A stretch of DNA of 64,000 bases from a virus. The translations under genes and the position numbers were made by a program. The notes under the pieces were generated by a model. It was given only the letters and a program-made list of their open reading frames with translations, searched no databases and was not told the DNA's origin. The stretch lies in IMG/VR virus record IMGVR_UViG_3300045988_131126, one strand, 5' to 3'. Shown in pieces: positions 1 through 64,000 of the stretch (position 1 is the stretch's first letter; every line of letters starts with the position of its first letter).

Positions 1-851
1 ATATCCTTAGGATCATTCTGTAATATAGTATCAATATCAATAGTTTTATATCTAAAAGAAACTATTTCTTGTAAATGAACGTAATAATTTCTTTTATCCA
101 TATCATATAATACTAATAAGAATCCTTTAGTTCCTTCTTCTCCATGCTTATATCTTAAAGCACTTCCAGTATAATAGAAGTCTGTATGAAAACATCCGCC
201 AGTATGGACATGACCACTTATAATAGGTCCTAAGCAATATTGGAAATCTTCCATTGTAAATAATCTTCCTTGTCCTACTCTATCTCCATATACAGCTCCT
301 TGTATAGTACCATGCATAAAACACATATCATACCACCCAGATTCAAATAGATACTGCCTATAAGTTTCTTCTGGCACTCCGTATAATTCTGGTATACATA
401 ATATACGTGCTCCTTTTACATATTGAAATTGAATAGTTTCTGCTATTCTGATATCAATATCCGGATCTTTCAAGTAATGATAAAACAATCTTAACTGATC
501 GGCTTCATGTCCATCAGTTCCTTTTATTAATAATAAAGTGATTTTGTTATCTTTACATAATTGAACCAAATCTCCAATAAACATACTAGCATATAATATA
601 GCATCTGTATTTGACATAAATTTTCTATCAAATATGTCACCATCTACAGATACGAGATCTAATGGAAGATCTCGTATTTTATCTATAAATTGCTCTCTTA
701 ATATTTCATAATGAGTTTTAGCAGGTATATTTTTTACAGTAAAATGTAAATCTGCTATATGTGCTTGTTTCAATATACCCCTAGAAGTTTTTCTTTCAAG
801 TAATTCAAAATATTGTGTTTCTTCTTCATATTCATGATATATTGGGTTCAT
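1..851 (-). CDS. calcineurin-like metallophosphoesterase, SbcD/Mre11-type nuclease (partial, C-terminus beyond window edge)
   Basis: Own translation from ATG 851..849 (MNPIYHEYEEE...) stays open to position 1. Motifs IADLHF, VDGDIFD, KGTDGHE and GHVHTGG match the phosphoesterase motifs. SD GGAGGAATAAA lies upstream. Confidence 0.6.
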   Translation of the reverse strand, partial: MNPIYHEYEEETQYFELLERKTSRGILKQAHIADLHFTVKNIPAKTHYEILREQFIDKIRDLPLDLVSVDGDIFDRKFMSNTDAILYASMFIGDLVQLCKDNKITLLLIKGTDGHEADQLRLFYHYLKDPDIDIRIAETIQFQYVKGARILCIPELYGVPEETYRQYLFESGWYDMCFMHGTIQGAVYGDRVGQGRLFTMEDFQYCLGPIISGHVHTGGCFHTDFYYTGSALRYKHGEEGTKGFLLVLYDMDKRNYYVHLQEIVSFRYKTIDIDTILQNDPKD

Positions 852-852
852 T

Positions 853-1458
853 TTATTCCTCCAATTCAAATATTTTGTATATTAATCCTTTCATTATTGT
901 ATGTAACGGAATATAATAGAACGCATTTACCGGATTTATTTTAGCACCATATAAATGATTTTCCGGTTTCCATCGTCTCAAGTACTGCATGAAATAATCA
1001 GTGTCTGGTTCAAATACTGGTATATTGGATAATGCACCTTCATATAATTTATATCCAGTATTTAATTTAATACGTATTTCTCCATTAATATGCTTATCTG
1101 GTACAGAAAACGTTATTTGTTCTTTTACATCAGTGAGGTCCAATTTCTGCTTGTATAGATTATACTCGTATTTTTCAATTGCTAATATATACAATCCATC
1201 ATTATTATTTATACGACAGTCATACTGATTTAATCCAGTATTTATATGAATAATATTGGATTTTCCTTTTTCTGAAAGCTTATCTAAAATCCATTGATAA
1301 TCTATAAAAGCCATCTTATGAAATACAAGTTTATCTCTAATCACTCTCTTTAATCTCATTTTATAAAATGGTAATTTAATCTTAGAAATGAATGTGTCTT
1401 TCATTTCTAATAATACGTAATTCTTATATAATTCTGCAAGTGTATTGGTCTCTTTCAT
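853..1458 (-). CDS. hypothetical protein (201 aa)
   Basis: Track ORF with ATG and SD GGAGGG upstream. No motif recognised. Confidence 0.7.
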   Translation of the reverse strand: MKETNTLAELYKNYVLLEMKDTFISKIKLPFYKMRLKRVIRDKLVFHKMAFIDYQWILDKLSEKGKSNIIHINTGLNQYDCRINNNDGLYILAIEKYEYNLYKQKLDLTDVKEQITFSVPDKHINGEIRIKLNTGYKLYEGALSNIPVFEPDTDYFMQYLRRWKPENHLYGAKINPVNAFYYIPLHTIMKGLIYKIFELEE

Positions 1459-1483
1459 TTTTATACCCTCCGATCTAATACTA

Positions 1484-1741
1484 TCATCTCCAATATTTCA
1501 AACTCATTACCAAGTCATATATTGCATATATTATTATTAAAATTATTGCTTTTATTTCTAAGTAATAAATATCTTTAAAAGTAATTATTGTATAAGCTTT
1601 TGATAATAAATGCATAAGAATAATACCAGCTGCGATTTTCGTAATAAATTTCGCAATAGGCTTATTTATAAACAGATTGGGTATTTTGTGAATCAAATAT
1701 AATATATCCATAGCACCTATCACGAATAATAAATTGACCAT
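1484..1741 (-). CDS. small 3-TM membrane protein (85 aa)
   Basis: Start moved to ATG 1741 (MVNLLFV...), preceded by SD AAAGGAGGA; TAATG overlap with the upstream gene. Three hydrophobic helices. Confidence 0.7.
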   Translation of the reverse strand: MVNLLFVIGAMDILYLIHKIPNLFINKPIAKFITKIAAGIILMHLLSKAYTIITFKDIYYLEIKAIILIIIYAIYDLVMSLKYWR

Positions 1742-2010
1742 TATTGTCTGTCCTCCTTTTTGATCCATAAAATAATATGAATGCTACCCATTATCATTAC
1801 TAATAAATATATCACAAGTAAGACTAATTCTATGGAACTCATATCCATAGAATTAGTCCAATATAATAAAGTTATAATTATGAATGATAATACGCAAAAT
1901 AAACTACTTCTTACATAAATTCTCCTAAGTTTATTATGATCGCTGTTATATAAAACGTCCATAATCAATAATCCAAGTATAGCAATACTAATAATAAACC
2001 AGTTATTCAT
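1741..2010 (-). CDS. small 3-TM membrane protein (89 aa)
   Basis: ATG with SD AAAGGAG. Three hydrophobic segments. Confidence 0.7.
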   Translation of the reverse strand: MNNWFIISIAILGLLIMDVLYNSDHNKLRRIYVRSSLFCVLSFIIITLLYWTNSMDMSSIELVLLVIYLLVMIMGSIHIILWIKKEDRQ

Positions 2011-2034
2011 GATAATTTAACTCCTTTTATAAAA

Positions 2035-2304
2035 TTATTTTAAAATATCCATAATAATACGTAATAATATATACGTTGGTATTGTGATATTCTGAAACAG
2101 ATCTATATCATCTATATTAATTAATGTGTATAATACGCTAAGTATAGATATTGTAGCCACTATACAACATGTGCTATATTTAATCGAAACTCTGAAAGGT
2201 TCAGTAGATATTTTGTGTAGTATGGCGATATATGTAATTATACATCCTACCAATACTATTATGAATAATGGATGTAATTGACATAATTTATCGTAAATAA
2301 ACAT
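2035..2304 (-). CDS. small 3-TM membrane protein (89 aa)
   Basis: ATG with SD AAGGAGA. Three hydrophobic segments. Confidence 0.7.
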   Translation of the reverse strand: MFIYDKLCQLHPLFIIVLVGCIITYIAILHKISTEPFRVSIKYSTCCIVATISILSVLYTLINIDDIDLFQNITIPTYILLRIIMDILK

Positions 2305-2314
2305 ATTTATCTCC

Positions 2315-2581
2315 TTATTCTTTCAATCCAAATTTTATAGTATACACGTATATCGTATACATCACAATAGATATCATATACTCTTTATCACCACTAAGTA
2401 TATCATATGCTGTGACTATAAGTATGAATAATCCGAATACAAGAAATATATCTAATAGTACTATCGGTTCTTTTTTGGTTCTACGGGCACATTTGATATC
2501 TTCGGCAACACAATACTTATAGATATAAAGATCCCAACCAAATATAAAACAAGCTATTATTTTTATAATCTCTTCATTCAT
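2315..2581 (-). CDS. small 3-TM membrane protein (88 aa)
   Basis: The track start is TTG. ATG at 2581 (MNEEIIK...) has SD GAGGAA 6 nt upstream. Hydrophobic. Confidence 0.65.
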   Translation of the reverse strand: MNEEIIKIIACFIFGWDLYIYKYCVAEDIKCARRTKKEPIVLLDIFLVFGLFILIVTAYDILSGDKEYMISIVMYTIYVYTIKFGLKE

Positions 2582-2669
2582 ATTCAATTCCTCAACGCAA
2601 ACATAATTAATTTTATAGTCATATTTACTACAAAATAAATTGTTAGATATTTTAATGTATTTTTCATAT

Positions 2670-3404
2670 TTACTCCTTTAGACTTATATGATCGAAAGTA
2701 TATTGTACTCTCATCACATAGTAATATGTATGGACCAATGATAAGAAAGCTTCTTCGCATTGATCTATAAATTCTACAGCTTCTTCTTTATTGAAATAAA
2801 ATCCTATTTCTTTAAAGTCTGATGTATTCTTGTCAAGCATTAATATAATGCAACCACCATCTATATCAATTCCTTCTACTTCTTTAAGAAGATACTTATA
2901 TGCTGATAATTGCATAAAATGCTTGTAGTTAGACATTTTGCTAGTCTTAAAATCTACTAAATAAACTTTACCGTTTATCTTTATAAGTAGATCTAATGTA
3001 CCGCCAAAATATTTACATACTAACGACTTCTCAGCCATTAATATTTCTATATCTTGCGATGATATTATTTCCCACCATCTTAAGAATGCTTGAAAAGCAT
3101 TCTTAGTTTTATTTCTTATATTAGTATCTAATAAAGTATTAAAATCAGGTAATGTACCATACATAATATAATTATGAATAAAATCATGTACGTATGTACC
3201 TATCGCTAATGCTTCATCTTGATATACTGTATGACTTTTTCTTTGAAATCTTCCTACTTTATTGGCCCATTCTAATAAGTATGGAGAACTTATCATATCC
3301 AATATATCATTCACCCTAGGTATAGGATGATCTTCGTACAAATAAGTTACTTTTGATGGGTCTATTACTAGACCCATATCAAAAGGTATTACATCATTTA
3401 CCAT
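2670..3404 (-). CDS. PD-(D/E)XK (RecB/Cas4-like) nuclease
   Basis: GTLDLL...VYLVDFKTSK...QLSAYKYLL matches the D...(D/E)xK plus QxxxY nuclease motifs. No Cys cluster. Confidence 0.6.
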   Translation of the reverse strand: MVNDVIPFDMGLVIDPSKVTYLYEDHPIPRVNDILDMISSPYLLEWANKVGRFQRKSHTVYQDEALAIGTYVHDFIHNYIMYGTLPDFNTLLDTNIRNKTKNAFQAFLRWWEIISSQDIEILMAEKSLVCKYFGGTLDLLIKINGKVYLVDFKTSKMSNYKHFMQLSAYKYLLKEVEGIDIDGGCIILMLDKNTSDFKEIGFYFNKEEAVEFIDQCEEAFLSLVHTYYYVMRVQYTFDHISLKE

Positions 3405-3888
3405 ATCGTTTCTCCTTATAATCTAAATACTTTATACAAATAATTTTCTTTAATCTAGAATTATAATCTGGATTATTCAAAACTATGTTTCCAAAGCGTT
3501 TATACTTAATAGCTTCAAATTGCTTCTTGAATTCTCTAAGAGTATGTGTATCTAATTCAATAGTAAAATGTACGATATCCCGTGAGTTAATCTTTTGCTC
3601 TGGTGATAAATCTCCACCATGCTCGAATATATCTAGCATCTCTTTTTCTGATTTAGAGGTAATACAAGTGTCTCCGTTATTATAAACTTCAATTATTTGC
3701 CATTTGGTTTTGAATTCTGTATCGCGTTTTTCGTTTAAACCTAAAACTTCAGGTAAGCATTTCTCACAATAATACTCTGGTGCCGCGTCGCTTCTTCTTT
3801 TTATGGTTATAGGTTGACTGTCTAAGCATTTTTCCTTTTTGCATTTATCACAAATGCATCTAAATTTCACTACTGATGTTACTCCCAT
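3394..3888 (-). CDS. hypothetical zinc-ribbon protein (164 aa)
   Basis: CICDKCKKEKC ... YCEKC cysteine pairs. SD AAGGAGG. Confidence 0.6.
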   Translation of the reverse strand: MGVTSVVKFRCICDKCKKEKCLDSQPITIKRRSDAAPEYYCEKCLPEVLGLNEKRDTEFKTKWQIIEVYNNGDTCITSKSEKEMLDIFEHGGDLSPEQKINSRDIVHFTIELDTHTLREFKKQFEAIKYKRFGNIVLNNPDYNSRLKKIICIKYLDYKEKRYGK

Positions 3889-4029
3889 TTTGTTTTCCTC
3901 CTTAAAATGTATTATAAGTTAACTTTTACGTTATTATAATATACCATTTATATCAAAGTTAAAATCCATGTATATTTATAACCCGTAACATACCATTAAA
4001 ATGAGCCTAATAAGGAGGGTTAAGACCAT

Positions 4030-4971
4030 ATGGGTGCTGAAACTAGAAATTATGGCAACACTTATTTTTACTCAAAAGGTAAATATGAAGAGGCCGTTTA
4101 TAAGTTTATTATGTCCGCAGAACGTGTTGATAAAAACGACAAATCATTTGAAGATATTAGATATGAGGTAAAAAGGCGTCAGATTTATAAATCAATCGTA
4201 AACGTACTCGACAATCAAAATATATTATTATTATACAATGAGAATGGTCCATTACCAAGATCTTTCAAAATATTCACTTGTAAAGATCCTAAATCTGGTG
4301 ATGGCAAAAAGAAAGTATTTATTGATGTAACTGGTATTATCTCACAAGTAGATGGTGCATATACTATCAAGTCTAGATCTGTAGATACTTTTATAGCTTA
4401 TCTTATCGCTGCTATGATAGAGGCGATATATTATACAGATCCAAATAAATTAGTTAATAAGAATGATATCATTGTATCTGGTGGAAAATGTTTTGCTAAA
4501 TTAGTATTCTATATTATTGATTATTTAAGAATTGGTAACGTAGAAAAAGTTAGAGAAAAAACTTTATATTTAGCATCTAGATATTATGAAGAATGCTTAT
4601 TAGGAAAATCAGGAGAAACAGTAGAAAATAGAGCAAAGAATTTGTCTGGATTAACTAAAAGAGAAATCGATGTATTAAATCTTTACATCGATCCCGATTC
4701 TTTTAAGAATATTGATACATTTATATGCACATTATCTAAAGCCTTAAAAGATGATAGATTAAATACAACTATCTTCTTCGAAAAATGGAGATGGTTATTC
4801 GGAGCATCTACGGCATTTGCTACAGAATTATTTACCGTATTTGCTAAAATGATTACTGATGTTTATGTAGCTACTTACATTAATAATCAGAAGACTATTG
4901 AAAATGTAACTAAACCGACATATATCGAATTTAGTAAAGCTTTATTGCAGATAGGGAGTGAGTTATTTTGA
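4030..4971 (+). CDS. hypothetical protein (313 aa)
   Basis: ATG with SD AAGGAGGG. First gene of a plus-strand operon. Confidence 0.75.
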   Translation: MGAETRNYGNTYFYSKGKYEEAVYKFIMSAERVDKNDKSFEDIRYEVKRRQIYKSIVNVLDNQNILLLYNENGPLPRSFKIFTCKDPKSGDGKKKVFIDVTGIISQVDGAYTIKSRSVDTFIAYLIAAMIEAIYYTDPNKLVNKNDIIVSGGKCFAKLVFYIIDYLRIGNVEKVREKTLYLASRYYEECLLGKSGETVENRAKNLSGLTKREIDVLNLYIDPDSFKNIDTFICTLSKALKDDRLNTTIFFEKWRWLFGASTAFATELFTVFAKMITDVYVATYINNQKTIENVTKPTYIEFSKALLQIGSELF

Positions 4972-7900
4972 TTAATGTAAAAGACATAAAGTCTCTTAAG
5001 AATCAATCTTTATATCCTACCAGTAATGAAAAATATGTTTTGACTAAAAGATCAGAGAGAATAGTAAGAAGCCCAGAGTATAAAATTCTGGGCTTTTTGC
5101 ATAATTTTTGTTATTCTTTTTCTAATTACTATGTGACTAGAAGCAATTTAGATGGTGTAATATTATCCAAAGCTTATATAGGCGATATAGAATATGGAGC
5201 TTTTAATGAAAACGTAGATTTCTTTTATTTATATAAAAATAAAAAATTTTATAAAGTTGATAAGAATCTTAATATAGAATGGGAAATAGAAACAGATGAC
5301 TATATAAGAAATATTACAGAAGATTCAAATGGACATGCTTTTATAGTATATAAAAATAGCCGTATTATTCATGAATATCTTCCCGATAGTTCTAGATTAA
5401 GATCATTCAGAGATAGTGATGATGTCACTAATAAAACAAGAATATTTAAAGCCTTTGTAAATAAAGGTAGAACCGAGATGTATACTATAGGTTCTATATT
5501 TGTAAAAACAGATAAACCTTTTGTATCATCCACAAAGCAGTCTTTACTCATTACAGAAGAAGGCAAATTCCTTATGGATGAGAAAGATAATCCTATAATT
5601 ATATCTGTATTAGTTAATCAGATTAATACTGACTATATGGCTCAGTATGCTGAAACTTTTATAGATACTTATGATCTAATTACAGGATTGAGATCTTCGC
5701 ATAAAATATTATCTAAAGATTATGGTGTTAAATCTACCGATCCTTATTATAATTTCGATAATATTTATGTAAACGGAAATAATATTTATATATACTCTAA
5801 TGAGTATATACAAAAAGTCAATAAATCAATGGTTAATATATGGAAGCATTATTTTGGTTATAATGCTGCTACTAAAAGATATAATCAATTAGGTCATATA
5901 GAATATGATGATAACGATTACAATGAATCATTATATTTCTTAGAAGACTTATACGAAACAGATGGACACGCCTTTGGTAAATTAACTACTAAAGGCGATC
6001 TTATTTGGAAAATAGGTTTTGATAAGAGTATAGTAGACTCTAAATTTTCTTTTGGTATATATAAAGGGAATATGTTTACTTCTCATAAATCCATCATAAA
6101 TGTAGTAGATAACTATTATCTCGCAGTAAATAACTATAATACTGTATTTGAAACTAGAGATAATAAGCTTATAAAAATTATAAGAAATAATGAAGATGAA
6201 ATATATTCTAATGAATATTATGACAGTTATACATTATTAGCAGATGTAATTAAAAATACTGTACCTGAATATATTTCTAGACCATTATATATTAGAGGTA
6301 ATGAGCCTCTTCTAAATGAAGATGGCGAACCTATACTCGTAGACGAGTATAATACTCATTATCTTGATCCAGAAAATTTTGATACTTTTGTATTAAAAGG
6401 ATTAGAGGTTAGAGACACTCCTTATCCTAATGGAGCTATCGTAACTAAGCAGAATGGTTATATTATTCAAACTTTAAAGAAAAAAATAATTAGTACTCTT
6501 AAAGCAGTAAAACCGCCCAAAATAAACGAACCATCATCTTCTATTGCTATAGGACAAGCAAGAATAGGTTTAGCTAAAATGGGAGGATCTACAGAAAACG
6601 CTGTTAAAGATATAATATACTTTGCTGGTATAGGTATAGGTCGTATAGGTAAAGCCAAAATACTTAAAGATTATATTCCGCCAGAAGAGTATTTTGAATA
6701 TACTTTTAATCTTTGTGGAGATAGACATATATTCAGAAATAATATTATCACAAAGAAAAAAGGATTGACTATATTAACTAAACGTACTGGAGCTTCTATA
6801 ATGAAGAAAGTAAAGAATTATTACAAATTCATATTTAGAAGATTCCAAGATTTAGATATAGTATTAGAATTTATTAAGCAAAGTGGTATATTAAATACTA
6901 AATTACCTAAATTTGCAGATAAACTTATTCATCATACAAGACATATGATAGAAGATATGCAGACAGCCCATGTGCCAGTTTCATATGATTTGAAAGCACA
7001 AAAAATGTTTTCATATTATTTCGATTCTTGGGAAATGCCTATTAGAACTTTAAAAACCCAAGTGTATCTTTGTCACAATTTACCTTGGATGAGAAAGAGA
7101 GATTCAGATAGTATTTTCATTGATAGTATGGCTAATGTAATTAATAGTGAAATTATGAAACCATTTATCATGTTTATCGATGGAAAAGCTATCAAATGGT
7201 CTAATATGACTATAGTTCATAACTGGGAATATGATTATATTATTATTTCTAATATAGATCATGATATCTCATATAAATATGAAGTAAATAGCATTCTATT
7301 ACCATGTCTTATTAGATATGGAGAGGATGAAAATGTACTTCCTATTGAATGTGAAAAATTCTTATTTGATACGAATGGTAGATACGTAAATAATCCAGAA
7401 GCAGATGGAATACGTGTAGAAATTATAGATCCTAATATTTCTGGAAATACTTATAAGTACGATATAAATACTAATTATATTCAATTAGAAGCTGATTATA
7501 ATCAGATTTCTTCTGATAAGAATATATTGATATTCGAGGATAATAAATTTAATCCTACTAATATTGATTATCTTACATATCATGGAAAGAATATTTATAC
7601 TTATAATAAAGATACATTTGCTTATATGAAAACTTTCTATTACATTAAAGCAAATGATACTAAGAATATATTAAATAAATTACCACATCAAACTCAGGTT
7701 GATAAAGATATTCAAACTAATATATTTGATGATAATAGCAATGGTTATCTTGATAATTTCCGTAATAACAATTTTGATTATTCTTATAATAAGAGATATT
7801 CTTATAACGAGAATGTATCAAGAGCTATTGAATATATTATGGGATATGATATGTCTTTACTTAATAAATACTACACAGATGAAGCTAATATCTGTTGTAT

Positions 7901-9224
7901 GTGTTTCAGTGGTAAAGATATATTAGACAGAGTAAATGGTAATTACTTAGAAATGCCAAGAGATAGAAAATACGGATTAGATGATTATGTTGTAGTATAT
8001 AAGAACGGTAAATTATATGAAAGATTTAGAGAGATAGAATATAAAGCTAGTATGTTTAAGATACCAGTGAACGGTTCTATTAATGAATCAGATACTATAG
8101 AAATCGTTCATTATAAACACGTAGAAAATATGTCTTATCCTACAAGATTAACTCATATGTCTCCAGAAGAGCAAAAAATATTAGGAAAGATTCCTGCTAT
8201 AGATTATGCAAAATTAGATTTTGCTCAATTATACGAGAATAATTGGTATTATAGTAGAATTACTTCCGATGGATTACCTGTATATGATTATAAAAATTAT
8301 CTTACAAGACATCTTAGATATGGAGATTTACTTATATTCGGAAATAATAAATCTGGATCTGAAAAGTATGACGATTTTATTAAAGATGATAATTATATAC
8401 AATATCCTGTAAAATTTGTTTATAGGAATAATAAAGATGAGTATAATAGATATCAAGATACAGAGATAATAATAGAAGATAGATATTATAAATACAAAAT
8501 GCTGAACTTTACTTCTAGCAGACAGTTTAGGCAAATGTATTATAACGTTTTCGAAGAACAATCTATATTTGATCTTGATCAATCTTTTAGATTCTGTCAG
8601 AATAAAAAGCAATACTTAGTATTCGTCAATGGAAAGAAATTAAACTTTAATGAGTTTGATTTATTGATTCCTAGAATGGATAAGTATACTATTTATACTA
8701 TAAGAGCATTGACTGATTCAAATGGTAATGTAATACTTGTGAATGATAAACCATTAGAAGTATTAAATACTGAAGCAGAAGATATATATACAGAAACAGA
8801 TAGAATGTCTATCAGAACAAATATTCCTTTAAACCAAGGGGATATTATAGATATATTATACGTACCAGATCCTTACGATGAAATTATTTTAAATAATTAT
8901 ATTCCTAATGAAAATGGCGTAGTAGAATTAGATAGAGAAATATTACAATATCCATTTAGTAAGGATTTATTCCTTATATATATGAATGGAAAGAAAGTAT
9001 CTAACGATCTAATTGAAGATATATCAAAAAATAAAATCAGAATCAAATCTATATCAGACGATGATAAGATTAATATGAAAAATATCACTATATGTAAATA
9101 TATAATTCCGGATAAAGTATTAAAAGAATTGTATAGTTATGGTGATGATTGGTCTGACTCTGTCGATAAATTAAATGATTCTGATTTCCATAAATTATTT
9201 GTAGATCTTAAGAAACTAGTATAA
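4968..9224 (+). CDS. very large hypothetical protein (1418 aa, N/Y/D/I-rich); possibly virion-associated
   Basis: Uninterrupted 4.2-kb ORF. TTG start overlaps the upstream TGA (TTGA), with SD GGGAG 9 nt upstream. No recognisable motif. Confidence 0.8.
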   Translation: MINVKDIKSLKNQSLYPTSNEKYVLTKRSERIVRSPEYKILGFLHNFCYSFSNYYVTRSNLDGVILSKAYIGDIEYGAFNENVDFFYLYKNKKFYKVDKNLNIEWEIETDDYIRNITEDSNGHAFIVYKNSRIIHEYLPDSSRLRSFRDSDDVTNKTRIFKAFVNKGRTEMYTIGSIFVKTDKPFVSSTKQSLLITEEGKFLMDEKDNPIIISVLVNQINTDYMAQYAETFIDTYDLITGLRSSHKILSKDYGVKSTDPYYNFDNIYVNGNNIYIYSNEYIQKVNKSMVNIWKHYFGYNAATKRYNQLGHIEYDDNDYNESLYFLEDLYETDGHAFGKLTTKGDLIWKIGFDKSIVDSKFSFGIYKGNMFTSHKSIINVVDNYYLAVNNYNTVFETRDNKLIKIIRNNEDEIYSNEYYDSYTLLADVIKNTVPEYISRPLYIRGNEPLLNEDGEPILVDEYNTHYLDPENFDTFVLKGLEVRDTPYPNGAIVTKQNGYIIQTLKKKIISTLKAVKPPKINEPSSSIAIGQARIGLAKMGGSTENAVKDIIYFAGIGIGRIGKAKILKDYIPPEEYFEYTFNLCGDRHIFRNNIITKKKGLTILTKRTGASIMKKVKNYYKFIFRRFQDLDIVLEFIKQSGILNTKLPKFADKLIHHTRHMIEDMQTAHVPVSYDLKAQKMFSYYFDSWEMPIRTLKTQVYLCHNLPWMRKRDSDSIFIDSMANVINSEIMKPFIMFIDGKAIKWSNMTIVHNWEYDYIIISNIDHDISYKYEVNSILLPCLIRYGEDENVLPIECEKFLFDTNGRYVNNPEADGIRVEIIDPNISGNTYKYDINTNYIQLEADYNQISSDKNILIFEDNKFNPTNIDYLTYHGKNIYTYNKDTFAYMKTFYYIKANDTKNILNKLPHQTQVDKDIQTNIFDDNSNGYLDNFRNNNFDYSYNKRYSYNENVSRAIEYIMGYDMSLLNKYYTDEANICCMCFSGKDILDRVNGNYLEMPRDRKYGLDDYVVVYKNGKLYERFREIEYKASMFKIPVNGSINESDTIEIVHYKHVENMSYPTRLTHMSPEEQKILGKIPAIDYAKLDFAQLYENNWYYSRITSDGLPVYDYKNYLTRHLRYGDLLIFGNNKSGSEKYDDFIKDDNYIQYPVKFVYRNNKDEYNRYQDTEIIIEDRYYKYKMLNFTSSRQFRQMYYNVFEEQSIFDLDQSFRFCQNKKQYLVFVNGKKLNFNEFDLLIPRMDKYTIYTIRALTDSNGNVILVNDKPLEVLNTEAEDIYTETDRMSIRTNIPLNQGDIIDILYVPDPYDEIILNNYIPNENGVVELDREILQYPFSKDLFLIYMNGKKVSNDLIEDISKNKIRIKSISDDDKINMKNITICKYIIPDKVLKELYSYGDDWSDSVDKLNDSDFHKLFVDLKKLV

Positions 9225-9229
9225 AAAAT

Positions 9230-9261
9230 AAAGGAGTATATCTTTTTAGATATACTCCTTT
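9230..9261. terminator. bidirectional hairpin terminator between convergent genes
   Basis: AAGGAGTATATCT-TTTT-AGATATACTCCTT flanked by A-run and T-run. Confidence 0.7.
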
Positions 9262-9270
9262 ATTATTAAT

Positions 9271-9837
9271 TCACAGCGTCGTTTTGTAAAATGATTTAAG
9301 ATCGCTCATCATTCTTGATAAAAGTTCAGATGTAAGCTTATCAGATAATTTGAACTTGAGTTTTGTCAATGTAGGTAAAGTATTTATTTGTAGTAATGCA
9401 TCCATGTTGATACCATATTCATTAAGCTTATTTACGCAGTAATTTATATCGGTACTTTGTATTCTAATTACTTTTTTGCTATTTAAATCTATATGAATAA
9501 TTAATGATACCATAGTATCTTCTAATGATGAAAATATCATAGTAACTCTAGATTGTTTCTCTGCAAATTCGTGATATGCAAATTTTTTATCATTAGATAT
9601 AAATAAATATGTTTCAGTTTCATCTGTATTAGTTTTATAAAATTTGAAATTATTATTTTTCTTAAAAGCATCATCAACATCTACTATCTGTTCTAATATT
9701 TTAAGCCTGCATTTAGATTCATCTAAAAATATTTGCAAAAGTTCAACTATAATACTGGTTACAAAGAATATTATAAATAAAATATCAATAGCCATAATTA
9801 AAGCATATGTGTTATTATCAAAATAATTAGTCATCAT
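9271..9837 (-). CDS. membrane-anchored hypothetical protein (1 N-terminal TM)
   Basis: Track ORF starts at TTG 9846; ATG at 9837 is preferred, but the start is ambiguous. One hydrophobic N-terminal helix. Confidence 0.6.
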   Translation of the reverse strand: MMTNYFDNNTYALIMAIDILFIIFFVTSIIVELLQIFLDESKCRLKILEQIVDVDDAFKKNNNFKFYKTNTDETETYLFISNDKKFAYHEFAEKQSRVTMIFSSLEDTMVSLIIHIDLNSKKVIRIQSTDINYCVNKLNEYGINMDALLQINTLPTLTKLKFKLSDKLTSELLSRMMSDLKSFYKTTL

Positions 9838-10441
9838 AATTTTCAAAATCTCCTTTTGAATAATAGTCTAAAATAGATATCGCTTTAAATAATTCATCAT
9901 CTTCAGATTGTTCGGCATCTTCTGCTATTAACGATGATATTGTTTTTACTATATCTTTTCCAAAACGAACTATGTATGTATACATCATAATCTCACCAGA
10001 ATATGGATATCCGTTAATACTATTGTTTTTACATGTTAATATCTCTTGATCTCTTGTATTTATAACTACATCATATACATTTTTGATAATTCTATCAGCA
10101 TTCAATATTACGTGCAATTCTGTAAATGTTTCAGATTCGATCGGTATATGTCGCGATGCTGAATAAATATGTACAGTTTTGGTGTTTAAATATATCTCCA
10201 AACTACAACTATTATCACTTTTAATATATTTACCGTCTTTTCCGTATGTATTTACTAAATATATAAAGATATAAGTTATATATAAATACACCATATAATA
10301 TTGAAAATCTTTTGGATAGTTATTTTGCCTATCGCATGAGATAGTTTTAACTGTATTAAACATTTCTAATTTATCTATCTTATTTCCAAATAAGCATATA
10401 GTACCTAAAAATACCCCCAGAATTATAATAATACGCATCAT
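9827..10441 (-). CDS. membrane protein (2 TM plus soluble domain)
   Basis: ATG 10441 (MMRIIIILGV...) with SD GAGGTG 6 nt upstream; TGATG overlap with the upstream gene. Confidence 0.65.
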   Translation of the reverse strand: MMRIIIILGVFLGTICLFGNKIDKLEMFNTVKTISCDRQNNYPKDFQYYMVYLYITYIFIYLVNTYGKDGKYIKSDNSCSLEIYLNTKTVHIYSASRHIPIESETFTELHVILNADRIIKNVYDVVINTRDQEILTCKNNSINGYPYSGEIMMYTYIVRFGKDIVKTISSLIAEDAEQSEDDELFKAISILDYYSKGDFENYDD

Positions 10442-11034
10442 CACATACACCTCATATCATGTTCTATATCTAACAACTCTTTTCTAAGCTTACTTAAATT
10501 ATTTCTAATTAATATTAAATAGCATGTATTGCTAGTATTACCCTTGGTTGCATTCCAAGCACATGTAAATTTATCTATCGCATCTATATAATATTTTATA
10601 TGATTTTCCTGAAAACTGATAGATTTATTAAATGTGCACCAATGGTATAATCCATCTACCCCTTTAAATCTAAAAGTATTATGATCTTCTGATATTTTCA
10701 ATAAAGACTTATCAAGTGAAATCCCATTATCTCTCTCCATAAGATAAAAGCCATAGAATTCGTCTTTCGTTTTATTTAAAGTATCATATATGCATTCTTT
10801 TGTTTTGTAATATTTTTCGTTTATCTCTTTACTTTTCTTATATTTTTGAACATATACAATCGGTAATGTTACTAACCACCCTATTTCTACAAGTAATGAA
10901 AATATAGAAAATGCTAAATACACATTATTAGATACACTTCCTCTTTGATACTTACATACTATACAAATTAGATCTCCGAAAAAAGCTACGAACGAACACA
11001 TTAAACCGAAAAATAATATGCCATCTTTATCCAT
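10441..11034 (-). CDS. membrane protein (2 TM plus soluble domain)
   Basis: ATG 11034 (MDKDGILFF...) with SD GAAAGGAAG. The longer track ORF would run through the terminator hairpin. Confidence 0.65.
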   Translation of the reverse strand: MDKDGILFFGLMCSFVAFFGDLICIVCKYQRGSVSNNVYLAFSIFSLLVEIGWLVTLPIVYVQKYKKSKEINEKYYKTKECIYDTLNKTKDEFYGFYLMERDNGISLDKSLLKISEDHNTFRFKGVDGLYHWCTFNKSISFQENHIKYYIDAIDKFTCAWNATKGNTSNTCYLILIRNNLSKLRKELLDIEHDMRCM

Positions 11035-11060
11035 TTTATAATCTTCCTTTCTTGAAAATA

Positions 11061-11092
11061 ATAATCCGGTATGAATTACCATACCGGATTAT
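11061..11092 (-). terminator. rho-independent terminator
   Basis: ATAATCCGGTATG / CATACCGGATTAT stem, then TATTTTC on the minus strand. Confidence 0.65.
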
Positions 11093-11095
11093 ATA

Positions 11096-12058
11096 TTATT
11101 CTTCATCTACGCTTTCAAATTCTTTAATACTATTAAATATTGCTTCGTAGTCTCCCTCAATAATACAAATAGGAGAGTCTTTTACTTTAGCTTTATCAAG
11201 TACACTTTTATATGAAGCTATAAGCGTATCTCTTGTGTATTTAGTGGATCCAAAGTATGTTTCAAATAATGGATTATTACCTTTAGTTCTAGCTTCACAA
11301 ATATACTCTTTAGAAATACATCTATTATTAGATACAAGATTATTGACGTTTTTGTAAGATATTGCAAATGTTTTGTATCTATTTCGAATAACGTTTCTAA
11401 ATATGTAACCTGCATTATCAATATCTTCTAAGCATAATACGGCATCTTGCATTCTTAAATAATCGCCTAATAATAGATGATACATATTATCAGATTCCAT
11501 ACAGATATTTACAAAATTAAGAGCATCTAATACGGATTTCTGATAGTCATCATTTTCTGATATATAAATTAATCTAGGTATAATAATATTATCATTATAT
11601 AAAGATTTTACATTAGTTACATAAGTTCCATTTACAAATTCCGTATTAAAGAAATAATACGGATATTTATTGGCAAACATTTTCGGAGTAATATCTGAAT
11701 GATTTACAATGTTTACTGTATATATATTGCACATTGCTAATCTTTCTTCTGATATCATTTTATGTTTTTCTTTCATAGTTTCTATGATATCATCAGGAAG
11801 ATTATATATTCTTTTCAATACTACAAACTGGTTTGATGGATTGAATTGCACAAAGCAAGAAGAATTCTCGAATGTAATGATTCCCTCTTCTTCATTAAAT
11901 TCATATCTCTTAACTTTATCTACATCTCCACCGCCAATACAAATATATGTATTTAAAATTCTTTCATCTGGGTTTAAAAATTCTGATCCTCCAATTGGGT
12001 CTTCTAAACATAAGTACTGCTTATTTTCGATTGCTTTAATAATATCTTTATTATTCAT
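11096..12058 (-). CDS. hypothetical protein (320 aa)
   Basis: ATGA overlap with the upstream gene. Followed by a terminator. Confidence 0.75.
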   Translation of the reverse strand: MNNKDIIKAIENKQYLCLEDPIGGSEFLNPDERILNTYICIGGGDVDKVKRYEFNEEEGIITFENSSCFVQFNPSNQFVVLKRIYNLPDDIIETMKEKHKMISEERLAMCNIYTVNIVNHSDITPKMFANKYPYYFFNTEFVNGTYVTNVKSLYNDNIIIPRLIYISENDDYQKSVLDALNFVNICMESDNMYHLLLGDYLRMQDAVLCLEDIDNAGYIFRNVIRNRYKTFAISYKNVNNLVSNNRCISKEYICEARTKGNNPLFETYFGSTKYTRDTLIASYKSVLDKAKVKDSPICIIEGDYEAIFNSIKEFESVDEE

Positions 12059-12348
12059 GATTCAACCTCCATTGATGTATATACAACTCTTGGTCCTAAT
12101 GGTATACAGCGTTCATATAATTCTGGTTTATCTATATCAATTCCAAAAGTTTCTCCCCATTTACCAAAATTAGCTCTTGCTTTTATTTTTACATACTTTT
12201 TGGTATACCATTTGATAGCTTCATTTTCATTTAAAAATAATTTTGCTCCCGATATTTCGGTACTGACAGATTCGACCCCTCTCGCATAATATATCGCTCC
12301 ACTATTACCGACATAACCGATAACGTATCTTTTGTCAACTGTACACAT
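12055..12348 (-). CDS. small hypothetical protein, paralog of 12350..12598
   Basis: ATG 12348 preceded by AAAAGGAGGA. C-terminal ARANFGKWGETFGIDIDKPELYE resembles ARSNIYRWKKEFGINVDKPYFIE in the neighbouring gene. Confidence 0.7.
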   Translation of the reverse strand: MCTVDKRYVIGYVGNSGAIYYARGVESVSTEISGAKLFLNENEAIKWYTKKYVKIKARANFGKWGETFGIDIDKPELYERCIPLGPRVVYTSMEVES

Positions 12349-12349
12349 A

Positions 12350-12598
12350 TTAATCCTCCTTTTCAATTTCGATGAAATATGGTTTATCTACATTTATTCC
12401 AAACTCCTTTTTCCATCTATAAATATTAGATCTAGCTTTTAATTCTGGATAGCGCATTGTATAATACTCTGTAGCTTCTCGCATATTCCCGAAACTCATA
12501 GCATGATCAGTAGTTATAGTGCACGGGCTTGAATAATCTCTTGTGGTTAAGTAATTGCTTTTTCCACTAATTTTGTTCTTAAATGCTATTACTATCAT
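12350..12598 (-). CDS. small hypothetical protein, paralog of 12055..12348
   Basis: ATG with SD AAAAAGGAGAA. Shares the C-terminal motif with the neighbouring gene. Confidence 0.7.
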   Translation of the reverse strand: MIVIAFKNKISGKSNYLTTRDYSSPCTITTDHAMSFGNMREATEYYTMRYPELKARSNIYRWKKEFGINVDKPYFIEIEKED

Positions 12599-12644
12599 AA
12601 GTTTTCTCCTTTTTAATTATTTTTTCATAATTATAATATATAAC

Positions 12645-13922
12645 TTATTTAGTTATTCGATCTTTAGAATCCATCAATAATAATTGATTATTGAAATACT
12701 CTAAATCCATGTAAATAGTTATATTTACCTTATTCTCTATAACTGGAGAATTTATTATAATCTTGTATTTTTCCCAATCTATTTTTATATCAGATTCCTT
12801 ATGTACGTTATAAATTTTTATATTTAAAAATATAGAAGGAGATAATCCACTTTCGACATGGTTATGTAATACTTTTAATAGTTTACTTTCTGACAATAAT
12901 TCTTCAAATTCTATTACCTTCTCTTCATCTTTATCGAAGTAATAATCTGTAGTTATATATTGTCTCCAATTATGTTCATCTACATCTGGCGGATCTATAT
13001 TATCAAAGTCAAAACTATATAATCTTAATAAAGAATTTCTTTCTTCGAATTCTTTCTTTAAAGTTTTATTGGTATAATAGTAATAAAATGCTGGTGCCGG
13101 AAAGTGTAATGTACATTGCATTTCTAAATGAAAGTTTTCATTATTCATTCCAACTTGTTCACCATCATCCTTCTCTATATTCTCCAAATTGTATATTCTC
13201 ACGAACGTATCTTTCATTCTAATGAAAAATTCACTATTACCGTTAGCACTCCTAAACTTATAAAGAAATGGTATATGTGAATGAGAATTTAAGTATTTCA
13301 TAAATCCACATATATTTACTATTCTAGGTCTATTATGACAATCATTAACAATTTCGAATCCTGTATCTTTGGCAATATTCAGCATTATTTCGTATGGTAC
13401 ATGAATATCCATATTAATGTATTTACCAGTAGTACATCCAGATCTAAATGCTAATCTCATATACTCTAATAAATCTAATTGTAATGATCTCGTATCTACT
13501 CTTATTTTAAATACAAAATTCATCTCTATCTGTTTCATTCTTATTCCTAAGAATTGATTATTCTCATAATCTTGTAAAAATCCAGTATTGAAAAATTTAG
13601 TTCTTCTTGTAAGAACCTCTCTACCACCTTCAAATAAATCTACATGATCTCTATCATATTCAGTATTTATTGTAGGTTGTATAGCAAGCATAGGTGTTTC
13701 TTTTACTATAGGCATATTCTGATTAAATTCTTTAAAATCATCAAATATATATTTTCCATCTACATATACCGATTTAAAGAATCCTTCTTCAAATTGAGAT
13801 AAAAACCAATATCTCATAAATTCTACAGCTAATCCATAACTATGAGCTATAGAAGGAATAGATATGTTTCTTTTTAAGGCAATATCATTAAAATAAGTAT
13901 TGTCATCTGTTCTTAATATCAT
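12645..13922 (-). CDS. hypothetical protein (425 aa)
   Basis: The track start is TTG. ATG 13922 (MILRTDD...) has SD AAAGGGTGAG. Confidence 0.75.
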   Translation of the reverse strand: MILRTDDNTYFNDIALKRNISIPSIAHSYGLAVEFMRYWFLSQFEEGFFKSVYVDGKYIFDDFKEFNQNMPIVKETPMLAIQPTINTEYDRDHVDLFEGGREVLTRRTKFFNTGFLQDYENNQFLGIRMKQIEMNFVFKIRVDTRSLQLDLLEYMRLAFRSGCTTGKYINMDIHVPYEIMLNIAKDTGFEIVNDCHNRPRIVNICGFMKYLNSHSHIPFLYKFRSANGNSEFFIRMKDTFVRIYNLENIEKDDGEQVGMNNENFHLEMQCTLHFPAPAFYYYYTNKTLKKEFEERNSLLRLYSFDFDNIDPPDVDEHNWRQYITTDYYFDKDEEKVIEFEELLSESKLLKVLHNHVESGLSPSIFLNIKIYNVHKESDIKIDWEKYKIIINSPVIENKVNITIYMDLEYFNNQLLLMDSKDRITK

Positions 13923-13942
13923 AATCTCACCCTTTCTGGTCA

Positions 13943-13953
13943 ATTACATAATT
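13943..13953 (-). promoter_or_regulatory. AATTATGTAAT motif upstream of 12645..13922
   Basis: Lies directly between the terminator at 13973..14002 and SD AAAGGGTGAG. Confidence 0.4.
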
Positions 13954-13972
13954 GTTTCAGAAGGCAAAAAAT

Positions 13973-14002
13973 AAAGGACTAGAGTCATCGCTCTAGTCCT
14001 TT
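13973..14002 (-). terminator. rho-independent terminator
   Basis: AAAGGACTAGAG / CTCTAGTCCTTT stem, then a T6 run on the minus strand. Confidence 0.75.
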
Positions 14003-14007
14003 TATAA

Positions 14008-14631
14008 TTATTTTGATTTGAGTATTGGAGAATCCAAAGGTAATGGTTTCTCTGTTGTAAAATCTGCAGGATAAAATTCTTGAGAAGTAATATATTGATT
14101 ATTCCTTCTATATTCATGTATACTGTATTTTAATTTTCTTCCGCTAATTTTATCATTTTCATTAAATTCTATACGAGTAATTTCCCTATACGTTTCATCT
14201 ATTAATTCAGTATATGGGAAAATTGTATAGTCTCCATCTGTAATATCAGGATCTTCTACCGCCGTGATTATCCAGTTATCAATACAGAATGATAATGCTT
14301 CATATGTAGATAATCCTCCTATTACACAAAATGTAGCTGCAGGATTTCCGATTATAATCTGTTTAATTTGATCAAGATTATAGTATGCTACATTTGGTAC
14401 TATATATGGACAATGTGTTTTATCATTAGTTAATACCAAATGAAATCTATTATCCAATGGAAAATATTCTTCATCAAATGTTTTTCTTCCTATAATCATA
14501 TTTGGATATAATGTAGTAATTGTTTTAAACCTGTGCATATCTGATGGTAAATTATACATAAGCTTACCATCTTTAGACATTTCGCCATTTGGTCCGATAC
14601 ATACTAATGCTATTACTGTCGCTCTTTCCAT
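14008..14631 (-). CDS. folA: dihydrofolate reductase with about 45 aa C-terminal extension
   Basis: LPSDMHRFKTIT...MIIGRKTFDE and VIGGLSTYE match the DHFR motifs (LPxDxxxFK, MGRKT(W/F)ES, VIGGxxxY). Confidence 0.8.
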   Translation of the reverse strand: MERATVIALVCIGPNGEMSKDGKLMYNLPSDMHRFKTITTLYPNMIIGRKTFDEEYFPLDNRFHLVLTNDKTHCPYIVPNVAYYNLDQIKQIIIGNPAATFCVIGGLSTYEALSFCIDNWIITAVEDPDITDGDYTIFPYTELIDETYREITRIEFNENDKISGRKLKYSIHEYRRNNQYITSQEFYPADFTTEKPLPLDSPILKSK

Positions 14632-14646
14632 AATTAATTTCTCCTT

Positions 14647-15387
14647 TTATTCTATATTATCTATGTCAAAAACTACTGTCGAATTTTTATATTTTTCTGG
14701 ATAATGAAGATAGCTCTTAGTATTCAGATAATTTATGCATTTATCTTTGTCTTCGGTTAAAAACCTATATACTCTAGAAAATACAATTAGATCTGGATCT
14801 GGTTGAGAGTTTGGAGTAGGGATTGCACCAAAAAACATTAGCTGATTAATTAATGTGTCGTTGTATGTAGTTGTGAGTAATTTTAATATATTAGTTGTAA
14901 AATCAGCGTAATAATCGTAGAAATCAAATCTTCTATCATCTGTCAGTACAGTATCATATGTTAATTTTCTGAGCATCATATCAGGTCTAGGAGTATAAAT
15001 ATTATTAATATTTGAAAAAGAAGATATATTAAGATATAATAATTCTCCTCTTCTTGTCTCAAATTCGAAAATTAAACTTTTATACATCTCTGGAACCCAA
15101 CGTATTCGATCTAATTGTTCTGTTTTTGGTGAGCTTAAGTAATAATCAAAATCATAGCGTCTGCGAACTTCGTCTAAATCAAAATAGTTCACACATTGTA
15201 TATATAATTCGAAAAGTTTATTTATATTTTCGAATTTAATAGCATTTAACGGGTTATTTGTTAAAACCGGAATAGGCTTACCATTTATCAATATTGTCTC
15301 ATTGCCAAAATATACAGGAAATACATCTGTATTGTCTTTATTTGCTTTTCCTTCAAAATACATTACATATTCTTTTTTATCGCTCAT
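14647..15387 (-). CDS. hypothetical protein (246 aa)
   Basis: ATG with SD AAAGGAGAA. Confidence 0.75.
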   Translation of the reverse strand: MSDKKEYVMYFEGKANKDNTDVFPVYFGNETILINGKPIPVLTNNPLNAIKFENINKLFELYIQCVNYFDLDEVRRRYDFDYYLSSPKTEQLDRIRWVPEMYKSLIFEFETRRGELLYLNISSFSNINNIYTPRPDMMLRKLTYDTVLTDDRRFDFYDYYADFTTNILKLLTTTYNDTLINQLMFFGAIPTPNSQPDPDLIVFSRVYRFLTEDKDKCINYLNTKSYLHYPEKYKNSTVVFDIDNIE

Positions 15388-15411
15388 ATTTATTTTCTCC
15401 TTTATAAAAGA

Positions 15412-15441
15412 AGAGTCTATAGATATATAACTATAGACTCT
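15412..15441 (-). terminator. hairpin terminator after the beta-prime N-fragment gene
   Basis: AGAGTCTATAG / CTATAGACTCT stem, then TCTTTTAT. Confidence 0.6.
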
Positions 15442-15447
15442 AAATTA

Positions 15448-16992
15448 TTAGTTACTTTTACTCATTTTCTGTAACTGCACTAATTCATCTGCAGTATATA
15501 ATTTTCTTCCTAACGATACAAATGTATTAGTATTAATTATGACATCTCGCTGATGATTCAACCTATTATCAAACGATCCATCATTCCTACTAATATACAT
15601 ACTCTTCGCAGGATTAAATACTCTATTTGCTGCACGATAAAATTCATCATTTATAATATACCAAATATTCAATGTATCACCGTCAAAGTCAGCACCCAAT
15701 GATACAAGGACACCGAGAGGTAATTCCATAGTATAGGAATATGTTATACCTACACAATACATCTGTAATATAGATCCATAGTTAATGGTTGGGTTTCTAT
15801 TAATAATAATAGGAATACCTTTCCCGCTCTTATGTTTCTTGATCATACTTTCAATGATTCTTACGATTAATGGATCTGTATTTATCTTTGCTGCATACCA
15901 TCTATTGTATGCATCCTGAGAAGATAAATTATATGATTTCTTAAGAATATTGATAATGGAAGCATGTAATAATTCCACTAAAGAATTATAGCTAAGTAAT
16001 ACTTGATCGTTTCTTAATTTCGGATTAGATACAATTACACATCTACCTGTAAAGTTATATCTACCAGCAAATAAAGATCTAATTGTACCTTTCTTACCTT
16101 CACAAATTGTAACGATATTATCATATAATTTCATGAATTCTACTTGAATATCGTATAATAATTGTGCTGTAGGTTTAATCTTCTTATTAGAATTAAACTT
16201 AGATTTGGCAAAGTTTAATTCAGATACTAACTTATTAATCTTAGTATAAATAGCATTAGATTCTTCAAAATAGAATGATTCTTTATCTTCATTGAATGGT
16301 CTAAGCATTGTACTGAATACAGGAATAGATTGAGTAAATACTTTATCTCTATTCTCCATAATATTCTTATAATACTCGATTTTATTTGGAAATTTTGCTT
16401 TATAATAATCCATAATCTCATCAAACCTATTATGGAATTCTACCATACCAATTCCATAGAATGGTTGATCTTCGTTCTCGATTATATGGATATGTCCATC
16501 TTCATCAATCTGAGCATCATATTTGATAATACTATCTAATTCTGTTTTACCTATTAAGAATTCAATAGATTTAAATAGATTACAATGTATAACAAAAAAA
16601 TCGTCAGATTGGATTACTATCCAACCTGTGTATCTGGGATTTGTTTCTACATTCTCTACTTTCTGTCCGCAGAATTTACATTTTAATCCAAGATTAATCT
16701 TGGATCTTGTCATTCCACATTTACATCTAAATGTATTCTGGAATTGATCTTGATCAGAAAGATTGTTTCCATATTTAGATGAAAATATAGAATGATCATC
16801 TTTAAGATCTTTTTTGATTCCATTTGTGGGAGATACAATAAATCCGTTACCAGATCTAATGTCTTGCACTCTCTCTTCGTCGAAATTGATTCTTTCCAAT
16901 TCCGTTGTGAATATCCAGTCTGGATTATGCGGATATGAATAAGTAAAATCCAATCCAACCCTTCCATCTGGAAGTTTCTTTAGACATTTCAT
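15448..16992 (-). CDS. phage multisubunit RNA polymerase, beta-prime N-terminal fragment (zinc ribbon to catalytic DFDGD)
   Basis: CKCG...CKFCG zinc motif, NRNPT, and GADFDGDTLNIW, which corresponds to the NADFDGD Mg-binding loop. Has its own SD AAAGGAG. Confidence 0.85.
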   Translation of the reverse strand: MKCLKKLPDGRVGLDFTYSYPHNPDWIFTTELERINFDEERVQDIRSGNGFIVSPTNGIKKDLKDDHSIFSSKYGNNLSDQDQFQNTFRCKCGMTRSKINLGLKCKFCGQKVENVETNPRYTGWIVIQSDDFFVIHCNLFKSIEFLIGKTELDSIIKYDAQIDEDGHIHIIENEDQPFYGIGMVEFHNRFDEIMDYYKAKFPNKIEYYKNIMENRDKVFTQSIPVFSTMLRPFNEDKESFYFEESNAIYTKINKLVSELNFAKSKFNSNKKIKPTAQLLYDIQVEFMKLYDNIVTICEGKKGTIRSLFAGRYNFTGRCVIVSNPKLRNDQVLLSYNSLVELLHASIINILKKSYNLSSQDAYNRWYAAKINTDPLIVRIIESMIKKHKSGKGIPIIINRNPTINYGSILQMYCVGITYSYTMELPLGVLVSLGADFDGDTLNIWYIINDEFYRAANRVFNPAKSMYISRNDGSFDNRLNHQRDVIINTNTFVSLGRKLYTADELVQLQKMSKSN

Positions 16993-17065
16993 AATTATCT
17001 AACTCCTTTCTGTATAACGCTATAATAATATATCGTTATTTAAGTGTTTCAGATATAGTAAAAAT

Positions 17066-17092
17066 GGACATATAGGATACCCCTATATGTCC
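17066..17092 (-). terminator. hairpin terminator between the HNH-like gene and the beta-prime N-fragment gene
   Basis: GGACATATAGG / CCTATATGTCC stem, then ATTTTTAC on the minus strand. Confidence 0.65.
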
Positions 17093-17102
17093 GCATATTG
17101 CT

Positions 17103-17693
17103 CTAATGCATGTCTACATTATTTTTCTCTTTCCATACTTCAGCTCTTAATTTATTTACTATTTTCATTATATATCTTTCTTTAAAGAATCTTTTATTTA
17201 TTTCTTTAATATATCCAGATTCTTTTAATAAATAAATAATCTGAGTATTGGAAATATAATGTTTAATACAATATCTTATATACTTTTCTAAAGCATCTTG
17301 TTTAGCATTTCTAAAAGTAAGTAAAGCGTTAGTTTCATCAGAGTTAGCCCACATTAAATTTTCTGGTCTGAAATTGCTGTAATCTCTATCCTTGATATAT
17401 ACTTGATTTCTCTCAAAAAACTTATCTGATCCATTTCTAGGAATATATGTAGTAGCAACTAATCTTGAAATCTTATATTCTTTTTCTATCGCGTATTTAT
17501 CGTAATATACAATACCATCTATCATATTATATTTACAAACTTTTAGTTTTACGACTTTACCTTTATCAGAGTTGTACGATTTTAAAGGAGTATTACTTCC
17601 TTTCATATATACAACCCCATTAACCGTTATAGAATATGATTCAGCCAACGTATATTTGTCTGAATCTAAAACTAAAGGCATTTTTTGCATCAT
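17103..17693 (-). CDS. HNH_3/NUMOD-like homing-endonuclease-like protein, apparently lacking the first catalytic His
   Basis: ISRLVATTYIPRN...VYIKDRDYSNFRPENLMWAN aligns by eye to (VH)RLVAxxF...VxHxDGxxxNNxxxNLEW. The position of the first His is Ile. SD GGGAGGA lies inside the upstream gene's end. Confidence 0.5.
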   Translation of the reverse strand: MMQKMPLVLDSDKYTLAESYSITVNGVVYMKGSNTPLKSYNSDKGKVVKLKVCKYNMIDGIVYYDKYAIEKEYKISRLVATTYIPRNGSDKFFERNQVYIKDRDYSNFRPENLMWANSDETNALLTFRNAKQDALEKYIRYCIKHYISNTQIIYLLKESGYIKEINKRFFKERYIMKIVNKLRAEVWKEKNNVDMH

Positions 17694-17695
17694 AA

Positions 17696-18940
17696 TTATT
17701 TATCCTCCCATTCTCCGAATACTGTATCAAGTGGTATTTCAGTTAACTGCTCTGTGGAATCGTGGAAAGACTTCATTGATATATTTTTCAAAGTAGAAGG
17801 AATTTTAGATTCTGTTATACCAGCATTCTTTATACCTATTCTGTATAACATATTACCTGCACACTTATTACATATACCTGTCTTAGATTCACACATAGAA
17901 GCAAATCTGAACTTGACAACTTTATTTAAATAGTTATCTACATTTTCAGATGTCAATTCTACAAGCTTGCCTTTATCGACTATATAAGAATACATCCAAA
18001 ATGATACATTCTTTTTGGTTAAATGAACTTCTACTGTATCTTTTGTATGACAATCTGATCCAGGAGCATCTAACGTGACATGCTGTAGTGTATATACAAA
18101 TAACTTTTCCCAATAACCACCATCGGCAGTTTTTCTTGCTCGTTTAAATGGACCAGCAGCTAATGAGTTAGCTATCAATGAATATTCATCTGCTTTGATT
18201 CCGTCTATATAGTTGGATGTAGCAAATTTGTATTTCTGTTTAGCATAAGGATCAGGATCTTTAATAACTCCTTTTACAACGAATATATTCTTAAAGTTAT
18301 TACCTACAGATCCTCTAGCACCAGAATTATATACATCCATAGACGGATCGTCTCCCATATAATCTAATGCATACTGTAATAATTCCTTCTCGACTTTATT
18401 ACCTACAACTTCATCCCCTCTGTCTAATGCTTCTTTATTTTTTGCTAAAAGTTCTTCTTTCTTTTTCTTAATAGCATCACTACAAGTAAGCATTTTATCA
18501 GTATAATTAGGAGCAAGTATAGTTACATAAGGCATTATCTTTTGTGTCTTATTTAAATAATGCTTTAAATAATCAAGCTGTATTTTATCTTCCAATAAAG
18601 CATAAGATAATTTCTTATTAATATCTCCAAATAAATCATCATCTACAGACTTATTTATATAATGAAATAAATCGAATAATTCATTTTCAAAAAAGAATTT
18701 ATTATATATAAATAAACCTACTGTAGTAGTAAATGAATTTTTGTTTTTCTTTTGCGGATTTGGACCGTAAGAATTTGCAGGAATAGTGACTATATCATAC
18801 GGATTATATTTTCTTTTTCCATCAAATTCTCCAAAAGTCTCCATTATAAAAGATAGAGTTATATCTTCTTCTTTTAAATCAACCAGGGCTTTTATTTCAT
18901 CTGGATTAGTGATCATTTTTGATTTACGTTTACTAGCCAT
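17696..18940 (-). CDS. phage multisubunit RNA polymerase, beta-prime middle fragment (region F bridge helix to first half of trigger loop)
   Basis: NSGARGS; EYSLIANSLAAGPFKRARKTADGGYWEKL resembles the bridge helix ([22 protein letters not shown]); CNKCAG and MKSFHDS resemble MRTFHTGG. Confidence 0.8.
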   Translation of the reverse strand: MASKRKSKMITNPDEIKALVDLKEEDITLSFIMETFGEFDGKRKYNPYDIVTIPANSYGPNPQKKNKNSFTTTVGLFIYNKFFFENELFDLFHYINKSVDDDLFGDINKKLSYALLEDKIQLDYLKHYLNKTQKIMPYVTILAPNYTDKMLTCSDAIKKKKEELLAKNKEALDRGDEVVGNKVEKELLQYALDYMGDDPSMDVYNSGARGSVGNNFKNIFVVKGVIKDPDPYAKQKYKFATSNYIDGIKADEYSLIANSLAAGPFKRARKTADGGYWEKLFVYTLQHVTLDAPGSDCHTKDTVEVHLTKKNVSFWMYSYIVDKGKLVELTSENVDNYLNKVVKFRFASMCESKTGICNKCAGNMLYRIGIKNAGITESKIPSTLKNISMKSFHDSTEQLTEIPLDTVFGEWEDK

Positions 18941-19077
18941 ATAATTATTTCCTTTCTTATAATACTAGTCTTAGATTACAGTATTGTTGAACTTAGGAAG
19001 AATTATAGAAAAAATAAAAAATAAATTAATCAGGCTTAGCCTGGACCCCTAGCTAATGCTAGAGGTCTTGGTTCTTC

Positions 19078-19419
19078 TTACTTACGAATTTTATTCATAA
19101 GCTTGAAGAACAATTTTTGGCCTGCCAGTGCTCCTCCGATGGAGCATGTATAAGTTCCTATAACACACATAAGAGTCTTGAAATTTTCATTGCAAGACTC
19201 TCTTCTTTTCTTTCTCTGATCTTTAGCTACGAGTTTATTGGTAAACTCATTCGCGAGATCAATCATGTCTTCACGAGTAAATGTTTCCTCGCGGAGAACA
19301 TTGTCGTAACCGTCACTGACTGTTATAGTGACAGAATTATCACTATTGTTTTTGTATGTATTCTTTCTAGTTACGACTTTTGCTCTTGCGTTTTTAAGTT
19401 CTGCGTTATTGTTCATCAT
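19078..19419 (-). CDS. hypothetical protein with C-terminal TM anchor (113 aa)
   Basis: ATG with SD AGAAAGAGG. Hydrophobic C-terminus LMCVIGTYTCSIGGALAG. Confidence 0.65.
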   Translation of the reverse strand: MMNNNAELKNARAKVVTRKNTYKNNSDNSVTITVSDGYDNVLREETFTREDMIDLANEFTNKLVAKDQRKKRRESCNENFKTLMCVIGTYTCSIGGALAGQKLFFKLMNKIRK

Positions 19420-19519
19420 AAGTTACCTCTTTCTACCTAGTTGATGAGACTAGGATTTATTAGATTATTATTGTTTATCACTATAATATTATATAATCAA
19501 AAAATAAAGATATTACAAA

Positions 19520-19551
19520 TACCCCATAGTGTAATATTACACTATGGGGTA
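19520..19551 (-). terminator. hairpin terminator
   Basis: Perfect 32-nt palindrome TACCCCATAGTGTAAT/ATTACACTATGGGGTA. Confidence 0.65.
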
Positions 19552-19557
19552 TATATT

Positions 19558-20289
19558 TCATTTGAATGTATAGATATTGTCTAATCTTTTAGCACATTCT
19601 TCTAAATTGCCATAGGCTCTCTGTCCTTCAAACTGAGATTTAAATATAGTCAAGAATTCATTTATTCTTCTTCTTGTACCTGCTACTTTGTTCCAGAAAT
19701 TATCTCTTTCTTTATCATCGATCATCCATTTTTCTGGACTTTTAACATAAGCAAATCTCATCGCAATATGCTCATTTTCTATATCGTATACTTTCTGGCA
19801 ATATTCTTTTACTATCTTCAGGAAATCGTTTACATCTGCATATTGACAATCATATTGATACACTTTGTCGAATATATCATCATCTACAACGAATAAATAA
19901 TCATATACTTTTGTAAGCATAGTATCGTAGTCTTTATCTCTATTTCCTTTTACTTTGTATCTATAACTTGTTCTCCAGAGATTGTTTCTTGTAGATATAA
20001 TACCAATAGCAATATTTCTATTCTCGTATTTTACATATACAAGTTTATCTAACTCTCTATTATATTCTCTATCGAATAATTCATGTACTCTTCTAATCTC
20101 TGTTTCAGGTGATCTGTATTTATCTTCTACAATCATCTTATCCATCACAGATACAATTTCTCTATCTACAAATTCTTTGCTAAGTTCAAATGTATAATAG
20201 TTAGACATTTTCACTACTCTGGCGAAGTCTTTATCAGACTCCGCCTTTTTTGTATAGAATACTTTAGTTTCTTTCTTGCCTGTTTTCAT
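19558..20289 (-). CDS. hypothetical protein (243 aa)
   Basis: ATG with SD AAAAAGGAGAA. Terminator downstream. Confidence 0.75.
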   Translation of the reverse strand: MKTGKKETKVFYTKKAESDKDFARVVKMSNYYTFELSKEFVDREIVSVMDKMIVEDKYRSPETEIRRVHELFDREYNRELDKLVYVKYENRNIAIGIISTRNNLWRTSYRYKVKGNRDKDYDTMLTKVYDYLFVVDDDIFDKVYQYDCQYADVNDFLKIVKEYCQKVYDIENEHIAMRFAYVKSPEKWMIDDKERDNFWNKVAGTRRRINEFLTIFKSQFEGQRAYGNLEECAKRLDNIYTFK

Positions 20290-20304
20290 TTCTTGTTCTC
20301 CTTT

Positions 20305-20976
20305 TTAATTCTCACTTAATGGTATTAATATTTCACTACTTACAGATTTGGTATATAATTTATCGTTTCCTGGTTTCTTTATACTGATATCATATACAAC
20401 TGCTAATTTTTCTGCATATGTACCAAGATTTAATATATTCTTTTCTGTAAGTCTTTTATAAGTTGAATCAACAACTCCAAAATCGCTAAATGCATATCCC
20501 CATAATTGGTAAAATTGATCAGTATATCCTTCTATACTGAATATATTGTAATATGAGTTATTGTCATCAATCCAAAATCCATCTTGATTAAGTCCATGAT
20601 AAGTATCGTCCATAGTATCTTGTGTAATGCCATTAATCTGCGGACTAGTAGATTTTAATAATATATCGGCATGTACGTGATCAATGTATACCTGATATCC
20701 ATCAGGTAGACCAAGAGTTTGAACTTCCATACCAATATTTTTGGAATCTGTAACTCTCCATTTACTAATATTATAACCTTTTACAGTATAATTACATTTT
20801 AATTTAAAATCTTCACCATTGATTTCTAATTCCTGCTCTAGTTTAGGTTTTTCTACATTGACGTTTATAGAATCCGTAGTAGTATCTTTTTCTATAGTTT
20901 CGGATTCACATCCGCTTAATGATAGTATTAATACTATCATTAAACACATCATAATTTTATTCAGTTTTTTCTTCAA
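20305..20976 (-). CDS. putative lipoprotein
   Basis: TTG start with SD GGAGG 8 nt upstream. Signal peptide MKKKLNKIMMCLMIVLILSLSGC with lipobox LSLSG/C. Confidence 0.7.
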   Translation of the reverse strand: MKKKLNKIMMCLMIVLILSLSGCESETIEKDTTTDSINVNVEKPKLEQELEINGEDFKLKCNYTVKGYNISKWRVTDSKNIGMEVQTLGLPDGYQVYIDHVHADILLKSTSPQINGITQDTMDDTYHGLNQDGFWIDDNNSYYNIFSIEGYTDQFYQLWGYAFSDFGVVDSTYKRLTEKNILNLGTYAEKLAVVYDISIKKPGNDKLYTKSVSSEILIPLSEN

Positions 20977-21256
20977 TTTTTGGTACCTCCAATTTATTAA
21001 TAGAATTTAATTGTAAAGTAATTTTTACAATTTCTAATGTGTTGATATCTAAAACTTTATTTATTTTACGTGCCATTAATTCTTCAAAATTATCACCAAA
21101 CCATTCTCTCGCATCTTCAATGCAACTGAATAGTTTAGCACACATTGGATTAGAGTGTAATATCATGCTGGTTATATATACATATTCACCAGTATCTTTT
21201 CTTTTACCCCTTATGACATATCTAGTTTCTCCTAAATTTATTCTACCCAATCTCAT
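20957..21256 (-). CDS. small hypothetical protein (99 aa)
   Basis: ATG with SD GAGGGGG. Confidence 0.65.
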   Translation of the reverse strand: MRLGRINLGETRYVIRGKRKDTGEYVYITSMILHSNPMCAKLFSCIEDAREWFGDNFEELMARKINKVLDINTLEIVKITLQLNSINKLEVPKIEEKTE

Positions 21257-21265
21257 ATTACCCCC

Positions 21266-21664
21266 TCAAATATTTAAATAATCGTAATGTATATCAAATT
21301 TAATATATCCTTCTTCACCAATATTATCAATTGAAAGTACATAATCATCTGCAGTTATTAAAGTTTTCTCTTGTTTCCCGGTGTGTATATAATGTCCAAA
21401 GACAATATCAGTTTCTCCGTCTATATCAGATAATACTTTTTCTATATCTAATAAACGATTTATACTTGCACTATAAGATGGATTAGTATCATCATTAGAA
21501 AATGTAATTATCTTTTCTTCTTCTGAGTATCTATAATCGTTTATAGGAGCAACTATAGAAGAATTGTATTCACCATTAAATTTAAGAGAATACATTACAC
21601 TGTAATGTATTCTATCGTGTGTATCTAACGCTTTTATAATAGGTAATAACTCTTTTGCTTTCAT
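21266..21664 (-). CDS. hypothetical protein (132 aa)
   Basis: ATG 21664 preceded by GGAGGAAATTTAAT, the same junction as at 21998. Confidence 0.65.
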   Translation of the reverse strand: MKAKELLPIIKALDTHDRIHYSVMYSLKFNGEYNSSIVAPINDYRYSEEEKIITFSNDDTNPSYSASINRLLDIEKVLSDIDGETDIVFGHYIHTGKQEKTLITADDYVLSIDNIGEEGYIKFDIHYDYLNI

Positions 21665-21665
21665 A

Positions 21666-21998
21666 TTAAATTTCCTCCAAAAATTCTTCAGTCTCTTCAA
21701 GTTTCATTTTACATATTTCAGGATGCTCGGTATCGAAGAAATGAATGAATGGTCTTTCTTTTTCATATTCTTTACTATACATCCAACCATATGTTTTCCA
21801 ATATCTTTTTATATCATTTATGGTTTCCCATTTGGAATCTGATGAGTAAATACTAAAAAATCCATATTTTGCCGGATTTATAAAAACATATTCTTTCCCT
21901 ATAATTTTATTTCCAATCTCGAAATAATCATCTTCTATTAGAACATTTGGTCTTCTTTTTACTCTTATTACATATCCTTCTTTTAATGTAGTACTCAT
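21666..21998 (-). CDS. small hypothetical protein, tandem paralog of 22000..22341
   Basis: EGYVIRVKRRPN... versus ESYAIRFKKKGA.... Both proteins contain (T/I)(E/D)HP(E/Q)I and end in EEI. Confidence 0.7.
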   Translation of the reverse strand: MSTTLKEGYVIRVKRRPNVLIEDDYFEIGNKIIGKEYVFINPAKYGFFSIYSSDSKWETINDIKRYWKTYGWMYSKEYEKERPFIHFFDTEHPEICKMKLEETEEFLEEI

Positions 21999-21999
21999 A

Positions 22000-22341
22000 T
22001 TAAATTTCCTCCATAATCTCTGTTGTTCTAGTAATTTGTATCTTTACAATTTGCGGATGATCGATATCAAAATACGTTCCTATTTCCTTCATAATCATAG
22101 AATATTGATCATCTTCAATCATAAAAGATTTCTTACAAAAATTCCATAAGTTTTTCAATTCATTTATAGACAAATTTTGGCAATCTGGTATATATGGATA
22201 TTGTCCGAATTTGCCTAATCCTCGACGTGTAGGATTAAAATATAAATAATCTCCTTTCATTTCAAAATTGTCTTTTGGTAGTAAACATGCTCCTTTCTTT
22301 TTGAATCTTATAGCATAAGATTCAATAGTTGCTTTATCCAT
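22000..22341 (-). CDS. small hypothetical protein, tandem paralog of 21666..21998
   Basis: As for 21666..21998. SD AAGGAGGAA. Confidence 0.7.
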   Translation of the reverse strand: MDKATIESYAIRFKKKGACLLPKDNFEMKGDYLYFNPTRRGLGKFGQYPYIPDCQNLSINELKNLWNFCKKSFMIEDDQYSMIMKEIGTYFDIDHPQIVKIQITRTTEIMEEI

Positions 22342-22389
22342 AAGTAATTCCTCCTTGTATTTTATTCACGATTATAATATACAAAAGAA

Positions 22390-22416
22390 ATCCCATTTAC
22401 CATTGGTAAATGGGAT
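22390..22416 (-). terminator. rho-independent terminator
   Basis: ATCCCATTTACC / GGTAAATGGGAT stem, then TTCTTTTGT. Confidence 0.7.
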
Positions 22417-22422
22417 ATAATT

Positions 22423-23244
22423 TTAATAATAAATTTGATATGTAATATCAATACCTTTAGTTAAATCTCTTAAAGATTCATTACTAAAGTTTAATTTAGT
22501 TAATGGTTGGATATCTTGATATACTGTATATCCATCAATAGTTTTCGGATATGCTGTAAGTAAGGATATTGTATTAACTTCGCAATTATTAATACCTGTA
22601 GTAGCTTCATAATAATCTCTAAAATCATATTTATTTACAGACATAGTAAGCTCTACATATGTTCTAACTTTCTGTTTATTTTCGGATGTATATACATTTT
22701 CATCTACTGGAGTTCCATCCATATATATAGACTTACATATAGGATCAGCGTCGAACGCTTTAAAGAAGTAGGCAACTCTGTCTAATTCTTTTAATTCTTT
22801 TCTACCAAAATATTTCCCTCTTAATTCATCATTAAGATCATTATCAGAAATACAATATCTAAATGGAATTAAATGATCTTTATCAATCCATTTAGTATAG
22901 TCTACATCATAAATTTGAGAACCTTCTGGTCCACAACCATCCGTACCCATAGCGAATAATATTACTATTTCATTCAATTTTTCTTCCGGAGTTAATGCTA
23001 CAGTATTGTCAAGGTCTAATTCTTTATTGTAATTAGGTAGTTGTACAGGTAATTTAATACCAGGGAAATGCTTTTGTAATGTATAAAAAGATCCTGGTAA
23101 TATTACTTTGTTCCATTTTTCGAATATAACGGTATTAGTAATAGGATCTCTGGCTATAACTCGACCTTCATGTTGTGCGAAATGTACTTCATCTTCATTT
23201 ATTTGATAGCGAGGGATATCCTGAAACACTTTCTTTTTAATCAT
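22423..23244 (-). CDS. hypothetical protein (273 aa), monocistronic
   Basis: SD TGGAGG. Flanked by terminators on both sides. Confidence 0.75.
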   Translation of the reverse strand: MIKKKVFQDIPRYQINEDEVHFAQHEGRVIARDPITNTVIFEKWNKVILPGSFYTLQKHFPGIKLPVQLPNYNKELDLDNTVALTPEEKLNEIVILFAMGTDGCGPEGSQIYDVDYTKWIDKDHLIPFRYCISDNDLNDELRGKYFGRKELKELDRVAYFFKAFDADPICKSIYMDGTPVDENVYTSENKQKVRTYVELTMSVNKYDFRDYYEATTGINNCEVNTISLLTAYPKTIDGYTVYQDIQPLTKLNFSNESLRDLTKGIDITYQIYY

Positions 23245-23323
23245 TATATTAAACCTCCATTTATTCGTGTCTACAATTATAATTATGTTTCAGGCTATAA
23301 ATTCCTAGTATCGTAGAAAAAAT

Positions 23324-23353
23324 AAAGATGGGTGAAATATTTCACCCATCTTT
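23324..23353 (-). terminator. rho-independent terminator
   Basis: AAAGATGGGTGAAAT / ATTTCACCCATCTTT stem, then ATTTTTTC. Confidence 0.75.
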
Positions 23354-23363
23354 ATACTACATT

Positions 23364-23960
23364 TTATTTTCTTTCAGGATGCATCATAGCATACTCATAA
23401 TTTCTATTATATAATCTCACATTATCATATACAGAATTTGTCAACGTATCTATCTGTTTCTTTATTGGAGAAAATTTATAGAGCTTATACGTATTACGGT
23501 TTTTCTCCTGATATTCTCCATATTTTATAATAATTAAATTTACAGCAGCATTGAAGTCTTCTAATAATTTATCGACTTCATATTTATAAACACCTTCAAG
23601 ATATTTTCTATCCGAATTATATAACGATAATCTTGTATTCATATAAACCAGATAAGAAAACTTTGAATTTGTCTCAATGGATAAGCTGTAGGATGTTGTT
23701 AAATCATCCTGTACAAATTCAACTCCAAATGTTTTATAAAAATTTGTTCTAAGAGTTGTTCTATAATTGATCTTTCTATTGATAGATCTTCTGTCATCGT
23801 CGGACAGATATTCTTCGTATTTATCAAGAAGCGGCTTAACTTTAGATAAGTCGTTATCGTTTACACTGTCAATAGTACAGATAATAGTGTCAACTACTTC
23901 TTTAATTTCTTTTTCTGTTGCTGGTACTTTTCCTTTTGATAAGATCTTCTGTTCACCCAT
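23364..23960 (-). CDS. hypothetical protein (198 aa)
   Basis: SD AAGGAGGAA. Overlaps the end of the upstream gene. Confidence 0.7.
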   Translation of the reverse strand: MGEQKILSKGKVPATEKEIKEVVDTIICTIDSVNDNDLSKVKPLLDKYEEYLSDDDRRSINRKINYRTTLRTNFYKTFGVEFVQDDLTTSYSLSIETNSKFSYLVYMNTRLSLYNSDRKYLEGVYKYEVDKLLEDFNAAVNLIIIKYGEYQEKNRNTYKLYKFSPIKKQIDTLTNSVYDNVRLYNRNYEYAMMHPERK

Positions 23961-24420
23961 TGTTTCTTTCCTCCTTAAATTTCCCTGTTTCGATGTAATA
24001 TTTTACAATTTCAAAATCTCTTTCGTTTAAGATATTTCCTAAACAAGTAGATTTATCAAATTGCATTCCTGCTAATCCTACTAATTTTTTAATGGAATGG
24101 CATACTGTTATCACCTGCCATGTAGGTAGCTTAGTAAAACAAATTTCTTCATAGTCATTTATTATATTCAATAAAGTGCTACTATGAATAGAAATTTGTT
24201 TGATGGTACACATATCTGTCTTAGTTTCGATATGTTTTGACAGTATCTTTAATGTAAAAGATATATGTGTCATCAAATTAATATAAGCTACACAATTTTC
24301 TTTATATAATGAATTTAATTCATTATAATACTTATTGTACAACTTATCACAGATCTCTTTTATTTTGTTTGTATCGTTTGTCCATGCTAGATCTGCAAGA
24401 AGCATTATGTCATTTGACAT
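23953..24420 (-). CDS. hypothetical protein (155 aa)
   Basis: SD AAAGGAGAA. Confidence 0.7.
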   Translation of the reverse strand: MSNDIMLLADLAWTNDTNKIKEICDKLYNKYYNELNSLYKENCVAYINLMTHISFTLKILSKHIETKTDMCTIKQISIHSSTLLNIINDYEEICFTKLPTWQVITVCHSIKKLVGLAGMQFDKSTCLGNILNERDFEIVKYYIETGKFKEERNNG

Positions 24421-24531
24421 TTATATTCTCCTTTCTTTTGTATTTTAATAGATATTCTTAATCATTCTGAATACTATCAATATTATAATATATTATTTTA
24501 ATAATTTATTATTACATTCTGAGCTATTAAG

Positions 24532-24561
24532 AACCCCATATATCTATAGATATATGGGGTT
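24532..24561 (-). terminator. hairpin, probable terminator
   Basis: AACCCCATATATCTA / TAGATATATGGGGTT palindrome. The T-run is better on the plus side than on the minus side. Confidence 0.5.
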
Positions 24562-24565
24562 TATT

Positions 24566-27124
24566 TTAATCTAAATATACATAGTCTTCTATCAAACAGC
24601 TATCTTTAAACGTAATTTTTGTATTGCTTCTCATATTATCAGCATTTCTTATATACTCTTCCCATTCGTATGTATGAATAAATGATTCTAATTTATCCTC
24701 TATACTTATAGTATCATCATATACGATGGTTATTAATAGATTAACTATCTTGTCAAATACAGGAATAAATTCGTTTGGTATAAACGGTTTGAACCAATAG
24801 ATATCCATATACATTTTATCTTTAGGTACGCATTTACTCATATAAGTAATATGATTTAAGAAATGTTTAAAATCATCAGATTTAATATACTCAGGGAATT
24901 CTTCTGATACATTATAAATCATATCATCTATTACAGGTATTCTATTTTCATATATATCATCGAATATATACATATTATTTGTATGGATCAGATCTACTTT
25001 GTGGGACTTAAAAAACATTATTACTTCAAATAAGTATTCTTTAATATAATCTAATGACACAGTAGGTATATTCTGGAATATATATTTAAACTCATCTCTA
25101 TCTATATATAAATATATATTTTCTGTAATATAATTTATATATTTAGATATCTCCAATTGTCTTTCACTTTTCTTAGTAATAGATTCACATTTCTTTATTA
25201 TTGTATATAATGGAGCGCACTTATCTCCTAATACTTCTCTATAAGTTTTAGGAGGTTTTCCATTGTTTCCATATTTATTAAAGTATCCAAAATTGCATTT
25301 AGTTATGAATAATGCTTCATATAAATCGTGATATATATCCCACTCTCTTCTATTATTAGCATTATACATAGCTTCTTGTAAATATTTGTACACTTTCTTA
25401 TTGGATCTATATACTTCTACTAATTGATCAAAAGATAATATAGTATTAGGATTTTTAAATCCACTTATTCCTACATCTTCTGGTGTTAATCCTTTATTAG
25501 CTAAATCAGAAGTTATTAATTCCATATTAGCTTCAAAATTAAAGCCTTTTATAGCTAACGCTTGCACTGGATCGTAGATAATATTATCTTGTGTTTCGTT
25601 ATATAAATACATCAGACTATATAAGCATATCATTAAATCTACTAATTCAAATTCTGTTTTACTATTTAATTCTGGTACTTGTAGTTTTACCATAGTTAAA
25701 TCTATATCAGAATACAGAATCATATTAATGAAATATGCTAATTGGAATGACATTTCTGCTACAGAATATATTGCTGATACTGATATATATTTAGTAATTC
25801 TAGCATTAAATATTCTTTCGGATATAGTATGCTTTACAAATTCTTTAGTATAAAATCCTTGCCAATATATATCTTCTCCAGCAATATCGTCATATTTCTT
25901 CCAATTTCTTTTATCTCTTACACATTCATCAAAACTACTATTCTCAAATGGCACTTTTAAGAAAGTTAATTCATAATTATTATCAACGTCATCTATATCA
26001 TCTCCTGTTTTAGGATCTTCTATGACGTCATTTCTATATTCTCCATTTTCATCAAATAATGGTACTTTCATTAACCAATATTTGAATAATTGGATATTAT
26101 CAAAACCGAATAATTTAGATATATCTATCAGGTTCTTATCACATGATTTATATTTAATTAATCTATTTAAATTCTTTACTAATCTTTTCTGATATTTTAA
26201 TGGTATATCAGGGAAGAATTCTACACCACATGAATCGAATATATATTGTATAGTACGTAAATCAAATACATCTCTTCTTATGATATATTCTGGTGCTCTT
26301 ATAATCATATCATCAAAAGCCTGTACTATAATCATTATCATCATTATTCTATCATAGTATTTATTTCTATATTTATATGCATCAGAATAAGAAGTTTGCA
26401 AAAAATAAACTCTATTTATTTCGAGTCTTTCCACAAACTTATTGTATACTTCAGTAGTTTCTACTGGAGGAATATATAATACTGAAAACTTTTGTGCTCT
26501 TCTAGCAAAATTAGGATCTATTTTCTTTTCTCCTAAATGCCATAAATACTTACATTTTAAATCACCGTTATCATCTAACGTATCTTTATACATTGATTTA
26601 TATTTATCTATTATACCAAATGCTTCTAATATAAGTATTTGATCATTAGTCATTTTATGTATTGGATTTCCATCATTCTCAAAATTTACTGTTATAGTAT
26701 CTAGATCTTCTCTAGTTAAATATATACCAGGATCTCCTACATTAGGTAATCCATTAAGCATTCTATAATAATTATTTAATTCTTCATAATTCTCTAAAAA
26801 TCGATTTTTAGCTAACTCAGTCAATTGAGGTTTGATACTATCAGGAATAAGAGAATTGTCACGAGCATATGTAAGACAATCTCTACGGGATAGTGTTGGT
26901 ATTCTTTTTAATAGTAATATGTCATATTTAAACATGGTAAAATTATAAGTACCTCTTATAATATTAGCATATATATCAGACTGTCTTAAAGATTCTACTG
27001 TTTCATTTTCATCAGCTCTTGTTTCATCCTTTAATATCAATCCATTCATCATTATCTGACATTGATATATGATCTCGTCTAATAGAGGATATTCAGACGC
27101 CTGTTTGCGAATTTCTTTGTCCAT
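24566..27124 (-). CDS. large hypothetical protein (852 aa); structural role possible
   Basis: SD GAGGAGAA. ATTTATGTAAT motif upstream. No catalytic motif seen. Confidence 0.8.
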   Translation of the reverse strand: MDKEIRKQASEYPLLDEIIYQCQIMMNGLILKDETRADENETVESLRQSDIYANIIRGTYNFTMFKYDILLLKRIPTLSRRDCLTYARDNSLIPDSIKPQLTELAKNRFLENYEELNNYYRMLNGLPNVGDPGIYLTREDLDTITVNFENDGNPIHKMTNDQILILEAFGIIDKYKSMYKDTLDDNGDLKCKYLWHLGEKKIDPNFARRAQKFSVLYIPPVETTEVYNKFVERLEINRVYFLQTSYSDAYKYRNKYYDRIMMIMIIVQAFDDMIIRAPEYIIRRDVFDLRTIQYIFDSCGVEFFPDIPLKYQKRLVKNLNRLIKYKSCDKNLIDISKLFGFDNIQLFKYWLMKVPLFDENGEYRNDVIEDPKTGDDIDDVDNNYELTFLKVPFENSSFDECVRDKRNWKKYDDIAGEDIYWQGFYTKEFVKHTISERIFNARITKYISVSAIYSVAEMSFQLAYFINMILYSDIDLTMVKLQVPELNSKTEFELVDLMICLYSLMYLYNETQDNIIYDPVQALAIKGFNFEANMELITSDLANKGLTPEDVGISGFKNPNTILSFDQLVEVYRSNKKVYKYLQEAMYNANNRREWDIYHDLYEALFITKCNFGYFNKYGNNGKPPKTYREVLGDKCAPLYTIIKKCESITKKSERQLEISKYINYITENIYLYIDRDEFKYIFQNIPTVSLDYIKEYLFEVIMFFKSHKVDLIHTNNMYIFDDIYENRIPVIDDMIYNVSEEFPEYIKSDDFKHFLNHITYMSKCVPKDKMYMDIYWFKPFIPNEFIPVFDKIVNLLITIVYDDTISIEDKLESFIHTYEWEEYIRNADNMRSNTKITFKDSCLIEDYVYLD

Positions 27125-27149
27125 TGCATTATTCTCCTCTTCTCATAAT

Positions 27150-27160
27150 ATTACATAAAT
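27150..27160 (-). promoter_or_regulatory. ATTTATGTAAT motif upstream of 24566..27124
   Basis: Reverse complement of ATTACATAAAT. Lies between a terminator and the SD. Confidence 0.4.
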
Positions 27161-27178
27161 GTGCTAATCATATAAAAG

Positions 27179-27207
27179 AATCCACTATATCTAAGATATA
27201 GTGGATT
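27179..27207 (-). terminator. rho-independent terminator
   Basis: AATCCACTATATCT / AGATATAGTGGATT stem, then TTCTTTTAT. Confidence 0.65.
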
Positions 27208-27214
27208 AAAATAT

Positions 27215-28150
27215 TTATAAATTAATGTAATGTGGCTCATTACGATTTAATTCCGTTTTGTTTACTTTATTAATATTTACGCCTTGTAAAGGTCTTAAGT
27301 TTCCCACATATTTTTCTATTATTGAAATATTTTTATTACAAAGAGCTATTTGTTTTGATACTAATTCAACAGGTTTAAGTGCATAAAATTTTATATTACT
27401 GGAAATATTAGTTATACTCATAGCGGCATTGATACGATTATTAGCTTTAGAATCTTCGCTATTTTTTTCATCCTCTTTTTCCCATTTTTTACATAACTTT
27501 TCCGCATTCTCCAATGTAGATAACACATTATCGTAATTTGATTTCGCCAATTTCAAAAGTTTTTCTGCTTCGTCTAAGTCTTTTTCTATATTTTCGAAAT
27601 GTTTTTTATCAATATAATTGAGATCTACTGCTCTGTAATAATCTTTTTCATCAAAAGTTCTTTTACCTGGAACTAAGTTTTCAAAATTACCAATACCACT
27701 AAATTTAATTTTAAATTTTTTATGGTCTTCTTCAAATTCCTCATTAGAATTATAATTGTATTTGTCAACTTTATTTACAAACTCTGCAAATATACTTAAA
27801 GTATTTTTTGTTGTGTTTACCATTTCTTTACATAATCCTATGCCTCTTGGAGTTATATATTCATATGTAACGTCGACTTTAATTTTTTTACCTTTATCGA
27901 ATCTCTTTCTTAAACGGGTATTTTTTATTTTCCCATTTTTGATTTTATTAAATAATTCTGGAATTTTCTTTGTAAATAAATCTTTAATAAATTCTATTAT
28001 TTCTTTTAATTTACTAATCGCAAAACCCCATGCTTTTTTTGCAACAGATTTTACATCTTCTTGCACATATTGTGCTGATTCGAGAGCTATACTCAATATC
28101 TCTATTTGTCCTTGATCGTAGAGATAATCACTTTCTAATAAATAATCCAT
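27215..28150 (-). CDS. MDYxxE-family paralog 1 (311 aa)
   Basis: N-terminus MDYLLESDYLYDQGQIEILS...KKAWGF...IKDLF is shared with the 4 other genes in 29.2-34.0 kb. Confidence 0.75.
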   Translation of the reverse strand: MDYLLESDYLYDQGQIEILSIALESAQYVQEDVKSVAKKAWGFAISKLKEIIEFIKDLFTKKIPELFNKIKNGKIKNTRLRKRFDKGKKIKVDVTYEYITPRGIGLCKEMVNTTKNTLSIFAEFVNKVDKYNYNSNEEFEEDHKKFKIKFSGIGNFENLVPGKRTFDEKDYYRAVDLNYIDKKHFENIEKDLDEAEKLLKLAKSNYDNVLSTLENAEKLCKKWEKEDEKNSEDSKANNRINAAMSITNISSNIKFYALKPVELVSKQIALCNKNISIIEKYVGNLRPLQGVNINKVNKTELNRNEPHYINL

Positions 28151-28163
28151 TTCTATATTCTCC

Positions 28164-28174
28164 TTTACAATAAT
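28164..28174 (-). promoter_or_regulatory. ATTATTGTAAA motif upstream of MDY paralog 1
   Basis: The motif abuts SD AAAGGAGAA. Confidence 0.35.
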
Positions 28175-28220
28175 CTATTAATTGATTGTGAAAAAATAAA
28201 ATTATTTAATTATTAAAAAT

Positions 28221-28248
28221 AAGGGGTAGAGAATATTCTCTACCCCTT
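28221..28248 (-). terminator. rho-independent terminator
   Basis: AAGGGGTAGAGAAT / ATTCTCTACCCCTT stem, then ATTTTTAAT. Confidence 0.7.
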
Positions 28249-28253
28249 ATATA

Positions 28254-28553
28254 TTATAGTCCTATTTTATTCATGGCCAATATAGCCATTTTGTTATATT
28301 TAGTACCGCCTTGATCTCTTCCTAAATAAGGAATGCCATCCATAGGTACATCGTATCTCAATGAGAAATAATCCATTATGTCTTTCTCGTTATTGTAGTT
28401 TTTGTCATTCTCACATCTAGCAACGTAAGAATTGACTACACCCACCTTCTCAGGTGTGTTCATTTGATCATAGTTGTCTTCGAGATTTATTTGTGAATCC
28501 CATAAATCTCCTATAGTTTTAATATTATTATTTTTAAATGAATAATTAGACAT
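28254..28553 (-). CDS. small hypothetical protein (99 aa)
   Basis: ATG 28553 (MSNYSFK...) with SD AAAGGAGGA. The longer track ORF lacks an SD. Confidence 0.6.
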   Translation of the reverse strand: MSNYSFKNNNIKTIGDLWDSQINLEDNYDQMNTPEKVGVVNSYVARCENDKNYNNEKDIMDYFSLRYDVPMDGIPYLGRDQGGTKYNKMAILAMNKIGL

Positions 28554-28677
28554 AATAATGTCCTCCTTTGTAATAATATTAATATAGCTATTCAACCATA
28601 TCAATATAATAATATACAATTATATATTTCTTATTGTACACTTTTAGGGAGGATAAAAGCATCATAACCCAATATGG

Positions 28678-29115
28678 TTATGATGCTTCGTTCTGATTTG
28701 GCGTAGTGTTTATTTCGGTAGCATAAGATATTACTGCTAGTTGTATTTTTTCATATATTATGTCTTCTAATTTCTGATCATTATAAATATATTTTAGCTT
28801 CTGTAATTGCAATTGAGATATATTATTAAGAATTTTAGTTAATATATATTTTTCCATATTAGAAATATTTTCATCAGACATATATTGAATACCATTAGGT
28901 TCATTTACTATAATATGATATTTGCTGACTTCTTCAGTTATCATTAAATCTATAATATCAAAATCTTCTTTTTTAGGTTCTATAGTCATTTCTAATTTTA
29001 ATAATTCTAAATCATTTTTCTGATGTAAAGAATTCGTTATGCTTACCATTAATATTAAAATTGTTATAGAAAAGCATAATATTATTGATAAAATTATAAG
29101 ATATATGTAATCCAT
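28678..29115 (-). CDS. N-terminally membrane-anchored hypothetical protein (145 aa)
   Basis: MDYIYLIILSIILCFSITILILMV TM helix. SD GGGAGGG. Confidence 0.7.
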   Translation of the reverse strand: MDYIYLIILSIILCFSITILILMVSITNSLHQKNDLELLKLEMTIEPKKEDFDIIDLMITEEVSKYHIIVNEPNGIQYMSDENISNMEKYILTKILNNISQLQLQKLKYIYNDQKLEDIIYEKIQLAVISYATEINTTPNQNEAS

Positions 29116-29138
29116 ATTCTACCCTCCCGATTTATCGT

Positions 29139-29170
29139 ATTTACAAATAATTAATATATTAATATGTAAA
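29139..29170. promoter_or_regulatory. divergent pair of ATTATTTGTAAAT (minus) and ATTAATATGTAAA (plus) motifs
   Basis: Lies between divergent genes 28678..29115 and 29188..30033. Confidence 0.4.
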
Positions 29171-29187
29171 GTGAGGTTATAAAATAT

Positions 29188-30033
29188 ATGGACTACTTAA
29201 TGGAAGCAGATATATACCGATATAATTGCGAAATAAATATATTAAGTGAAACTGCAATTTGCTATATAAACGAAGATAATAAACTTGAAAAAGTAGCACA
29301 TATTATTGCAGAAAATCTAAAAAAGATCATAGAAAAAATAAAGGAATTTATTCGTGATGTGATAAAACCGAAAATAAAGAAAATCAAAGATAAAATAACA
29401 GAAATAAAGACTAAAAATATTGCTAAAAAATTTGAAAATAATAAAGAAATAAAAATAAGAAATATTGCTAATGCGTCATTCCGTGAATTAGATCCTAAAT
29501 TAGAACCAGCTGTAACAGAATTATTAGAGAATGCTGATAATATAAGTAATACAATGGAACTATTTGTGAAAAAATTTACTTTTGCTAAAGATGAAAGTAA
29601 TTTGCAAGAATATTTTACGAAATACCAAAATGACACACAAAAATTTCTCGAATTAAAGCATATAGATAAAAATGATGTAGAAAGCAATCCTTTTCCAATA
29701 GAAAAGTATAATAAAATAATAAAAATAAAATCTTTCAGTAAAACTGATTATGAAAAATATACTAAAGATCTCGAATCTATGAGTAAATTTTATGATAATA
29801 TAAATAAAAAATATGATACATTTACAGAAAGATTAGATAACGTATATGGTATTATTCTCAAAAATAATAATAATACGGTACTTCCGACTAATATAGTAAA
29901 TTTGATTATGGAACATATTAATATTAGTCGTAGATATATGGGAGTTGCAAGAAATATAATAGATAACAGAATATCGTGCGATGCAAATAATATTAAACTT
30001 ATGGAATTATGTTTGGGAAAAGATGAAGCATAG
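29188..30033 (+). CDS. MDYxxE-family paralog 2 (281 aa)
   Basis: MDYLMEADIYRYNCEINILS.... The 5' region is shared with paralog 3. Confidence 0.75.
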   Translation: MDYLMEADIYRYNCEINILSETAICYINEDNKLEKVAHIIAENLKKIIEKIKEFIRDVIKPKIKKIKDKITEIKTKNIAKKFENNKEIKIRNIANASFRELDPKLEPAVTELLENADNISNTMELFVKKFTFAKDESNLQEYFTKYQNDTQKFLELKHIDKNDVESNPFPIEKYNKIIKIKSFSKTDYEKYTKDLESMSKFYDNINKKYDTFTERLDNVYGIILKNNNNTVLPTNIVNLIMEHINISRRYMGVARNIIDNRISCDANNIKLMELCLGKDEA

Positions 30034-30105
30034 ATACTTAGTATCTATCTCAATTTATCATCTACAAATAATTAATATACAAAGTAAGTGAGGTTATAAA
30101 ATATT

Positions 30106-31044
30106 ATGGATTATATAATGGAAACAGAATTGCTTAATTATGAAACGCAAATAAATATGCTCAAAGAAGCAGCTTATAGTACTCGCATAGACGAATCTTT
30201 GATTACTGAGGAATTTTCTATCAAGAAAGCATGGGACTCTTTTGTAAAATGGCTTAAAGAAAAAGTAGGTCCGATAATTAAAAAATTATTCAATTGGGGT
30301 AAAGAAGTGGTATCTTCTGAAGAAAAGAAAGATGAAAAAGCAAAAGAAGATATAGATTTTATATTAAAATATCAAAACCAAATGAAAAATGCTTATGCCG
30401 GAAATGCCATAGAAAAGAAAAAAATATGTCTGTATGCGCTTGATGCGAACTCTGAAGAACCGGTAGTGGATATTGTAGTGAGAAATGATACTTCTCCAAT
30501 AGATGTCCACATATTCGGACTTAAACGAAGTTCTTTCATATTGAAAACAATACTTGGAATGAGTAATGAAAAATTTGAAGAAGAAAAAAAAGAGCATATG
30601 AAAAAACAAGAAGAAATAAATAAATTGAAAATAAACGATATTGAAAAATGTTTTTACAAAAAAGAAATTAGGGATGACTGGTTGATCAACGATGCCTACT
30701 ATATCACAAATTCTATGAAACGTATAGTCGAAGATAAAAATGGTATTAAAGACGCAGAGAAAAATCTCAGTGCAATAAATGATATATATTACTCCATGCA
30801 GAAAGAGGTAAATGATTTTGATAAAAAATATGGAGGCAGTCCAGATGAAGGGGTTAAAAATACTATAGCTTATGGAAATATGGTTGTTAAAGAAATTATC
30901 GATACGGGAACTGTTATTAGAACTTGTATCCAATTATACAAAAAAGATAAAGATCATCAATATATGTTTTTAAAACAAGTTAAAGCTTTAATGAAAGAAG
31001 CACTCGATAGAGGAGAATCTGTAGCTGTTCCTGATTTTGCATAA
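30106..31044 (+). CDS. MDYxxE-family paralog 3 (312 aa)
   Basis: MDYIMETELLNYETQINMLK...KKAWDSF...IKKLF. Confidence 0.75.
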   Translation: MDYIMETELLNYETQINMLKEAAYSTRIDESLITEEFSIKKAWDSFVKWLKEKVGPIIKKLFNWGKEVVSSEEKKDEKAKEDIDFILKYQNQMKNAYAGNAIEKKKICLYALDANSEEPVVDIVVRNDTSPIDVHIFGLKRSSFILKTILGMSNEKFEEEKKEHMKKQEEINKLKINDIEKCFYKKEIRDDWLINDAYYITNSMKRIVEDKNGIKDAEKNLSAINDIYYSMQKEVNDFDKKYGGSPDEGVKNTIAYGNMVVKEIIDTGTVIRTCIQLYKKDKDHQYMFLKQVKALMKEALDRGESVAVPDFA

Positions 31045-31049
31045 TTTAT

Positions 31050-31081
31050 ACTCCTAACCTCTAATTAAGGAGGTTAGGAGT
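31050..31081 (+). promoter_or_regulatory. 12-bp-stem hairpin enclosing the SD of gene 31085
   Basis: ACTCCTAACCTC-TAATTAAG-GAGGTTAGGAGT. AAGGAGG (31067..31073) lies in the loop and 3' arm, 4 nt before ATG 31085 counted from the end of the hairpin. Confidence 0.5.
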
Positions 31082-31084
31082 TCT

Positions 31085-31810
31085 ATGGACGAAAATAAAG
31101 TAAATGAAATACCTGATATATATTTTGAATTTGACGAAACGCAAAACCCTATAGTATCTTCTCCTAATAGTGAATTTTCTATACAGTTTGAACAAACCAA
31201 AGAATCTTTGCTAGAGATAGATACTTATAAGAATTTTATATCAAATGCTGTTGCTCAGTTTAGGCATTCTAGATTCTATAAGCAATATAAATCATATTTA
31301 ATAGATCTAGGTCTAAATAGATGTCAATACTTTCCTAATATTACAGTAGATTTATTAGGAGCTAATGGTATAGAAATGCATCATAATTTTTTAACTATTT
31401 ATGATATAGCGCTTATGATATGTGAGCATGTATTAAATACAGAAGGCCATATTACTACATTTAAATTAATTCATCTATTGAAAGAAGAGCATTCTGAAAA
31501 TAGAATACCCATAGTAATGCTTTCTAAAACAGTACATCAAATGTATCATAATAATGAAGAATTTGTTATACCTGCAAGTCAATGCTTTGGATTCTGGATG
31601 GAGTTATTATATAAGTATAGAAATGGTATTACTATCAATATAGCAAATAAAGTAATAAATTTCTTACAAGCTAGTCTAGAAGAAATAAAAGGTATAAATA
31701 GTTCTTCTAATTATGCTAATACTCTGTTACAATTAAGAGATCATGTATACAATTGGTCTATATATAATGAATATCTAGATAGAGCTAAAATAGGACAAAT
31801 AGTATATTAA
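31085..31810 (+). CDS. hypothetical protein with HH...TVHxxxH motif, paralog of 44549..45397
   Basis: FYKQYKSYL...IEMHHNFLTIYD...LSKTVHQMYHN...FVIP aligns by eye with EYRQLVNYL...IHIHHCPFTLYE...LAETVHDLVHK...LFIP. Confidence 0.7.
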   Translation: MDENKVNEIPDIYFEFDETQNPIVSSPNSEFSIQFEQTKESLLEIDTYKNFISNAVAQFRHSRFYKQYKSYLIDLGLNRCQYFPNITVDLLGANGIEMHHNFLTIYDIALMICEHVLNTEGHITTFKLIHLLKEEHSENRIPIVMLSKTVHQMYHNNEEFVIPASQCFGFWMELLYKYRNGITINIANKVINFLQASLEEIKGINSSSNYANTLLQLRDHVYNWSIYNEYLDRAKIGQIVY

Positions 31811-31814
31811 AAAT

Positions 31815-31843
31815 ATCCCATATACCAATTCGGTATATGGGAT
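31815..31843. terminator. bidirectional terminator between convergent genes
   Basis: ATCCCATATACC / GGTATATGGGAT stem flanked by A/T runs. Confidence 0.65.
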
Positions 31844-31848
31844 AAAAT

Positions 31849-32975
31849 TTATGCGGCTTCAGAAGAAGATCCTGCTGCAATAGCTGACAAATATCCAGCT
31901 AAAGTGACTTTATACTTAATCACGAATTGAGCTGATGTGTTTATTATTTCGTTGCTTCTAGTAACATGCTTTCTGAAAAATTGCATATCGCTACCGAAAG
32001 CTCCGTACGCATGATAGCCTTTTCTTCCTTCCATTTTATGAATCTTATCGACGTATAATTGTACTTTTTGTCTAACTTTTGCTAATTCTTTGTCAGATTG
32101 GCTAATTATTTTTTCTAATCTATCTTGAATACTATCAATGTATTTTTTATTGGTATTAATAACCTGAATTATTTCTTTGTGAATTTTTCGTTTTCCTTCA
32201 GATAACTCTTGAATTGTGTAAGTTTCATCTTCTAGAAACGCTTTTGCTGGATTGTAATATTCAGCGTGCAATCCATACCTAACTGCAATTTCTCTTTCAG
32301 AGAATCGGTTTTCGCTTTTAGAAAACTTATCATAATTGTTTTTCTCAGGATTTTCAAAATCTAACGATTTAAATAATTTATCCATGCTATTAATGCAAGA
32401 AGATATAGCATGGATATTCTGTTGAGCAGATGCAAGAAATTCTCCAACTTTTTGCGTATTTATAGTCTTTACAGTACATCTTCCAGGTTTTGCATTCGTA
32501 TCCGTTTTTGATACATTTCCTTTAGTTATTGGAATTATATCAGATTTAGTATCGGTATTATCATTGTCTGATCCTGATTTCTCTATTTCTTTGTCTTTCA
32601 TTTCTATCTGTTTATTGAGATTCATAGTTATTCTCATGATATTACTTACTGTTTTGGTAGCTTTAGATTCGGCCTGTTCAGGGGTTGCTTTATCAATATT
32701 ATCTGCAGCTTGTTCAGCTTTCTTTTCTGCAGATTCATATGCAGCATCTGCTACTTTGGATTTTCTAAAAACAAAATCTAATATCTTTTTCAAAAATCCT
32801 CTTGCGCTGTCGATCCATCCTAAAACAGTTTTACCTATATTCTTAATTTTTCTTTAATATTAGCTCCTTCGTTTACAAATTTATTTTCATCTATTCCGAT
32901 GCATTCTAAAGAATACTCAAGCATATTCAATTGATTACATCCTTCATAGATATCGGCTTCTAATATATAATCCAT
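31849..32975 (-). pseudogene. MDYxxE-family paralog 4, interrupted by a -1 frameshift at an A5 run (pseudogene, sequencing error or slippage site)
   Basis: The ATG 32975 ORF (MDYILEADIY...EKLRI*) stops at 32835. The body ORF is open from 32853 to 31849. Joining the two at GAAAAAT (32846..32852) gives ...NIKEK/IKNIGKTVLGWIDSARGFLKKILDF, which matches the family KKAW...IKKLF region. Confidence 0.6.
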
Positions 32976-33000
32976 ATCATTATTCTCCTTTAAACTAAAT

Positions 33001-33011
33001 TTTACAATATA
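33001..33011 (-). promoter_or_regulatory. TATATTGTAAA motif upstream of MDY paralog 4
   Basis: Located about 10 nt before SD AAAGGAGAA (about 25 nt before ATG 32975). Confidence 0.35.
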
Positions 33012-33084
33012 TATTAATATTATGCAACATACAGGAAAATCAAAACACATTTCTATAAAGTATAATATAAAAGGAGATTAAAAG

Positions 33085-33981
33085 ATGGATTATATATTAG
33101 AAATGGACATATTAAACGAATCTGCACAATTTGATATGAGAAATACTATAATAGAATCTTTTGAATTAGAAGCTATTAGAGAGGGATTTTCTAGAAAATC
33201 ATTAGCAAACTTTTTTAGAAAAGCCGTAGAAATGGTAACAGGATGGGCAAATACATTAAAAGCTTGGGCGACCAAAATATTCGGTCCCATTATAAATAAA
33301 TATAAAAAATATAGAGCCGCAAATCTTAACAAAGCGTATCAATCAGGAAAAATGATCAAAGTAAATTGTCCTTACTACGAGGTAAAGGTTAAAATATTTA
33401 ATGCTGCATTGGCAGAAGGAAATAATAATCAGAAAAATATTTTTGAAGGGATAAAATATATAGAATCCAACATAGATAAATTTCTGTCTAAAAAAATGAA
33501 TGTTAATCTTGGTGATGAAAGAATTTGGAAAATGATAAAAACAGATAGGTCTCAGCTTCCAGCTCCGTTAAATAAAGCGAGTAAAATTGAAGATTTTATG
33601 ACTAAATACAATTTTGGATATGTAGATAAGGAACTTGTTAATTTGATACTTCAAAATCAAAAAAACTTAGATATAATGAGTAAAAGTATTGATAATAATA
33701 TAAAGCAAATATTACAATTATATGCAGGAATTAACGAAAGAGCAGAAAAATACGAAAATATGATGTCCAAAGACTCCGGGGAAGATATGCCAGGAGCAGC
33801 CGATGTTGTTCATTGCTATAATATACTGCTTAAAGGTACAGCATTAACTGGAAATATATTTAATTCCTTACGGACTATAGCAATGAGAGGAATTAATGAA
33901 TATTGTAATGTAGTAAATAAAATTATGAAAGCAATTGGAGCTGATTCTCAACCAGCTAGCGCAGCAGCTGGAATGCAGTAA
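33085..33981 (+). CDS. MDYxxE-family paralog 5 (298 aa)
   Basis: MDYILEMDILNESAQFDMRN.... SD AAAGGAGA. Confidence 0.75.
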   Translation: MDYILEMDILNESAQFDMRNTIIESFELEAIREGFSRKSLANFFRKAVEMVTGWANTLKAWATKIFGPIINKYKKYRAANLNKAYQSGKMIKVNCPYYEVKVKIFNAALAEGNNNQKNIFEGIKYIESNIDKFLSKKMNVNLGDERIWKMIKTDRSQLPAPLNKASKIEDFMTKYNFGYVDKELVNLILQNQKNLDIMSKSIDNNIKQILQLYAGINERAEKYENMMSKDSGEDMPGAADVVHCYNILLKGTALTGNIFNSLRTIAMRGINEYCNVVNKIMKAIGADSQPASAAAGMQ

Positions 33982-34006
33982 AAATAAAAATTATCTTTAA
34001 ACACAT

Positions 34007-34040
34007 TATACCCCATAAGCGAAATTGCTTATGGGGTATA
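34007..34040 (+). terminator. hairpin terminator after MDY paralog 5
   Basis: TATACCCCATAAGC / GCTTATGGGGTATA stem. Weak T tract. Confidence 0.55.
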
Positions 34041-34168
34041 AATGCTTTCATACACTTTAAAAAGGAGTTAACTTATGCAATTACCAAAGTACGTAACCGG
34101 TAAATTTTAACACAAGATGGAAATCAAAGCATCCTGTATTATTCTAAATGTTACAAAAGTTTTAATTT

Positions 34169-34834
34169 TTACATATATTTTACAGATTGTAAAACATTTA
34201 AGCTTTTTATTATATCATCATATAATCTTTTTGCAACTTCAGTTTTATCGGAAATGTAATCTTGATATATGTCTAACGTCTTTCTAAAGTATCTTGTAAG
34301 ATCTGTTATCATATAAAGATTTTCATATGGGCATTGTTTCTTTAATCTTTTATCCATAGCAGTAACACTACTTCTCATTCTTTTTAATTGGTCTTTAGCA
34401 AATATTATGTTCTTGTCAGATAAAACAATATATTCGTTCATCTTTCTTTTAATAAGTGCTTCTTTAGAACTAAGGTCATCTGTTAATTCACTGTATGGGG
34501 TATAAGTATGAAGCTTAAACTGTTCATACATATATTTCAACGGAGCTTTTGGATAATTAGGATCTCTATCTAATCCAAGATCATCTTTCATAAATTTGTA
34601 ATATAATTCAGTATTACGAAATTTATCTGCTGGTATTAAAATTTCTTTATCGAATCTATCTCTATATTCTTCATAATGAGTAATGTAAAATCCTAATTTA
34701 AGATAAGTAATATCTTTAGGCATTTCGAATCCTTCTGGTGGAAAGAAATTCTCTAAAGTATCTAAGTTACAGTTAAAAATATTATTTATAGAATTATCAT
34801 TGTCCATATTTGGTAAGCTAATTGTAAAACTCAT
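34169..34834 (-). CDS. hypothetical protein (221 aa)
   Basis: SD GGAGGA in the end of the upstream gene. Confidence 0.7.
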   Translation of the reverse strand: MSFTISLPNMDNDNSINNIFNCNLDTLENFFPPEGFEMPKDITYLKLGFYITHYEEYRDRFDKEILIPADKFRNTELYYKFMKDDLGLDRDPNYPKAPLKYMYEQFKLHTYTPYSELTDDLSSKEALIKRKMNEYIVLSDKNIIFAKDQLKRMRSSVTAMDKRLKKQCPYENLYMITDLTRYFRKTLDIYQDYISDKTEVAKRLYDDIIKSLNVLQSVKYM

Positions 34835-34837
34835 ATT

Positions 34838-35179
34838 TTAATCCTCCAATTTAAATGTGCCTAATTCTTCTTTTTCTTTAGTAAGGGTAAATTTCACTAA
34901 AGTTATTTCATTATCAAGTTGATCTAAATATAATTTGTTATAATTAGATATAAAATCTAATATCGCATTTTTATATTTATCTATAAACCATAAAGCGTAT
35001 TCTTTATTACAAAAACCATTTTTGATTATGAGTGAATATGATTCAGTTTTGAATATATTGAAATTAACTGTAAGTGTGTTGGTTTTGCTTATATCAAAAG
35101 CGTAACTCGGTGAAATATATAATGCTGAATTATAAGTTATATTTTTCAATTTTAATACATAAACTTCTCTGGTTTCCAT
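34838..35179 (-). CDS. small hypothetical protein (113 aa)
   Basis: ATG 35179 (METREVYVL...) with SD GAAAGGAA. Confidence 0.6.
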   Translation of the reverse strand: METREVYVLKLKNITYNSALYISPSYAFDISKTNTLTVNFNIFKTESYSLIIKNGFCNKEYALWFIDKYKNAILDFISNYNKLYLDQLDNEITLVKFTLTKEKEELGTFKLED

Positions 35180-35195
35180 AATTATATATTCCTTT

Positions 35196-35558
35196 CTAAA
35201 CTGACATTTCAAAATGATCGAACTTTACATCTGGCATATCATTTGTGCATAACACTATACTTATCTTATTAGAAAGATGCCTAGTCGTAATAATGTCTTT
35301 ATTTACTTTATTTATATATATCTTGATATTGTCTGAATATATGGTGTAATAATATATAGCTTCTGCCATATCATAAAATGAGTATTTTTCTATATCATTT
35401 TTATTTAAACACTTACCAATACCATGTGATAGAAATTTTAGTTTATTCCTTTTGAAAAATCTATCGTTTTTGCCTATATATACTATAGGTTCATTTCCGT
35501 CTTCATATGGCTCTATTTTTAAAAAGAATCCTTGGACATTGCTTGTTAATCCTCTCAT
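35196..35558 (-). CDS. small hypothetical protein (120 aa)
   Basis: ATG 35558 (MRGLTSN...) with SD GAGGAGAG, directly after the upstream TAA. Confidence 0.6.
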   Translation of the reverse strand: MRGLTSNVQGFFLKIEPYEDGNEPIVYIGKNDRFFKRNKLKFLSHGIGKCLNKNDIEKYSFYDMAEAIYYYTIYSDNIKIYINKVNKDIITTRHLSNKISIVLCTNDMPDVKFDHFEMSV

Positions 35559-35559
35559 C

Positions 35560-35790
35560 TTATCTCTCCTCTTCTTCATATTTAACTATTTTGATGCATT
35601 TATCAGCAAATTCTTTCGGATTCATTCCTGTAAATGCGGTTATTTCTTTTGCGAGGTACCATGTATAACTAGATATTCTGTGTCGAACTAAATCTTCGTT
35701 CGAACATAATTCAGCTTTAGTAATATCCTCAGTTAATCCATTACTAGAATCTATATAGTATTTGTCATTTATGCAAGCTACGTATTTCAT
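35560..35790 (-). CDS. small hypothetical protein (76 aa) sharing its module with the C-terminus of 35792..36412
   Basis: GMNPKEFADKCIKIVKYEE versus GMTYKSFLDKCIKIIKYKN. Confidence 0.65.
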   Translation of the reverse strand: MKYVACINDKYYIDSSNGLTEDITKAELCSNEDLVRHRISSYTWYLAKEITAFTGMNPKEFADKCIKIVKYEEEER

Positions 35791-35791
35791 A

Positions 35792-36412
35792 TTATTTCTC
35801 CTTATTATCTAGATTTTTATATTTTATTATTTTGATACACTTATCTAAAAATGACTTATAAGTCATTCCAGATAATGCTTCAAATGCCTCACTATCTTTT
35901 ATTACCATTTTCGTGATAAAAGATTTAGCCTCTTGCTCTGTATTAAATAAAAGAAATATACCTTTTTGATCTATTCTACTAAAATATTTAGCCTTATTTA
36001 AATAATATTCACCATTGATTTGTATTACATATTTATCGTCTTCGTGAATATTTACTTTTAACTTAGTAGCAAGGTTCGATTTAATATTTACATTAAAATC
36101 TACAGTTACTGGTATTATTTCAAGCAAAGATTCAGATTCAGTTTCTAATCTCTTTTTAAATTCATCATCTTTATTTAAAAACGTTAAGTGGTATTCGATA
36201 TCATTTTTATTTGACATTATAGCGTTTTTAGTTTCTTCTAATGTATCAAACCCATAATCCAGAACTTGTTTATATAATTCTCTGTATTTTAATAATTTAA
36301 AATAGTGTCTATCGTTAGAAATGCATGATTTACCAATGTAATAATCAGTCCCAGATACTTTATCTGTATATCTGATTAAGTATTTCATATCTCTAATATC
36401 TATAGTATTCAT
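35792..36412 (-). CDS. hypothetical two-domain protein (206 aa)
   Basis: The C-terminal half repeats the module of 35560..35790. SD GGAGGAA. Confidence 0.7.
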   Translation of the reverse strand: MNTIDIRDMKYLIRYTDKVSGTDYYIGKSCISNDRHYFKLLKYRELYKQVLDYGFDTLEETKNAIMSNKNDIEYHLTFLNKDDEFKKRLETESESLLEIIPVTVDFNVNIKSNLATKLKVNIHEDDKYVIQINGEYYLNKAKYFSRIDQKGIFLLFNTEQEAKSFITKMVIKDSEAFEALSGMTYKSFLDKCIKIIKYKNLDNKEK

Positions 36413-36413
36413 A

Positions 36414-37214
36414 TTATTTTATTCCTCCTAAACTATATTCCATTACATTTGCATATAACTCTCTCAATAAATTTCCATTATATGATATATCTAATAATTC
36501 AAGATTTTCTGGAGTATTGTTTAAATGATGTACACCATATCTATGATTATACATCACTATATCATACATAGACATATTATCAAAGTTTCTATAACAGTCG
36601 ATGGACAATTGCTTATTTATATATTTTTTATAAGTATCACTTATATAATCAATAGCTGTTGGACCATCACCATTACTTATATACCATAAAGTATTACATA
36701 TGATATCTAATATTCCATTCTTATGAAATTCCAATTTACTATCGTTAATACCTTTCACATCTATTATTTCAGTATTACTCTGTCTATCTAATCCATAATA
36801 TATTTCCATATTTGCTAATTTTAAGAAAGAAGTATATGTGTTTTTATTAAGGAATCTTATATTTCCTATTGACGCACAAGTAGGTATCTTATTTATAACA
36901 AATATAGCATCGTTCTTGATACTTAAAATATCTTCTTCATTTAATTCATTCATTTCTAAAAAGCTTTTTCTAATTTCCGCAAGTCCTTCTTCAAATGCTC
37001 TATTAATTCTTTCATCTTTTAAAATATAGCCAATATGAACTTGTCTATACTCTCTAGACAAGTTCATTATTTTCGTATATTCTTCTTTATTTATTATCCC
37101 TTTATAAAGTAAAATATTTACATTACATTTTGAAATATCGTATTCCCTTATATAAGTATTAAATAAATACTTGATAGGTAATGTATAATTCTTTCTTTCA
37201 TATAATTCTGACAT
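36414..37214 (-). CDS. hypothetical protein (266 aa)
   Basis: SD GGGGGAG. No secure motif. Confidence 0.7.
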   Translation of the reverse strand: MSELYERKNYTLPIKYLFNTYIREYDISKCNVNILLYKGIINKEEYTKIMNLSREYRQVHIGYILKDERINRAFEEGLAEIRKSFLEMNELNEEDILSIKNDAIFVINKIPTCASIGNIRFLNKNTYTSFLKLANMEIYYGLDRQSNTEIIDVKGINDSKLEFHKNGILDIICNTLWYISNGDGPTAIDYISDTYKKYINKQLSIDCYRNFDNMSMYDIVMYNHRYGVHHLNNTPENLELLDISYNGNLLRELYANVMEYSLGGIK

Positions 37215-37530
37215 TTTTATTAGCTCCCCCAGTTATTTTACAATAATATTTTAATGTTTTTCCTTTGCGTTTTCTAATGTACCTAAAACTGTAGTTTCCA
37301 TAAATGCAATTTGTTTTTAAAGCCCCAATATTCTTTGATTGAAATTCTAATCTGTGATTTCTATAGATAAAATGATAAGGTACATACATAACGCAATGGA
37401 AAAATTTCAAAGATATTAATGAAATTATACTTTCGTCCACGTCCATATTATTTACTATCTCATATAGAGTTAATTCCGGCCAATCTAATTCTTTTAAAGA
37501 TTGTACATTTGATTTTAAAAATTCTTTCAT
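37198..37530 (-). CDS. small basic hypothetical protein (110 aa, MKEF...)
   Basis: ATG 37530 with SD GAGGTGG. TAATG overlap. Confidence 0.55.
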   Translation of the reverse strand: MKEFLKSNVQSLKELDWPELTLYEIVNNMDVDESIISLISLKFFHCVMYVPYHFIYRNHRLEFQSKNIGALKTNCIYGNYSFRYIRKRKGKTLKYYCKITGGANKNVRII

Positions 37531-37832
37531 TAGTAATACCACCTCGATGCTTGCGCTTGGGTTCTTAGAGTATTTTCACATAAACGTTTTCTAGTTTTTA
37601 AAGATCTACTATAGTTAGATGTGCGTTTATATGAGTATAAAGGAAGAACGCCTTTAAGTATCATTCCTTTGTGTATACCATCGCTTTCTCTATAAGAATG
37701 ACAACCAATTTTTCTACTAAATTTATATGCATCTTCATCCAATTTACTTATTACTAAAAAATATAAATCAATAGGATCTCTTAAATAATCTTGTATTCTG
37801 GTTGTCGTATTTATTGTTTTAAATTTTTTCAT
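37530..37832 (-). CDS. small basic hypothetical protein (100 aa, MKKF...)
   Basis: ATGA overlap with the upstream gene. Weak SD. Confidence 0.55.
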   Translation of the reverse strand: MKKFKTINTTTRIQDYLRDPIDLYFLVISKLDEDAYKFSRKIGCHSYRESDGIHKGMILKGVLPLYSYKRTSNYSRSLKTRKRLCENTLRTQAQASRWYY

Positions 37833-38146
37833 GAATCGTTCACATCTCTCTTTCTATAATAACTTATAGGACGTCTAGCGTCGTGTGATTTAAACCAAAG
37901 TGGAAAATAACGTCGTATATATCCATATTGGCACAATGTTCTAATATACGTGTACATTATCGGTTTATATTTAGAATATACCATTGCGATATTACACTCA
38001 TTTTTTAGCTTATATTCTTTCAATATTTGTAGTACTTTTTTATTATTAGAATTAATAAATTTAGCAATGTATCCCAATGGAGTATATGCTATATCTCTAT
38101 ACGATGTAAATGGTCCCCATTTGTAGTTGGTTTTGAATTCTTTCAT
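37829..38146 (-). CDS. small basic hypothetical protein (105 aa, MKEF...)
   Basis: ATG 38146 preferred. The track start is GTG, inside the palindrome. Confidence 0.55.
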   Translation of the reverse strand: MKEFKTNYKWGPFTSYRDIAYTPLGYIAKFINSNNKKVLQILKEYKLKNECNIAMVYSKYKPIMYTYIRTLCQYGYIRRYFPLWFKSHDARRPISYYRKRDVNDS

Positions 38147-38173
38147 AATTTTCACCAAATATACCACTAGGTT

Positions 38174-38620
38174 TTAACCTAGTGGTATTCCTCTATTTGT
38201 CATTATCTGCATGTATCTTTCTTGATCAATATCATAATTATATAATCCTGGAACAGAAAATGATGAATCATCATAATAATCTATATCAGATATATCATTT
38301 ATCATCTGATAATTATATCCATATCTCTGCTGTATGAATTTTGCTAACGATTCATTTAAAAAATCTAATACGTTACCATTACTGATACATATATAGATAT
38401 CTTCACCAGCCATTAATAATTGTATAATTCTAAAGAACGATATGAAATTATCATCGTTATTATATACAACTTCGGCAAAATATTTATCAAATTCTGGACT
38501 AGAAACATCTATAGATTCCATTCCATTAATAGATAATTTTTCTGTAGATTCATTCATCCCGGTGAAATTAACCGGGATGAAATTATCTGGAATATTATTA
38601 AATTTCCCAAATACAAGCAT
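38174..38620 (-). CDS. hypothetical protein (148 aa), shares a domain with 38620..39318
   Basis: FISFFRIIQLLMAGEDIYI...LAKFIQQRYGYN versus MSFFASILAALHQGINIVM...LVQYIQQQFGIV. Confidence 0.7.
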   Translation of the reverse strand: MLVFGKFNNIPDNFIPVNFTGMNESTEKLSINGMESIDVSSPEFDKYFAEVVYNNDDNFISFFRIIQLLMAGEDIYICISNGNVLDFLNESLAKFIQQRYGYNYQMINDISDIDYYDDSSFSVPGLYNYDIDQERYMQIMTNRGIPLG

Positions 38621-39318
38621 TACTTGCCTCCCCCATTTAATAATACAGAACTGTAATCATGATGAATAACATCTATTGGCTCTCTACCAGTACTAGCTAT
38701 TCCAATCAATGTATTCTTATATTCCATTATAGCTCTCATCTTTTCATTATAATCATTATAATTCACAATTCTGAGTCCTATTTGCATACATAATCGATCA
38801 ATTAGATCTGCATTCATCTCTCTGCTGTAATTTAAGAGAAAATCTATATGTGTGACAAGGTTATTTATATATAATAGCAATATATTCGCACTGTCATAAG
38901 AATCATTATACATATATTGATTCTCTGTAGTTGCTCCAACAATACCAAATTGCTGTTGTATATATTGTACTAATACTGCCGGGTATCGTAGATCCATTAC
39001 AGATCTTGGAAAATACATGACTATATTTATACCCTGATGTAATGCTGCTAATATAGAAGCGAAAAATGACATCGTATCTGGATTTCCTAATTGATCAGAA
39101 TATTCTAAATCAAACTCATCCTGATATCCATCTATAAATTTTTCCAGAATTTTATAATCTGGAACTAATGGCATAGATATAATAAATCCATATTGATCTA
39201 TTATATTTTTTTCTTCTATTGGATCTCCTAAATAGAGCACCTTCCATCCGGAGATGGAAGCGCTCATTGCTGTATTGATATCTGTTGTTACGGATAAAAT
39301 TCCTCTAAAAATTGACAT
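38620..39318 (-). CDS. hypothetical protein (232 aa)
   Basis: SD AAAGGAGA. Shares a domain with the downstream gene. Confidence 0.7.
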   Translation of the reverse strand: MSIFRGILSVTTDINTAMSASISGWKVLYLGDPIEEKNIIDQYGFIISMPLVPDYKILEKFIDGYQDEFDLEYSDQLGNPDTMSFFASILAALHQGINIVMYFPRSVMDLRYPAVLVQYIQQQFGIVGATTENQYMYNDSYDSANILLLYINNLVTHIDFLLNYSREMNADLIDRLCMQIGLRIVNYNDYNEKMRAIMEYKNTLIGIASTGREPIDVIHHDYSSVLLNGGGK

Positions 39319-39340
39319 AATATTATCTCCTTTTCAAAGA

Positions 39341-40786
39341 TCAATATCCATCGTCCTCAACATCTTCTTCTGGGATATGATCTTCGGTATTTTCTTCTTG
39401 TGGTTGAATATATTCTTTATTTTCAACCACATGTTCTTCTTGATTTTCCAGATCTTTAATATCTGGAGTATTATCCATATAAGTTCCTGGATCAACATTC
39501 GTTTCCACAGGAGCTGGATCAATCATATCTTTGTTTTTGTAGATATTACTTTCAACAACAGGGGAATCTGAGACAGATGTATTGTTGTTGAAATTATCTT
39601 TGCTATTCTTCTGAGTTGACATATTATTTCTATTGTAATATCCAGGATCATTTCTTCCTAAATATTTTTTGTTGTTATTCTGCTTATATGGCTTATCCTG
39701 TCTAGGTCTATTATCTTTGTGATAATTTCTGTCTCTTTCACTATGATCTTTATAAGCTGGTTTTACAGTTACAACTCTTTCTTTTACAGGTTCTTCTTTA
39801 ACAACTGGAATTACTTCTTTAGGTTCTTCATTTTTAGGCTGATAATCTGATGAGACCTCTTCTACTTTAACATCACCTCCATCATGCGTAATTTTTACAC
39901 GACTCTTTGCAGGGATGAAGTTCGTTTTCTTCATATTATTCCCTAAATCTCTTTCCATTACAACCTTACTTCCTCTTGTGACTTTGATCTTCATATTCGG
40001 ACCTCCTGATTTCTTAATAAATTTTTGGTTATTTTCTTCTGATTCTTTTGCTAACTCTTTTGCAAATACTCGTTTTCCGCATTTAGTACATATAAAATTA
40101 TTAAATCCGATATCGTAATCAATCTCTCCTAAACAATATCCTGTTGGAGAATATGGATCTTTATTATGACATACTAATTTAGCAGGATCTAATTCTACCA
40201 AATATGGAAAATCTAATAATACGGGACCAAACCCTTTTCTTAAACCGTAATTTAAGTAATAATCTGATCCTATATCCTCTAGTGCGTAAGTATTGTTTGA
40301 TAAAAATTTGTATATCAAATCAAATACATCCGGTGCTATAGACATGAACTGCTCTAAAGATGTTATAGGTTCTACCCTTTCAAACATCCCTACTTGTCCA
40401 AATTCTGATACTTCAAATACTTTGGTTACAAATGGTTTCAAAAGCATTTGATTTCTAAATTCATCTGGAGTATCTTTAAGTCCAACTCTATCTATTGCAA
40501 CTTTACATACTATTTCAGGATATGTAAAGTTTTTGTAGCATATTCTATTGGTACCCTGAACTAACTTTCTAAAGTTTCTTGATTCCATAACTTCGTTTAA
40601 CAACTTAGTTTTCTTCGATATTTTAGAAGCTAATTTTGGATTAGTAGCTATAGAGTTCATATATCTTATATCGTATGGTGACAATAAATCATATAAACCA
40701 ACTGGTGGTCGTAATGATTCAAAATGAAACTCCAGAGGAGACATCTTTTTCGTATATAAAATACTTAATAAATCTGCTCTAGCCAT
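39341..40786 (-). CDS. hypothetical protein: possible protein-kinase-like fold, Cys4 zinc ribbon and disordered charged tail
   Basis: IVCKVAIDR (VAIK-like), ALEDIGSDYYLNYG (D...N loop), VLLDFPY (DFG-like), CHNK...C...CTKCGK, then a K/E/N/D-rich low-complexity tail of about 200 aa. Confidence 0.3.
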   Translation of the reverse strand: MARADLLSILYTKKMSPLEFHFESLRPPVGLYDLLSPYDIRYMNSIATNPKLASKISKKTKLLNEVMESRNFRKLVQGTNRICYKNFTYPEIVCKVAIDRVGLKDTPDEFRNQMLLKPFVTKVFEVSEFGQVGMFERVEPITSLEQFMSIAPDVFDLIYKFLSNNTYALEDIGSDYYLNYGLRKGFGPVLLDFPYLVELDPAKLVCHNKDPYSPTGYCLGEIDYDIGFNNFICTKCGKRVFAKELAKESEENNQKFIKKSGGPNMKIKVTRGSKVVMERDLGNNMKKTNFIPAKSRVKITHDGGDVKVEEVSSDYQPKNEEPKEVIPVVKEEPVKERVVTVKPAYKDHSERDRNYHKDNRPRQDKPYKQNNNKKYLGRNDPGYYNRNNMSTQKNSKDNFNNNTSVSDSPVVESNIYKNKDMIDPAPVETNVDPGTYMDNTPDIKDLENQEEHVVENKEYIQPQEENTEDHIPEEDVEDDGY

Positions 40787-41546
40787 TTTTCTGTCCTTGC
40801 CTTTTCATAAGTTCTTGCAAAAACTTTTCTCTTCTTTGTTGATATTCATTCATAACCCTTAAATTTGATGGTAATGATACTTCCATATCATCTAAACTTA
40901 TAGGTTGAATATTATCATAATTCTGCTGATAACCAACTACATTATTATGCATATTAAGCAACTGCTGATAGCTCTGTTGATTATACAACTGCTTCAAATT
41001 CTGTTCTTTTTCTCTCTTCTCCCTCTCTACAATATCATACGTAATCTTATAACCATTTTCCATAAAATAAAATAAATCAGCATCTGGCGGCATGATAGAA
41101 TCATCATGCTGTTTCTGCTTATTCATATTCACCAAATGATTTACTTTCTTTGATGGCATATAAGATTTATTCTTCTTTGTTGCGTGGTAATTTCCTCCAA
41201 TACTCTGACTCGCAATACACTCTTGATTATATTTTTGAATATCAGCTAATTGCTCTTGAGTGTAATGATATACATCTCTTACGATTTCTGGAGAATCTGT
41301 TTCATTGTAAACAAAAGAAGCTTTGTTTAATCTCTTAGTTAAGTCTTGCTGTTTTTTCATTTCTCTATTATAAGCTTCTTGTTGTTGCCTCATCATCTCT
41401 TGATAGGCGTATGGATTATACATATTATAATTTCCATTATAATATCCAGGCATATATCCTGGTATACCTTGTTGGTAATATGGATTATTACCAAAATTAT
41501 TCGGACCTACTCCATATTGAGTAGGCCCTGGTCCTGTATAAATCAT
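40779..41546 (-). CDS. hypothetical protein with Q/N/Y/G/P-rich N-terminal low-complexity domain
   Basis: MIYTGPGPTQYGVGPNNFGNNPYYQQGIPGYMPGYYNGNYNMYNPYAYQ..., followed by a charged, helical-looking region. Confidence 0.7.
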   Translation of the reverse strand: MIYTGPGPTQYGVGPNNFGNNPYYQQGIPGYMPGYYNGNYNMYNPYAYQEMMRQQQEAYNREMKKQQDLTKRLNKASFVYNETDSPEIVRDVYHYTQEQLADIQKYNQECIASQSIGGNYHATKKNKSYMPSKKVNHLVNMNKQKQHDDSIMPPDADLFYFMENGYKITYDIVEREKREKEQNLKQLYNQQSYQQLLNMHNNVVGYQQNYDNIQPISLDDMEVSLPSNLRVMNEYQQRREKFLQELMKRQGQKNG

Positions 41547-41598
41547 AATTGTTATCTAGTCCTTTCTTAGTTTAGTACTTATATAATATACAAGACAA

Positions 41599-42312
41599 TT
41601 ATTCATTACTATAATCTTTTATGGAATCACTAAAAGCTTCTAATTCCATTGACTGAGAAATGTATATCATGATAGATCTCAACAGTGAGTCATGATATAC
41701 TACAAGTAAAGGATAAATGATGCTAAACATTTTTCCTTTTTCTGTATCTGATATACCATTTTCGACACACATAACTAAAATATTAGCATGTAATTCGTTG
41801 AATACTTCAGCAACAAATTTATCTACTGCTAATATGACAGTACTAGTGATATCCTGTGGTGGCATTGGTATTTTTGACATCAACTCGATAATCGATAAAA
41901 ATAAATTCGTAGTTATATTAGGATTCATTTTTGTAAGATTCTGTGCGAATCTAATACCTGTATCTATATTGTAAAAATACTCTATAGTATTTTTTACAGA
42001 TAATCCGAGTGACGCTAAAGAATCCATTAAAATATGAATGAATCTATCAGAATTTATCATACCAGATAATTCTTTAGCTTCTGTCGCAATCTTTCCTTTA
42101 TACTTATATTCTGGATATATAGATTCAATGTCTTTATTAATACATTCATACACTGAATTATATGCGATAACTTTAGATGCTTCTCCATTTGGGTTGTACT
42201 CATCTGGATCATCAGTACCAATTACATTTTCTGTAAGAGATGAAAAATAATCATGATAAACTACAACACTGTCATCTGTACCATTTGTTGGTAAATTGTT
42301 TTCTTTCTGCAT
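41599..42312 (-). CDS. hypothetical protein (237 aa)
   Basis: ATG 42312 (MQKENNL...) with SD GAAAGGAGAA. The track start is TTG. Confidence 0.7.
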   Translation of the reverse strand: MQKENNLPTNGTDDSVVVYHDYFSSLTENVIGTDDPDEYNPNGEASKVIAYNSVYECINKDIESIYPEYKYKGKIATEAKELSGMINSDRFIHILMDSLASLGLSVKNTIEYFYNIDTGIRFAQNLTKMNPNITTNLFLSIIELMSKIPMPPQDITSTVILAVDKFVAEVFNELHANILVMCVENGISDTEKGKMFSIIYPLLVVYHDSLLRSIMIYISQSMELEAFSDSIKDYSNE

Positions 42313-42328
42313 AATAGATTCTCCTTTC

Positions 42329-43216
42329 TTATTCTGCAACTGGGATATTCTTTATTTGATCGTGATGTTTGTAATCAATAAGTTTGATATCCGATTCAGT
42401 GAAATCGTAAAATGATGGTTCTTCTTTGTTGCAACTTAATTCATATTTTGGAGCTTCGTAAGGCTCTCTAATGATCATCTCTTTAATCATGTCTATATGC
42501 CTATCATAAATATGACAATCACCAATTTGATGAATTAATTTTCCTGGTGTATATCCTGTAGCTTTAGCAATAAAAATAAGCAGAGCTGCATACTGACATA
42601 CATTCCAGTTATTTGCGGTTAAGAAATCTTGAGATCTTTGCGTAAGCATCATATCAAGATACTTAGTCCCGCTTTTATCTGTTCTTACATTCCATTGCGT
42701 TAAAAATGCGCATGGCTCTAATCCCATTTTAGAAAGATCATCTATATTATAAATGTCTGTAATAATTCTTCTAGAGGTGGGATTATGTATTAATTCATTA
42801 ATGATATAGTCTGTCTGGTCAAGTTCTAAAATTTCTCCAGTACAACTTCCATCACTATGCAAGCATTCTACGCTTACTGGTCTGAATCTATGTCCAATTT
42901 GATATCCATAAGCTAATCCGATCTTTCCATCAGATGTAGCCCATTGATCCCAAATATGGGAATTTAATTCTTTAATGTCATTGGATTTCTTCTGGAAAAT
43001 CCATAAAATTTCATCTACACAAGCTTTAAGATTAATAGGTCTTAAAGTCAATGCAGGAAACTCTCCTTTAGATAAATCGTATACTGTGTGTACATCAAAT
43101 ACTTTTAATGTTTTTGCTGGAGTTCCATCTGGCCATATAGCTCTTACCGGAACTTCTTCACCTTCATCTAAAATTCTTTTTGCAGTTTCGATAAACTTCT
43201 GATCTGCATAACTCAT
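42329..43216 (-). CDS. thyA: thymidylate synthase, B. subtilis ThyA / phage ThyP3-like subtype
   Basis: ILWIFQKKSNDIKEL..IWDQWA..GLAYGYQ, SRRIITDIYN, EPCAFLTQWNV (catalytic Cys), QRSQDFLTANNWNVCQYAAL (Asn retained), GDCHIYDRHI. True start is ATG 43216 (MSYADQKF...) with SD AAAGGAGAG. Confidence 0.9.
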   Translation of the reverse strand: MSYADQKFIETAKRILDEGEEVPVRAIWPDGTPAKTLKVFDVHTVYDLSKGEFPALTLRPINLKACVDEILWIFQKKSNDIKELNSHIWDQWATSDGKIGLAYGYQIGHRFRPVSVECLHSDGSCTGEILELDQTDYIINELIHNPTSRRIITDIYNIDDLSKMGLEPCAFLTQWNVRTDKSGTKYLDMMLTQRSQDFLTANNWNVCQYAALLIFIAKATGYTPGKLIHQIGDCHIYDRHIDMIKEMIIREPYEAPKYELSCNKEEPSFYDFTESDIKLIDYKHHDQIKNIPVAE

Positions 43217-43268
43217 AGTTTGTTCTCTCCTTTTTATATGTAATTTTATAAGAAAGTTGCCCAAGATA

Positions 43269-43976
43269 TCAAAAATGATATCTTGGGTCAATTAACTTTT
43301 TATATTTATTGATTTCTTCTATAGTGAAATTAGATAATTTTTCTATAGGTCTTAATAAAATAGGAATGTTTTCTGAATACTGTAAAGATTCTCTTGTACT
43401 ATTATCTACATAATCATTGCACTCCAGCATCTTTATCATCGTTTCTTTATCTATTTTTCCTATACCTACAGTTCCATTATGTTGATCAAATTTGGACATA
43501 GCCTTTTCTACTTCGCTATCTTTATTAAAATTTATATGTCCTTTAATATGGAAGAAAGATACATCAATATTATATGTAATAATCATATTCATGATACTAG
43601 TTATAATATTCTGATTTGCTACCTTTTCTCCAGATGAATTTAATAGATATCCTTTATCATCTAAAGTCCATCCATCAAACCATTCTCTTAACCCTTTGAC
43701 AGATATAAGCGAATCACTAAATATATTAATATATTTTGGCTGTTCAGACATTAATCGTCTTGCGTCAAAAGCCAGTTGTACAGCCATTTGTATGGCATAA
43801 ATTTCGCCGAAATTATTAGTAGTATTTCTATTGATTTGTATTTGTTCGGCAAGTTTCTGATCTCCAATCATAGCAACAAATCCAGAAGCTGAATCAAATC
43901 CATAATTCATATTTCTGACTGATGCATCTGTGAAGATATTTAATGTTGTTGGTTTAAAATTGATTCTTTCATTCAT
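43269..43976 (-). CDS. rnhA: ribonuclease HI with C-terminal extension
   Basis: IFTDAS, TNNFGEIYAIQMAVQLA, INIFSDSLISVKGLREWFDGW, HIKGH...ECNDYVD match the E. coli RNase HI D10/E48/D70/H124/D134 blocks. Confidence 0.85.
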   Translation of the reverse strand: MNERINFKPTTLNIFTDASVRNMNYGFDSASGFVAMIGDQKLAEQIQINRNTTNNFGEIYAIQMAVQLAFDARRLMSEQPKYINIFSDSLISVKGLREWFDGWTLDDKGYLLNSSGEKVANQNIITSIMNMIITYNIDVSFFHIKGHINFNKDSEVEKAMSKFDQHNGTVGIGKIDKETMIKMLECNDYVDNSTRESLQYSENIPILLRPIEKLSNFTIEEINKYKKLIDPRYHF

Positions 43977-44026
43977 AAGCTAATTCTCCTTTTCTTAAAT
44001 TTCATATAAATAATATACCAACAAAC

Positions 44027-44065
44027 GAAATATTCCTCTATACTACATACATTGTAGTATAGAGG
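44027..44065 (-). terminator. rho-independent terminator
   Basis: 17-bp stem TATTCCTCTATACTACA / TGTAGTATAGAGGAATA, then TATTTCGTTTGTT. Confidence 0.7.
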
Positions 44066-44150
44066 AATACACGTACTTGTACTAAAAGAAAGGCTAAGAT
44101 AATAATTATGATTATATCATAATTATGTCATTTTATTTATTATTTTCTAA

Positions 44151-44510
44151 TTACTCAGTATACTTGACGAAATTGAAATCTTTTTTCAATTCTCCAATAT
44201 TAAGTTTTCCGATATCGGATTCTCTTAATACAATATTGATTCTCTTTCTATCAATATTGTATAAACTTTCGATAGATGACATAGCTTCTTCCAAAGTTGC
44301 TTCATTTTCAGCCATATATCTTTCCAAGTTATTAGCAAATTCAACCATAAATGGTCCTTCAGATTCTCTCATTACAATAATTTTTTCTGTAGTAAACCCT
44401 AATAATTTAGCCTGATTTTCAGTAATTTCCTGTAAGGAATTAAAATCAGAATTGATCTTAAGATCAGAAGTTAACTCACTCTCTAAAAGAGACATAACAC
44501 TTTCTTTCAT
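44151..44510 (-). CDS. small acidic hypothetical protein (119 aa)
   Basis: SD AGGAGGAA. Terminator downstream. Confidence 0.7.
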   Translation of the reverse strand: MKESVMSLLESELTSDLKINSDFNSLQEITENQAKLLGFTTEKIIVMRESEGPFMVEFANNLERYMAENEATLEEAMSSIESLYNIDRKRINIVLRESDIGKLNIGELKKDFNFVKYTE

Positions 44511-44548
44511 GTATTTATTCCTCCTATCAATATTAATTTATTGTTTAC

Positions 44549-45397
44549 CTATACAGATGTGTACAAATCCGAATAATCATGATAAATAGGCATAATCATA
44601 TTACCATCTTTAGAATAATCATGATATATCGGATTTATCATAATTACATTATTATCGTAAGTATTAGTTCCAATAGCTTTCTGTTCTGGCGCACCTTTAA
44701 TCTCTTTTATTCTATTAAACATAGAATCTATCAAAGCTTCCATATTCTCTGCATTTGGAATTATGTACGATCCTTCTTCTGGTTTCAGTTCTATATAAAC
44801 AGGTTTTCTTTCTAAAATAGACATATTATACGATTGATTATATAATTCTGTCTGTTTTCTCATAGCTTCCAATTTAGTCTTGCTCTCTTCTGGTATAAAT
44901 TGAGAGTAATTTTGTTCAAATAATTGATAGTTTCCCATTACATTATCTAATGGTATAAATAATACTTGCTTATGTACTAAATCGTGTACAGTCTCTGCTA
45001 GCGGTATTAAACCAACCATTAAGAAGTAATGCAGATACATTACTTCGTGAGCTACAAGTTCTATATTTAAAGGTTCTCTCATGTACATACGTTTATTAAA
45101 TACTGTAATAAAATATTCGTATAATGTAAATGGACAATGATGAATATGTATTTTTATCTTAAAAGATTCCTCATTAGATACATTTTGAAATATACTGCAC
45201 TTATTCATATCCATATAATCTCTTAGATAGTTGACAAGTTGTCTGTATTCAAATGACCCTCTTATGAGTTTTTCTCCATCAGCTACATATTTAGCAAAAT
45301 CTTTTTTATCAAATAAATCATATTCTTCTTCACAGAATGGTGGTATGTTATCCATTACAAGTATACTTTTATCTTCGTATACTGTTAAATCGTTCAT
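44549..45397 (-). CDS. hypothetical protein with HH...TVHxxxH motif, paralog of 31085..31810
   Basis: ATG 45397 with SD GAGGTG. The C-terminus carries a PIYHDYS x2 repeat. Confidence 0.7.
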   Translation of the reverse strand: MNDLTVYEDKSILVMDNIPPFCEEEYDLFDKKDFAKYVADGEKLIRGSFEYRQLVNYLRDYMDMNKCSIFQNVSNEESFKIKIHIHHCPFTLYEYFITVFNKRMYMREPLNIELVAHEVMYLHYFLMVGLIPLAETVHDLVHKQVLFIPLDNVMGNYQLFEQNYSQFIPEESKTKLEAMRKQTELYNQSYNMSILERKPVYIELKPEEGSYIIPNAENMEALIDSMFNRIKEIKGAPEQKAIGTNTYDNNVIMINPIYHDYSKDGNMIMPIYHDYSDLYTSV

Positions 45398-45470
45398 GTT
45401 TATCACCTCTTATTATTTTACCTAATTGTATACTATATTAATAATAAAAGAAAAGGAGGAAGTTGTAATT

Positions 45471-46394
45471 ATGAAAACAACTATCAAAAAACCAATTATT
45501 CCTGGAGTAGGAGAAAGAATGAATATACCACATATTCAAACCTGTAGTGCTGAATATAATAATATGATTCTTGAATCTCCTATTAAATCAATCGAAAGCA
45601 AATATTATTTCGATGTCAATCCTATGTATCTGGTAAATGCGTTCAATATGACAGGAGTTATGCTGGAAAGTTATTATGGTCCAAAAGATGAAAGTCCTTC
45701 ATATTTTATTTTATCTCCTGAAGATGCTATTAGATTAGGTAATTCTATTATAGATGCAGCTAATAAATGCGCAGAATATAATAAGATTCTCTATAATAGA
45801 GATAAGATGGTTAATATGCTTAAATCTAATATAGAGAAAGGCTATGTAGATACACTGGTTATTAAATATCATAAAAAATGTAGTATGGAGGTCAATAATC
45901 CTTATACGCATATTTACAATGTATATCCCATTTATAAAGAGAAAATTAAAAATAATCATTTTAATTTTAATATTCCATTGACTATTACAGATTTCACTAC
46001 TATAGATGGAACAGATATCAATCCAAATGATTTAATTCGTGGTATGAAGGATAGTATATATGCTATGTTTTGTAATCACACATATTATTCTTGTTTATCA
46101 GAAGAAGAGAATAAAAAGCTTGATGAAATGAGAAAGTTCAAAATCAAATTTGCAAATATGAGAAAGGTAATCGAAAGAGATTATAATACATCAGTAATTG
46201 ATAATAAACGAAATAAAGAAAAATATAAAGAGAATCAAAAATTACTTTTAAACAACGCTCAATATGCAGCTGAAAGAGATGCTAGATTAGCAGAATCTCT
46301 TAAAGATGTACCTAGAGATAAAAACGGTAGAATTAATTTTGCCGAAGCAGTAAAGGCTATGGGTATTAAATTAGACTTTAATGGGAAGAAATAA
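45471..46394 (+). CDS. hypothetical protein (307 aa)
   Basis: ATG 45471 (MKTTIKKP...) with SD AAAAGGAGG. The track start is TTG. Confidence 0.75.
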   Translation: MKTTIKKPIIPGVGERMNIPHIQTCSAEYNNMILESPIKSIESKYYFDVNPMYLVNAFNMTGVMLESYYGPKDESPSYFILSPEDAIRLGNSIIDAANKCAEYNKILYNRDKMVNMLKSNIEKGYVDTLVIKYHKKCSMEVNNPYTHIYNVYPIYKEKIKNNHFNFNIPLTITDFTTIDGTDINPNDLIRGMKDSIYAMFCNHTYYSCLSEEENKKLDEMRKFKIKFANMRKVIERDYNTSVIDNKRNKEKYKENQKLLLNNAQYAAERDARLAESLKDVPRDKNGRINFAEAVKAMGIKLDFNGKK

Positions 46395-46396
46395 TA

Positions 46397-46696
46397 ATGA
46401 CAATATTATATGTAGATTCTAAAGCAAATAAAGCGGAAGTGATGGATAATATAACATCTCAAACTATTGTATCATTCTATATATCAGAAGGAAGTTTAAA
46501 ATCAATAAAATCCTCACAAGACGCTGAAGGTATATCATTTTGCAATATACCTATTGGTATAAGTTATAATAATCAACACATAGTAATTTCTGTTAATAAT
46601 ATGGATAGAATAATAACTATTATTCTGAATGATATATTAACTAGAGAGATTACAAATAGAATAGATATCACTTTTGAAAATATCTATATAAATTAA
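46397..46696 (+). CDS. small hypothetical protein (99 aa)
   Basis: Coupled to the upstream gene and followed by a strong terminator. Confidence 0.6.
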   Translation: MTILYVDSKANKAEVMDNITSQTIVSFYISEGSLKSIKSSQDAEGISFCNIPIGISYNNQHIVISVNNMDRIITIILNDILTREITNRIDITFENIYIN

Positions 46697-46706
46697 TCAA
46701 AAATTT

Positions 46707-46746
46707 AGGGTAAATCTTATAAGATTTACCCTATTTTTATTTTTTC
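46707..46746 (+). terminator. rho-independent terminator
   Basis: AGGGTAAATC...GATTTACCCT stem, then ATTTTTATTTTTT. Confidence 0.8.
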
Positions 46747-46836
46747 TAAAAACTTTTTTCGTCCACAGCTATCCAAATTTGGTACAATAAAGCATTTTTG
46801 GAAATAGTTAGATAAACTAAACTTTTTTTCAATTAC

Positions 46837-46858
46837 AGATTATATTTGTAATATAATT
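46837..46858. repeat. left arm of a 22-bp perfect inverted repeat
   Basis: AGATTATATTTGTAATATAATT. Its partner is at 47109..47130. Confidence 0.85.
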
Positions 46859-46952
46859 CATATTACCATTAAAAAAAGTAAAATAAAGATTTAATAGAAA
46901 TCCTAAAAGTTTAAGTTAAATACTAAGATAGATAAATGAAAAATACTAACGG

Positions 46953-46962
46953 TTTATGTAAT
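46953..46962 (+). promoter_or_regulatory. TTTATGTAAT motif inside the 46.75-47.24 kb non-coding region
   Basis: Same 10-mer core as at 27150 and 57187. Located about 280 nt upstream of ATG 47243. Confidence 0.35.
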
Positions 46963-47020
46963 CTACATAGATAAATACTATATTGAAGTAAGTTCTTGTA
47001 GAATTACTGCCTCAGGCAGA

Positions 47021-47034
47021 TAGAAACTTGTAGA
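47021..47034 (+). promoter_or_regulatory. 14-nt element perfectly complementary to the SD-to-AUG spacer of gene 47243
   Basis: TAGAAACTTGTAGA (47021..47034) is the exact reverse complement of TCTACAAGTTTCTA (47229..47242), which directly abuts ATG 47243. Confidence 0.45.
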
Positions 47035-47108
47035 ATCTTATAGCCAGTTAAATAAGAATCGCTATTAACTTGCTTAGTAGAGAATGGTTTAAAGTGAAAT
47101 AAAAGTAA

Positions 47109-47130
47109 AATTATATTACAAATATAATCT
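47109..47130. repeat. right arm of a 22-bp perfect inverted repeat
   Basis: AATTATATTACAAATATAATCT is the exact reverse complement of 46837..46858. Confidence 0.85.
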
Positions 47131-47242
47131 CTGTCATCACTTTTTATACTTAAAAACCTAGATATAGTAATAATTTTAGAATATATCTATTACAAGAAGA
47201 TAATTATACTATTATTTTCTAGAGGAGGTCTACAAGTTTCTA

Positions 47243-48241
47243 ATGTTCAATTTAGTCAAAAAAATAAAAGAATTATACAGAAAAACAGAAGTAAGAAATA
47301 GAAAGAAAGATACAGATGAAGAAGTAGCTAAAGTTATTAAAATAGAAGATTATGGAGATTACAATATTCAAATTGTATATGTAAATGACTATATTAATAA
47401 ATCTTTTTCAGAAGAAGATCTAAATAAAATAGAACCTTATATAGTATTTTCTATTATTTTTGATATAGATAAAGAAGATATTACCAAGGACTTCTACAAC
47501 AACTTACTGCCATTTTTAGATACAATTCCATCGGCAAAATATACTAGTTCATATGATAGTGAGAATAGAAAATTATATTCTTATATAGGTCTATATGGAT
47601 TTAGTTTAGATTTTATATTCGATATGTATTATTCTAAAGGAAAGAATATATCATTTATATTATCTAATATGATTCAATTGATATACGAAGAATTAAATAA
47701 TACTAGGTTTAGTCAATTTATTCCTATGAAATTTATAAATCAATCAGATGAATTACCAGATTATAAAGGTACTTTTAGAACTACTTCTACAAGTACTTAC
47801 AATATACTTGGTATTGATAAAATTCCAAACGTAAATAATATATTTAGCACTAATCAATTAGTATATATGGCTAATATTTATATATGTATGGATTATACAA
47901 AAAATCAAGATATTGGATATCCAGAAGGGTTCGGTTATACATACAGTTTATTTAAATTCTTACGATCTATATATAAATCTGCAGATATATATACTAGAAA
48001 TAAAGATATTATATTTCAGATTGAAAATGATGCATATTTTACCATAAATGGTATAAATTTACGCAAGTATGCACAACAATGTAAATTTATAAAATATAAC
48101 ATCTATAGTGATGAGTCTGAATTATACAATGACGTGGATGAAGTATTAGAAGAAAATGAAACTATGGGTAAGGATTCAAATTCTACGCTTCAACCTATCG
48201 ATTTTGATAATGATGACTTTGATGATATAGATGAATATTAA
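47243..48241 (+). CDS. hypothetical protein (332 aa) with acidic C-terminal tail ending in an aromatic residue
   Basis: SD GAGGAGG 14 nt upstream. C-terminus ...PIDFDNDDFDDIDEY. Confidence 0.75.
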   Translation: MFNLVKKIKELYRKTEVRNRKKDTDEEVAKVIKIEDYGDYNIQIVYVNDYINKSFSEEDLNKIEPYIVFSIIFDIDKEDITKDFYNNLLPFLDTIPSAKYTSSYDSENRKLYSYIGLYGFSLDFIFDMYYSKGKNISFILSNMIQLIYEELNNTRFSQFIPMKFINQSDELPDYKGTFRTTSTSTYNILGIDKIPNVNNIFSTNQLVYMANIYICMDYTKNQDIGYPEGFGYTYSLFKFLRSIYKSADIYTRNKDIIFQIENDAYFTINGINLRKYAQQCKFIKYNIYSDESELYNDVDEVLEENETMGKDSNSTLQPIDFDNDDFDDIDEY

Positions 48242-48276
48242 ATAAAAATTATATTAAAGAAGAGGAGATTATATCC

Positions 48277-48753
48277 ATGGCTAAGAATTTTCAGAAAAAA
48301 GAAACTACTAGAAGAAAACCAGATCCTAAAATCTTCAGAAAGCATTTCGCTAAATTTGAAGAAGCTATCGAGGGATTAAGAGAAGCAGATGCAGCTATTG
48401 CTGACATCTTTGCTAAAGATGTAGATGGTAAAGCTATATCAGAACCAATTGATTCTCCAAAAGATGCAATTCAGTACGTTTTAAATGATTTCGCCAATTA
48501 TGCACCAGATCTTCTTGGTAATGAGAATATCTACTGCTCTTTAAACACATCATCCAATAAGCTTACATACAGAATTAATAAAGAAGTTGGATTCGGTTGG
48601 GTTATTTCATACTCTATCGAAAACAAACATGCTGTTATTAATGACGTATCTGTACAGATTATTGTATATGATGAGTCTGAGCAGGGAACAAAGAATCTCA
48701 TGCTTGATCTTACTGCAGCAGGATGGGATCAGATTAAAATTAAAACTAAATAA
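48277..48753 (+). CDS. hypothetical protein (158 aa), probably abundant
   Basis: SD AGAGGAGA. Visibly GC-richer, biased codons compared with its neighbours. Strong terminator. Confidence 0.75.
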   Translation: MAKNFQKKETTRRKPDPKIFRKHFAKFEEAIEGLREADAAIADIFAKDVDGKAISEPIDSPKDAIQYVLNDFANYAPDLLGNENIYCSLNTSSNKLTYRINKEVGFGWVISYSIENKHAVINDVSVQIIVYDESEQGTKNLMLDLTAAGWDQIKIKTK

Positions 48754-48759
48754 ATGCTT

Positions 48760-48792
48760 ATACCCCTATAACCAATACGGTTATAGGGGTAT
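48760..48792. terminator. bidirectional terminator between 48277..48753 and the beta-like gene
   Basis: ATACCCCTATAACC / GGTTATAGGGGTAT stem, then TTATTTTTT. Confidence 0.75.
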
Positions 48793-48799
48793 TTATTTT

Positions 48800-51700
48800 T
48801 TATTCTATTTTATAAGGTATATCTAATATATCTTTACAAGATCTAGTAAGTTCTACTAATAACTTATTAAGACTACCTACTTTGATTACCGATGTAACCA
48901 TACGTGCATTGATGCCTCCTAATGATACTAATGAATCCATCTTTTCATTTTTTCTGAAATCTGAATATGGTTCATCTCCTTTAGGGAAGATATCTTTTAC
49001 TACACCTTTTACAGCAGAATAATATATAAGTTTATCACCTACAGACATCTTATCGTTATATTTAATATTTATTTCTATATATAATCCATCTACTTTCTTT
49101 AATTTACCTTGATTATCAAGTTTATCTGTAGATTCTACATCGGAAGTATCAATACCATACTTCTTCATAATAGATTTCTGTTTATTGATATTTCCTTCGT
49201 ATTTATTCCATAATTTTAATAATGTATCAGACAATTCAGATTTTTCACAAGTACGTTTTATTACAATAGATTGTATTGTACCGGTTACTTCTGCTTTGAT
49301 ATTAGTTCTACCTAATTCACTTATCATATCACTTTCATCATCTGATAAGTTTCTTAATATCTGGTCTACATATTCATCGTCAGAAGCCATCTGTAAAGTA
49401 AACAGAGTGTCGCCTTCTTTTACAGCTTGTCTTTCTTTTACCATATTATATATATTAGCATCTTTAGGAACTGATTTAGTTACCTGTAATATTACTTCTG
49501 ATGCCATATCTTCTGATAACTTTTGAGATATAATAGCACTATCTTCATATCCTTCATCTGTATTTAATAAAGCTACTTTACAGAAAGTACCTATATTATA
49601 TTCTATATTATCAGTAGTACCAGTTTTATTAGAATAAGCTAAAGGGTCATATGCTAAGATATCATTTTTACCAAACTTATCCCCAACTTTTAACTTACTA
49701 TCTAATTGAATACCAATATAGAAACCATTACTGGAGTTCTTTTCTGCTTTATCTTTAAAGGATATAAAATCATGAGTACCGTTATCGTATTCTACGACCA
49801 TATAATCATTAGTTTTTTCTATTACTTTGCCTTTATCTTTGGATTTAAAAGAGAAAGTATTAGAAGTCAAATATGGTAAAGCTTCATCTGCTCCTGTTGT
49901 TACTAATAATGGATCGCTCTTAGCACATCTCATACCATGTTTAGATGTCTGAATAAAGTTCATAGCACTACGCATAGGGTCATCACCTGTGGTACCAAAA
50001 GGAGTCAAAGCTTCTGTCATACATAAAGTTTTAATAGGATTTAATTCTTTTTCTTTGCCATCATCATTTGAAAGTATTCTACCGTATGCATCTACATTAG
50101 CATCTATAGTAGCCTGACGTACAATACCTACATTACCAGCAAAACCTGTTGACAAAGATAAAGTACCAAACATTGAATCATCATATGAACGTTTATCAAG
50201 ACCATAAGATCTATCACTATTCATACCAGAATGACCTTTAGGAGTTACAGCAGAATATGATTCATATTCTTGAAGAGGATTAATTACAGATAAATCACTA
50301 GAAGTATTTAACTTCATGAATTCATCTATAACTGCTGATTGTTTTAAACTAAATCCTTTATTTCTTCCATGTTTAATAGAAGTATTATATCCAGCATATT
50401 CTCTTGCTAATACTGCGTATAATAAGTCTACTATCTGTTGTTTACGTTTTAATTGCCTTGTATTAGCAATATTAGTATGCTTTACATATTTATTATCAGC
50501 TAATAATTGATTAGCGTATAATAATACTGATACATAGTCTGTTGGTAACTTATAAGATACTAATTGCTGATAGGTATTATTATCAATCATCAAATCATAA
50601 AAGTTATCAAGACCATCGGCTATAATTCTACCGCCAAATAGATCTAAGAAAGCTAAATAAGTAGTACGTTTATTCATATCAGAAATAGATACTTCTGATA
50701 TAGGGCAATCTCTCAATCCATTTAATAATAATGAAGAATCATATGTAACTTCGAAAGATAAATATCCATCTTTAAATCTAATACTATCCCAGTTATAAGG
50801 TAAATCTTTTGGTTTTTCTTCACTGAGATCATATTTAATATTTGCTTTCTTTAATACTACGTCTAATCCTTCGTGATAAGCACATAAAACTATTAAAGGT
50901 ATCTTTTGTGACATTATACTAGCTCTAGAATACGTATATTTGGTAGCTTTAGAAGCTTTAACAAAGTCAGAATAAAAAGTTGTACCTTCCATTTGGGTTG
51001 ATATTAATGAAGCTAAATAATCGCTGAAAATACCATTTTTAGAAGTATAATATTCTACTTTTTTATTTTTTGTATCATAAGCAAAAGGTACTCCTTTTGA
51101 ATCATCTACATTATATTTCTTTCTAATTTCATCTTGGTTAAAATAGAAAGTATAATTCTTAGTAACTATTTTACTATATACACTAGATAAATCTATATAG
51201 TCGACAGGTAATTCATATTTACTACAAACCCTAGCATTCATACCTGTATATACTTTTAAATTAGGATATTCTTTTTTATTTAAAACTTTCATGAGTTTAC
51301 CAGAAGATATAATACTCTTACCAGCAGCAGAGCCAAATCGTCTTATGAAAATCTTGTTATAATTAGATACAATCTGTACTGTATCTTCGTCAGTTTTGAT
51401 AATAGGCATCAAGAATAACTGGTTAGGCAATTCTTTTCTATTACCTCTTAATTTAATATATTTACCATCTATAAATTTAGGTATATCAAGTTTAACAGTA
51501 AATCTTTCTCCTCTTCCAGATTCGTATTTAACTTCATAAGTTTCTACAGCATCCTCAGAAGTAGAAGTATCTGTGACTGATATATCTCTAATATATAATG
51601 GATTAGATAATTTAGACAATGATTCAAAAGTACGTACAATATCATCATCCATATTATATGAATTATCTATATTAGGAAAAGTTAAATTCTCCCATTCAGG

Positions 51701-53674
51701 ATTAACACTATCTACTTTAAGATCAATAGGTTCTATTTTCTTATTCTGTTGCTCTATAGGTAAAGGTTTTCCTTCATCTAAGATATCTTTAATTGATTTA
51801 CCTTTAATCTCTTTAGATAATAAATCATTTTGCAATTTAAGATTTCTATTAGCCCTAGCAGCTGTAACTACTGGCTGTCCTTCATCTGGATTATCGTTTA
51901 AGAAATCCAGAATATCTTTAACCTCGTCATCATCTAACTTATCTAAAGCTATATCTGTATCGCTACTATTTTTAGCAGCCTTATCTATTTTATCTACTAA
52001 TTCTTTTTTCTTTTCTGCTTTCTGTACAGCAGCTTTACTTGTAGAAGCAGGTTTAATTTCTTCTTTGTCTAAAGAATCAATTTTAACACCCTGAGTTATT
52101 TCTACTTTATTTATAATATTATCTTTAATAACCTTTGGAGAATCTTGTACGTCTTCAGGTTCTTCTGGTATAATAGTATTTTCATCTATAAGCATTTTAA
52201 TTAATCTGATATAAGAAGCTTTTAATTTTTTATAGTCTACTTTAGCAAAATTAATTGTAAAGTATCCTTTATTAGATAAAAATACGAATGTATTATCACC
52301 ATATTTCTTCAAAGAATCTATATCAGACATTAATCTTTTATAGATTACAGATATAGGATTTATAGTATCTTGAATCATCCATAATCTTCCGCTACTAATA
52401 GCATTCCAATCGTCTAATGGTATAGTTATAGTTTTATTAGCATATCCTGCATCGTTTATTTCTTTATCCATAATTAATCTATCCATTAATCTGGAATAAA
52501 TATTATAGCCTCTAAGATTTTTAAATGTACTATTTTTAAGATAAGTTTCATTATACCAATAAGTATCAAAAAACAGATTCAAATTTTTATATTTAGAAAT
52601 ATCATGATAAGTATATTTGATAGTAGGATTATCGGTTTTTACTTTATCATATATAGCTTGCATATCTTTTCTTGTTTTAATACGATCTTTATAAAGCATT
52701 TTCTTTAGTATTGAATCTTGAGCATCTTCTAAAAGAACGTAATCATTTTCTGTTAAAGGTAAAAGATCGTATAATTTAGAATAGTAATTTTCTTCAATTG
52801 GTTTATCAAATACTGAATAATTAGTAACGTTTTCATATAAACGATCTATATTAAAATAATCTAATACGTTATTTATAGTATCATTTACTGGTAGATATAA
52901 AGAAAATAATTTTACTAATTCTTTGGTATTATTATTCTTTAGCACTACGTCTTTATAAAATACTCTTCTATTACGCTCCATGTATGATACTATACATGGA
53001 CACAATGTTTTTAAATTTTTAGCAAAAGGCCAAATCCCTTTTTTAGAATAATAATCATATAAACCGCTTTCTACTAAAGCAGTCCCATATAATAAAGACT
53101 TATTTATTGATGAATTAGCTCTATTGATCAAATAAACCATAAGAGTAAATTTGACATAAGTTTCATAATCTACAAATAAATCTCTATTAAAAGTATACCT
53201 AGATTCTAAATACAGTACCGTTGTAGTTGGTTCTCTTAAATATCCTCTTCTGTATACTTCTACGTTTATAGTTTCAGGGAATTCTATGCCGTTAGGTAGT
53301 CCTTTTTGGATACTCGATAAATAATCTCCTGTTATTACACTTTCTACTTCTTTTATATCTGATTCTAATCCGTTAAATACAAAATTAGTTTTTGGACTAT
53401 CGAATAATTTTTCATAATCCTCTAATATAGACACTGATTCTTCTACAGGTTCTTCTTTTGTCCCATCTATGTAATACATTACTGGTCTTCTCATAAAATA
53501 AGAATAATAATATCTATATCCAAGAAATTCGTTATTCATTATAGATTTAGAAGACTCGTAACTCGGGGCCAATAATATAGCTACAGAACCTTTCTTTCTA
53601 TCTTTGTCGCTGATAGGCATTAAAGCTTTTTTACGTTTGATCATTAAATTAGGAATTTCGTCTATGAAATACAT
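48800..53674 (-). CDS. phage multisubunit RNA polymerase beta-like subunit (1624 aa) with large non-homologous N-terminal extension
   Basis: IPKFIDGKYIKLRGNRKELPNQLF (aa 731-754) resembles IPLMTxxGTFIINGxERVIVSQL. NPLQEYESYSAVTPKGHSGMN...GNVGIV resembles NPLSE..RRxSALGPGGL...PNIGLI. DDPMRSAMNFIQTSKH resembles DDANRALMGANMQRQA. EGYEDSAIISQK resembles GYNFEDSILxSE. GDKLIYYSAVKGVV...SLGGINARM resembles GDKxAGRHGNKGVxS...NPLGVPSRMN. Confidence 0.85.
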   Translation of the reverse strand: MYFIDEIPNLMIKRKKALMPISDKDRKKGSVAILLAPSYESSKSIMNNEFLGYRYYYSYFMRRPVMYYIDGTKEEPVEESVSILEDYEKLFDSPKTNFVFNGLESDIKEVESVITGDYLSSIQKGLPNGIEFPETINVEVYRRGYLREPTTTVLYLESRYTFNRDLFVDYETYVKFTLMVYLINRANSSINKSLLYGTALVESGLYDYYSKKGIWPFAKNLKTLCPCIVSYMERNRRVFYKDVVLKNNNTKELVKLFSLYLPVNDTINNVLDYFNIDRLYENVTNYSVFDKPIEENYYSKLYDLLPLTENDYVLLEDAQDSILKKMLYKDRIKTRKDMQAIYDKVKTDNPTIKYTYHDISKYKNLNLFFDTYWYNETYLKNSTFKNLRGYNIYSRLMDRLIMDKEINDAGYANKTITIPLDDWNAISSGRLWMIQDTINPISVIYKRLMSDIDSLKKYGDNTFVFLSNKGYFTINFAKVDYKKLKASYIRLIKMLIDENTIIPEEPEDVQDSPKVIKDNIINKVEITQGVKIDSLDKEEIKPASTSKAAVQKAEKKKELVDKIDKAAKNSSDTDIALDKLDDDEVKDILDFLNDNPDEGQPVVTAARANRNLKLQNDLLSKEIKGKSIKDILDEGKPLPIEQQNKKIEPIDLKVDSVNPEWENLTFPNIDNSYNMDDDIVRTFESLSKLSNPLYIRDISVTDTSTSEDAVETYEVKYESGRGERFTVKLDIPKFIDGKYIKLRGNRKELPNQLFLMPIIKTDEDTVQIVSNYNKIFIRRFGSAAGKSIISSGKLMKVLNKKEYPNLKVYTGMNARVCSKYELPVDYIDLSSVYSKIVTKNYTFYFNQDEIRKKYNVDDSKGVPFAYDTKNKKVEYYTSKNGIFSDYLASLISTQMEGTTFYSDFVKASKATKYTYSRASIMSQKIPLIVLCAYHEGLDVVLKKANIKYDLSEEKPKDLPYNWDSIRFKDGYLSFEVTYDSSLLLNGLRDCPISEVSISDMNKRTTYLAFLDLFGGRIIADGLDNFYDLMIDNNTYQQLVSYKLPTDYVSVLLYANQLLADNKYVKHTNIANTRQLKRKQQIVDLLYAVLAREYAGYNTSIKHGRNKGFSLKQSAVIDEFMKLNTSSDLSVINPLQEYESYSAVTPKGHSGMNSDRSYGLDKRSYDDSMFGTLSLSTGFAGNVGIVRQATIDANVDAYGRILSNDDGKEKELNPIKTLCMTEALTPFGTTGDDPMRSAMNFIQTSKHGMRCAKSDPLLVTTGADEALPYLTSNTFSFKSKDKGKVIEKTNDYMVVEYDNGTHDFISFKDKAEKNSSNGFYIGIQLDSKLKVGDKFGKNDILAYDPLAYSNKTGTTDNIEYNIGTFCKVALLNTDEGYEDSAIISQKLSEDMASEVILQVTKSVPKDANIYNMVKERQAVKEGDTLFTLQMASDDEYVDQILRNLSDDESDMISELGRTNIKAEVTGTIQSIVIKRTCEKSELSDTLLKLWNKYEGNINKQKSIMKKYGIDTSDVESTDKLDNQGKLKKVDGLYIEINIKYNDKMSVGDKLIYYSAVKGVVKDIFPKGDEPYSDFRKNEKMDSLVSLGGINARMVTSVIKVGSLNKLLVELTRSCKDILDIPYKIE

Positions 53675-53741
53675 TTTAGAAATCCTCCTTTCAATATTAC
53701 TATTCTGTTTAAAATATCAAATTTGGCAGAATTAGAGATAT

Positions 53742-53775
53742 AAATTTACATTATCTGCCACATTAATGTAAATTT
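53742..53775. promoter_or_regulatory. divergent pair of ATAATGTAAATTT / ATTAATGTAAATTT motifs (candidate promoters for the beta-like gene and the 53797 operon)
   Basis: AAATTTACATTA-N10-TAATGTAAATTT inverted repeat in the divergent intergenic region. Confidence 0.45.
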
Positions 53776-53796
53776 TAAAAGAAAAGAGGAGAAATT

Positions 53797-54297
53797 ATGC
53801 AAGTATTAAATAATCATAGAATCAAAATAAACTGCAGAATAGAATATATTATTCAATATGCAAAAGATTATAACCCTAACTCTGATTTAAAAGTCGTTAA
53901 TTCGTCTCTTGATAAAATCAAGACAATATACGATGATGTAAATACTTTTGAAACGAATATAATTCCAGATCTTAAAGATAGAGTAAGGGCTGATCTTTTA
54001 CCAAAAAGATATAAATCCATGCAGATGTTCTTAGAGAATGGAGTTCCGGTATTATTATTTTCAGGAGATAATATGATAATAGATACTACTGGTGCATCTC
54101 CTATTTTATATATGAATAAAACAATACGTGTTAATATTTATGAAAAGAGCTTAAAAGAATATGCCAGTACTAATATAAATAAACCTGAATGGGAATCTGG
54201 CGTACCAGTAGATGAGATAAGAAAATTATCATTAGACGATATATTCAATTTATATCATCAAACAATGCATACAGGTGTGAAAATAATAATTGATTAA
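53797..54297 (+). CDS. hypothetical protein (166 aa)
   Basis: SD AAGAGGAGAA. Confidence 0.7.
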   Translation: MQVLNNHRIKINCRIEYIIQYAKDYNPNSDLKVVNSSLDKIKTIYDDVNTFETNIIPDLKDRVRADLLPKRYKSMQMFLENGVPVLLFSGDNMIIDTTGASPILYMNKTIRVNIYEKSLKEYASTNINKPEWESGVPVDEIRKLSLDDIFNLYHQTMHTGVKIIID

Positions 54298-54312
54298 AGA
54301 AAGGGCGATATT

Positions 54313-55374
54313 ATGGTTTGTAAAGAAGAATTAAATAGAAAAATTATTATTAGATATAAAGCGTCCACCAATTCTCCAGATGATAAGGACTTTATCATTA
54401 ATAGTTCGACTTCCTTAATGAAAGTACCAGAAATTGGGGAAAGACTTAATATCGGAAAAATGCAATATACCGTAGAGAATGTAACTACGAATTTAAATAT
54501 ACCTAATCCTACTACTCATAATAATTATAAAATGGATGAGTTTGATGGTGCAAGTTACTATATAAAAATTACAAGGGAGAATAATAATGAAACCAAAGGC
54601 AAGAAAGAAAACTTGGAAAGAGAATCTAATAGACAGGTTGATGAATGTACTGTCAATAATTTATCTGATAGTACAAATAATTCTGATAATTTTGATAATA
54701 ATACCGTTGAGTTTAATTCAGATGATATGCGAGATATTAAACAAAATCTTGAAAAAATAAAATCCATATTATCTACTACATTAACTGAACTTGATATGAA
54801 AGAACTCAAAGATTATATTAAAGATCTTTTTAATAATAAGCAACCAGTAGTATCTCATAACGTTGCTGTTAAAGAAGCTACAATAGAAGAAGATCCGGAA
54901 GATGATAAAGGATCTAAAATTCTTACTATTAATAAAGCGTATAGACTATTTACTAAAAAAGATAGAAATACATCCGAATATACATTATGGGAATTTGGTT
55001 CTGAAGGAGATACTTATTCAGTAATAAGAGGTATTAAAGTAAAGACTAAAGAAGTTAAAGAAGGAAAGATCTATTGCAATAATAGCTATTTATGTGCATT
55101 AGACAAAGTAATCAATTATTCATGTAATAAATATATCGGATATGAATACAATGATATTTATATCATATTATCCGAATTAGAGAATCATTTAAAACAGGAT
55201 GGTACTATAGGATTAAAAGATACAATATTTGAAGACAACATCAATTATTCTGTAGAAGATCTTATAAAATTCTCTATATTATATCCTGAATGTGTACACA
55301 TCAAAACTACTATTGGTGAAAGTAAACATTCAAATACCTCAATGATAATTAATCAATTTATTCGTAACAAATAG
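54313..55374 (+). CDS. hypothetical protein (353 aa)
   Basis: SD AGAAAGGG. Central N/D/S-rich linker. Confidence 0.7.
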   Translation: MVCKEELNRKIIIRYKASTNSPDDKDFIINSSTSLMKVPEIGERLNIGKMQYTVENVTTNLNIPNPTTHNNYKMDEFDGASYYIKITRENNNETKGKKENLERESNRQVDECTVNNLSDSTNNSDNFDNNTVEFNSDDMRDIKQNLEKIKSILSTTLTELDMKELKDYIKDLFNNKQPVVSHNVAVKEATIEEDPEDDKGSKILTINKAYRLFTKKDRNTSEYTLWEFGSEGDTYSVIRGIKVKTKEVKEGKIYCNNSYLCALDKVINYSCNKYIGYEYNDIYIILSELENHLKQDGTIGLKDTIFEDNINYSVEDLIKFSILYPECVHIKTTIGESKHSNTSMIINQFIRNK

Positions 55375-55402
55375 GTAGAATGAAGAAAGGTAACTATAAG
55401 TT

Positions 55403-55543
55403 ATGAGTAAGAAACAGCATATAAGCAGAGAAGATTTCTTATATATAATGAAATCTATGGATGCTAAGCAAATGCAAAAGTATATAGAATCAAAAGGAAA
55501 AGATCCCAAGTTATTTAATCCAATAATGCATTGCGTTAAATAA
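55403..55543 (+). CDS. possible small protein (46 aa, MSKKQHISREDFLYIMKSMDAK...)
   Basis: Own reading. ATG 55403 with weak SD AGAAAGG. Fills a gap otherwise covered only by an antisense shadow ORF. Confidence 0.35.
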   Translation: MSKKQHISREDFLYIMKSMDAKQMQKYIESKGKDPKLFNPIMHCVK

Positions 55544-55624
55544 CACAAATATGATAAATTAGGAATAGTAAACTATTACATACCTAACTATTAGGAAATA
55601 GAAAAATATTAGGAGGACTTAATT

Positions 55625-56134
55625 ATGTCTAAAGTTGAAGAGTTAGTAAATGGTATCAAAGAGAATCTTAAACAGACTTCATCATCTCAGAAAGATGAAG
55701 TAGCTGTAATGCAGGCTATGCTTAATAGCCCTGATTATGAAGTAGGTGTTTACAGCAAAGACGGTCAAATTGGAACTTATAATCCATGCAAAGACTACAG
55801 AGGAATGCTTACAAACGTATTATCAACAGCAGGTGGAATTACTAAAACAGAAGCAACTACTAAAGTAGAATCTTATCAGGCTTCTAAATCTGATGCAGAA
55901 ACAATGGTAAATATCTCTAAAGAGTATATGAATACCTATCTTGATACTGGAAGAAAGATCAAACTTGGAGGAAGAGAATCTTCTGACTTCGGTATGTCTA
56001 TCAAGAGAGTAGAAGCATCAACAAGATCTTTCCCAATCAAGAACGATGATGGAACTACATCATTCGGCAAAAAAGAAGTTCCTGCTCACAATAGTATTAG
56101 AGTATATGGATCTTGCCCATCTTGGGTTAAATAA
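55625..56134 (+). CDS. hypothetical protein (169 aa), probably abundant
   Basis: Strong SD TAGGAGGA. GC-richer, biased codons. Strong terminator directly downstream. Lies upstream of the tape-measure-like gene. Confidence 0.75.
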   Translation: MSKVEELVNGIKENLKQTSSSQKDEVAVMQAMLNSPDYEVGVYSKDGQIGTYNPCKDYRGMLTNVLSTAGGITKTEATTKVESYQASKSDAETMVNISKEYMNTYLDTGRKIKLGGRESSDFGMSIKRVEASTRSFPIKNDDGTTSFGKKEVPAHNSIRVYGSCPSWVK

Positions 56135-56173
56135 TAAAATACAATTAAATATGTTTTAAACTTGCTGATAATG

Positions 56174-56203
56174 AATCTCACTACTAATATTAGTAGTGAG
56201 ATT
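56174..56203 (+). terminator. rho-independent terminator
   Basis: AATCTCACTACTA / TAGTAGTGAGATT stem, then TTTATTTTT. Confidence 0.8.
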
Positions 56204-56227
56204 TTTATTTTTAAGGAGGATATATTT

Positions 56228-57130
56228 ATGATTATAATACCATTTAAATCAAAGAACCCAGAAAAATCTTACAAGCATTATTCGTATGCAGAATATTATT
56301 CTGTAAGTATAAAATCCGAAACCGATGTATTTTCAAAGGATTTTACATATGATTTTATTAGAGAATATGATACTTTTTACGATAGTCAATTTAACAAAGA
56401 AACAGTGCAACGGTATTTTGCCGGCGATCCTGATACAGACAAAGTGCAATTAGTTTCAGATAATGGATATACATATACTATTGATTTGAAAAATGATATA
56501 TGTATTAATAAAGGAAATGCTTTATATTTCATACCGAAAGGTAAAATGTTTAAGAAATTTTATTCTATTAATCAAATAAGAAATTTCGTGGACATTATTG
56601 TTAAGATTAAAGATTATGATCTATTGAAGAAATATTCTAAATTGATAGATGAAGATTTTAGCTCTTTAGATGCAGAAGATGTATATAATTTAGTGAATAT
56701 AGAAAAAGAAATAAACAAAACCAAAGAGGAATACAATAAATACGACTATTTATTATTCAGAAACTATTTCGAAGGTGAAAACCTATTAGATACTTATCTA
56801 ATGACAGAAATAAAAAGAGACATATGTGATATGTATAAAATCGATCAAAATTCTAATATTTACTATAGTTCTACTCTTAAACCAGCATATTGCAAAATAT
56901 CACAAATTTATGAGAATAGGTACGAGTATTTGAATGGATCAACTTTGGAAATACTTCCATATATAAGATCTAATATGATTTCTCTTGGATTTATGAAAAA
57001 AGAAGAGCAATTAGATGAGGTTATTCTTAAATTAAAAGAAAATAAATCAGATGAATTTAATGATATAATGGATATGGTTTATTTAAAAGCTAATCATGAT
57101 ATGAATAATAGTTATCAAGGTGGATTTTAA
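56228..57130 (+). CDS. hypothetical protein (300 aa)
   Basis: ATG 56228 (MIIIPFKSK...) with SD AAGGAGGA. The longer track ORF would include the terminator hairpin. Confidence 0.7.
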   Translation: MIIIPFKSKNPEKSYKHYSYAEYYSVSIKSETDVFSKDFTYDFIREYDTFYDSQFNKETVQRYFAGDPDTDKVQLVSDNGYTYTIDLKNDICINKGNALYFIPKGKMFKKFYSINQIRNFVDIIVKIKDYDLLKKYSKLIDEDFSSLDAEDVYNLVNIEKEINKTKEEYNKYDYLLFRNYFEGENLLDTYLMTEIKRDICDMYKIDQNSNIYYSSTLKPAYCKISQIYENRYEYLNGSTLEILPYIRSNMISLGFMKKEEQLDEVILKLKENKSDEFNDIMDMVYLKANHDMNNSYQGGF

Positions 57131-57135
57131 AATTG

Positions 57136-57167
57136 TACCCGTAATACCTTAATTGGTATTACGGGTA
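57136..57167 (+). terminator. rho-independent terminator
   Basis: TACCCGTAATACC / GGTATTACGGGTA stem, then TCTTTTG. Confidence 0.7.
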
Positions 57168-57184
57168 TCTTTTGCCTCCTAAAA

Positions 57185-57200
57185 CATTTATGTAAATATT
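57185..57200 (+). promoter_or_regulatory. CATTTATGTAAATATT motif upstream of the tape-measure-like gene
   Basis: Located 4 nt before SD TAGGAGG, just after the terminator at 57136..57167. Confidence 0.4.
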
Positions 57201-57219
57201 GAATAGGAGGTACTTAATT

Positions 57220-60200
57220 ATGCCTAATCCTGTCAAATGGATAACAAATGTTGGTAAATCTATATCATATTCATTTATAGACGAAATGAAAGAATTAAAC
57301 CCAGCTTTGGCTTCCTTTAAAGAAGATAACGGAGATTTTGCAAAATCTGTAAAAAGTACGATATCTATAAAAAGCATAAAAGATGCTTCAAAGAATTTAT
57401 CTAGTAATGAATATTTTAGTATAGCGAAAGATACTATAAATAATCTAAAAAGTGATATTAAAACAGGTAATCTGTATAATAGAGAAAGAGAGAAGAAGGC
57501 TGAAGATCAATTCGCTTCTAAAATGATGGGATTTGATGATTCAGATTTCGGATTTGATGATAGCGGAGACATGAATTTTAATTTTGATGAAGATGTAACT
57601 GATTCTATAGATCAATCTACTAAATCAACTAATGATATGGTAGATTTAGTAGGTAAGAAAACATCTTTAGCTATATCTAATGCTGTTGTTGGATCTTCCG
57701 AATATATGGCTAAATCATCAAGAAAAAATACAAAAATATTGTTCGATCAGAACAATATTTTATTTAGCAAGTTACATTCTGATTTAGGTACAGTTAATCA
57801 GAATATAGGATCTATATTAGAGTTTAATAAAGAAGCTACTACGACTCATTATAATAACTCTGCTGCATATTATTCGAATATGACTTCTAAAATGGAAGAA
57901 ACCACTTCCATGCTGAAAGAAATGCTTGAAATGCAAAAAGAGTATTATGGAAAGAAGAACGATTTTAATGGAATTTATGGATCAAATGAAAGAAGTTATT
58001 CTGGAATATCGAATAAAGGAGTAATAAATTTAGAAGCATTTTTTAAGAATATAAAAGGTAATGTAAAAGATAAGTTATCTATGCTTGATATGCTTGGAAG
58101 TATGGTTACTGATACAGGAATGGGAGGTATGTTATCTGCATCCCCTGGTAAGTATTTAACGCAAGGACTAGTTAAAATGCTTACACCTAAAATGCTCAAA
58201 GAATCTATGAAAGATTTTAACGAGACATTATCTGGTGTATTAGCAAATGCTATATTAAAAATAAATGATGAAGCCGGAGATTTTAGCTTTAAGCAGATAT
58301 TGGCTAGTTTGTTTAAAACAAATGAATCTCTTAAAACAGAGATAAATCCATCAGGATATAAGAAAGATGCTATACCTTTCGATGGAGTAACAAAGAAAGC
58401 TATTACAGAGGTTATACCTACATATTTGGCAAAAATATTATCTGCTGTGTCTAATCAATCAGAAACTAGATACGACTACGAAAAAGGTAGATTTGTATCT
58501 ATGGATGAAATAAAGAGAGAGTATCAAAATATAGTAAAAAATAATTCTAAAATGGCATCATGGAATATGAGTAATTCTATGATGGATTTAGCTAATAATA
58601 CTATTAAATTTGATAAAGATGATAAAGGCAATTTTATTTCTAAGAAGCAATTCCAAAAAGATTTGGAAGCTTTCTTCGAATATCAATATAAAAATGCTAA
58701 AGTATTTAATGGTAGAAAAGAAAATATAGATCCTGCTACATACGGAATGAAAGGTGGACAGAAATCCGAAATTAGTGCTAAACTAATTAAACAGATGTGG
58801 AATGCTCTGCCTAATAAAGAACGTATGAAATTAGCTGGGGAAATATTAGATCAGAGACAAATGCAAAATACTACCATGAGAGACATAGAAAGTAATTCGA
58901 ATAGTAGTATAATTAATTTGTTTAATGGCTCTGGAGCTACTAAAACTGGTAGTGCTTTTAAATCTAAAAAAACATCATCTGATAGTCCTTATGCCAACTC
59001 TAGTAAATATTCTGGAGCTATCATCGATATACTTGGTGATATACGTAAAGAAGTATCTTATATTAGAGCTTATGGTATTGGCGAAAAGAATGGATTTGGT
59101 GGTAAGTCTAAAGGAAAACACAGTAAGAAGAAATCTAGAACTACGAATAATTATAATAGAACTGTAAGTTTCGAAAATTATAATCCTTATGATGATATTA
59201 ATATAAATGATTTTGATGAAGATGAAAATTATAGTTCTATGGATTTATCATTTATGAATGAGAATCTTGTAGGACCAGATGGTAAAGTGTTACCTCCTCT
59301 TGAAAAGAAAGATAATGAAACACAAGAAGAATTTGATCAAAGAGTCAGAGAACGATTCGAACAGATCAAATCTGGTAAAAAGAAAAACAAAGGTATATTC
59401 GGGAAGATAGCAGATGCTACTTCTGGAAATAAACTTGTAAAATCTATTGCCGGTGGTATAGACAAAATATTAGAAAAACCAGCACAATTTCTCACTACAG
59501 TAATACGTAAAGCAGATGAAACCGTATTTGATTTAGTATTTGGTAAAGCTGGTGATAAAGAGAACAAAGGTATCCTATATGAAATGAAAGTTGGTATTAG
59601 AAAAACTTTCACTAATATGGGAGACTGGTTACAGAAAAATGTATTAGATCCTATAAAAGAAAAATTTACAGCAAAAAATATTAAAGAGATGGGTCGCAAA
59701 TTTTTTGGTCTCTTTGGTATTGATATAGATAAGACTGTAAAAAGTGTAAGAGAAAAATTATTTGGTGTAAAAGGAGAAGACGGTAAGCGCCAAGACGGGA
59801 AAAAGGGCATCTTTGGACAGTTTATAGACGATACTAAAGACTCTTTTAAGAAAGCCTTTGGGTGGTTTAAAGGAACTTTTAAAGAAGCAGCTGAATGGGC
59901 AGGATTTAAAGGTACTTTAAACGAAAAAGGTAAAACCAAACAGAAGAAAAAAGATATAGCTCAAGACGTGATGCGTCGAGCTATGAATAACGAAGATAAA
60001 AGAGCTGCTCAGAGAGTACATGAAAAAAATAAAGAGAAAAAAGAAGAAGACAAAAGAAGAAGAACCGGAGAAGAAATATTAGGCCAAGCTGCAGCTGGAT
60101 TAAGGCGAGTACCTAAAACAGGTGTATATGCTTTATCAGAGGGCGAAGCCGTTATTCCTCCAGATCATGATCCTGCTAAAATAAAAAGAAGATATGCTAA

Positions 60201-63200
60201 TGAAGCTAGAGCTATAGATAGATATAAAAAGCATGGCGGAATTAGTATGTTTGCTGAAGGAACAGAAGGACCTTCAGAAGACGATAAGGATACTAATAAA
60301 AAAGACAAAAAATCTAATTATGATCGTGCAAAAGAAATATACGATAGTATTAAATTTGAATACGATGACTACGAAGAAGGACAAGCTCCATTAGGAATGG
60401 AGATAATGAAACAACTATCCAATCTTCTTAAACTTGGTAAAGCTTTTGCTGGAGATGTATCTGACAAAGTTATGTCTCAAAAAGATGCAGACAATAAAGT
60501 CAAAGAAGATGTAAGCAATATATTCTGTAAAGTAATGAATCTTGCTCCAGAAGTAAAGAACGCTTTACCTAATATGACTGTTGGTGCCGTAATAGGTTCT
60601 GGCGTATCATTAATTAGTGGTATGATAGGAGGTCCTTTATTAGGGGCTGCTGTTGGTGCCGCTAGTGGATTAGTAATAAAAAGTAAAACTGTACAGGATT
60701 TATTGTTCGGAAGTACAGATAAAGATGGAAATTATAAAGCTGGATTGATTCCTAAAAATGTATCTGATACTATAAAGAAATATGTACCGACTATGGCTAA
60801 AGGATCTACTTTAGGTATGATCACTTCTCTCATACCATTTGTTCCTGGTGGTCCTATGGCTGGTATCTTATTAGGATCAGCTGCAGGCGTTGTAGCAAAA
60901 AATGAGAAAATATATAATGCATTATTTGGTGAAGATTCTATATTACCTGATTTTCCTAATAGGATTAAGAAAGCGTTGCCAAAAATGGGAGCAGGAGCCG
61001 CTGTAGGCTTAGTTGCCGGACCATTTGGTGTTGCTACAAATATCTTATTAGGATCAGCGGTAGGATTTGCCGCAGATAGTGATAAATTCAAAAATGTATT
61101 CTTTGGAGAAAAAGATAAGTATGGTAAAAGAGTTGGTGGTATTTATAATACAATAGTAGATACTATATCAGCTCCTATAAAAGATATGACTCAGAAATTC
61201 GGAGATTGGTTCAATGAAACAATCAAACGAAATCTGAACGATTTCTTTACGCCTTTAAAGAATTCTGCATTACATGCTGTGGATACAATAAAAGATTTCT
61301 TTAAAGATAAAATTAATGATAAAATAGTAAGACCTATAGAAGAAAGATTAAAATCATTATTAAAACCATTTGCTAAATTATTTGGATTTGCTTTTAATAC
61401 TGGGAAAAATATATTAAAAACTGGTATAGGATTACCGTTTAATATGCTTGGTGGTATTGGACGTCGTATGACAAGACATCAAGTCAAAAATGGTAGAGCC
61501 TATGATATGACAGCAGCTGAAAGGAATGAATATAGACGTACTCATAAGCTTGGTATTATAGGAAGGGATAAAGCATCTCGAATGGACCAAACTCTGGAAC
61601 AGATGGGATCAGAGGACCTTCAATCAGCTAAAGATGCTATAGAGTTCCTTAGAACTGGCGATAGAGATAATAAGAAAGTAATAAATGAAAATACAAAAAA
61701 GATACAGAATAGTATTAATGCTAATATAGGTAAATTACCTGCTAAACAGCAAAAAGATATTATTAAGTATCTTAATAAAGGTAAATATAAACAAGCTATA
61801 GGATACTTAGATAAAATAAATATATCTGATCCTAGCGCTAAATCTGCTTTGATTAAAGATATAGAAGCCTCTGGTAAAGAAATAGCAAAAGCCAGATATG
61901 CTATGAATTACAATAAAAATGGTGAATATAGAACTAAAGCAGAAGATAAATTAAAATCTTTAGGGTTTGATACTAATTCATTAAATCTTAGAGATATGAG
62001 TAGATTACTTGACACTGAGTTAGCAGATAGAAATAATTCTGATGCTTATGAAGAATCTAAGAAATCTGAGAATTTTCAGAATGATATATTGAAAGATATT
62101 CAAGAGATTATTCTTCAGATGAAGATGCTTAATAAGGGATTACTTGGATCTGATATTGATGTAGAAAGTATCACCACTAAAAATTTAGATAAAAAGATAA
62201 AGAAAGCTCAAGATAAAGCTGAAAAGAGAAACGAACAGCAAGAGCATATAGATAGAGGAGAAGCTCGCACTAAATTTGGTAGAGCTAGGCAAAAAATCTT
62301 TGGTGGTATAAAAGGAGCTGTTGGTCATACATTTAATAGATTAGGTGGATGGGTATTTGCTGACAATACTACTGAAGATGGAAATGTTGTAGATAGAGCT
62401 GCTTATAAAGGAGTAAAAGCTGCTGAAACTCTCGGCAGAGGTGTAATTAATTCTCCTAGAAGAGCTAAAAGAGCTGTTGCTAAATGGGCAGGAAGAAAAT
62501 TAAATAAATTTAAAGGTAGAAATGATCGACTTAGAAGATTTATGGATGAATACTTCGACGATCATGATGTAGATGGACAAGCTGCTGAGGGATTATATGG
62601 AGTTCCATATAGCGGATTATATGCTTTATCTGAGGGTGAATATGTAATACCTAGTTTAGCAGAAGGAACCGAACTACCTACCAATAGAAAAAATAATACC
62701 ATAGTCTTACGAATAATGATGGTTGGTGACAAATTACGAGCATCATTAGGAATGGGCAAAGGGAAAAAAATTAGAAGAAATAAAAATAAGGACGAAAATA
62801 GTTATCAGGGAGATAATAATGAAAAGACTACAACAAGTTTTTATAATGGTCTTCCTATTAAAAATAAAGTAGATGCTAATGGTAATGTAGAGCCTGATAC
62901 GTCTGATGCTGAAACAGTAAATACTCTTAGAGAAAGAGATGAAGATAGAGCCAATCAAAAAGGTATATTTGATACCATTAAAGGTATTCCTTCTAAGATT
63001 GGTGAAATTTTTGGTATCGGTAAAAAGAAAGATAAAAAGAAAGATAATCTTTTAGGAAAGATATTAAAAGCTGCTGGAATTGCAATGCTTGCAGCATTCT
63101 TTGCACCTAAGATTATAAACTTTATTAAGAAAACTGTAGCTCCATTTATAGAAGATACAGTTGTTCCTGTATTTAAAGAAAAGATTCTTCCTGCAATAGA

Positions 63201-64000
63201 AGAAAAACTTAATGATGTTAAAAATGGATTCATGAAAGGATTCTTAGGAGATAGCTATACTGGAGATGAGCCAGAAGGAGTTGTTGGAGCCTTTGGAGAA
63301 AAGATCGGTGAAGGAGTAGCTGCAACTAAGAGTTATATGGAAGAAACAGTATTACCTTGGATTACTAATACAGCTATACCTGCTATTGGTAATATGCTTG
63401 GAGAAGTTCTTCCTCAAATATTAGCTAATGCAATTCAGAATTTACCTAAAACATTAGGTTTCTTAGGCAAAACTGGATTAAAAACTATGGATATCTTATT
63501 AGGTAATGGTAATAATGCTGGCGGAACTACTACAATAAATCCAAATCAATTACAATCTGGTGAAACTGGAATGTATGATGAGAATGGAAATGTTTTAACA
63601 GCAGAAGATATTCAGAATGGTAATTATAAAAAGATATACAATTCTCAAGGTGTAGAAGGAACCGTAGAAGATGGACAGATCAAATTCAAAGATCAATCCA
63701 TGGTTGGTGGAACTACATTTAAGAAAATTGGAAATGGTATGGGTCATGCTTTTGCCCATGGTAAGCAAGGTGTGATGAATAAACTTTTAGGCAAAAGCTC
63801 TAATGTTTTAAAACATCTTGGAATAGGTGGTAAAGCTGCATCTGTTGCAACAAAAGTAATATCAAAACCTATAGAATTAGCTGGTAAAGCTGGTGCTAAA
63901 GTATCTAAAGGATTTGACAAATTTGTATCTAAAGCTACATCATCTGCTGCTGGTGAGGCTGTAGAACATGTAACTGGAGATGTCGTAGAGAATACAACTG
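57220..64000 (+). CDS. giant tape-measure-like / virion-associated protein (over 2260 codons, 3' end beyond window)
   Basis: I read every codon from ATG 57220 (SD TAGGAGG) to 63999 and found no stop. Three Gly-zipper hydrophobic segments at about 60586..61080. Two copies of G(V/L)YALSEGExVIP. KGIFG repeats. Lys-rich, helical-looking sequence. Confidence 0.55.
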   Translation, partial: MPNPVKWITNVGKSISYSFIDEMKELNPALASFKEDNGDFAKSVKSTISIKSIKDASKNLSSNEYFSIAKDTINNLKSDIKTGNLYNREREKKAEDQFASKMMGFDDSDFGFDDSGDMNFNFDEDVTDSIDQSTKSTNDMVDLVGKKTSLAISNAVVGSSEYMAKSSRKNTKILFDQNNILFSKLHSDLGTVNQNIGSILEFNKEATTTHYNNSAAYYSNMTSKMEETTSMLKEMLEMQKEYYGKKNDFNGIYGSNERSYSGISNKGVINLEAFFKNIKGNVKDKLSMLDMLGSMVTDTGMGGMLSASPGKYLTQGLVKMLTPKMLKESMKDFNETLSGVLANAILKINDEAGDFSFKQILASLFKTNESLKTEINPSGYKKDAIPFDGVTKKAITEVIPTYLAKILSAVSNQSETRYDYEKGRFVSMDEIKREYQNIVKNNSKMASWNMSNSMMDLANNTIKFDKDDKGNFISKKQFQKDLEAFFEYQYKNAKVFNGRKENIDPATYGMKGGQKSEISAKLIKQMWNALPNKERMKLAGEILDQRQMQNTTMRDIESNSNSSIINLFNGSGATKTGSAFKSKKTSSDSPYANSSKYSGAIIDILGDIRKEVSYIRAYGIGEKNGFGGKSKGKHSKKKSRTTNNYNRTVSFENYNPYDDININDFDEDENYSSMDLSFMNENLVGPDGKVLPPLEKKDNETQEEFDQRVRERFEQIKSGKKKNKGIFGKIADATSGNKLVKSIAGGIDKILEKPAQFLTTVIRKADETVFDLVFGKAGDKENKGILYEMKVGIRKTFTNMGDWLQKNVLDPIKEKFTAKNIKEMGRKFFGLFGIDIDKTVKSVREKLFGVKGEDGKRQDGKKGIFGQFIDDTKDSFKKAFGWFKGTFKEAAEWAGFKGTLNEKGKTKQKKKDIAQDVMRRAMNNEDKRAAQRVHEKNKEKKEEDKRRRTGEEILGQAAAGLRRVPKTGVYALSEGEAVIPPDHDPAKIKRRYANEARAIDRYKKHGGISMFAEGTEGPSEDDKDTNKKDKKSNYDRAKEIYDSIKFEYDDYEEGQAPLGMEIMKQLSNLLKLGKAFAGDVSDKVMSQKDADNKVKEDVSNIFCKVMNLAPEVKNALPNMTVGAVIGSGVSLISGMIGGPLLGAAVGAASGLVIKSKTVQDLLFGSTDKDGNYKAGLIPKNVSDTIKKYVPTMAKGSTLGMITSLIPFVPGGPMAGILLGSAAGVVAKNEKIYNALFGEDSILPDFPNRIKKALPKMGAGAAVGLVAGPFGVATNILLGSAVGFAADSDKFKNVFFGEKDKYGKRVGGIYNTIVDTISAPIKDMTQKFGDWFNETIKRNLNDFFTPLKNSALHAVDTIKDFFKDKINDKIVRPIEERLKSLLKPFAKLFGFAFNTGKNILKTGIGLPFNMLGGIGRRMTRHQVKNGRAYDMTAAERNEYRRTHKLGIIGRDKASRMDQTLEQMGSEDLQSAKDAIEFLRTGDRDNKKVINENTKKIQNSINANIGKLPAKQQKDIIKYLNKGKYKQAIGYLDKINISDPSAKSALIKDIEASGKEIAKARYAMNYNKNGEYRTKAEDKLKSLGFDTNSLNLRDMSRLLDTELADRNNSDAYEESKKSENFQNDILKDIQEIILQMKMLNKGLLGSDIDVESITTKNLDKKIKKAQDKAEKRNEQQEHIDRGEARTKFGRARQKIFGGIKGAVGHTFNRLGGWVFADNTTEDGNVVDRAAYKGVKAAETLGRGVINSPRRAKRAVAKWAGRKLNKFKGRNDRLRRFMDEYFDDHDVDGQAAEGLYGVPYSGLYALSEGEYVIPSLAEGTELPTNRKNNTIVLRIMMVGDKLRASLGMGKGKKIRRNKNKDENSYQGDNNEKTTTSFYNGLPIKNKVDANGNVEPDTSDAETVNTLRERDEDRANQKGIFDTIKGIPSKIGEIFGIGKKKDKKKDNLLGKILKAAGIAMLAAFFAPKIINFIKKTVAPFIEDTVVPVFKEKILPAIEEKLNDVKNGFMKGFLGDSYTGDEPEGVVGAFGEKIGEGVAATKSYMEETVLPWITNTAIPAIGNMLGEVLPQILANAIQNLPKTLGFLGKTGLKTMDILLGNGNNAGGTTTINPNQLQSGETGMYDENGNVLTAEDIQNGNYKKIYNSQGVEGTVEDGQIKFKDQSMVGGTTFKKIGNGMGHAFAHGKQGVMNKLLGKSSNVLKHLGIGGKAASVATKVISKPIELAGKAGAKVSKGFDKFVSKATSSAAGEAVEHVTGDVVENTT

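Follow-up and report, generated by a model that had tools for sequence, protein, structure and literature searches.

A virion RNA polymerase βN subunit of an uncultured jumbo phage, with an additional domain in its variable N-terminal slot

The window analysed here, a 64,000-nucleotide (64-kb) stretch of viral DNA (IMG/VR record IMGVR_UViG_3300045988_131126), contains a long gene whose product resembles the β subunit of RNA polymerase (RNAP) only in its C-terminal part. An earlier note, made from the sequence alone, described the product as an unsplit β-like subunit with a large N-terminal extension and a degenerate GRHGNKG motif. The locus raises two questions: is this a complete β subunit to which an extra domain has been fused, and what might the N-terminal region do? 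The gene and its flanking signals are as follows.

48800..53674, minus strand: whole gene, virion RNAP (vRNAP) βN subunit of 1624 aa; phrog_3148, with orthologs in AR9, PBS1, Staphylococcus jumbo phages, phiR1-37 and Fusobacterium phages
53684..53691, minus strand: ribosome-binding site AAAGGAGG, found by sequence inspection, 9 nt 5' of the ATG
53698..53709, minus strand: AACAGAATAGTA, a match to the AR9 late-promoter consensus AACA-N6-TA, 24 nt 5' of the ATG
48763..48789, no strand assigned: GC-rich hairpin CCCCTATAACC / GGTTATAGGGG, found by sequence inspection between convergent gene ends, 3' of the stop codon

The single open reading frame, with an ATG start and a stop codon after residue 1624, is a genuine gene. 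The odd composition of the charged linker might suggest that a sequencing error there has joined two genes. This is a negligible possibility, because in at least 20 full-length orthologs (44-99% identity), taken from independent assemblies, the reading frame runs through the linker unbroken. The linker also carries conserved motifs, and the gene is likewise continuous in known phages. A late promoter motif 5' of the gene is as expected for a virion gene; the consensus is that reported for AR9 (PMC5312081). In the window, the regions upstream of starts show an enrichment of about 5-fold for the motif, which is weak evidence for so short a sequence. The hairpin is likely a bidirectional terminator.

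The gene product is the βN subunit of a virion-packaged multisubunit RNA polymerase from an uncultured, low-GC jumbo phage related to AR9 and PBS1. It matches the PHROG profiles phrog_3148 ('RNA polymerase beta subunit', E 1.5e-126) and phrog_14872 (E 2.2e-113), and BLASTP recovers the proteins of SA1 (9e-131), phiR1-37 (6e-86) and Fnp1 (7e-79). With tblastn, 299 jumbo-phage records were matched, the best being Staphylococcus, Listeria, Bacillus, Yersinia and Fusobacterium jumbo phages. Pfam gave only a sub-threshold Rpb2_6 match and a spurious wHTH match. Named orthologs include AR9 g189, annotated as 'beta subunit, N-terminus; virion RNAP subunit', phiR1-37 g099, annotated as 'phage structural protein', and Staphylococcus phage DC4_00067, which was found in virions (PMC10638138). 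By homology to phiR1-37 g099, AR9 g189, DC4_00067 and the Moabite ortholog, the window protein is probably also a virion component.

Profile, BLAST and fold matches all bear out the earlier description of a β-like subunit with a large non-β N-terminal region. In BLAST, similarity to the β-like subunits of other phages sets in at residue ~650, and the core that follows contains these features.

48803..51724, minus strand: β-like catalytic core, aa 651-1624 (lobes, flap/SBHM and DPBB), from AF2 and Foldseek; it ends shortly past the DPBB lysine
51413..51484, minus strand: IPKFIDGKYIKLRGNRKELPNQLF, aa 731-754, the first block recognisable against bacterial β
49541..49546, minus strand: E1377-D1378 of the NTDEGYEDSAIIS block, aligned to the bacterial GYNFEDA motif
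49004..49039, minus strand: GDKLIYYSAVKG, aa 1546-1557, equivalent to bacterial GDKxxGRHGNKG by alignment to Thermus β 836-846

The AF2 model of residues 500-1624 (pLDDT 80.1, pTM 0.74) gave 442 Foldseek matches in the PDB at E<=1e-3 (best E 2.9e-27), and every one of the best 50 of these is a bacterial RNAP β chain; a profile search against the PDB also matched bacterial β, at E 2e-4. Both sequence landmarks given in the earlier note, IPKFIDGKYIKLRGNRKELPNQLF at residues 731-754 and YYSAVKG in the GRHGNKG position, were recovered where it had placed them. Within the clade, P732, L742, G744, N745 and K747 of the first block are invariant.

The motif at residues 1551-1557 does read YYSAVKG, so that D1547, K1548 and K1556 are kept and RHGN is lost. 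What had appeared as a degenerate site in this one protein is, however, a family-wide trait of vRNAP βN: relatives have FYGACKT, FFTSLKT, YFNALKG or WGNQMKC at this position. The loss of R, H, G and N could be taken to mean a catalytically dead, purely structural paralog. We consider this very unlikely, because D1547, K1548 and K1556 are invariant in 22 divergent sequences, as are E1377 and D1378, distant relatives included. AR9-, phiR1-37- and SPN3US/phiKZ-type relatives show this degeneracy too, and in those groups the vRNAP, whose subunits are essential, is credited with early transcription that needs neither host RNAP nor newly made protein.

In contrast to the earlier description, β is not unsplit. 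The window protein is an ordinary βN piece that lacks the β C-terminal module: only 68 residues follow K1556, compared with ~260 in bacterial β, and all 39 of the 39 aligned homologs end 60-79 residues past the conserved lysine. The last aligned residue is ~861 of 1119 in Thermus β and ~920 of 1178 in 8dy7_C, which leaves at least 200 residues of the bacterial C-terminus unmatched, including the universally conserved GGQRFGEME region. Because the core stops right past the DPBB, a separately encoded βC and β' fragments are required. Two β' fragments are encoded in the window.

15448..16992, minus strand: β'-N fragment gene, 514 aa, with the DFDGD catalytic loop; phrog_2987 and Pfam Rpb1_2
17696..18940, minus strand: β' middle fragment gene, 414 aa, bridge-helix region; phrog_2962, matching bacterial β' ~720-910

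The first matches the AR9 β'-N chain 7S01_d (E 3e-32), and the second has 35% identity to a 408-aa gene adjoining vRNAP βN in phage SA1. A GEME-type motif scan, PHROG scans of 43 ORFs and phmmer, the last with an approximate E. coli β C-terminus as the query, detected no βC gene in the window. The best weak candidate, at 30106-31044, obtained no βC support from a PDB search, and the genes adjoining βN in SA1 and Fnp1 that are annotated 'RNA polymerase' proved to be β' fragments. Nor is the AR9 vRNAP βC in the first 50 kb of the AR9 annotation. The failure to find βC in the window is the one point in favour of a compact, complete 1624-aa β for which no βC exists, a reading that we regard as extremely unlikely. 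The window covers less than a quarter of a genome of ~277 kb, and both annotation and genetics make the orthologs βN pieces whose βC is encoded apart and is essential; in SPN3US, βN is a 159-kDa and βC a separate 25-kDa protein (PMC5694885).

The gene is ordinary for its family, and so is the possession of a long N-terminal region, which has already been remarked on in the literature (PMC7824862). It had been taken for a peculiarity of this gene, a one-off fusion of an extra domain, but it is present family-wide: 731 residues precede the IPKF block in the window protein, 700-740 in its clade, and 476-577 in the other relatives. Residues 1-650 follow a fixed plan that opens with block A (1-~90) and continues through a variable slot, here residues 94-283, into block B (317-505); a charged helical linker (506-650) then leads to the core.

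53396..53674, minus strand: block A, aa 1-93, conserved in alignments, with a structured part (aa 1-65) and a low-confidence tail containing I-L-E85
52826..53395, minus strand: slot domain V, aa 94-283, a clade-specific α/β domain of ~190 aa, absent or replaced in relatives P0022, P0025, P0165 and others
52727..52825, minus strand: low-confidence segment, aa 284-316, at the boundary of slot and block B, ending in L-L-E316, a candidate protease site
52160..52726, minus strand: block B, aa 317-505, a conserved α/β domain common to the N-termini of AR9/PBS1/SA1/phiR1-37-type vRNAP βN
51725..52159, minus strand: charged helical linker, aa 506-650, from composition, conserved motifs and predicted helices

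The N-terminal module is conserved in at least 20 orthologs. Block A (pLDDT 84-94 in AF2 for residues 1-60) was matched in 258 cluster representatives, always at the extreme N-terminus. Block B was found in 38 of 38 full-length representatives; residues 362-478 align by hhalign to residues 106-219 of the SA1 clade (probability 97.7%, E 2.5e-12), and Foldseek against BFVD recovers PBS1 A0A223LD65 (E 2.9e-8) and phiR1-37 G4KK38. The linker had been called K/E/D-rich and low-complexity. Its composition is indeed biased (39% K+E+D in residues 505-650, compared with 23-25% elsewhere in the protein), but it is not low-complexity sequence: it has the conserved motifs DSPKxIK..IxDKVE, KxELVxK, LDDDE, ARxxRNLKL and KGKSIKDIL, and residues 510-630 are predicted to be helical (pLDDT ~70-90) and align to the PHROG β profile phrog_3148 from position 328 onward. 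Block A, slot, block B, linker and core occur together in all 35 of the 35 C-terminally complete representatives (among 38 of ≥1250 aa), and the three truncated ones have A, slot and B. A few relatives of AR9 size also keep block A, or have A and B directly joined, and the extra ~230 aa of the window clade are slot content.

What the N-terminal region resembles outside the family was addressed by structure prediction and Foldseek on residues 1-660, the check that the earlier note had proposed. Its statement that this part contains no recognisable motif held: the region gave no Pfam or PDB match and no significant fold match in the PDB (best E 0.19). Nor did it match the fold of ordinary β lobes. 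A fused homolog of the fifth subunit of the non-virion polymerase (phiKZ gp68 or AR9 gp226) had been suggested for comparison, and the region is partly helical; however, both proteins are in the PDB (7OGP, 7S00), and neither was recovered from it by the profile search or by Foldseek, so that we give this origin scarcely any credence. The sole match of a further database search with residues 1-660, P0035, was taken for a chimera or fragment and not for a stand-alone N-domain protein. P0035 is a fragment of this family on a contig of 2.2x coverage, and it runs on into an α/β-hydrolase reading frame.

The only unusual point of the gene is the extra domain in the variable slot. Domain V is modelled at pLDDT ~70-89 (AF2) and has no Pfam match. 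A zincin-like fold was considered and rejected: Foldseek gave thermolysin, Wss1/SprT and LTA4H-type matches only at E>=0.2, without HExxH, the conserved motif being ALYESGLY. Across representatives the slot varies from 33 to ~1340 aa, and in relatives it contains NUDIX, GNAT, DUF362 or DUF6582 domains. The NUDIX and GNAT passengers have intact Nudix boxes and CoA motifs, respectively, and to judge from these they are probably catalytically intact. Domain V can be called cargo only by analogy with the slots of these relatives.

We infer that the region of residues 1-650 is most likely a packaging and ejection pro-region that doubles as a cargo carrier. The A/B/linker module would serve to load the polymerase, already assembled, into the prohead and/or to pass it through the tail during ejection, acting like the long N-terminal pro-region of 201φ2-1 vRNAP β, and the slot would let accessory domains ride along, domain V here and NUDIX, GNAT, DUF362 or DUF6582 domains in relatives. 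Of the functions offered in the earlier note, a capsid-targeting propeptide fits best, given that orthologs are virion proteins and that in 201φ2-1 the equivalent region is removed by the prohead protease at TFE-275 (PMC5694885). Taken together with the βN identity, we consider this account reasonably probable.

Processing of the window protein can be proposed by analogy with its orthologs. The [ILVF]-x-E motifs at E85 and E316 are possible prohead-protease sites in the two low-confidence segments that flank the slot; cuts at both would release the slot domain and leave a mature enzyme of about 1308 aa. E316 is conserved in 34 of 43 divergent relatives, with L, F, I, M or V at P3 in 33 of the 34. 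The motif is short and both sites lie in low-pLDDT segments, with [ILVF]-x-E at E316 in 33 of the 43 and [ILV]-x-E at E85 in 27. Only four glutamates in residues 1-520 are at least 80% conserved; all four have I, L, V or M at P3, and two of them sit in the AF2-disordered segments at the slot borders. In AF2, residues 283-320 have pLDDT below 50, although such low values may stem from the shallow alignment (11 sequences). The protein as a whole is rich in I, L, K and E, the motif is short, and E316 may merely cap the next helix. A T4-type prohead protease is encoded by a related phage (PMC10638138); no prohead protease gene was found in the 64-kb window.

The same module could instead be a permanent working part of the mature polymerase, replacing the missing α assembly platform and/or a σ-like promoter-recognition factor. 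The vRNAP has no α, ω or σ homologs, and its five known subunits are all β/β' fragments (PMC7598289, PMC5694885), so that recognition of early promoters must reside in those five, of which the βN N-terminus is the largest non-β/β' part (PMC7824862). In strength of conservation, block B and the linker equal parts of the core, and SPN3US retains the N-terminal region in the mature, functional enzyme (PMC5694885), which on its own makes a permanent role in the polymerase equally possible. Against this stand the removal of 275 N-terminal residues in 201φ2-1, the lack of any fold or sequence similarity to σ, α, gp68 or gp226, and the slot itself, since 33 to 1340 aa of unrelated enzymes fit a carrier better than a precise DNA-reading module. 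On balance we think a permanent role unlikely, though it deserves to be kept in mind.

A bolder form of the packaging and cargo reading makes the βN N-terminus of this lineage of AR9-related jumbo phages a modular effector-delivery platform, in which a ~90-aa leader (block A) and block B bracket the slot, enzymes have been inserted repeatedly, and domain V is another passenger, injected with the DNA. Passengers would be packaged with the polymerase and possibly freed when the prohead protease cuts the [ILVF]-x-E sites on either side; their targets, as soon as infection begins, could be host RNA, nucleotides or proteins. We put this forward tentatively; if true, it would be a previously undescribed route by which giant phages inject host-takeover enzymes. 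No jumbo-phage vRNAP had been purified or solved as of a 2020 review (PMC7598289), and we found none since. For the questions of how a vRNAP is packed, ejected and directed to early promoters, the comparative picture of a fixed A/B/linker frame, a hypervariable slot and candidate cleavage sites at both slot borders yields testable hypotheses on the packaging part of βN and its cut sites. It also corrects a likely annotation trap, in which genes with a degenerate GRHGNKG are labelled 'unsplit β' or 'inactive'.

The closest known systems are the vRNAP βN subunits (phrog_3148/14872) of AR9 (g189), PBS1 (gp78-80), SA1/S6/DC4_00067, LPJP1, phiR1-37 (g099) and JD-Fnp1_95. Like the window protein, these subunits, which include those of the Staphylococcus (SA1/S6/DC4_00067), Listeria (LPJP1), Yersinia (phiR1-37) and Fusobacterium (JD-Fnp1_95) phages, have the orthologous β core (27-33% identity over residues ~650-1617) and the same C-terminal end point. 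Their GRHGNKG is likewise degenerate but for the lysine, they possess block B as well as the charged linker, and they are virion-associated where tested. They differ in being 1393-1484 aa long, compared with 1624 aa, and in lacking the extra ~190-aa domain V between blocks A and B; block A is barely detectable in them (in one relative of AR9-like size, P0028). The AR9 and PBS1 βN genes are broken by introns or HNH genes, whereas the window gene is uninterrupted.

In phiKZ (gp178), 201φ2-1 (gp273/274) and SPN3US (gp241) the same subunit has the same split, into a large βN and a small βC, and βN has a long non-β N-terminal region, which in 201φ2-1 is the propeptide cut at TFE-275. These proteins have only ~22-24% identity to the window protein, their N-terminal regions are at most putative homologs of blocks A and B, and the phiKZ-like protease motif is S/A/G-x-E, in contrast to [ILVF]-x-E at the window sites.

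More distant precedents concern delivery. The vRNAP βC of AR9, PBS1 and BpSp is fused to an HD phosphohydrolase domain, a precedent for enzyme delivery by fusion to a packaged protein, although here the partner is βN and the cargo in relatives is NUDIX, GNAT or DUF362. T4 Alt and internal proteins with capsid-targeting sequences, and 'polyvalent' injected proteins, are precedents for enzyme delivery into the host, and the T4-type prohead protease is one for removal of a targeting peptide at L/I-x-E, cleavage in the window protein being a candidate event. The single-subunit N4 virion RNA polymerase (~3500 aa) is packed in the capsid and injected, and its flanking domains serve encapsidation and injection. 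These are large non-catalytic N- and C-terminal domains around a central catalytic part (PMC13492108). With its unrelated T7-like fold, the N4 enzyme has no homology to the window protein, and the likeness is by analogy only.

The 1624-aa window protein is a β-like subunit of the virion-packaged multisubunit RNA polymerase (vRNAP) of an AR9/PBS1-related jumbo phage, an identity that follows from its family profile, phage orthologs, virion annotations and detection, and the fold of its model. A Pfam search returned only a sub-threshold match to Rpb2 domain 6, and PHROGs returned phrog_3148, 'RNA polymerase beta subunit' (E 1.5e-126; query 515-1618 against profile 328-1421 of 1424). A tblastn search of 50,697 phage records found matches in 299 jumbo phages. 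The top matches (27-33% identity across query ~650-1617) are in Staphylococcus phages SA1, S6, DC4 and MarsHill, Listeria LPJP1, Bacillus AR9/PBS1, Yersinia phiR1-37 and Fusobacterium JD-Fnp phages, followed at ~22-24% identity by phiKZ-, SPN3US- and RSF1-type phages. Where annotated, the orthologs are each encoded by a single gene (1393-1484 aa); AR9 g189 is labeled 'beta subunit, N-terminus; virion RNAP subunit' and phiR1-37 g099 'phage structural protein', and purified virions contain the DC4 ortholog (PMC10638138). An AlphaFold2 model of aa 500-1624 (pLDDT 80.1, pTM 0.74; 22-sequence alignment) has bacterial RNAP β as its best Foldseek match in the PDB (E 2.9e-27; 442 hits at E<=1e-3). Metagenome assemblies supplied a protein 99% identical to the window protein, encoded on a 276,775-bp contig, and 19 more clusters matching it over the full length at 44-74% identity.

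The earlier note was right that phage β is usually split, and wrong to regard this one as unsplit: the chain stops soon after the lysine of the double-psi β-barrel (DPBB), as in all aligned relatives, and the gene encodes one β piece. The GDK...K block (aa 1546-1556) aligns with Thermus β residues 836-846 of 1119, and the family profile aligns as far as position ~920 of an 1178-aa β. After K1556 there are 68 residues, versus ~260 in bacterial β, and in a 39-sequence alignment the chain ends 60-79 residues beyond the lysine in all relatives, distant phiKZ-like ones included. In the vRNAP, β is made up of two chains, a large βN and a small βC (PMC7598289), which in SPN3US are gp241 (159 kDa) and gp218 (25 kDa), both essential (PMC5694885); the subunit studied here has this βN/βC split. 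A search of the 64-kb window did not find βC: a motif scan gave no GEME-like motif, the only RNAP matches among 43 ORFs scanned against PHROGs were two β' fragments, and phmmer with the E. coli β C-terminus, an approximate query, gave no match. This outcome is unsurprising, since the window spans less than a quarter of the genome.

The degenerate GRHGNKG block does read YYSAVKG at aa 1551-1557, and it is not special to this protein: the equivalents are FYGACKT in SA1, FFTSLKT in phiR1-37, YFNALKG in Fnp1 and YYTALKT in LPJP1, and WGNQMKC or VSHQLKT in distant relatives. D1547, K1548 and K1556 do not vary in any of 22 divergent sequences, and neither do E1377 and D1378 of the GYEDS block (bacterial GYNFED). 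Both β DPBB lysines highlighted by Iyer et al. (PMC7824862) are retained, and the enzyme is expected from its sequence to be catalytically active.

The gene and a neighboring hairpin, in a window of 27-30% GC, are as follows.

48800..53674, minus strand: βN gene, a single uninterrupted ORF of 1624 codons with an ATG start
48763-48789: hairpin, a perfect 11-bp GC-rich inverted repeat 10 nt beyond the βN stop, with T/A runs on both sides

The hairpin sits between βN and the convergent gene 48277..48753 and is a probable bidirectional terminator. Upstream of the βN ATG are AAAGGAGG (at 9 nt) and AACAGAATAGTA (at 24 nt), the latter fitting the AR9 late-promoter consensus AACA-N6-TA/G (PMC5312081). 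The relaxed pattern AACA-N6-T[A/T] is much rarer than expected in the window (77 copies versus 149±12). Within 80 nt upstream of gene starts and in the coding orientation, however, there are 11 copies against the ~2 that the available space predicts, an enrichment of ~5-fold that does not control for AT-rich intergenic composition. Seven of the 11 are spaced 24-45 nt from the start, each with a TA ending, and among them are the copies that precede the two β' fragment genes and two genes for virion proteins.

53698-53709, minus strand: AACA-N6-TA
37247-37258, minus strand: AACA-N6-TA
23278-23289, minus strand: AACA-N6-TA
18977-18988, minus strand: AACA-N6-TA
17037-17048, minus strand: AACA-N6-TA
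3987-3998, plus strand: AACA-N6-TA
33044-33055, plus strand: AACA-N6-TA

This distribution suggests that the genome uses an AR9-like promoter code of the non-virion polymerase (nvRNAP), and is consistent with a virion component being expressed late by the nvRNAP. Other genes of the window include the following.

4968-9224, plus strand: 1418-aa ORF, TTG start, directly after the virion structural protein gene 4030-4971; no Pfam or PHROG match
14008-14631, minus strand: dihydrofolate reductase
15448-16992, minus strand: β' N-terminal fragment, 514 aa, with DFDGD; matches AR9 nvRNAP β'-N (E 3e-32)
17103-17693: HNH endonuclease, between the two β' fragment genes
17696-18940, minus strand: β' middle fragment, 414 aa, bridge-helix part
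31085-31810, plus strand: phrog_12252 paralog, function unknown (E 4e-25)
42329-43291, minus strand: thymidylate synthase
43269-43976, minus strand: RNase H
44549-45406, minus strand: phrog_12252 paralog, function unknown (E 3e-40)
57196-63999, plus strand, running off the window end: giant ORF, at least 2268 aa (at least 2607 aa on the related metagenomic contig L005)

The two phrog_12252 paralogs lie 13 kb apart on opposite strands. The giant ORF, probably a virion or tail protein, has only a weak match, to phrog_26249 (function unknown), covering its first 570 aa. The encoded genes for dTMP synthesis suggest that the phage DNA contains thymine, unlike the uracil genomes of AR9/PBS1.

The N-terminal extension is real and non-β, and every relative has a long one; the gene is a new member, somewhat larger than usual, of a subunit family already known. 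The earlier observation is partly confirmed and its interpretation partly supported. The IPKF...NQLF block, correctly placed at aa 731-754, is preceded by 700-740 aa in the window clade, 476-577 in relatives and ~118 in bacterial β, and Iyer et al. had already remarked on the 'unique N-terminal region' of these subunits (PMC7824862). A model of aa 1-660 (AlphaFold2; pLDDT 74.9, pTM 0.54) reached a best Foldseek E of 0.19 against the PDB, despite hundreds of β chains in that library, which argues against ordinary β lobes. Full-length relatives keep one chain, so the ORF is not two genes joined at the linker. A fused homolog of phiKZ gp68 or AR9 gp226, the nvRNAP fifth subunits, is not supported, since neither protein came up in a profile search or in Foldseek against the PDB. 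The N-terminus is organized as follows.

aa 1-65: block A, structured (pLDDT 84-94)
aa 66-93: low-confidence stretch
aa 94-283: domain V, variable
aa 283-320: low-confidence stretch
aa ~317-505: block B, strongly conserved
aa 506-650: charged linker, helical, with conserved motifs

K+E+D content is 39% in aa 505-650 versus 23-25% in the remainder; the linker is helical with conserved motifs and therefore not the low-complexity spacer it had been taken for. Block B and the linker are old, common parts of vRNAP βN, as profile and fold matches attest: the phrog_3148 alignment begins at aa 515, inside the linker; block B (aa 362-478) matches SA1/AR9-type N-termini (aa 106-219) in profile-profile comparison (97.7% probability, E 2.5e-12); and Foldseek against predicted viral structures recovered N-terminal parts of PBS1 (E 2.9e-8), two uncultured Myoviridae RNAPs and phiR1-37 g099.

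Between blocks A and B lies a variable slot, occupied here by domain V (52826-53395). Domain V has no Pfam match, and Foldseek matches to a zincin-like fold were weak and not trusted. An aa 1-322 profile searched against 1.84 billion cluster representatives matched 258 proteins at E<=1e-3 (161 at E<=1e-10), nearly all through block A and always at the extreme N-terminus of the matched protein. Segment HMMs mapped on 38 representatives of >= 1250 aa gave the order A, slot, B, linker, β core in the 35 that are C-terminally complete, and A, slot, B in the three ending at a contig end; the window clade βN has this plan. The A-to-B distance ranges from 33 aa in P0165, which at 1414 aa is about as long as AR9-type proteins, to ~1340 aa in P0171 (2785 aa). 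In ten relatives of 1900-2785 aa, passenger domains are placed between the conserved N-terminal leader and block B.

GNAT acetyltransferase: P0023, P0074, P0171
NUDIX hydrolase, often paired: P0130, P0178, P0104, P0171
DUF362: P0078
DUF6582: P0022, P0024, P0102, P0130, P0171, P0178

The Nudix box GX5EX7REX2EE is intact in P0171, P0178 and five block-A-bearing fragments, and the CoA-binding motif R-x-x-G-x-A in two slot GNATs. Separately, on contig L004 (ENA ERZ1767643 NODE_14988, 2616 bp) a βN N-terminal fragment, P0035, continues into an α/β-hydrolase (Peptidase_S9-like) reading frame; this low-coverage contig is most likely a chimeric assembly and less probably a genuine alternative fusion.

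By analogy with phiKZ-like phages, we favor reading the N-terminal module as a pro-region for packaging/ejection that carries passengers as well: in those phages the five vRNAP subunits assemble and then enter the prohead, and in 201φ2-1 the prohead protease removes the 275 N-terminal residues of βN, whereas SPN3US retains them (PMC5694885). The module could also be a permanent enzyme part, an assembly platform or an early-promoter specificity determinant, supplying a function missing from a vRNAP without α, σ or a gp68-like subunit; this is the main rival reading and the less likely of the two. As a pro-region, the module would serve packaging and ejection of the vRNAP, and the passengers would travel with it in the slot. 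Only four Glu are >= 80% conserved within aa 1-520 of the clade (E6, E85, E202, E316), all with I/L/V/M two residues upstream, and E85 and E316 fall in the two low-confidence segments flanking the slot. Of 43 divergent relatives, 34 have Glu at the E316 position (33 of them with L/F/I/M/V at P3) and 29 at the E85 position (27 of them with I/L/V at P3). These slot-border motifs no more than hint at processing: they are short and lie in a protein with many such residues, and E316 is possibly a helix cap.

What is modestly new, and apparently undescribed, is the slot arrangement together with the enzymes that it carries in relatives. The HD-phosphohydrolase fusion of AR9/PBS1 vRNAP βC is a precedent for enzymes carried on the vRNAP (PMC7598289).
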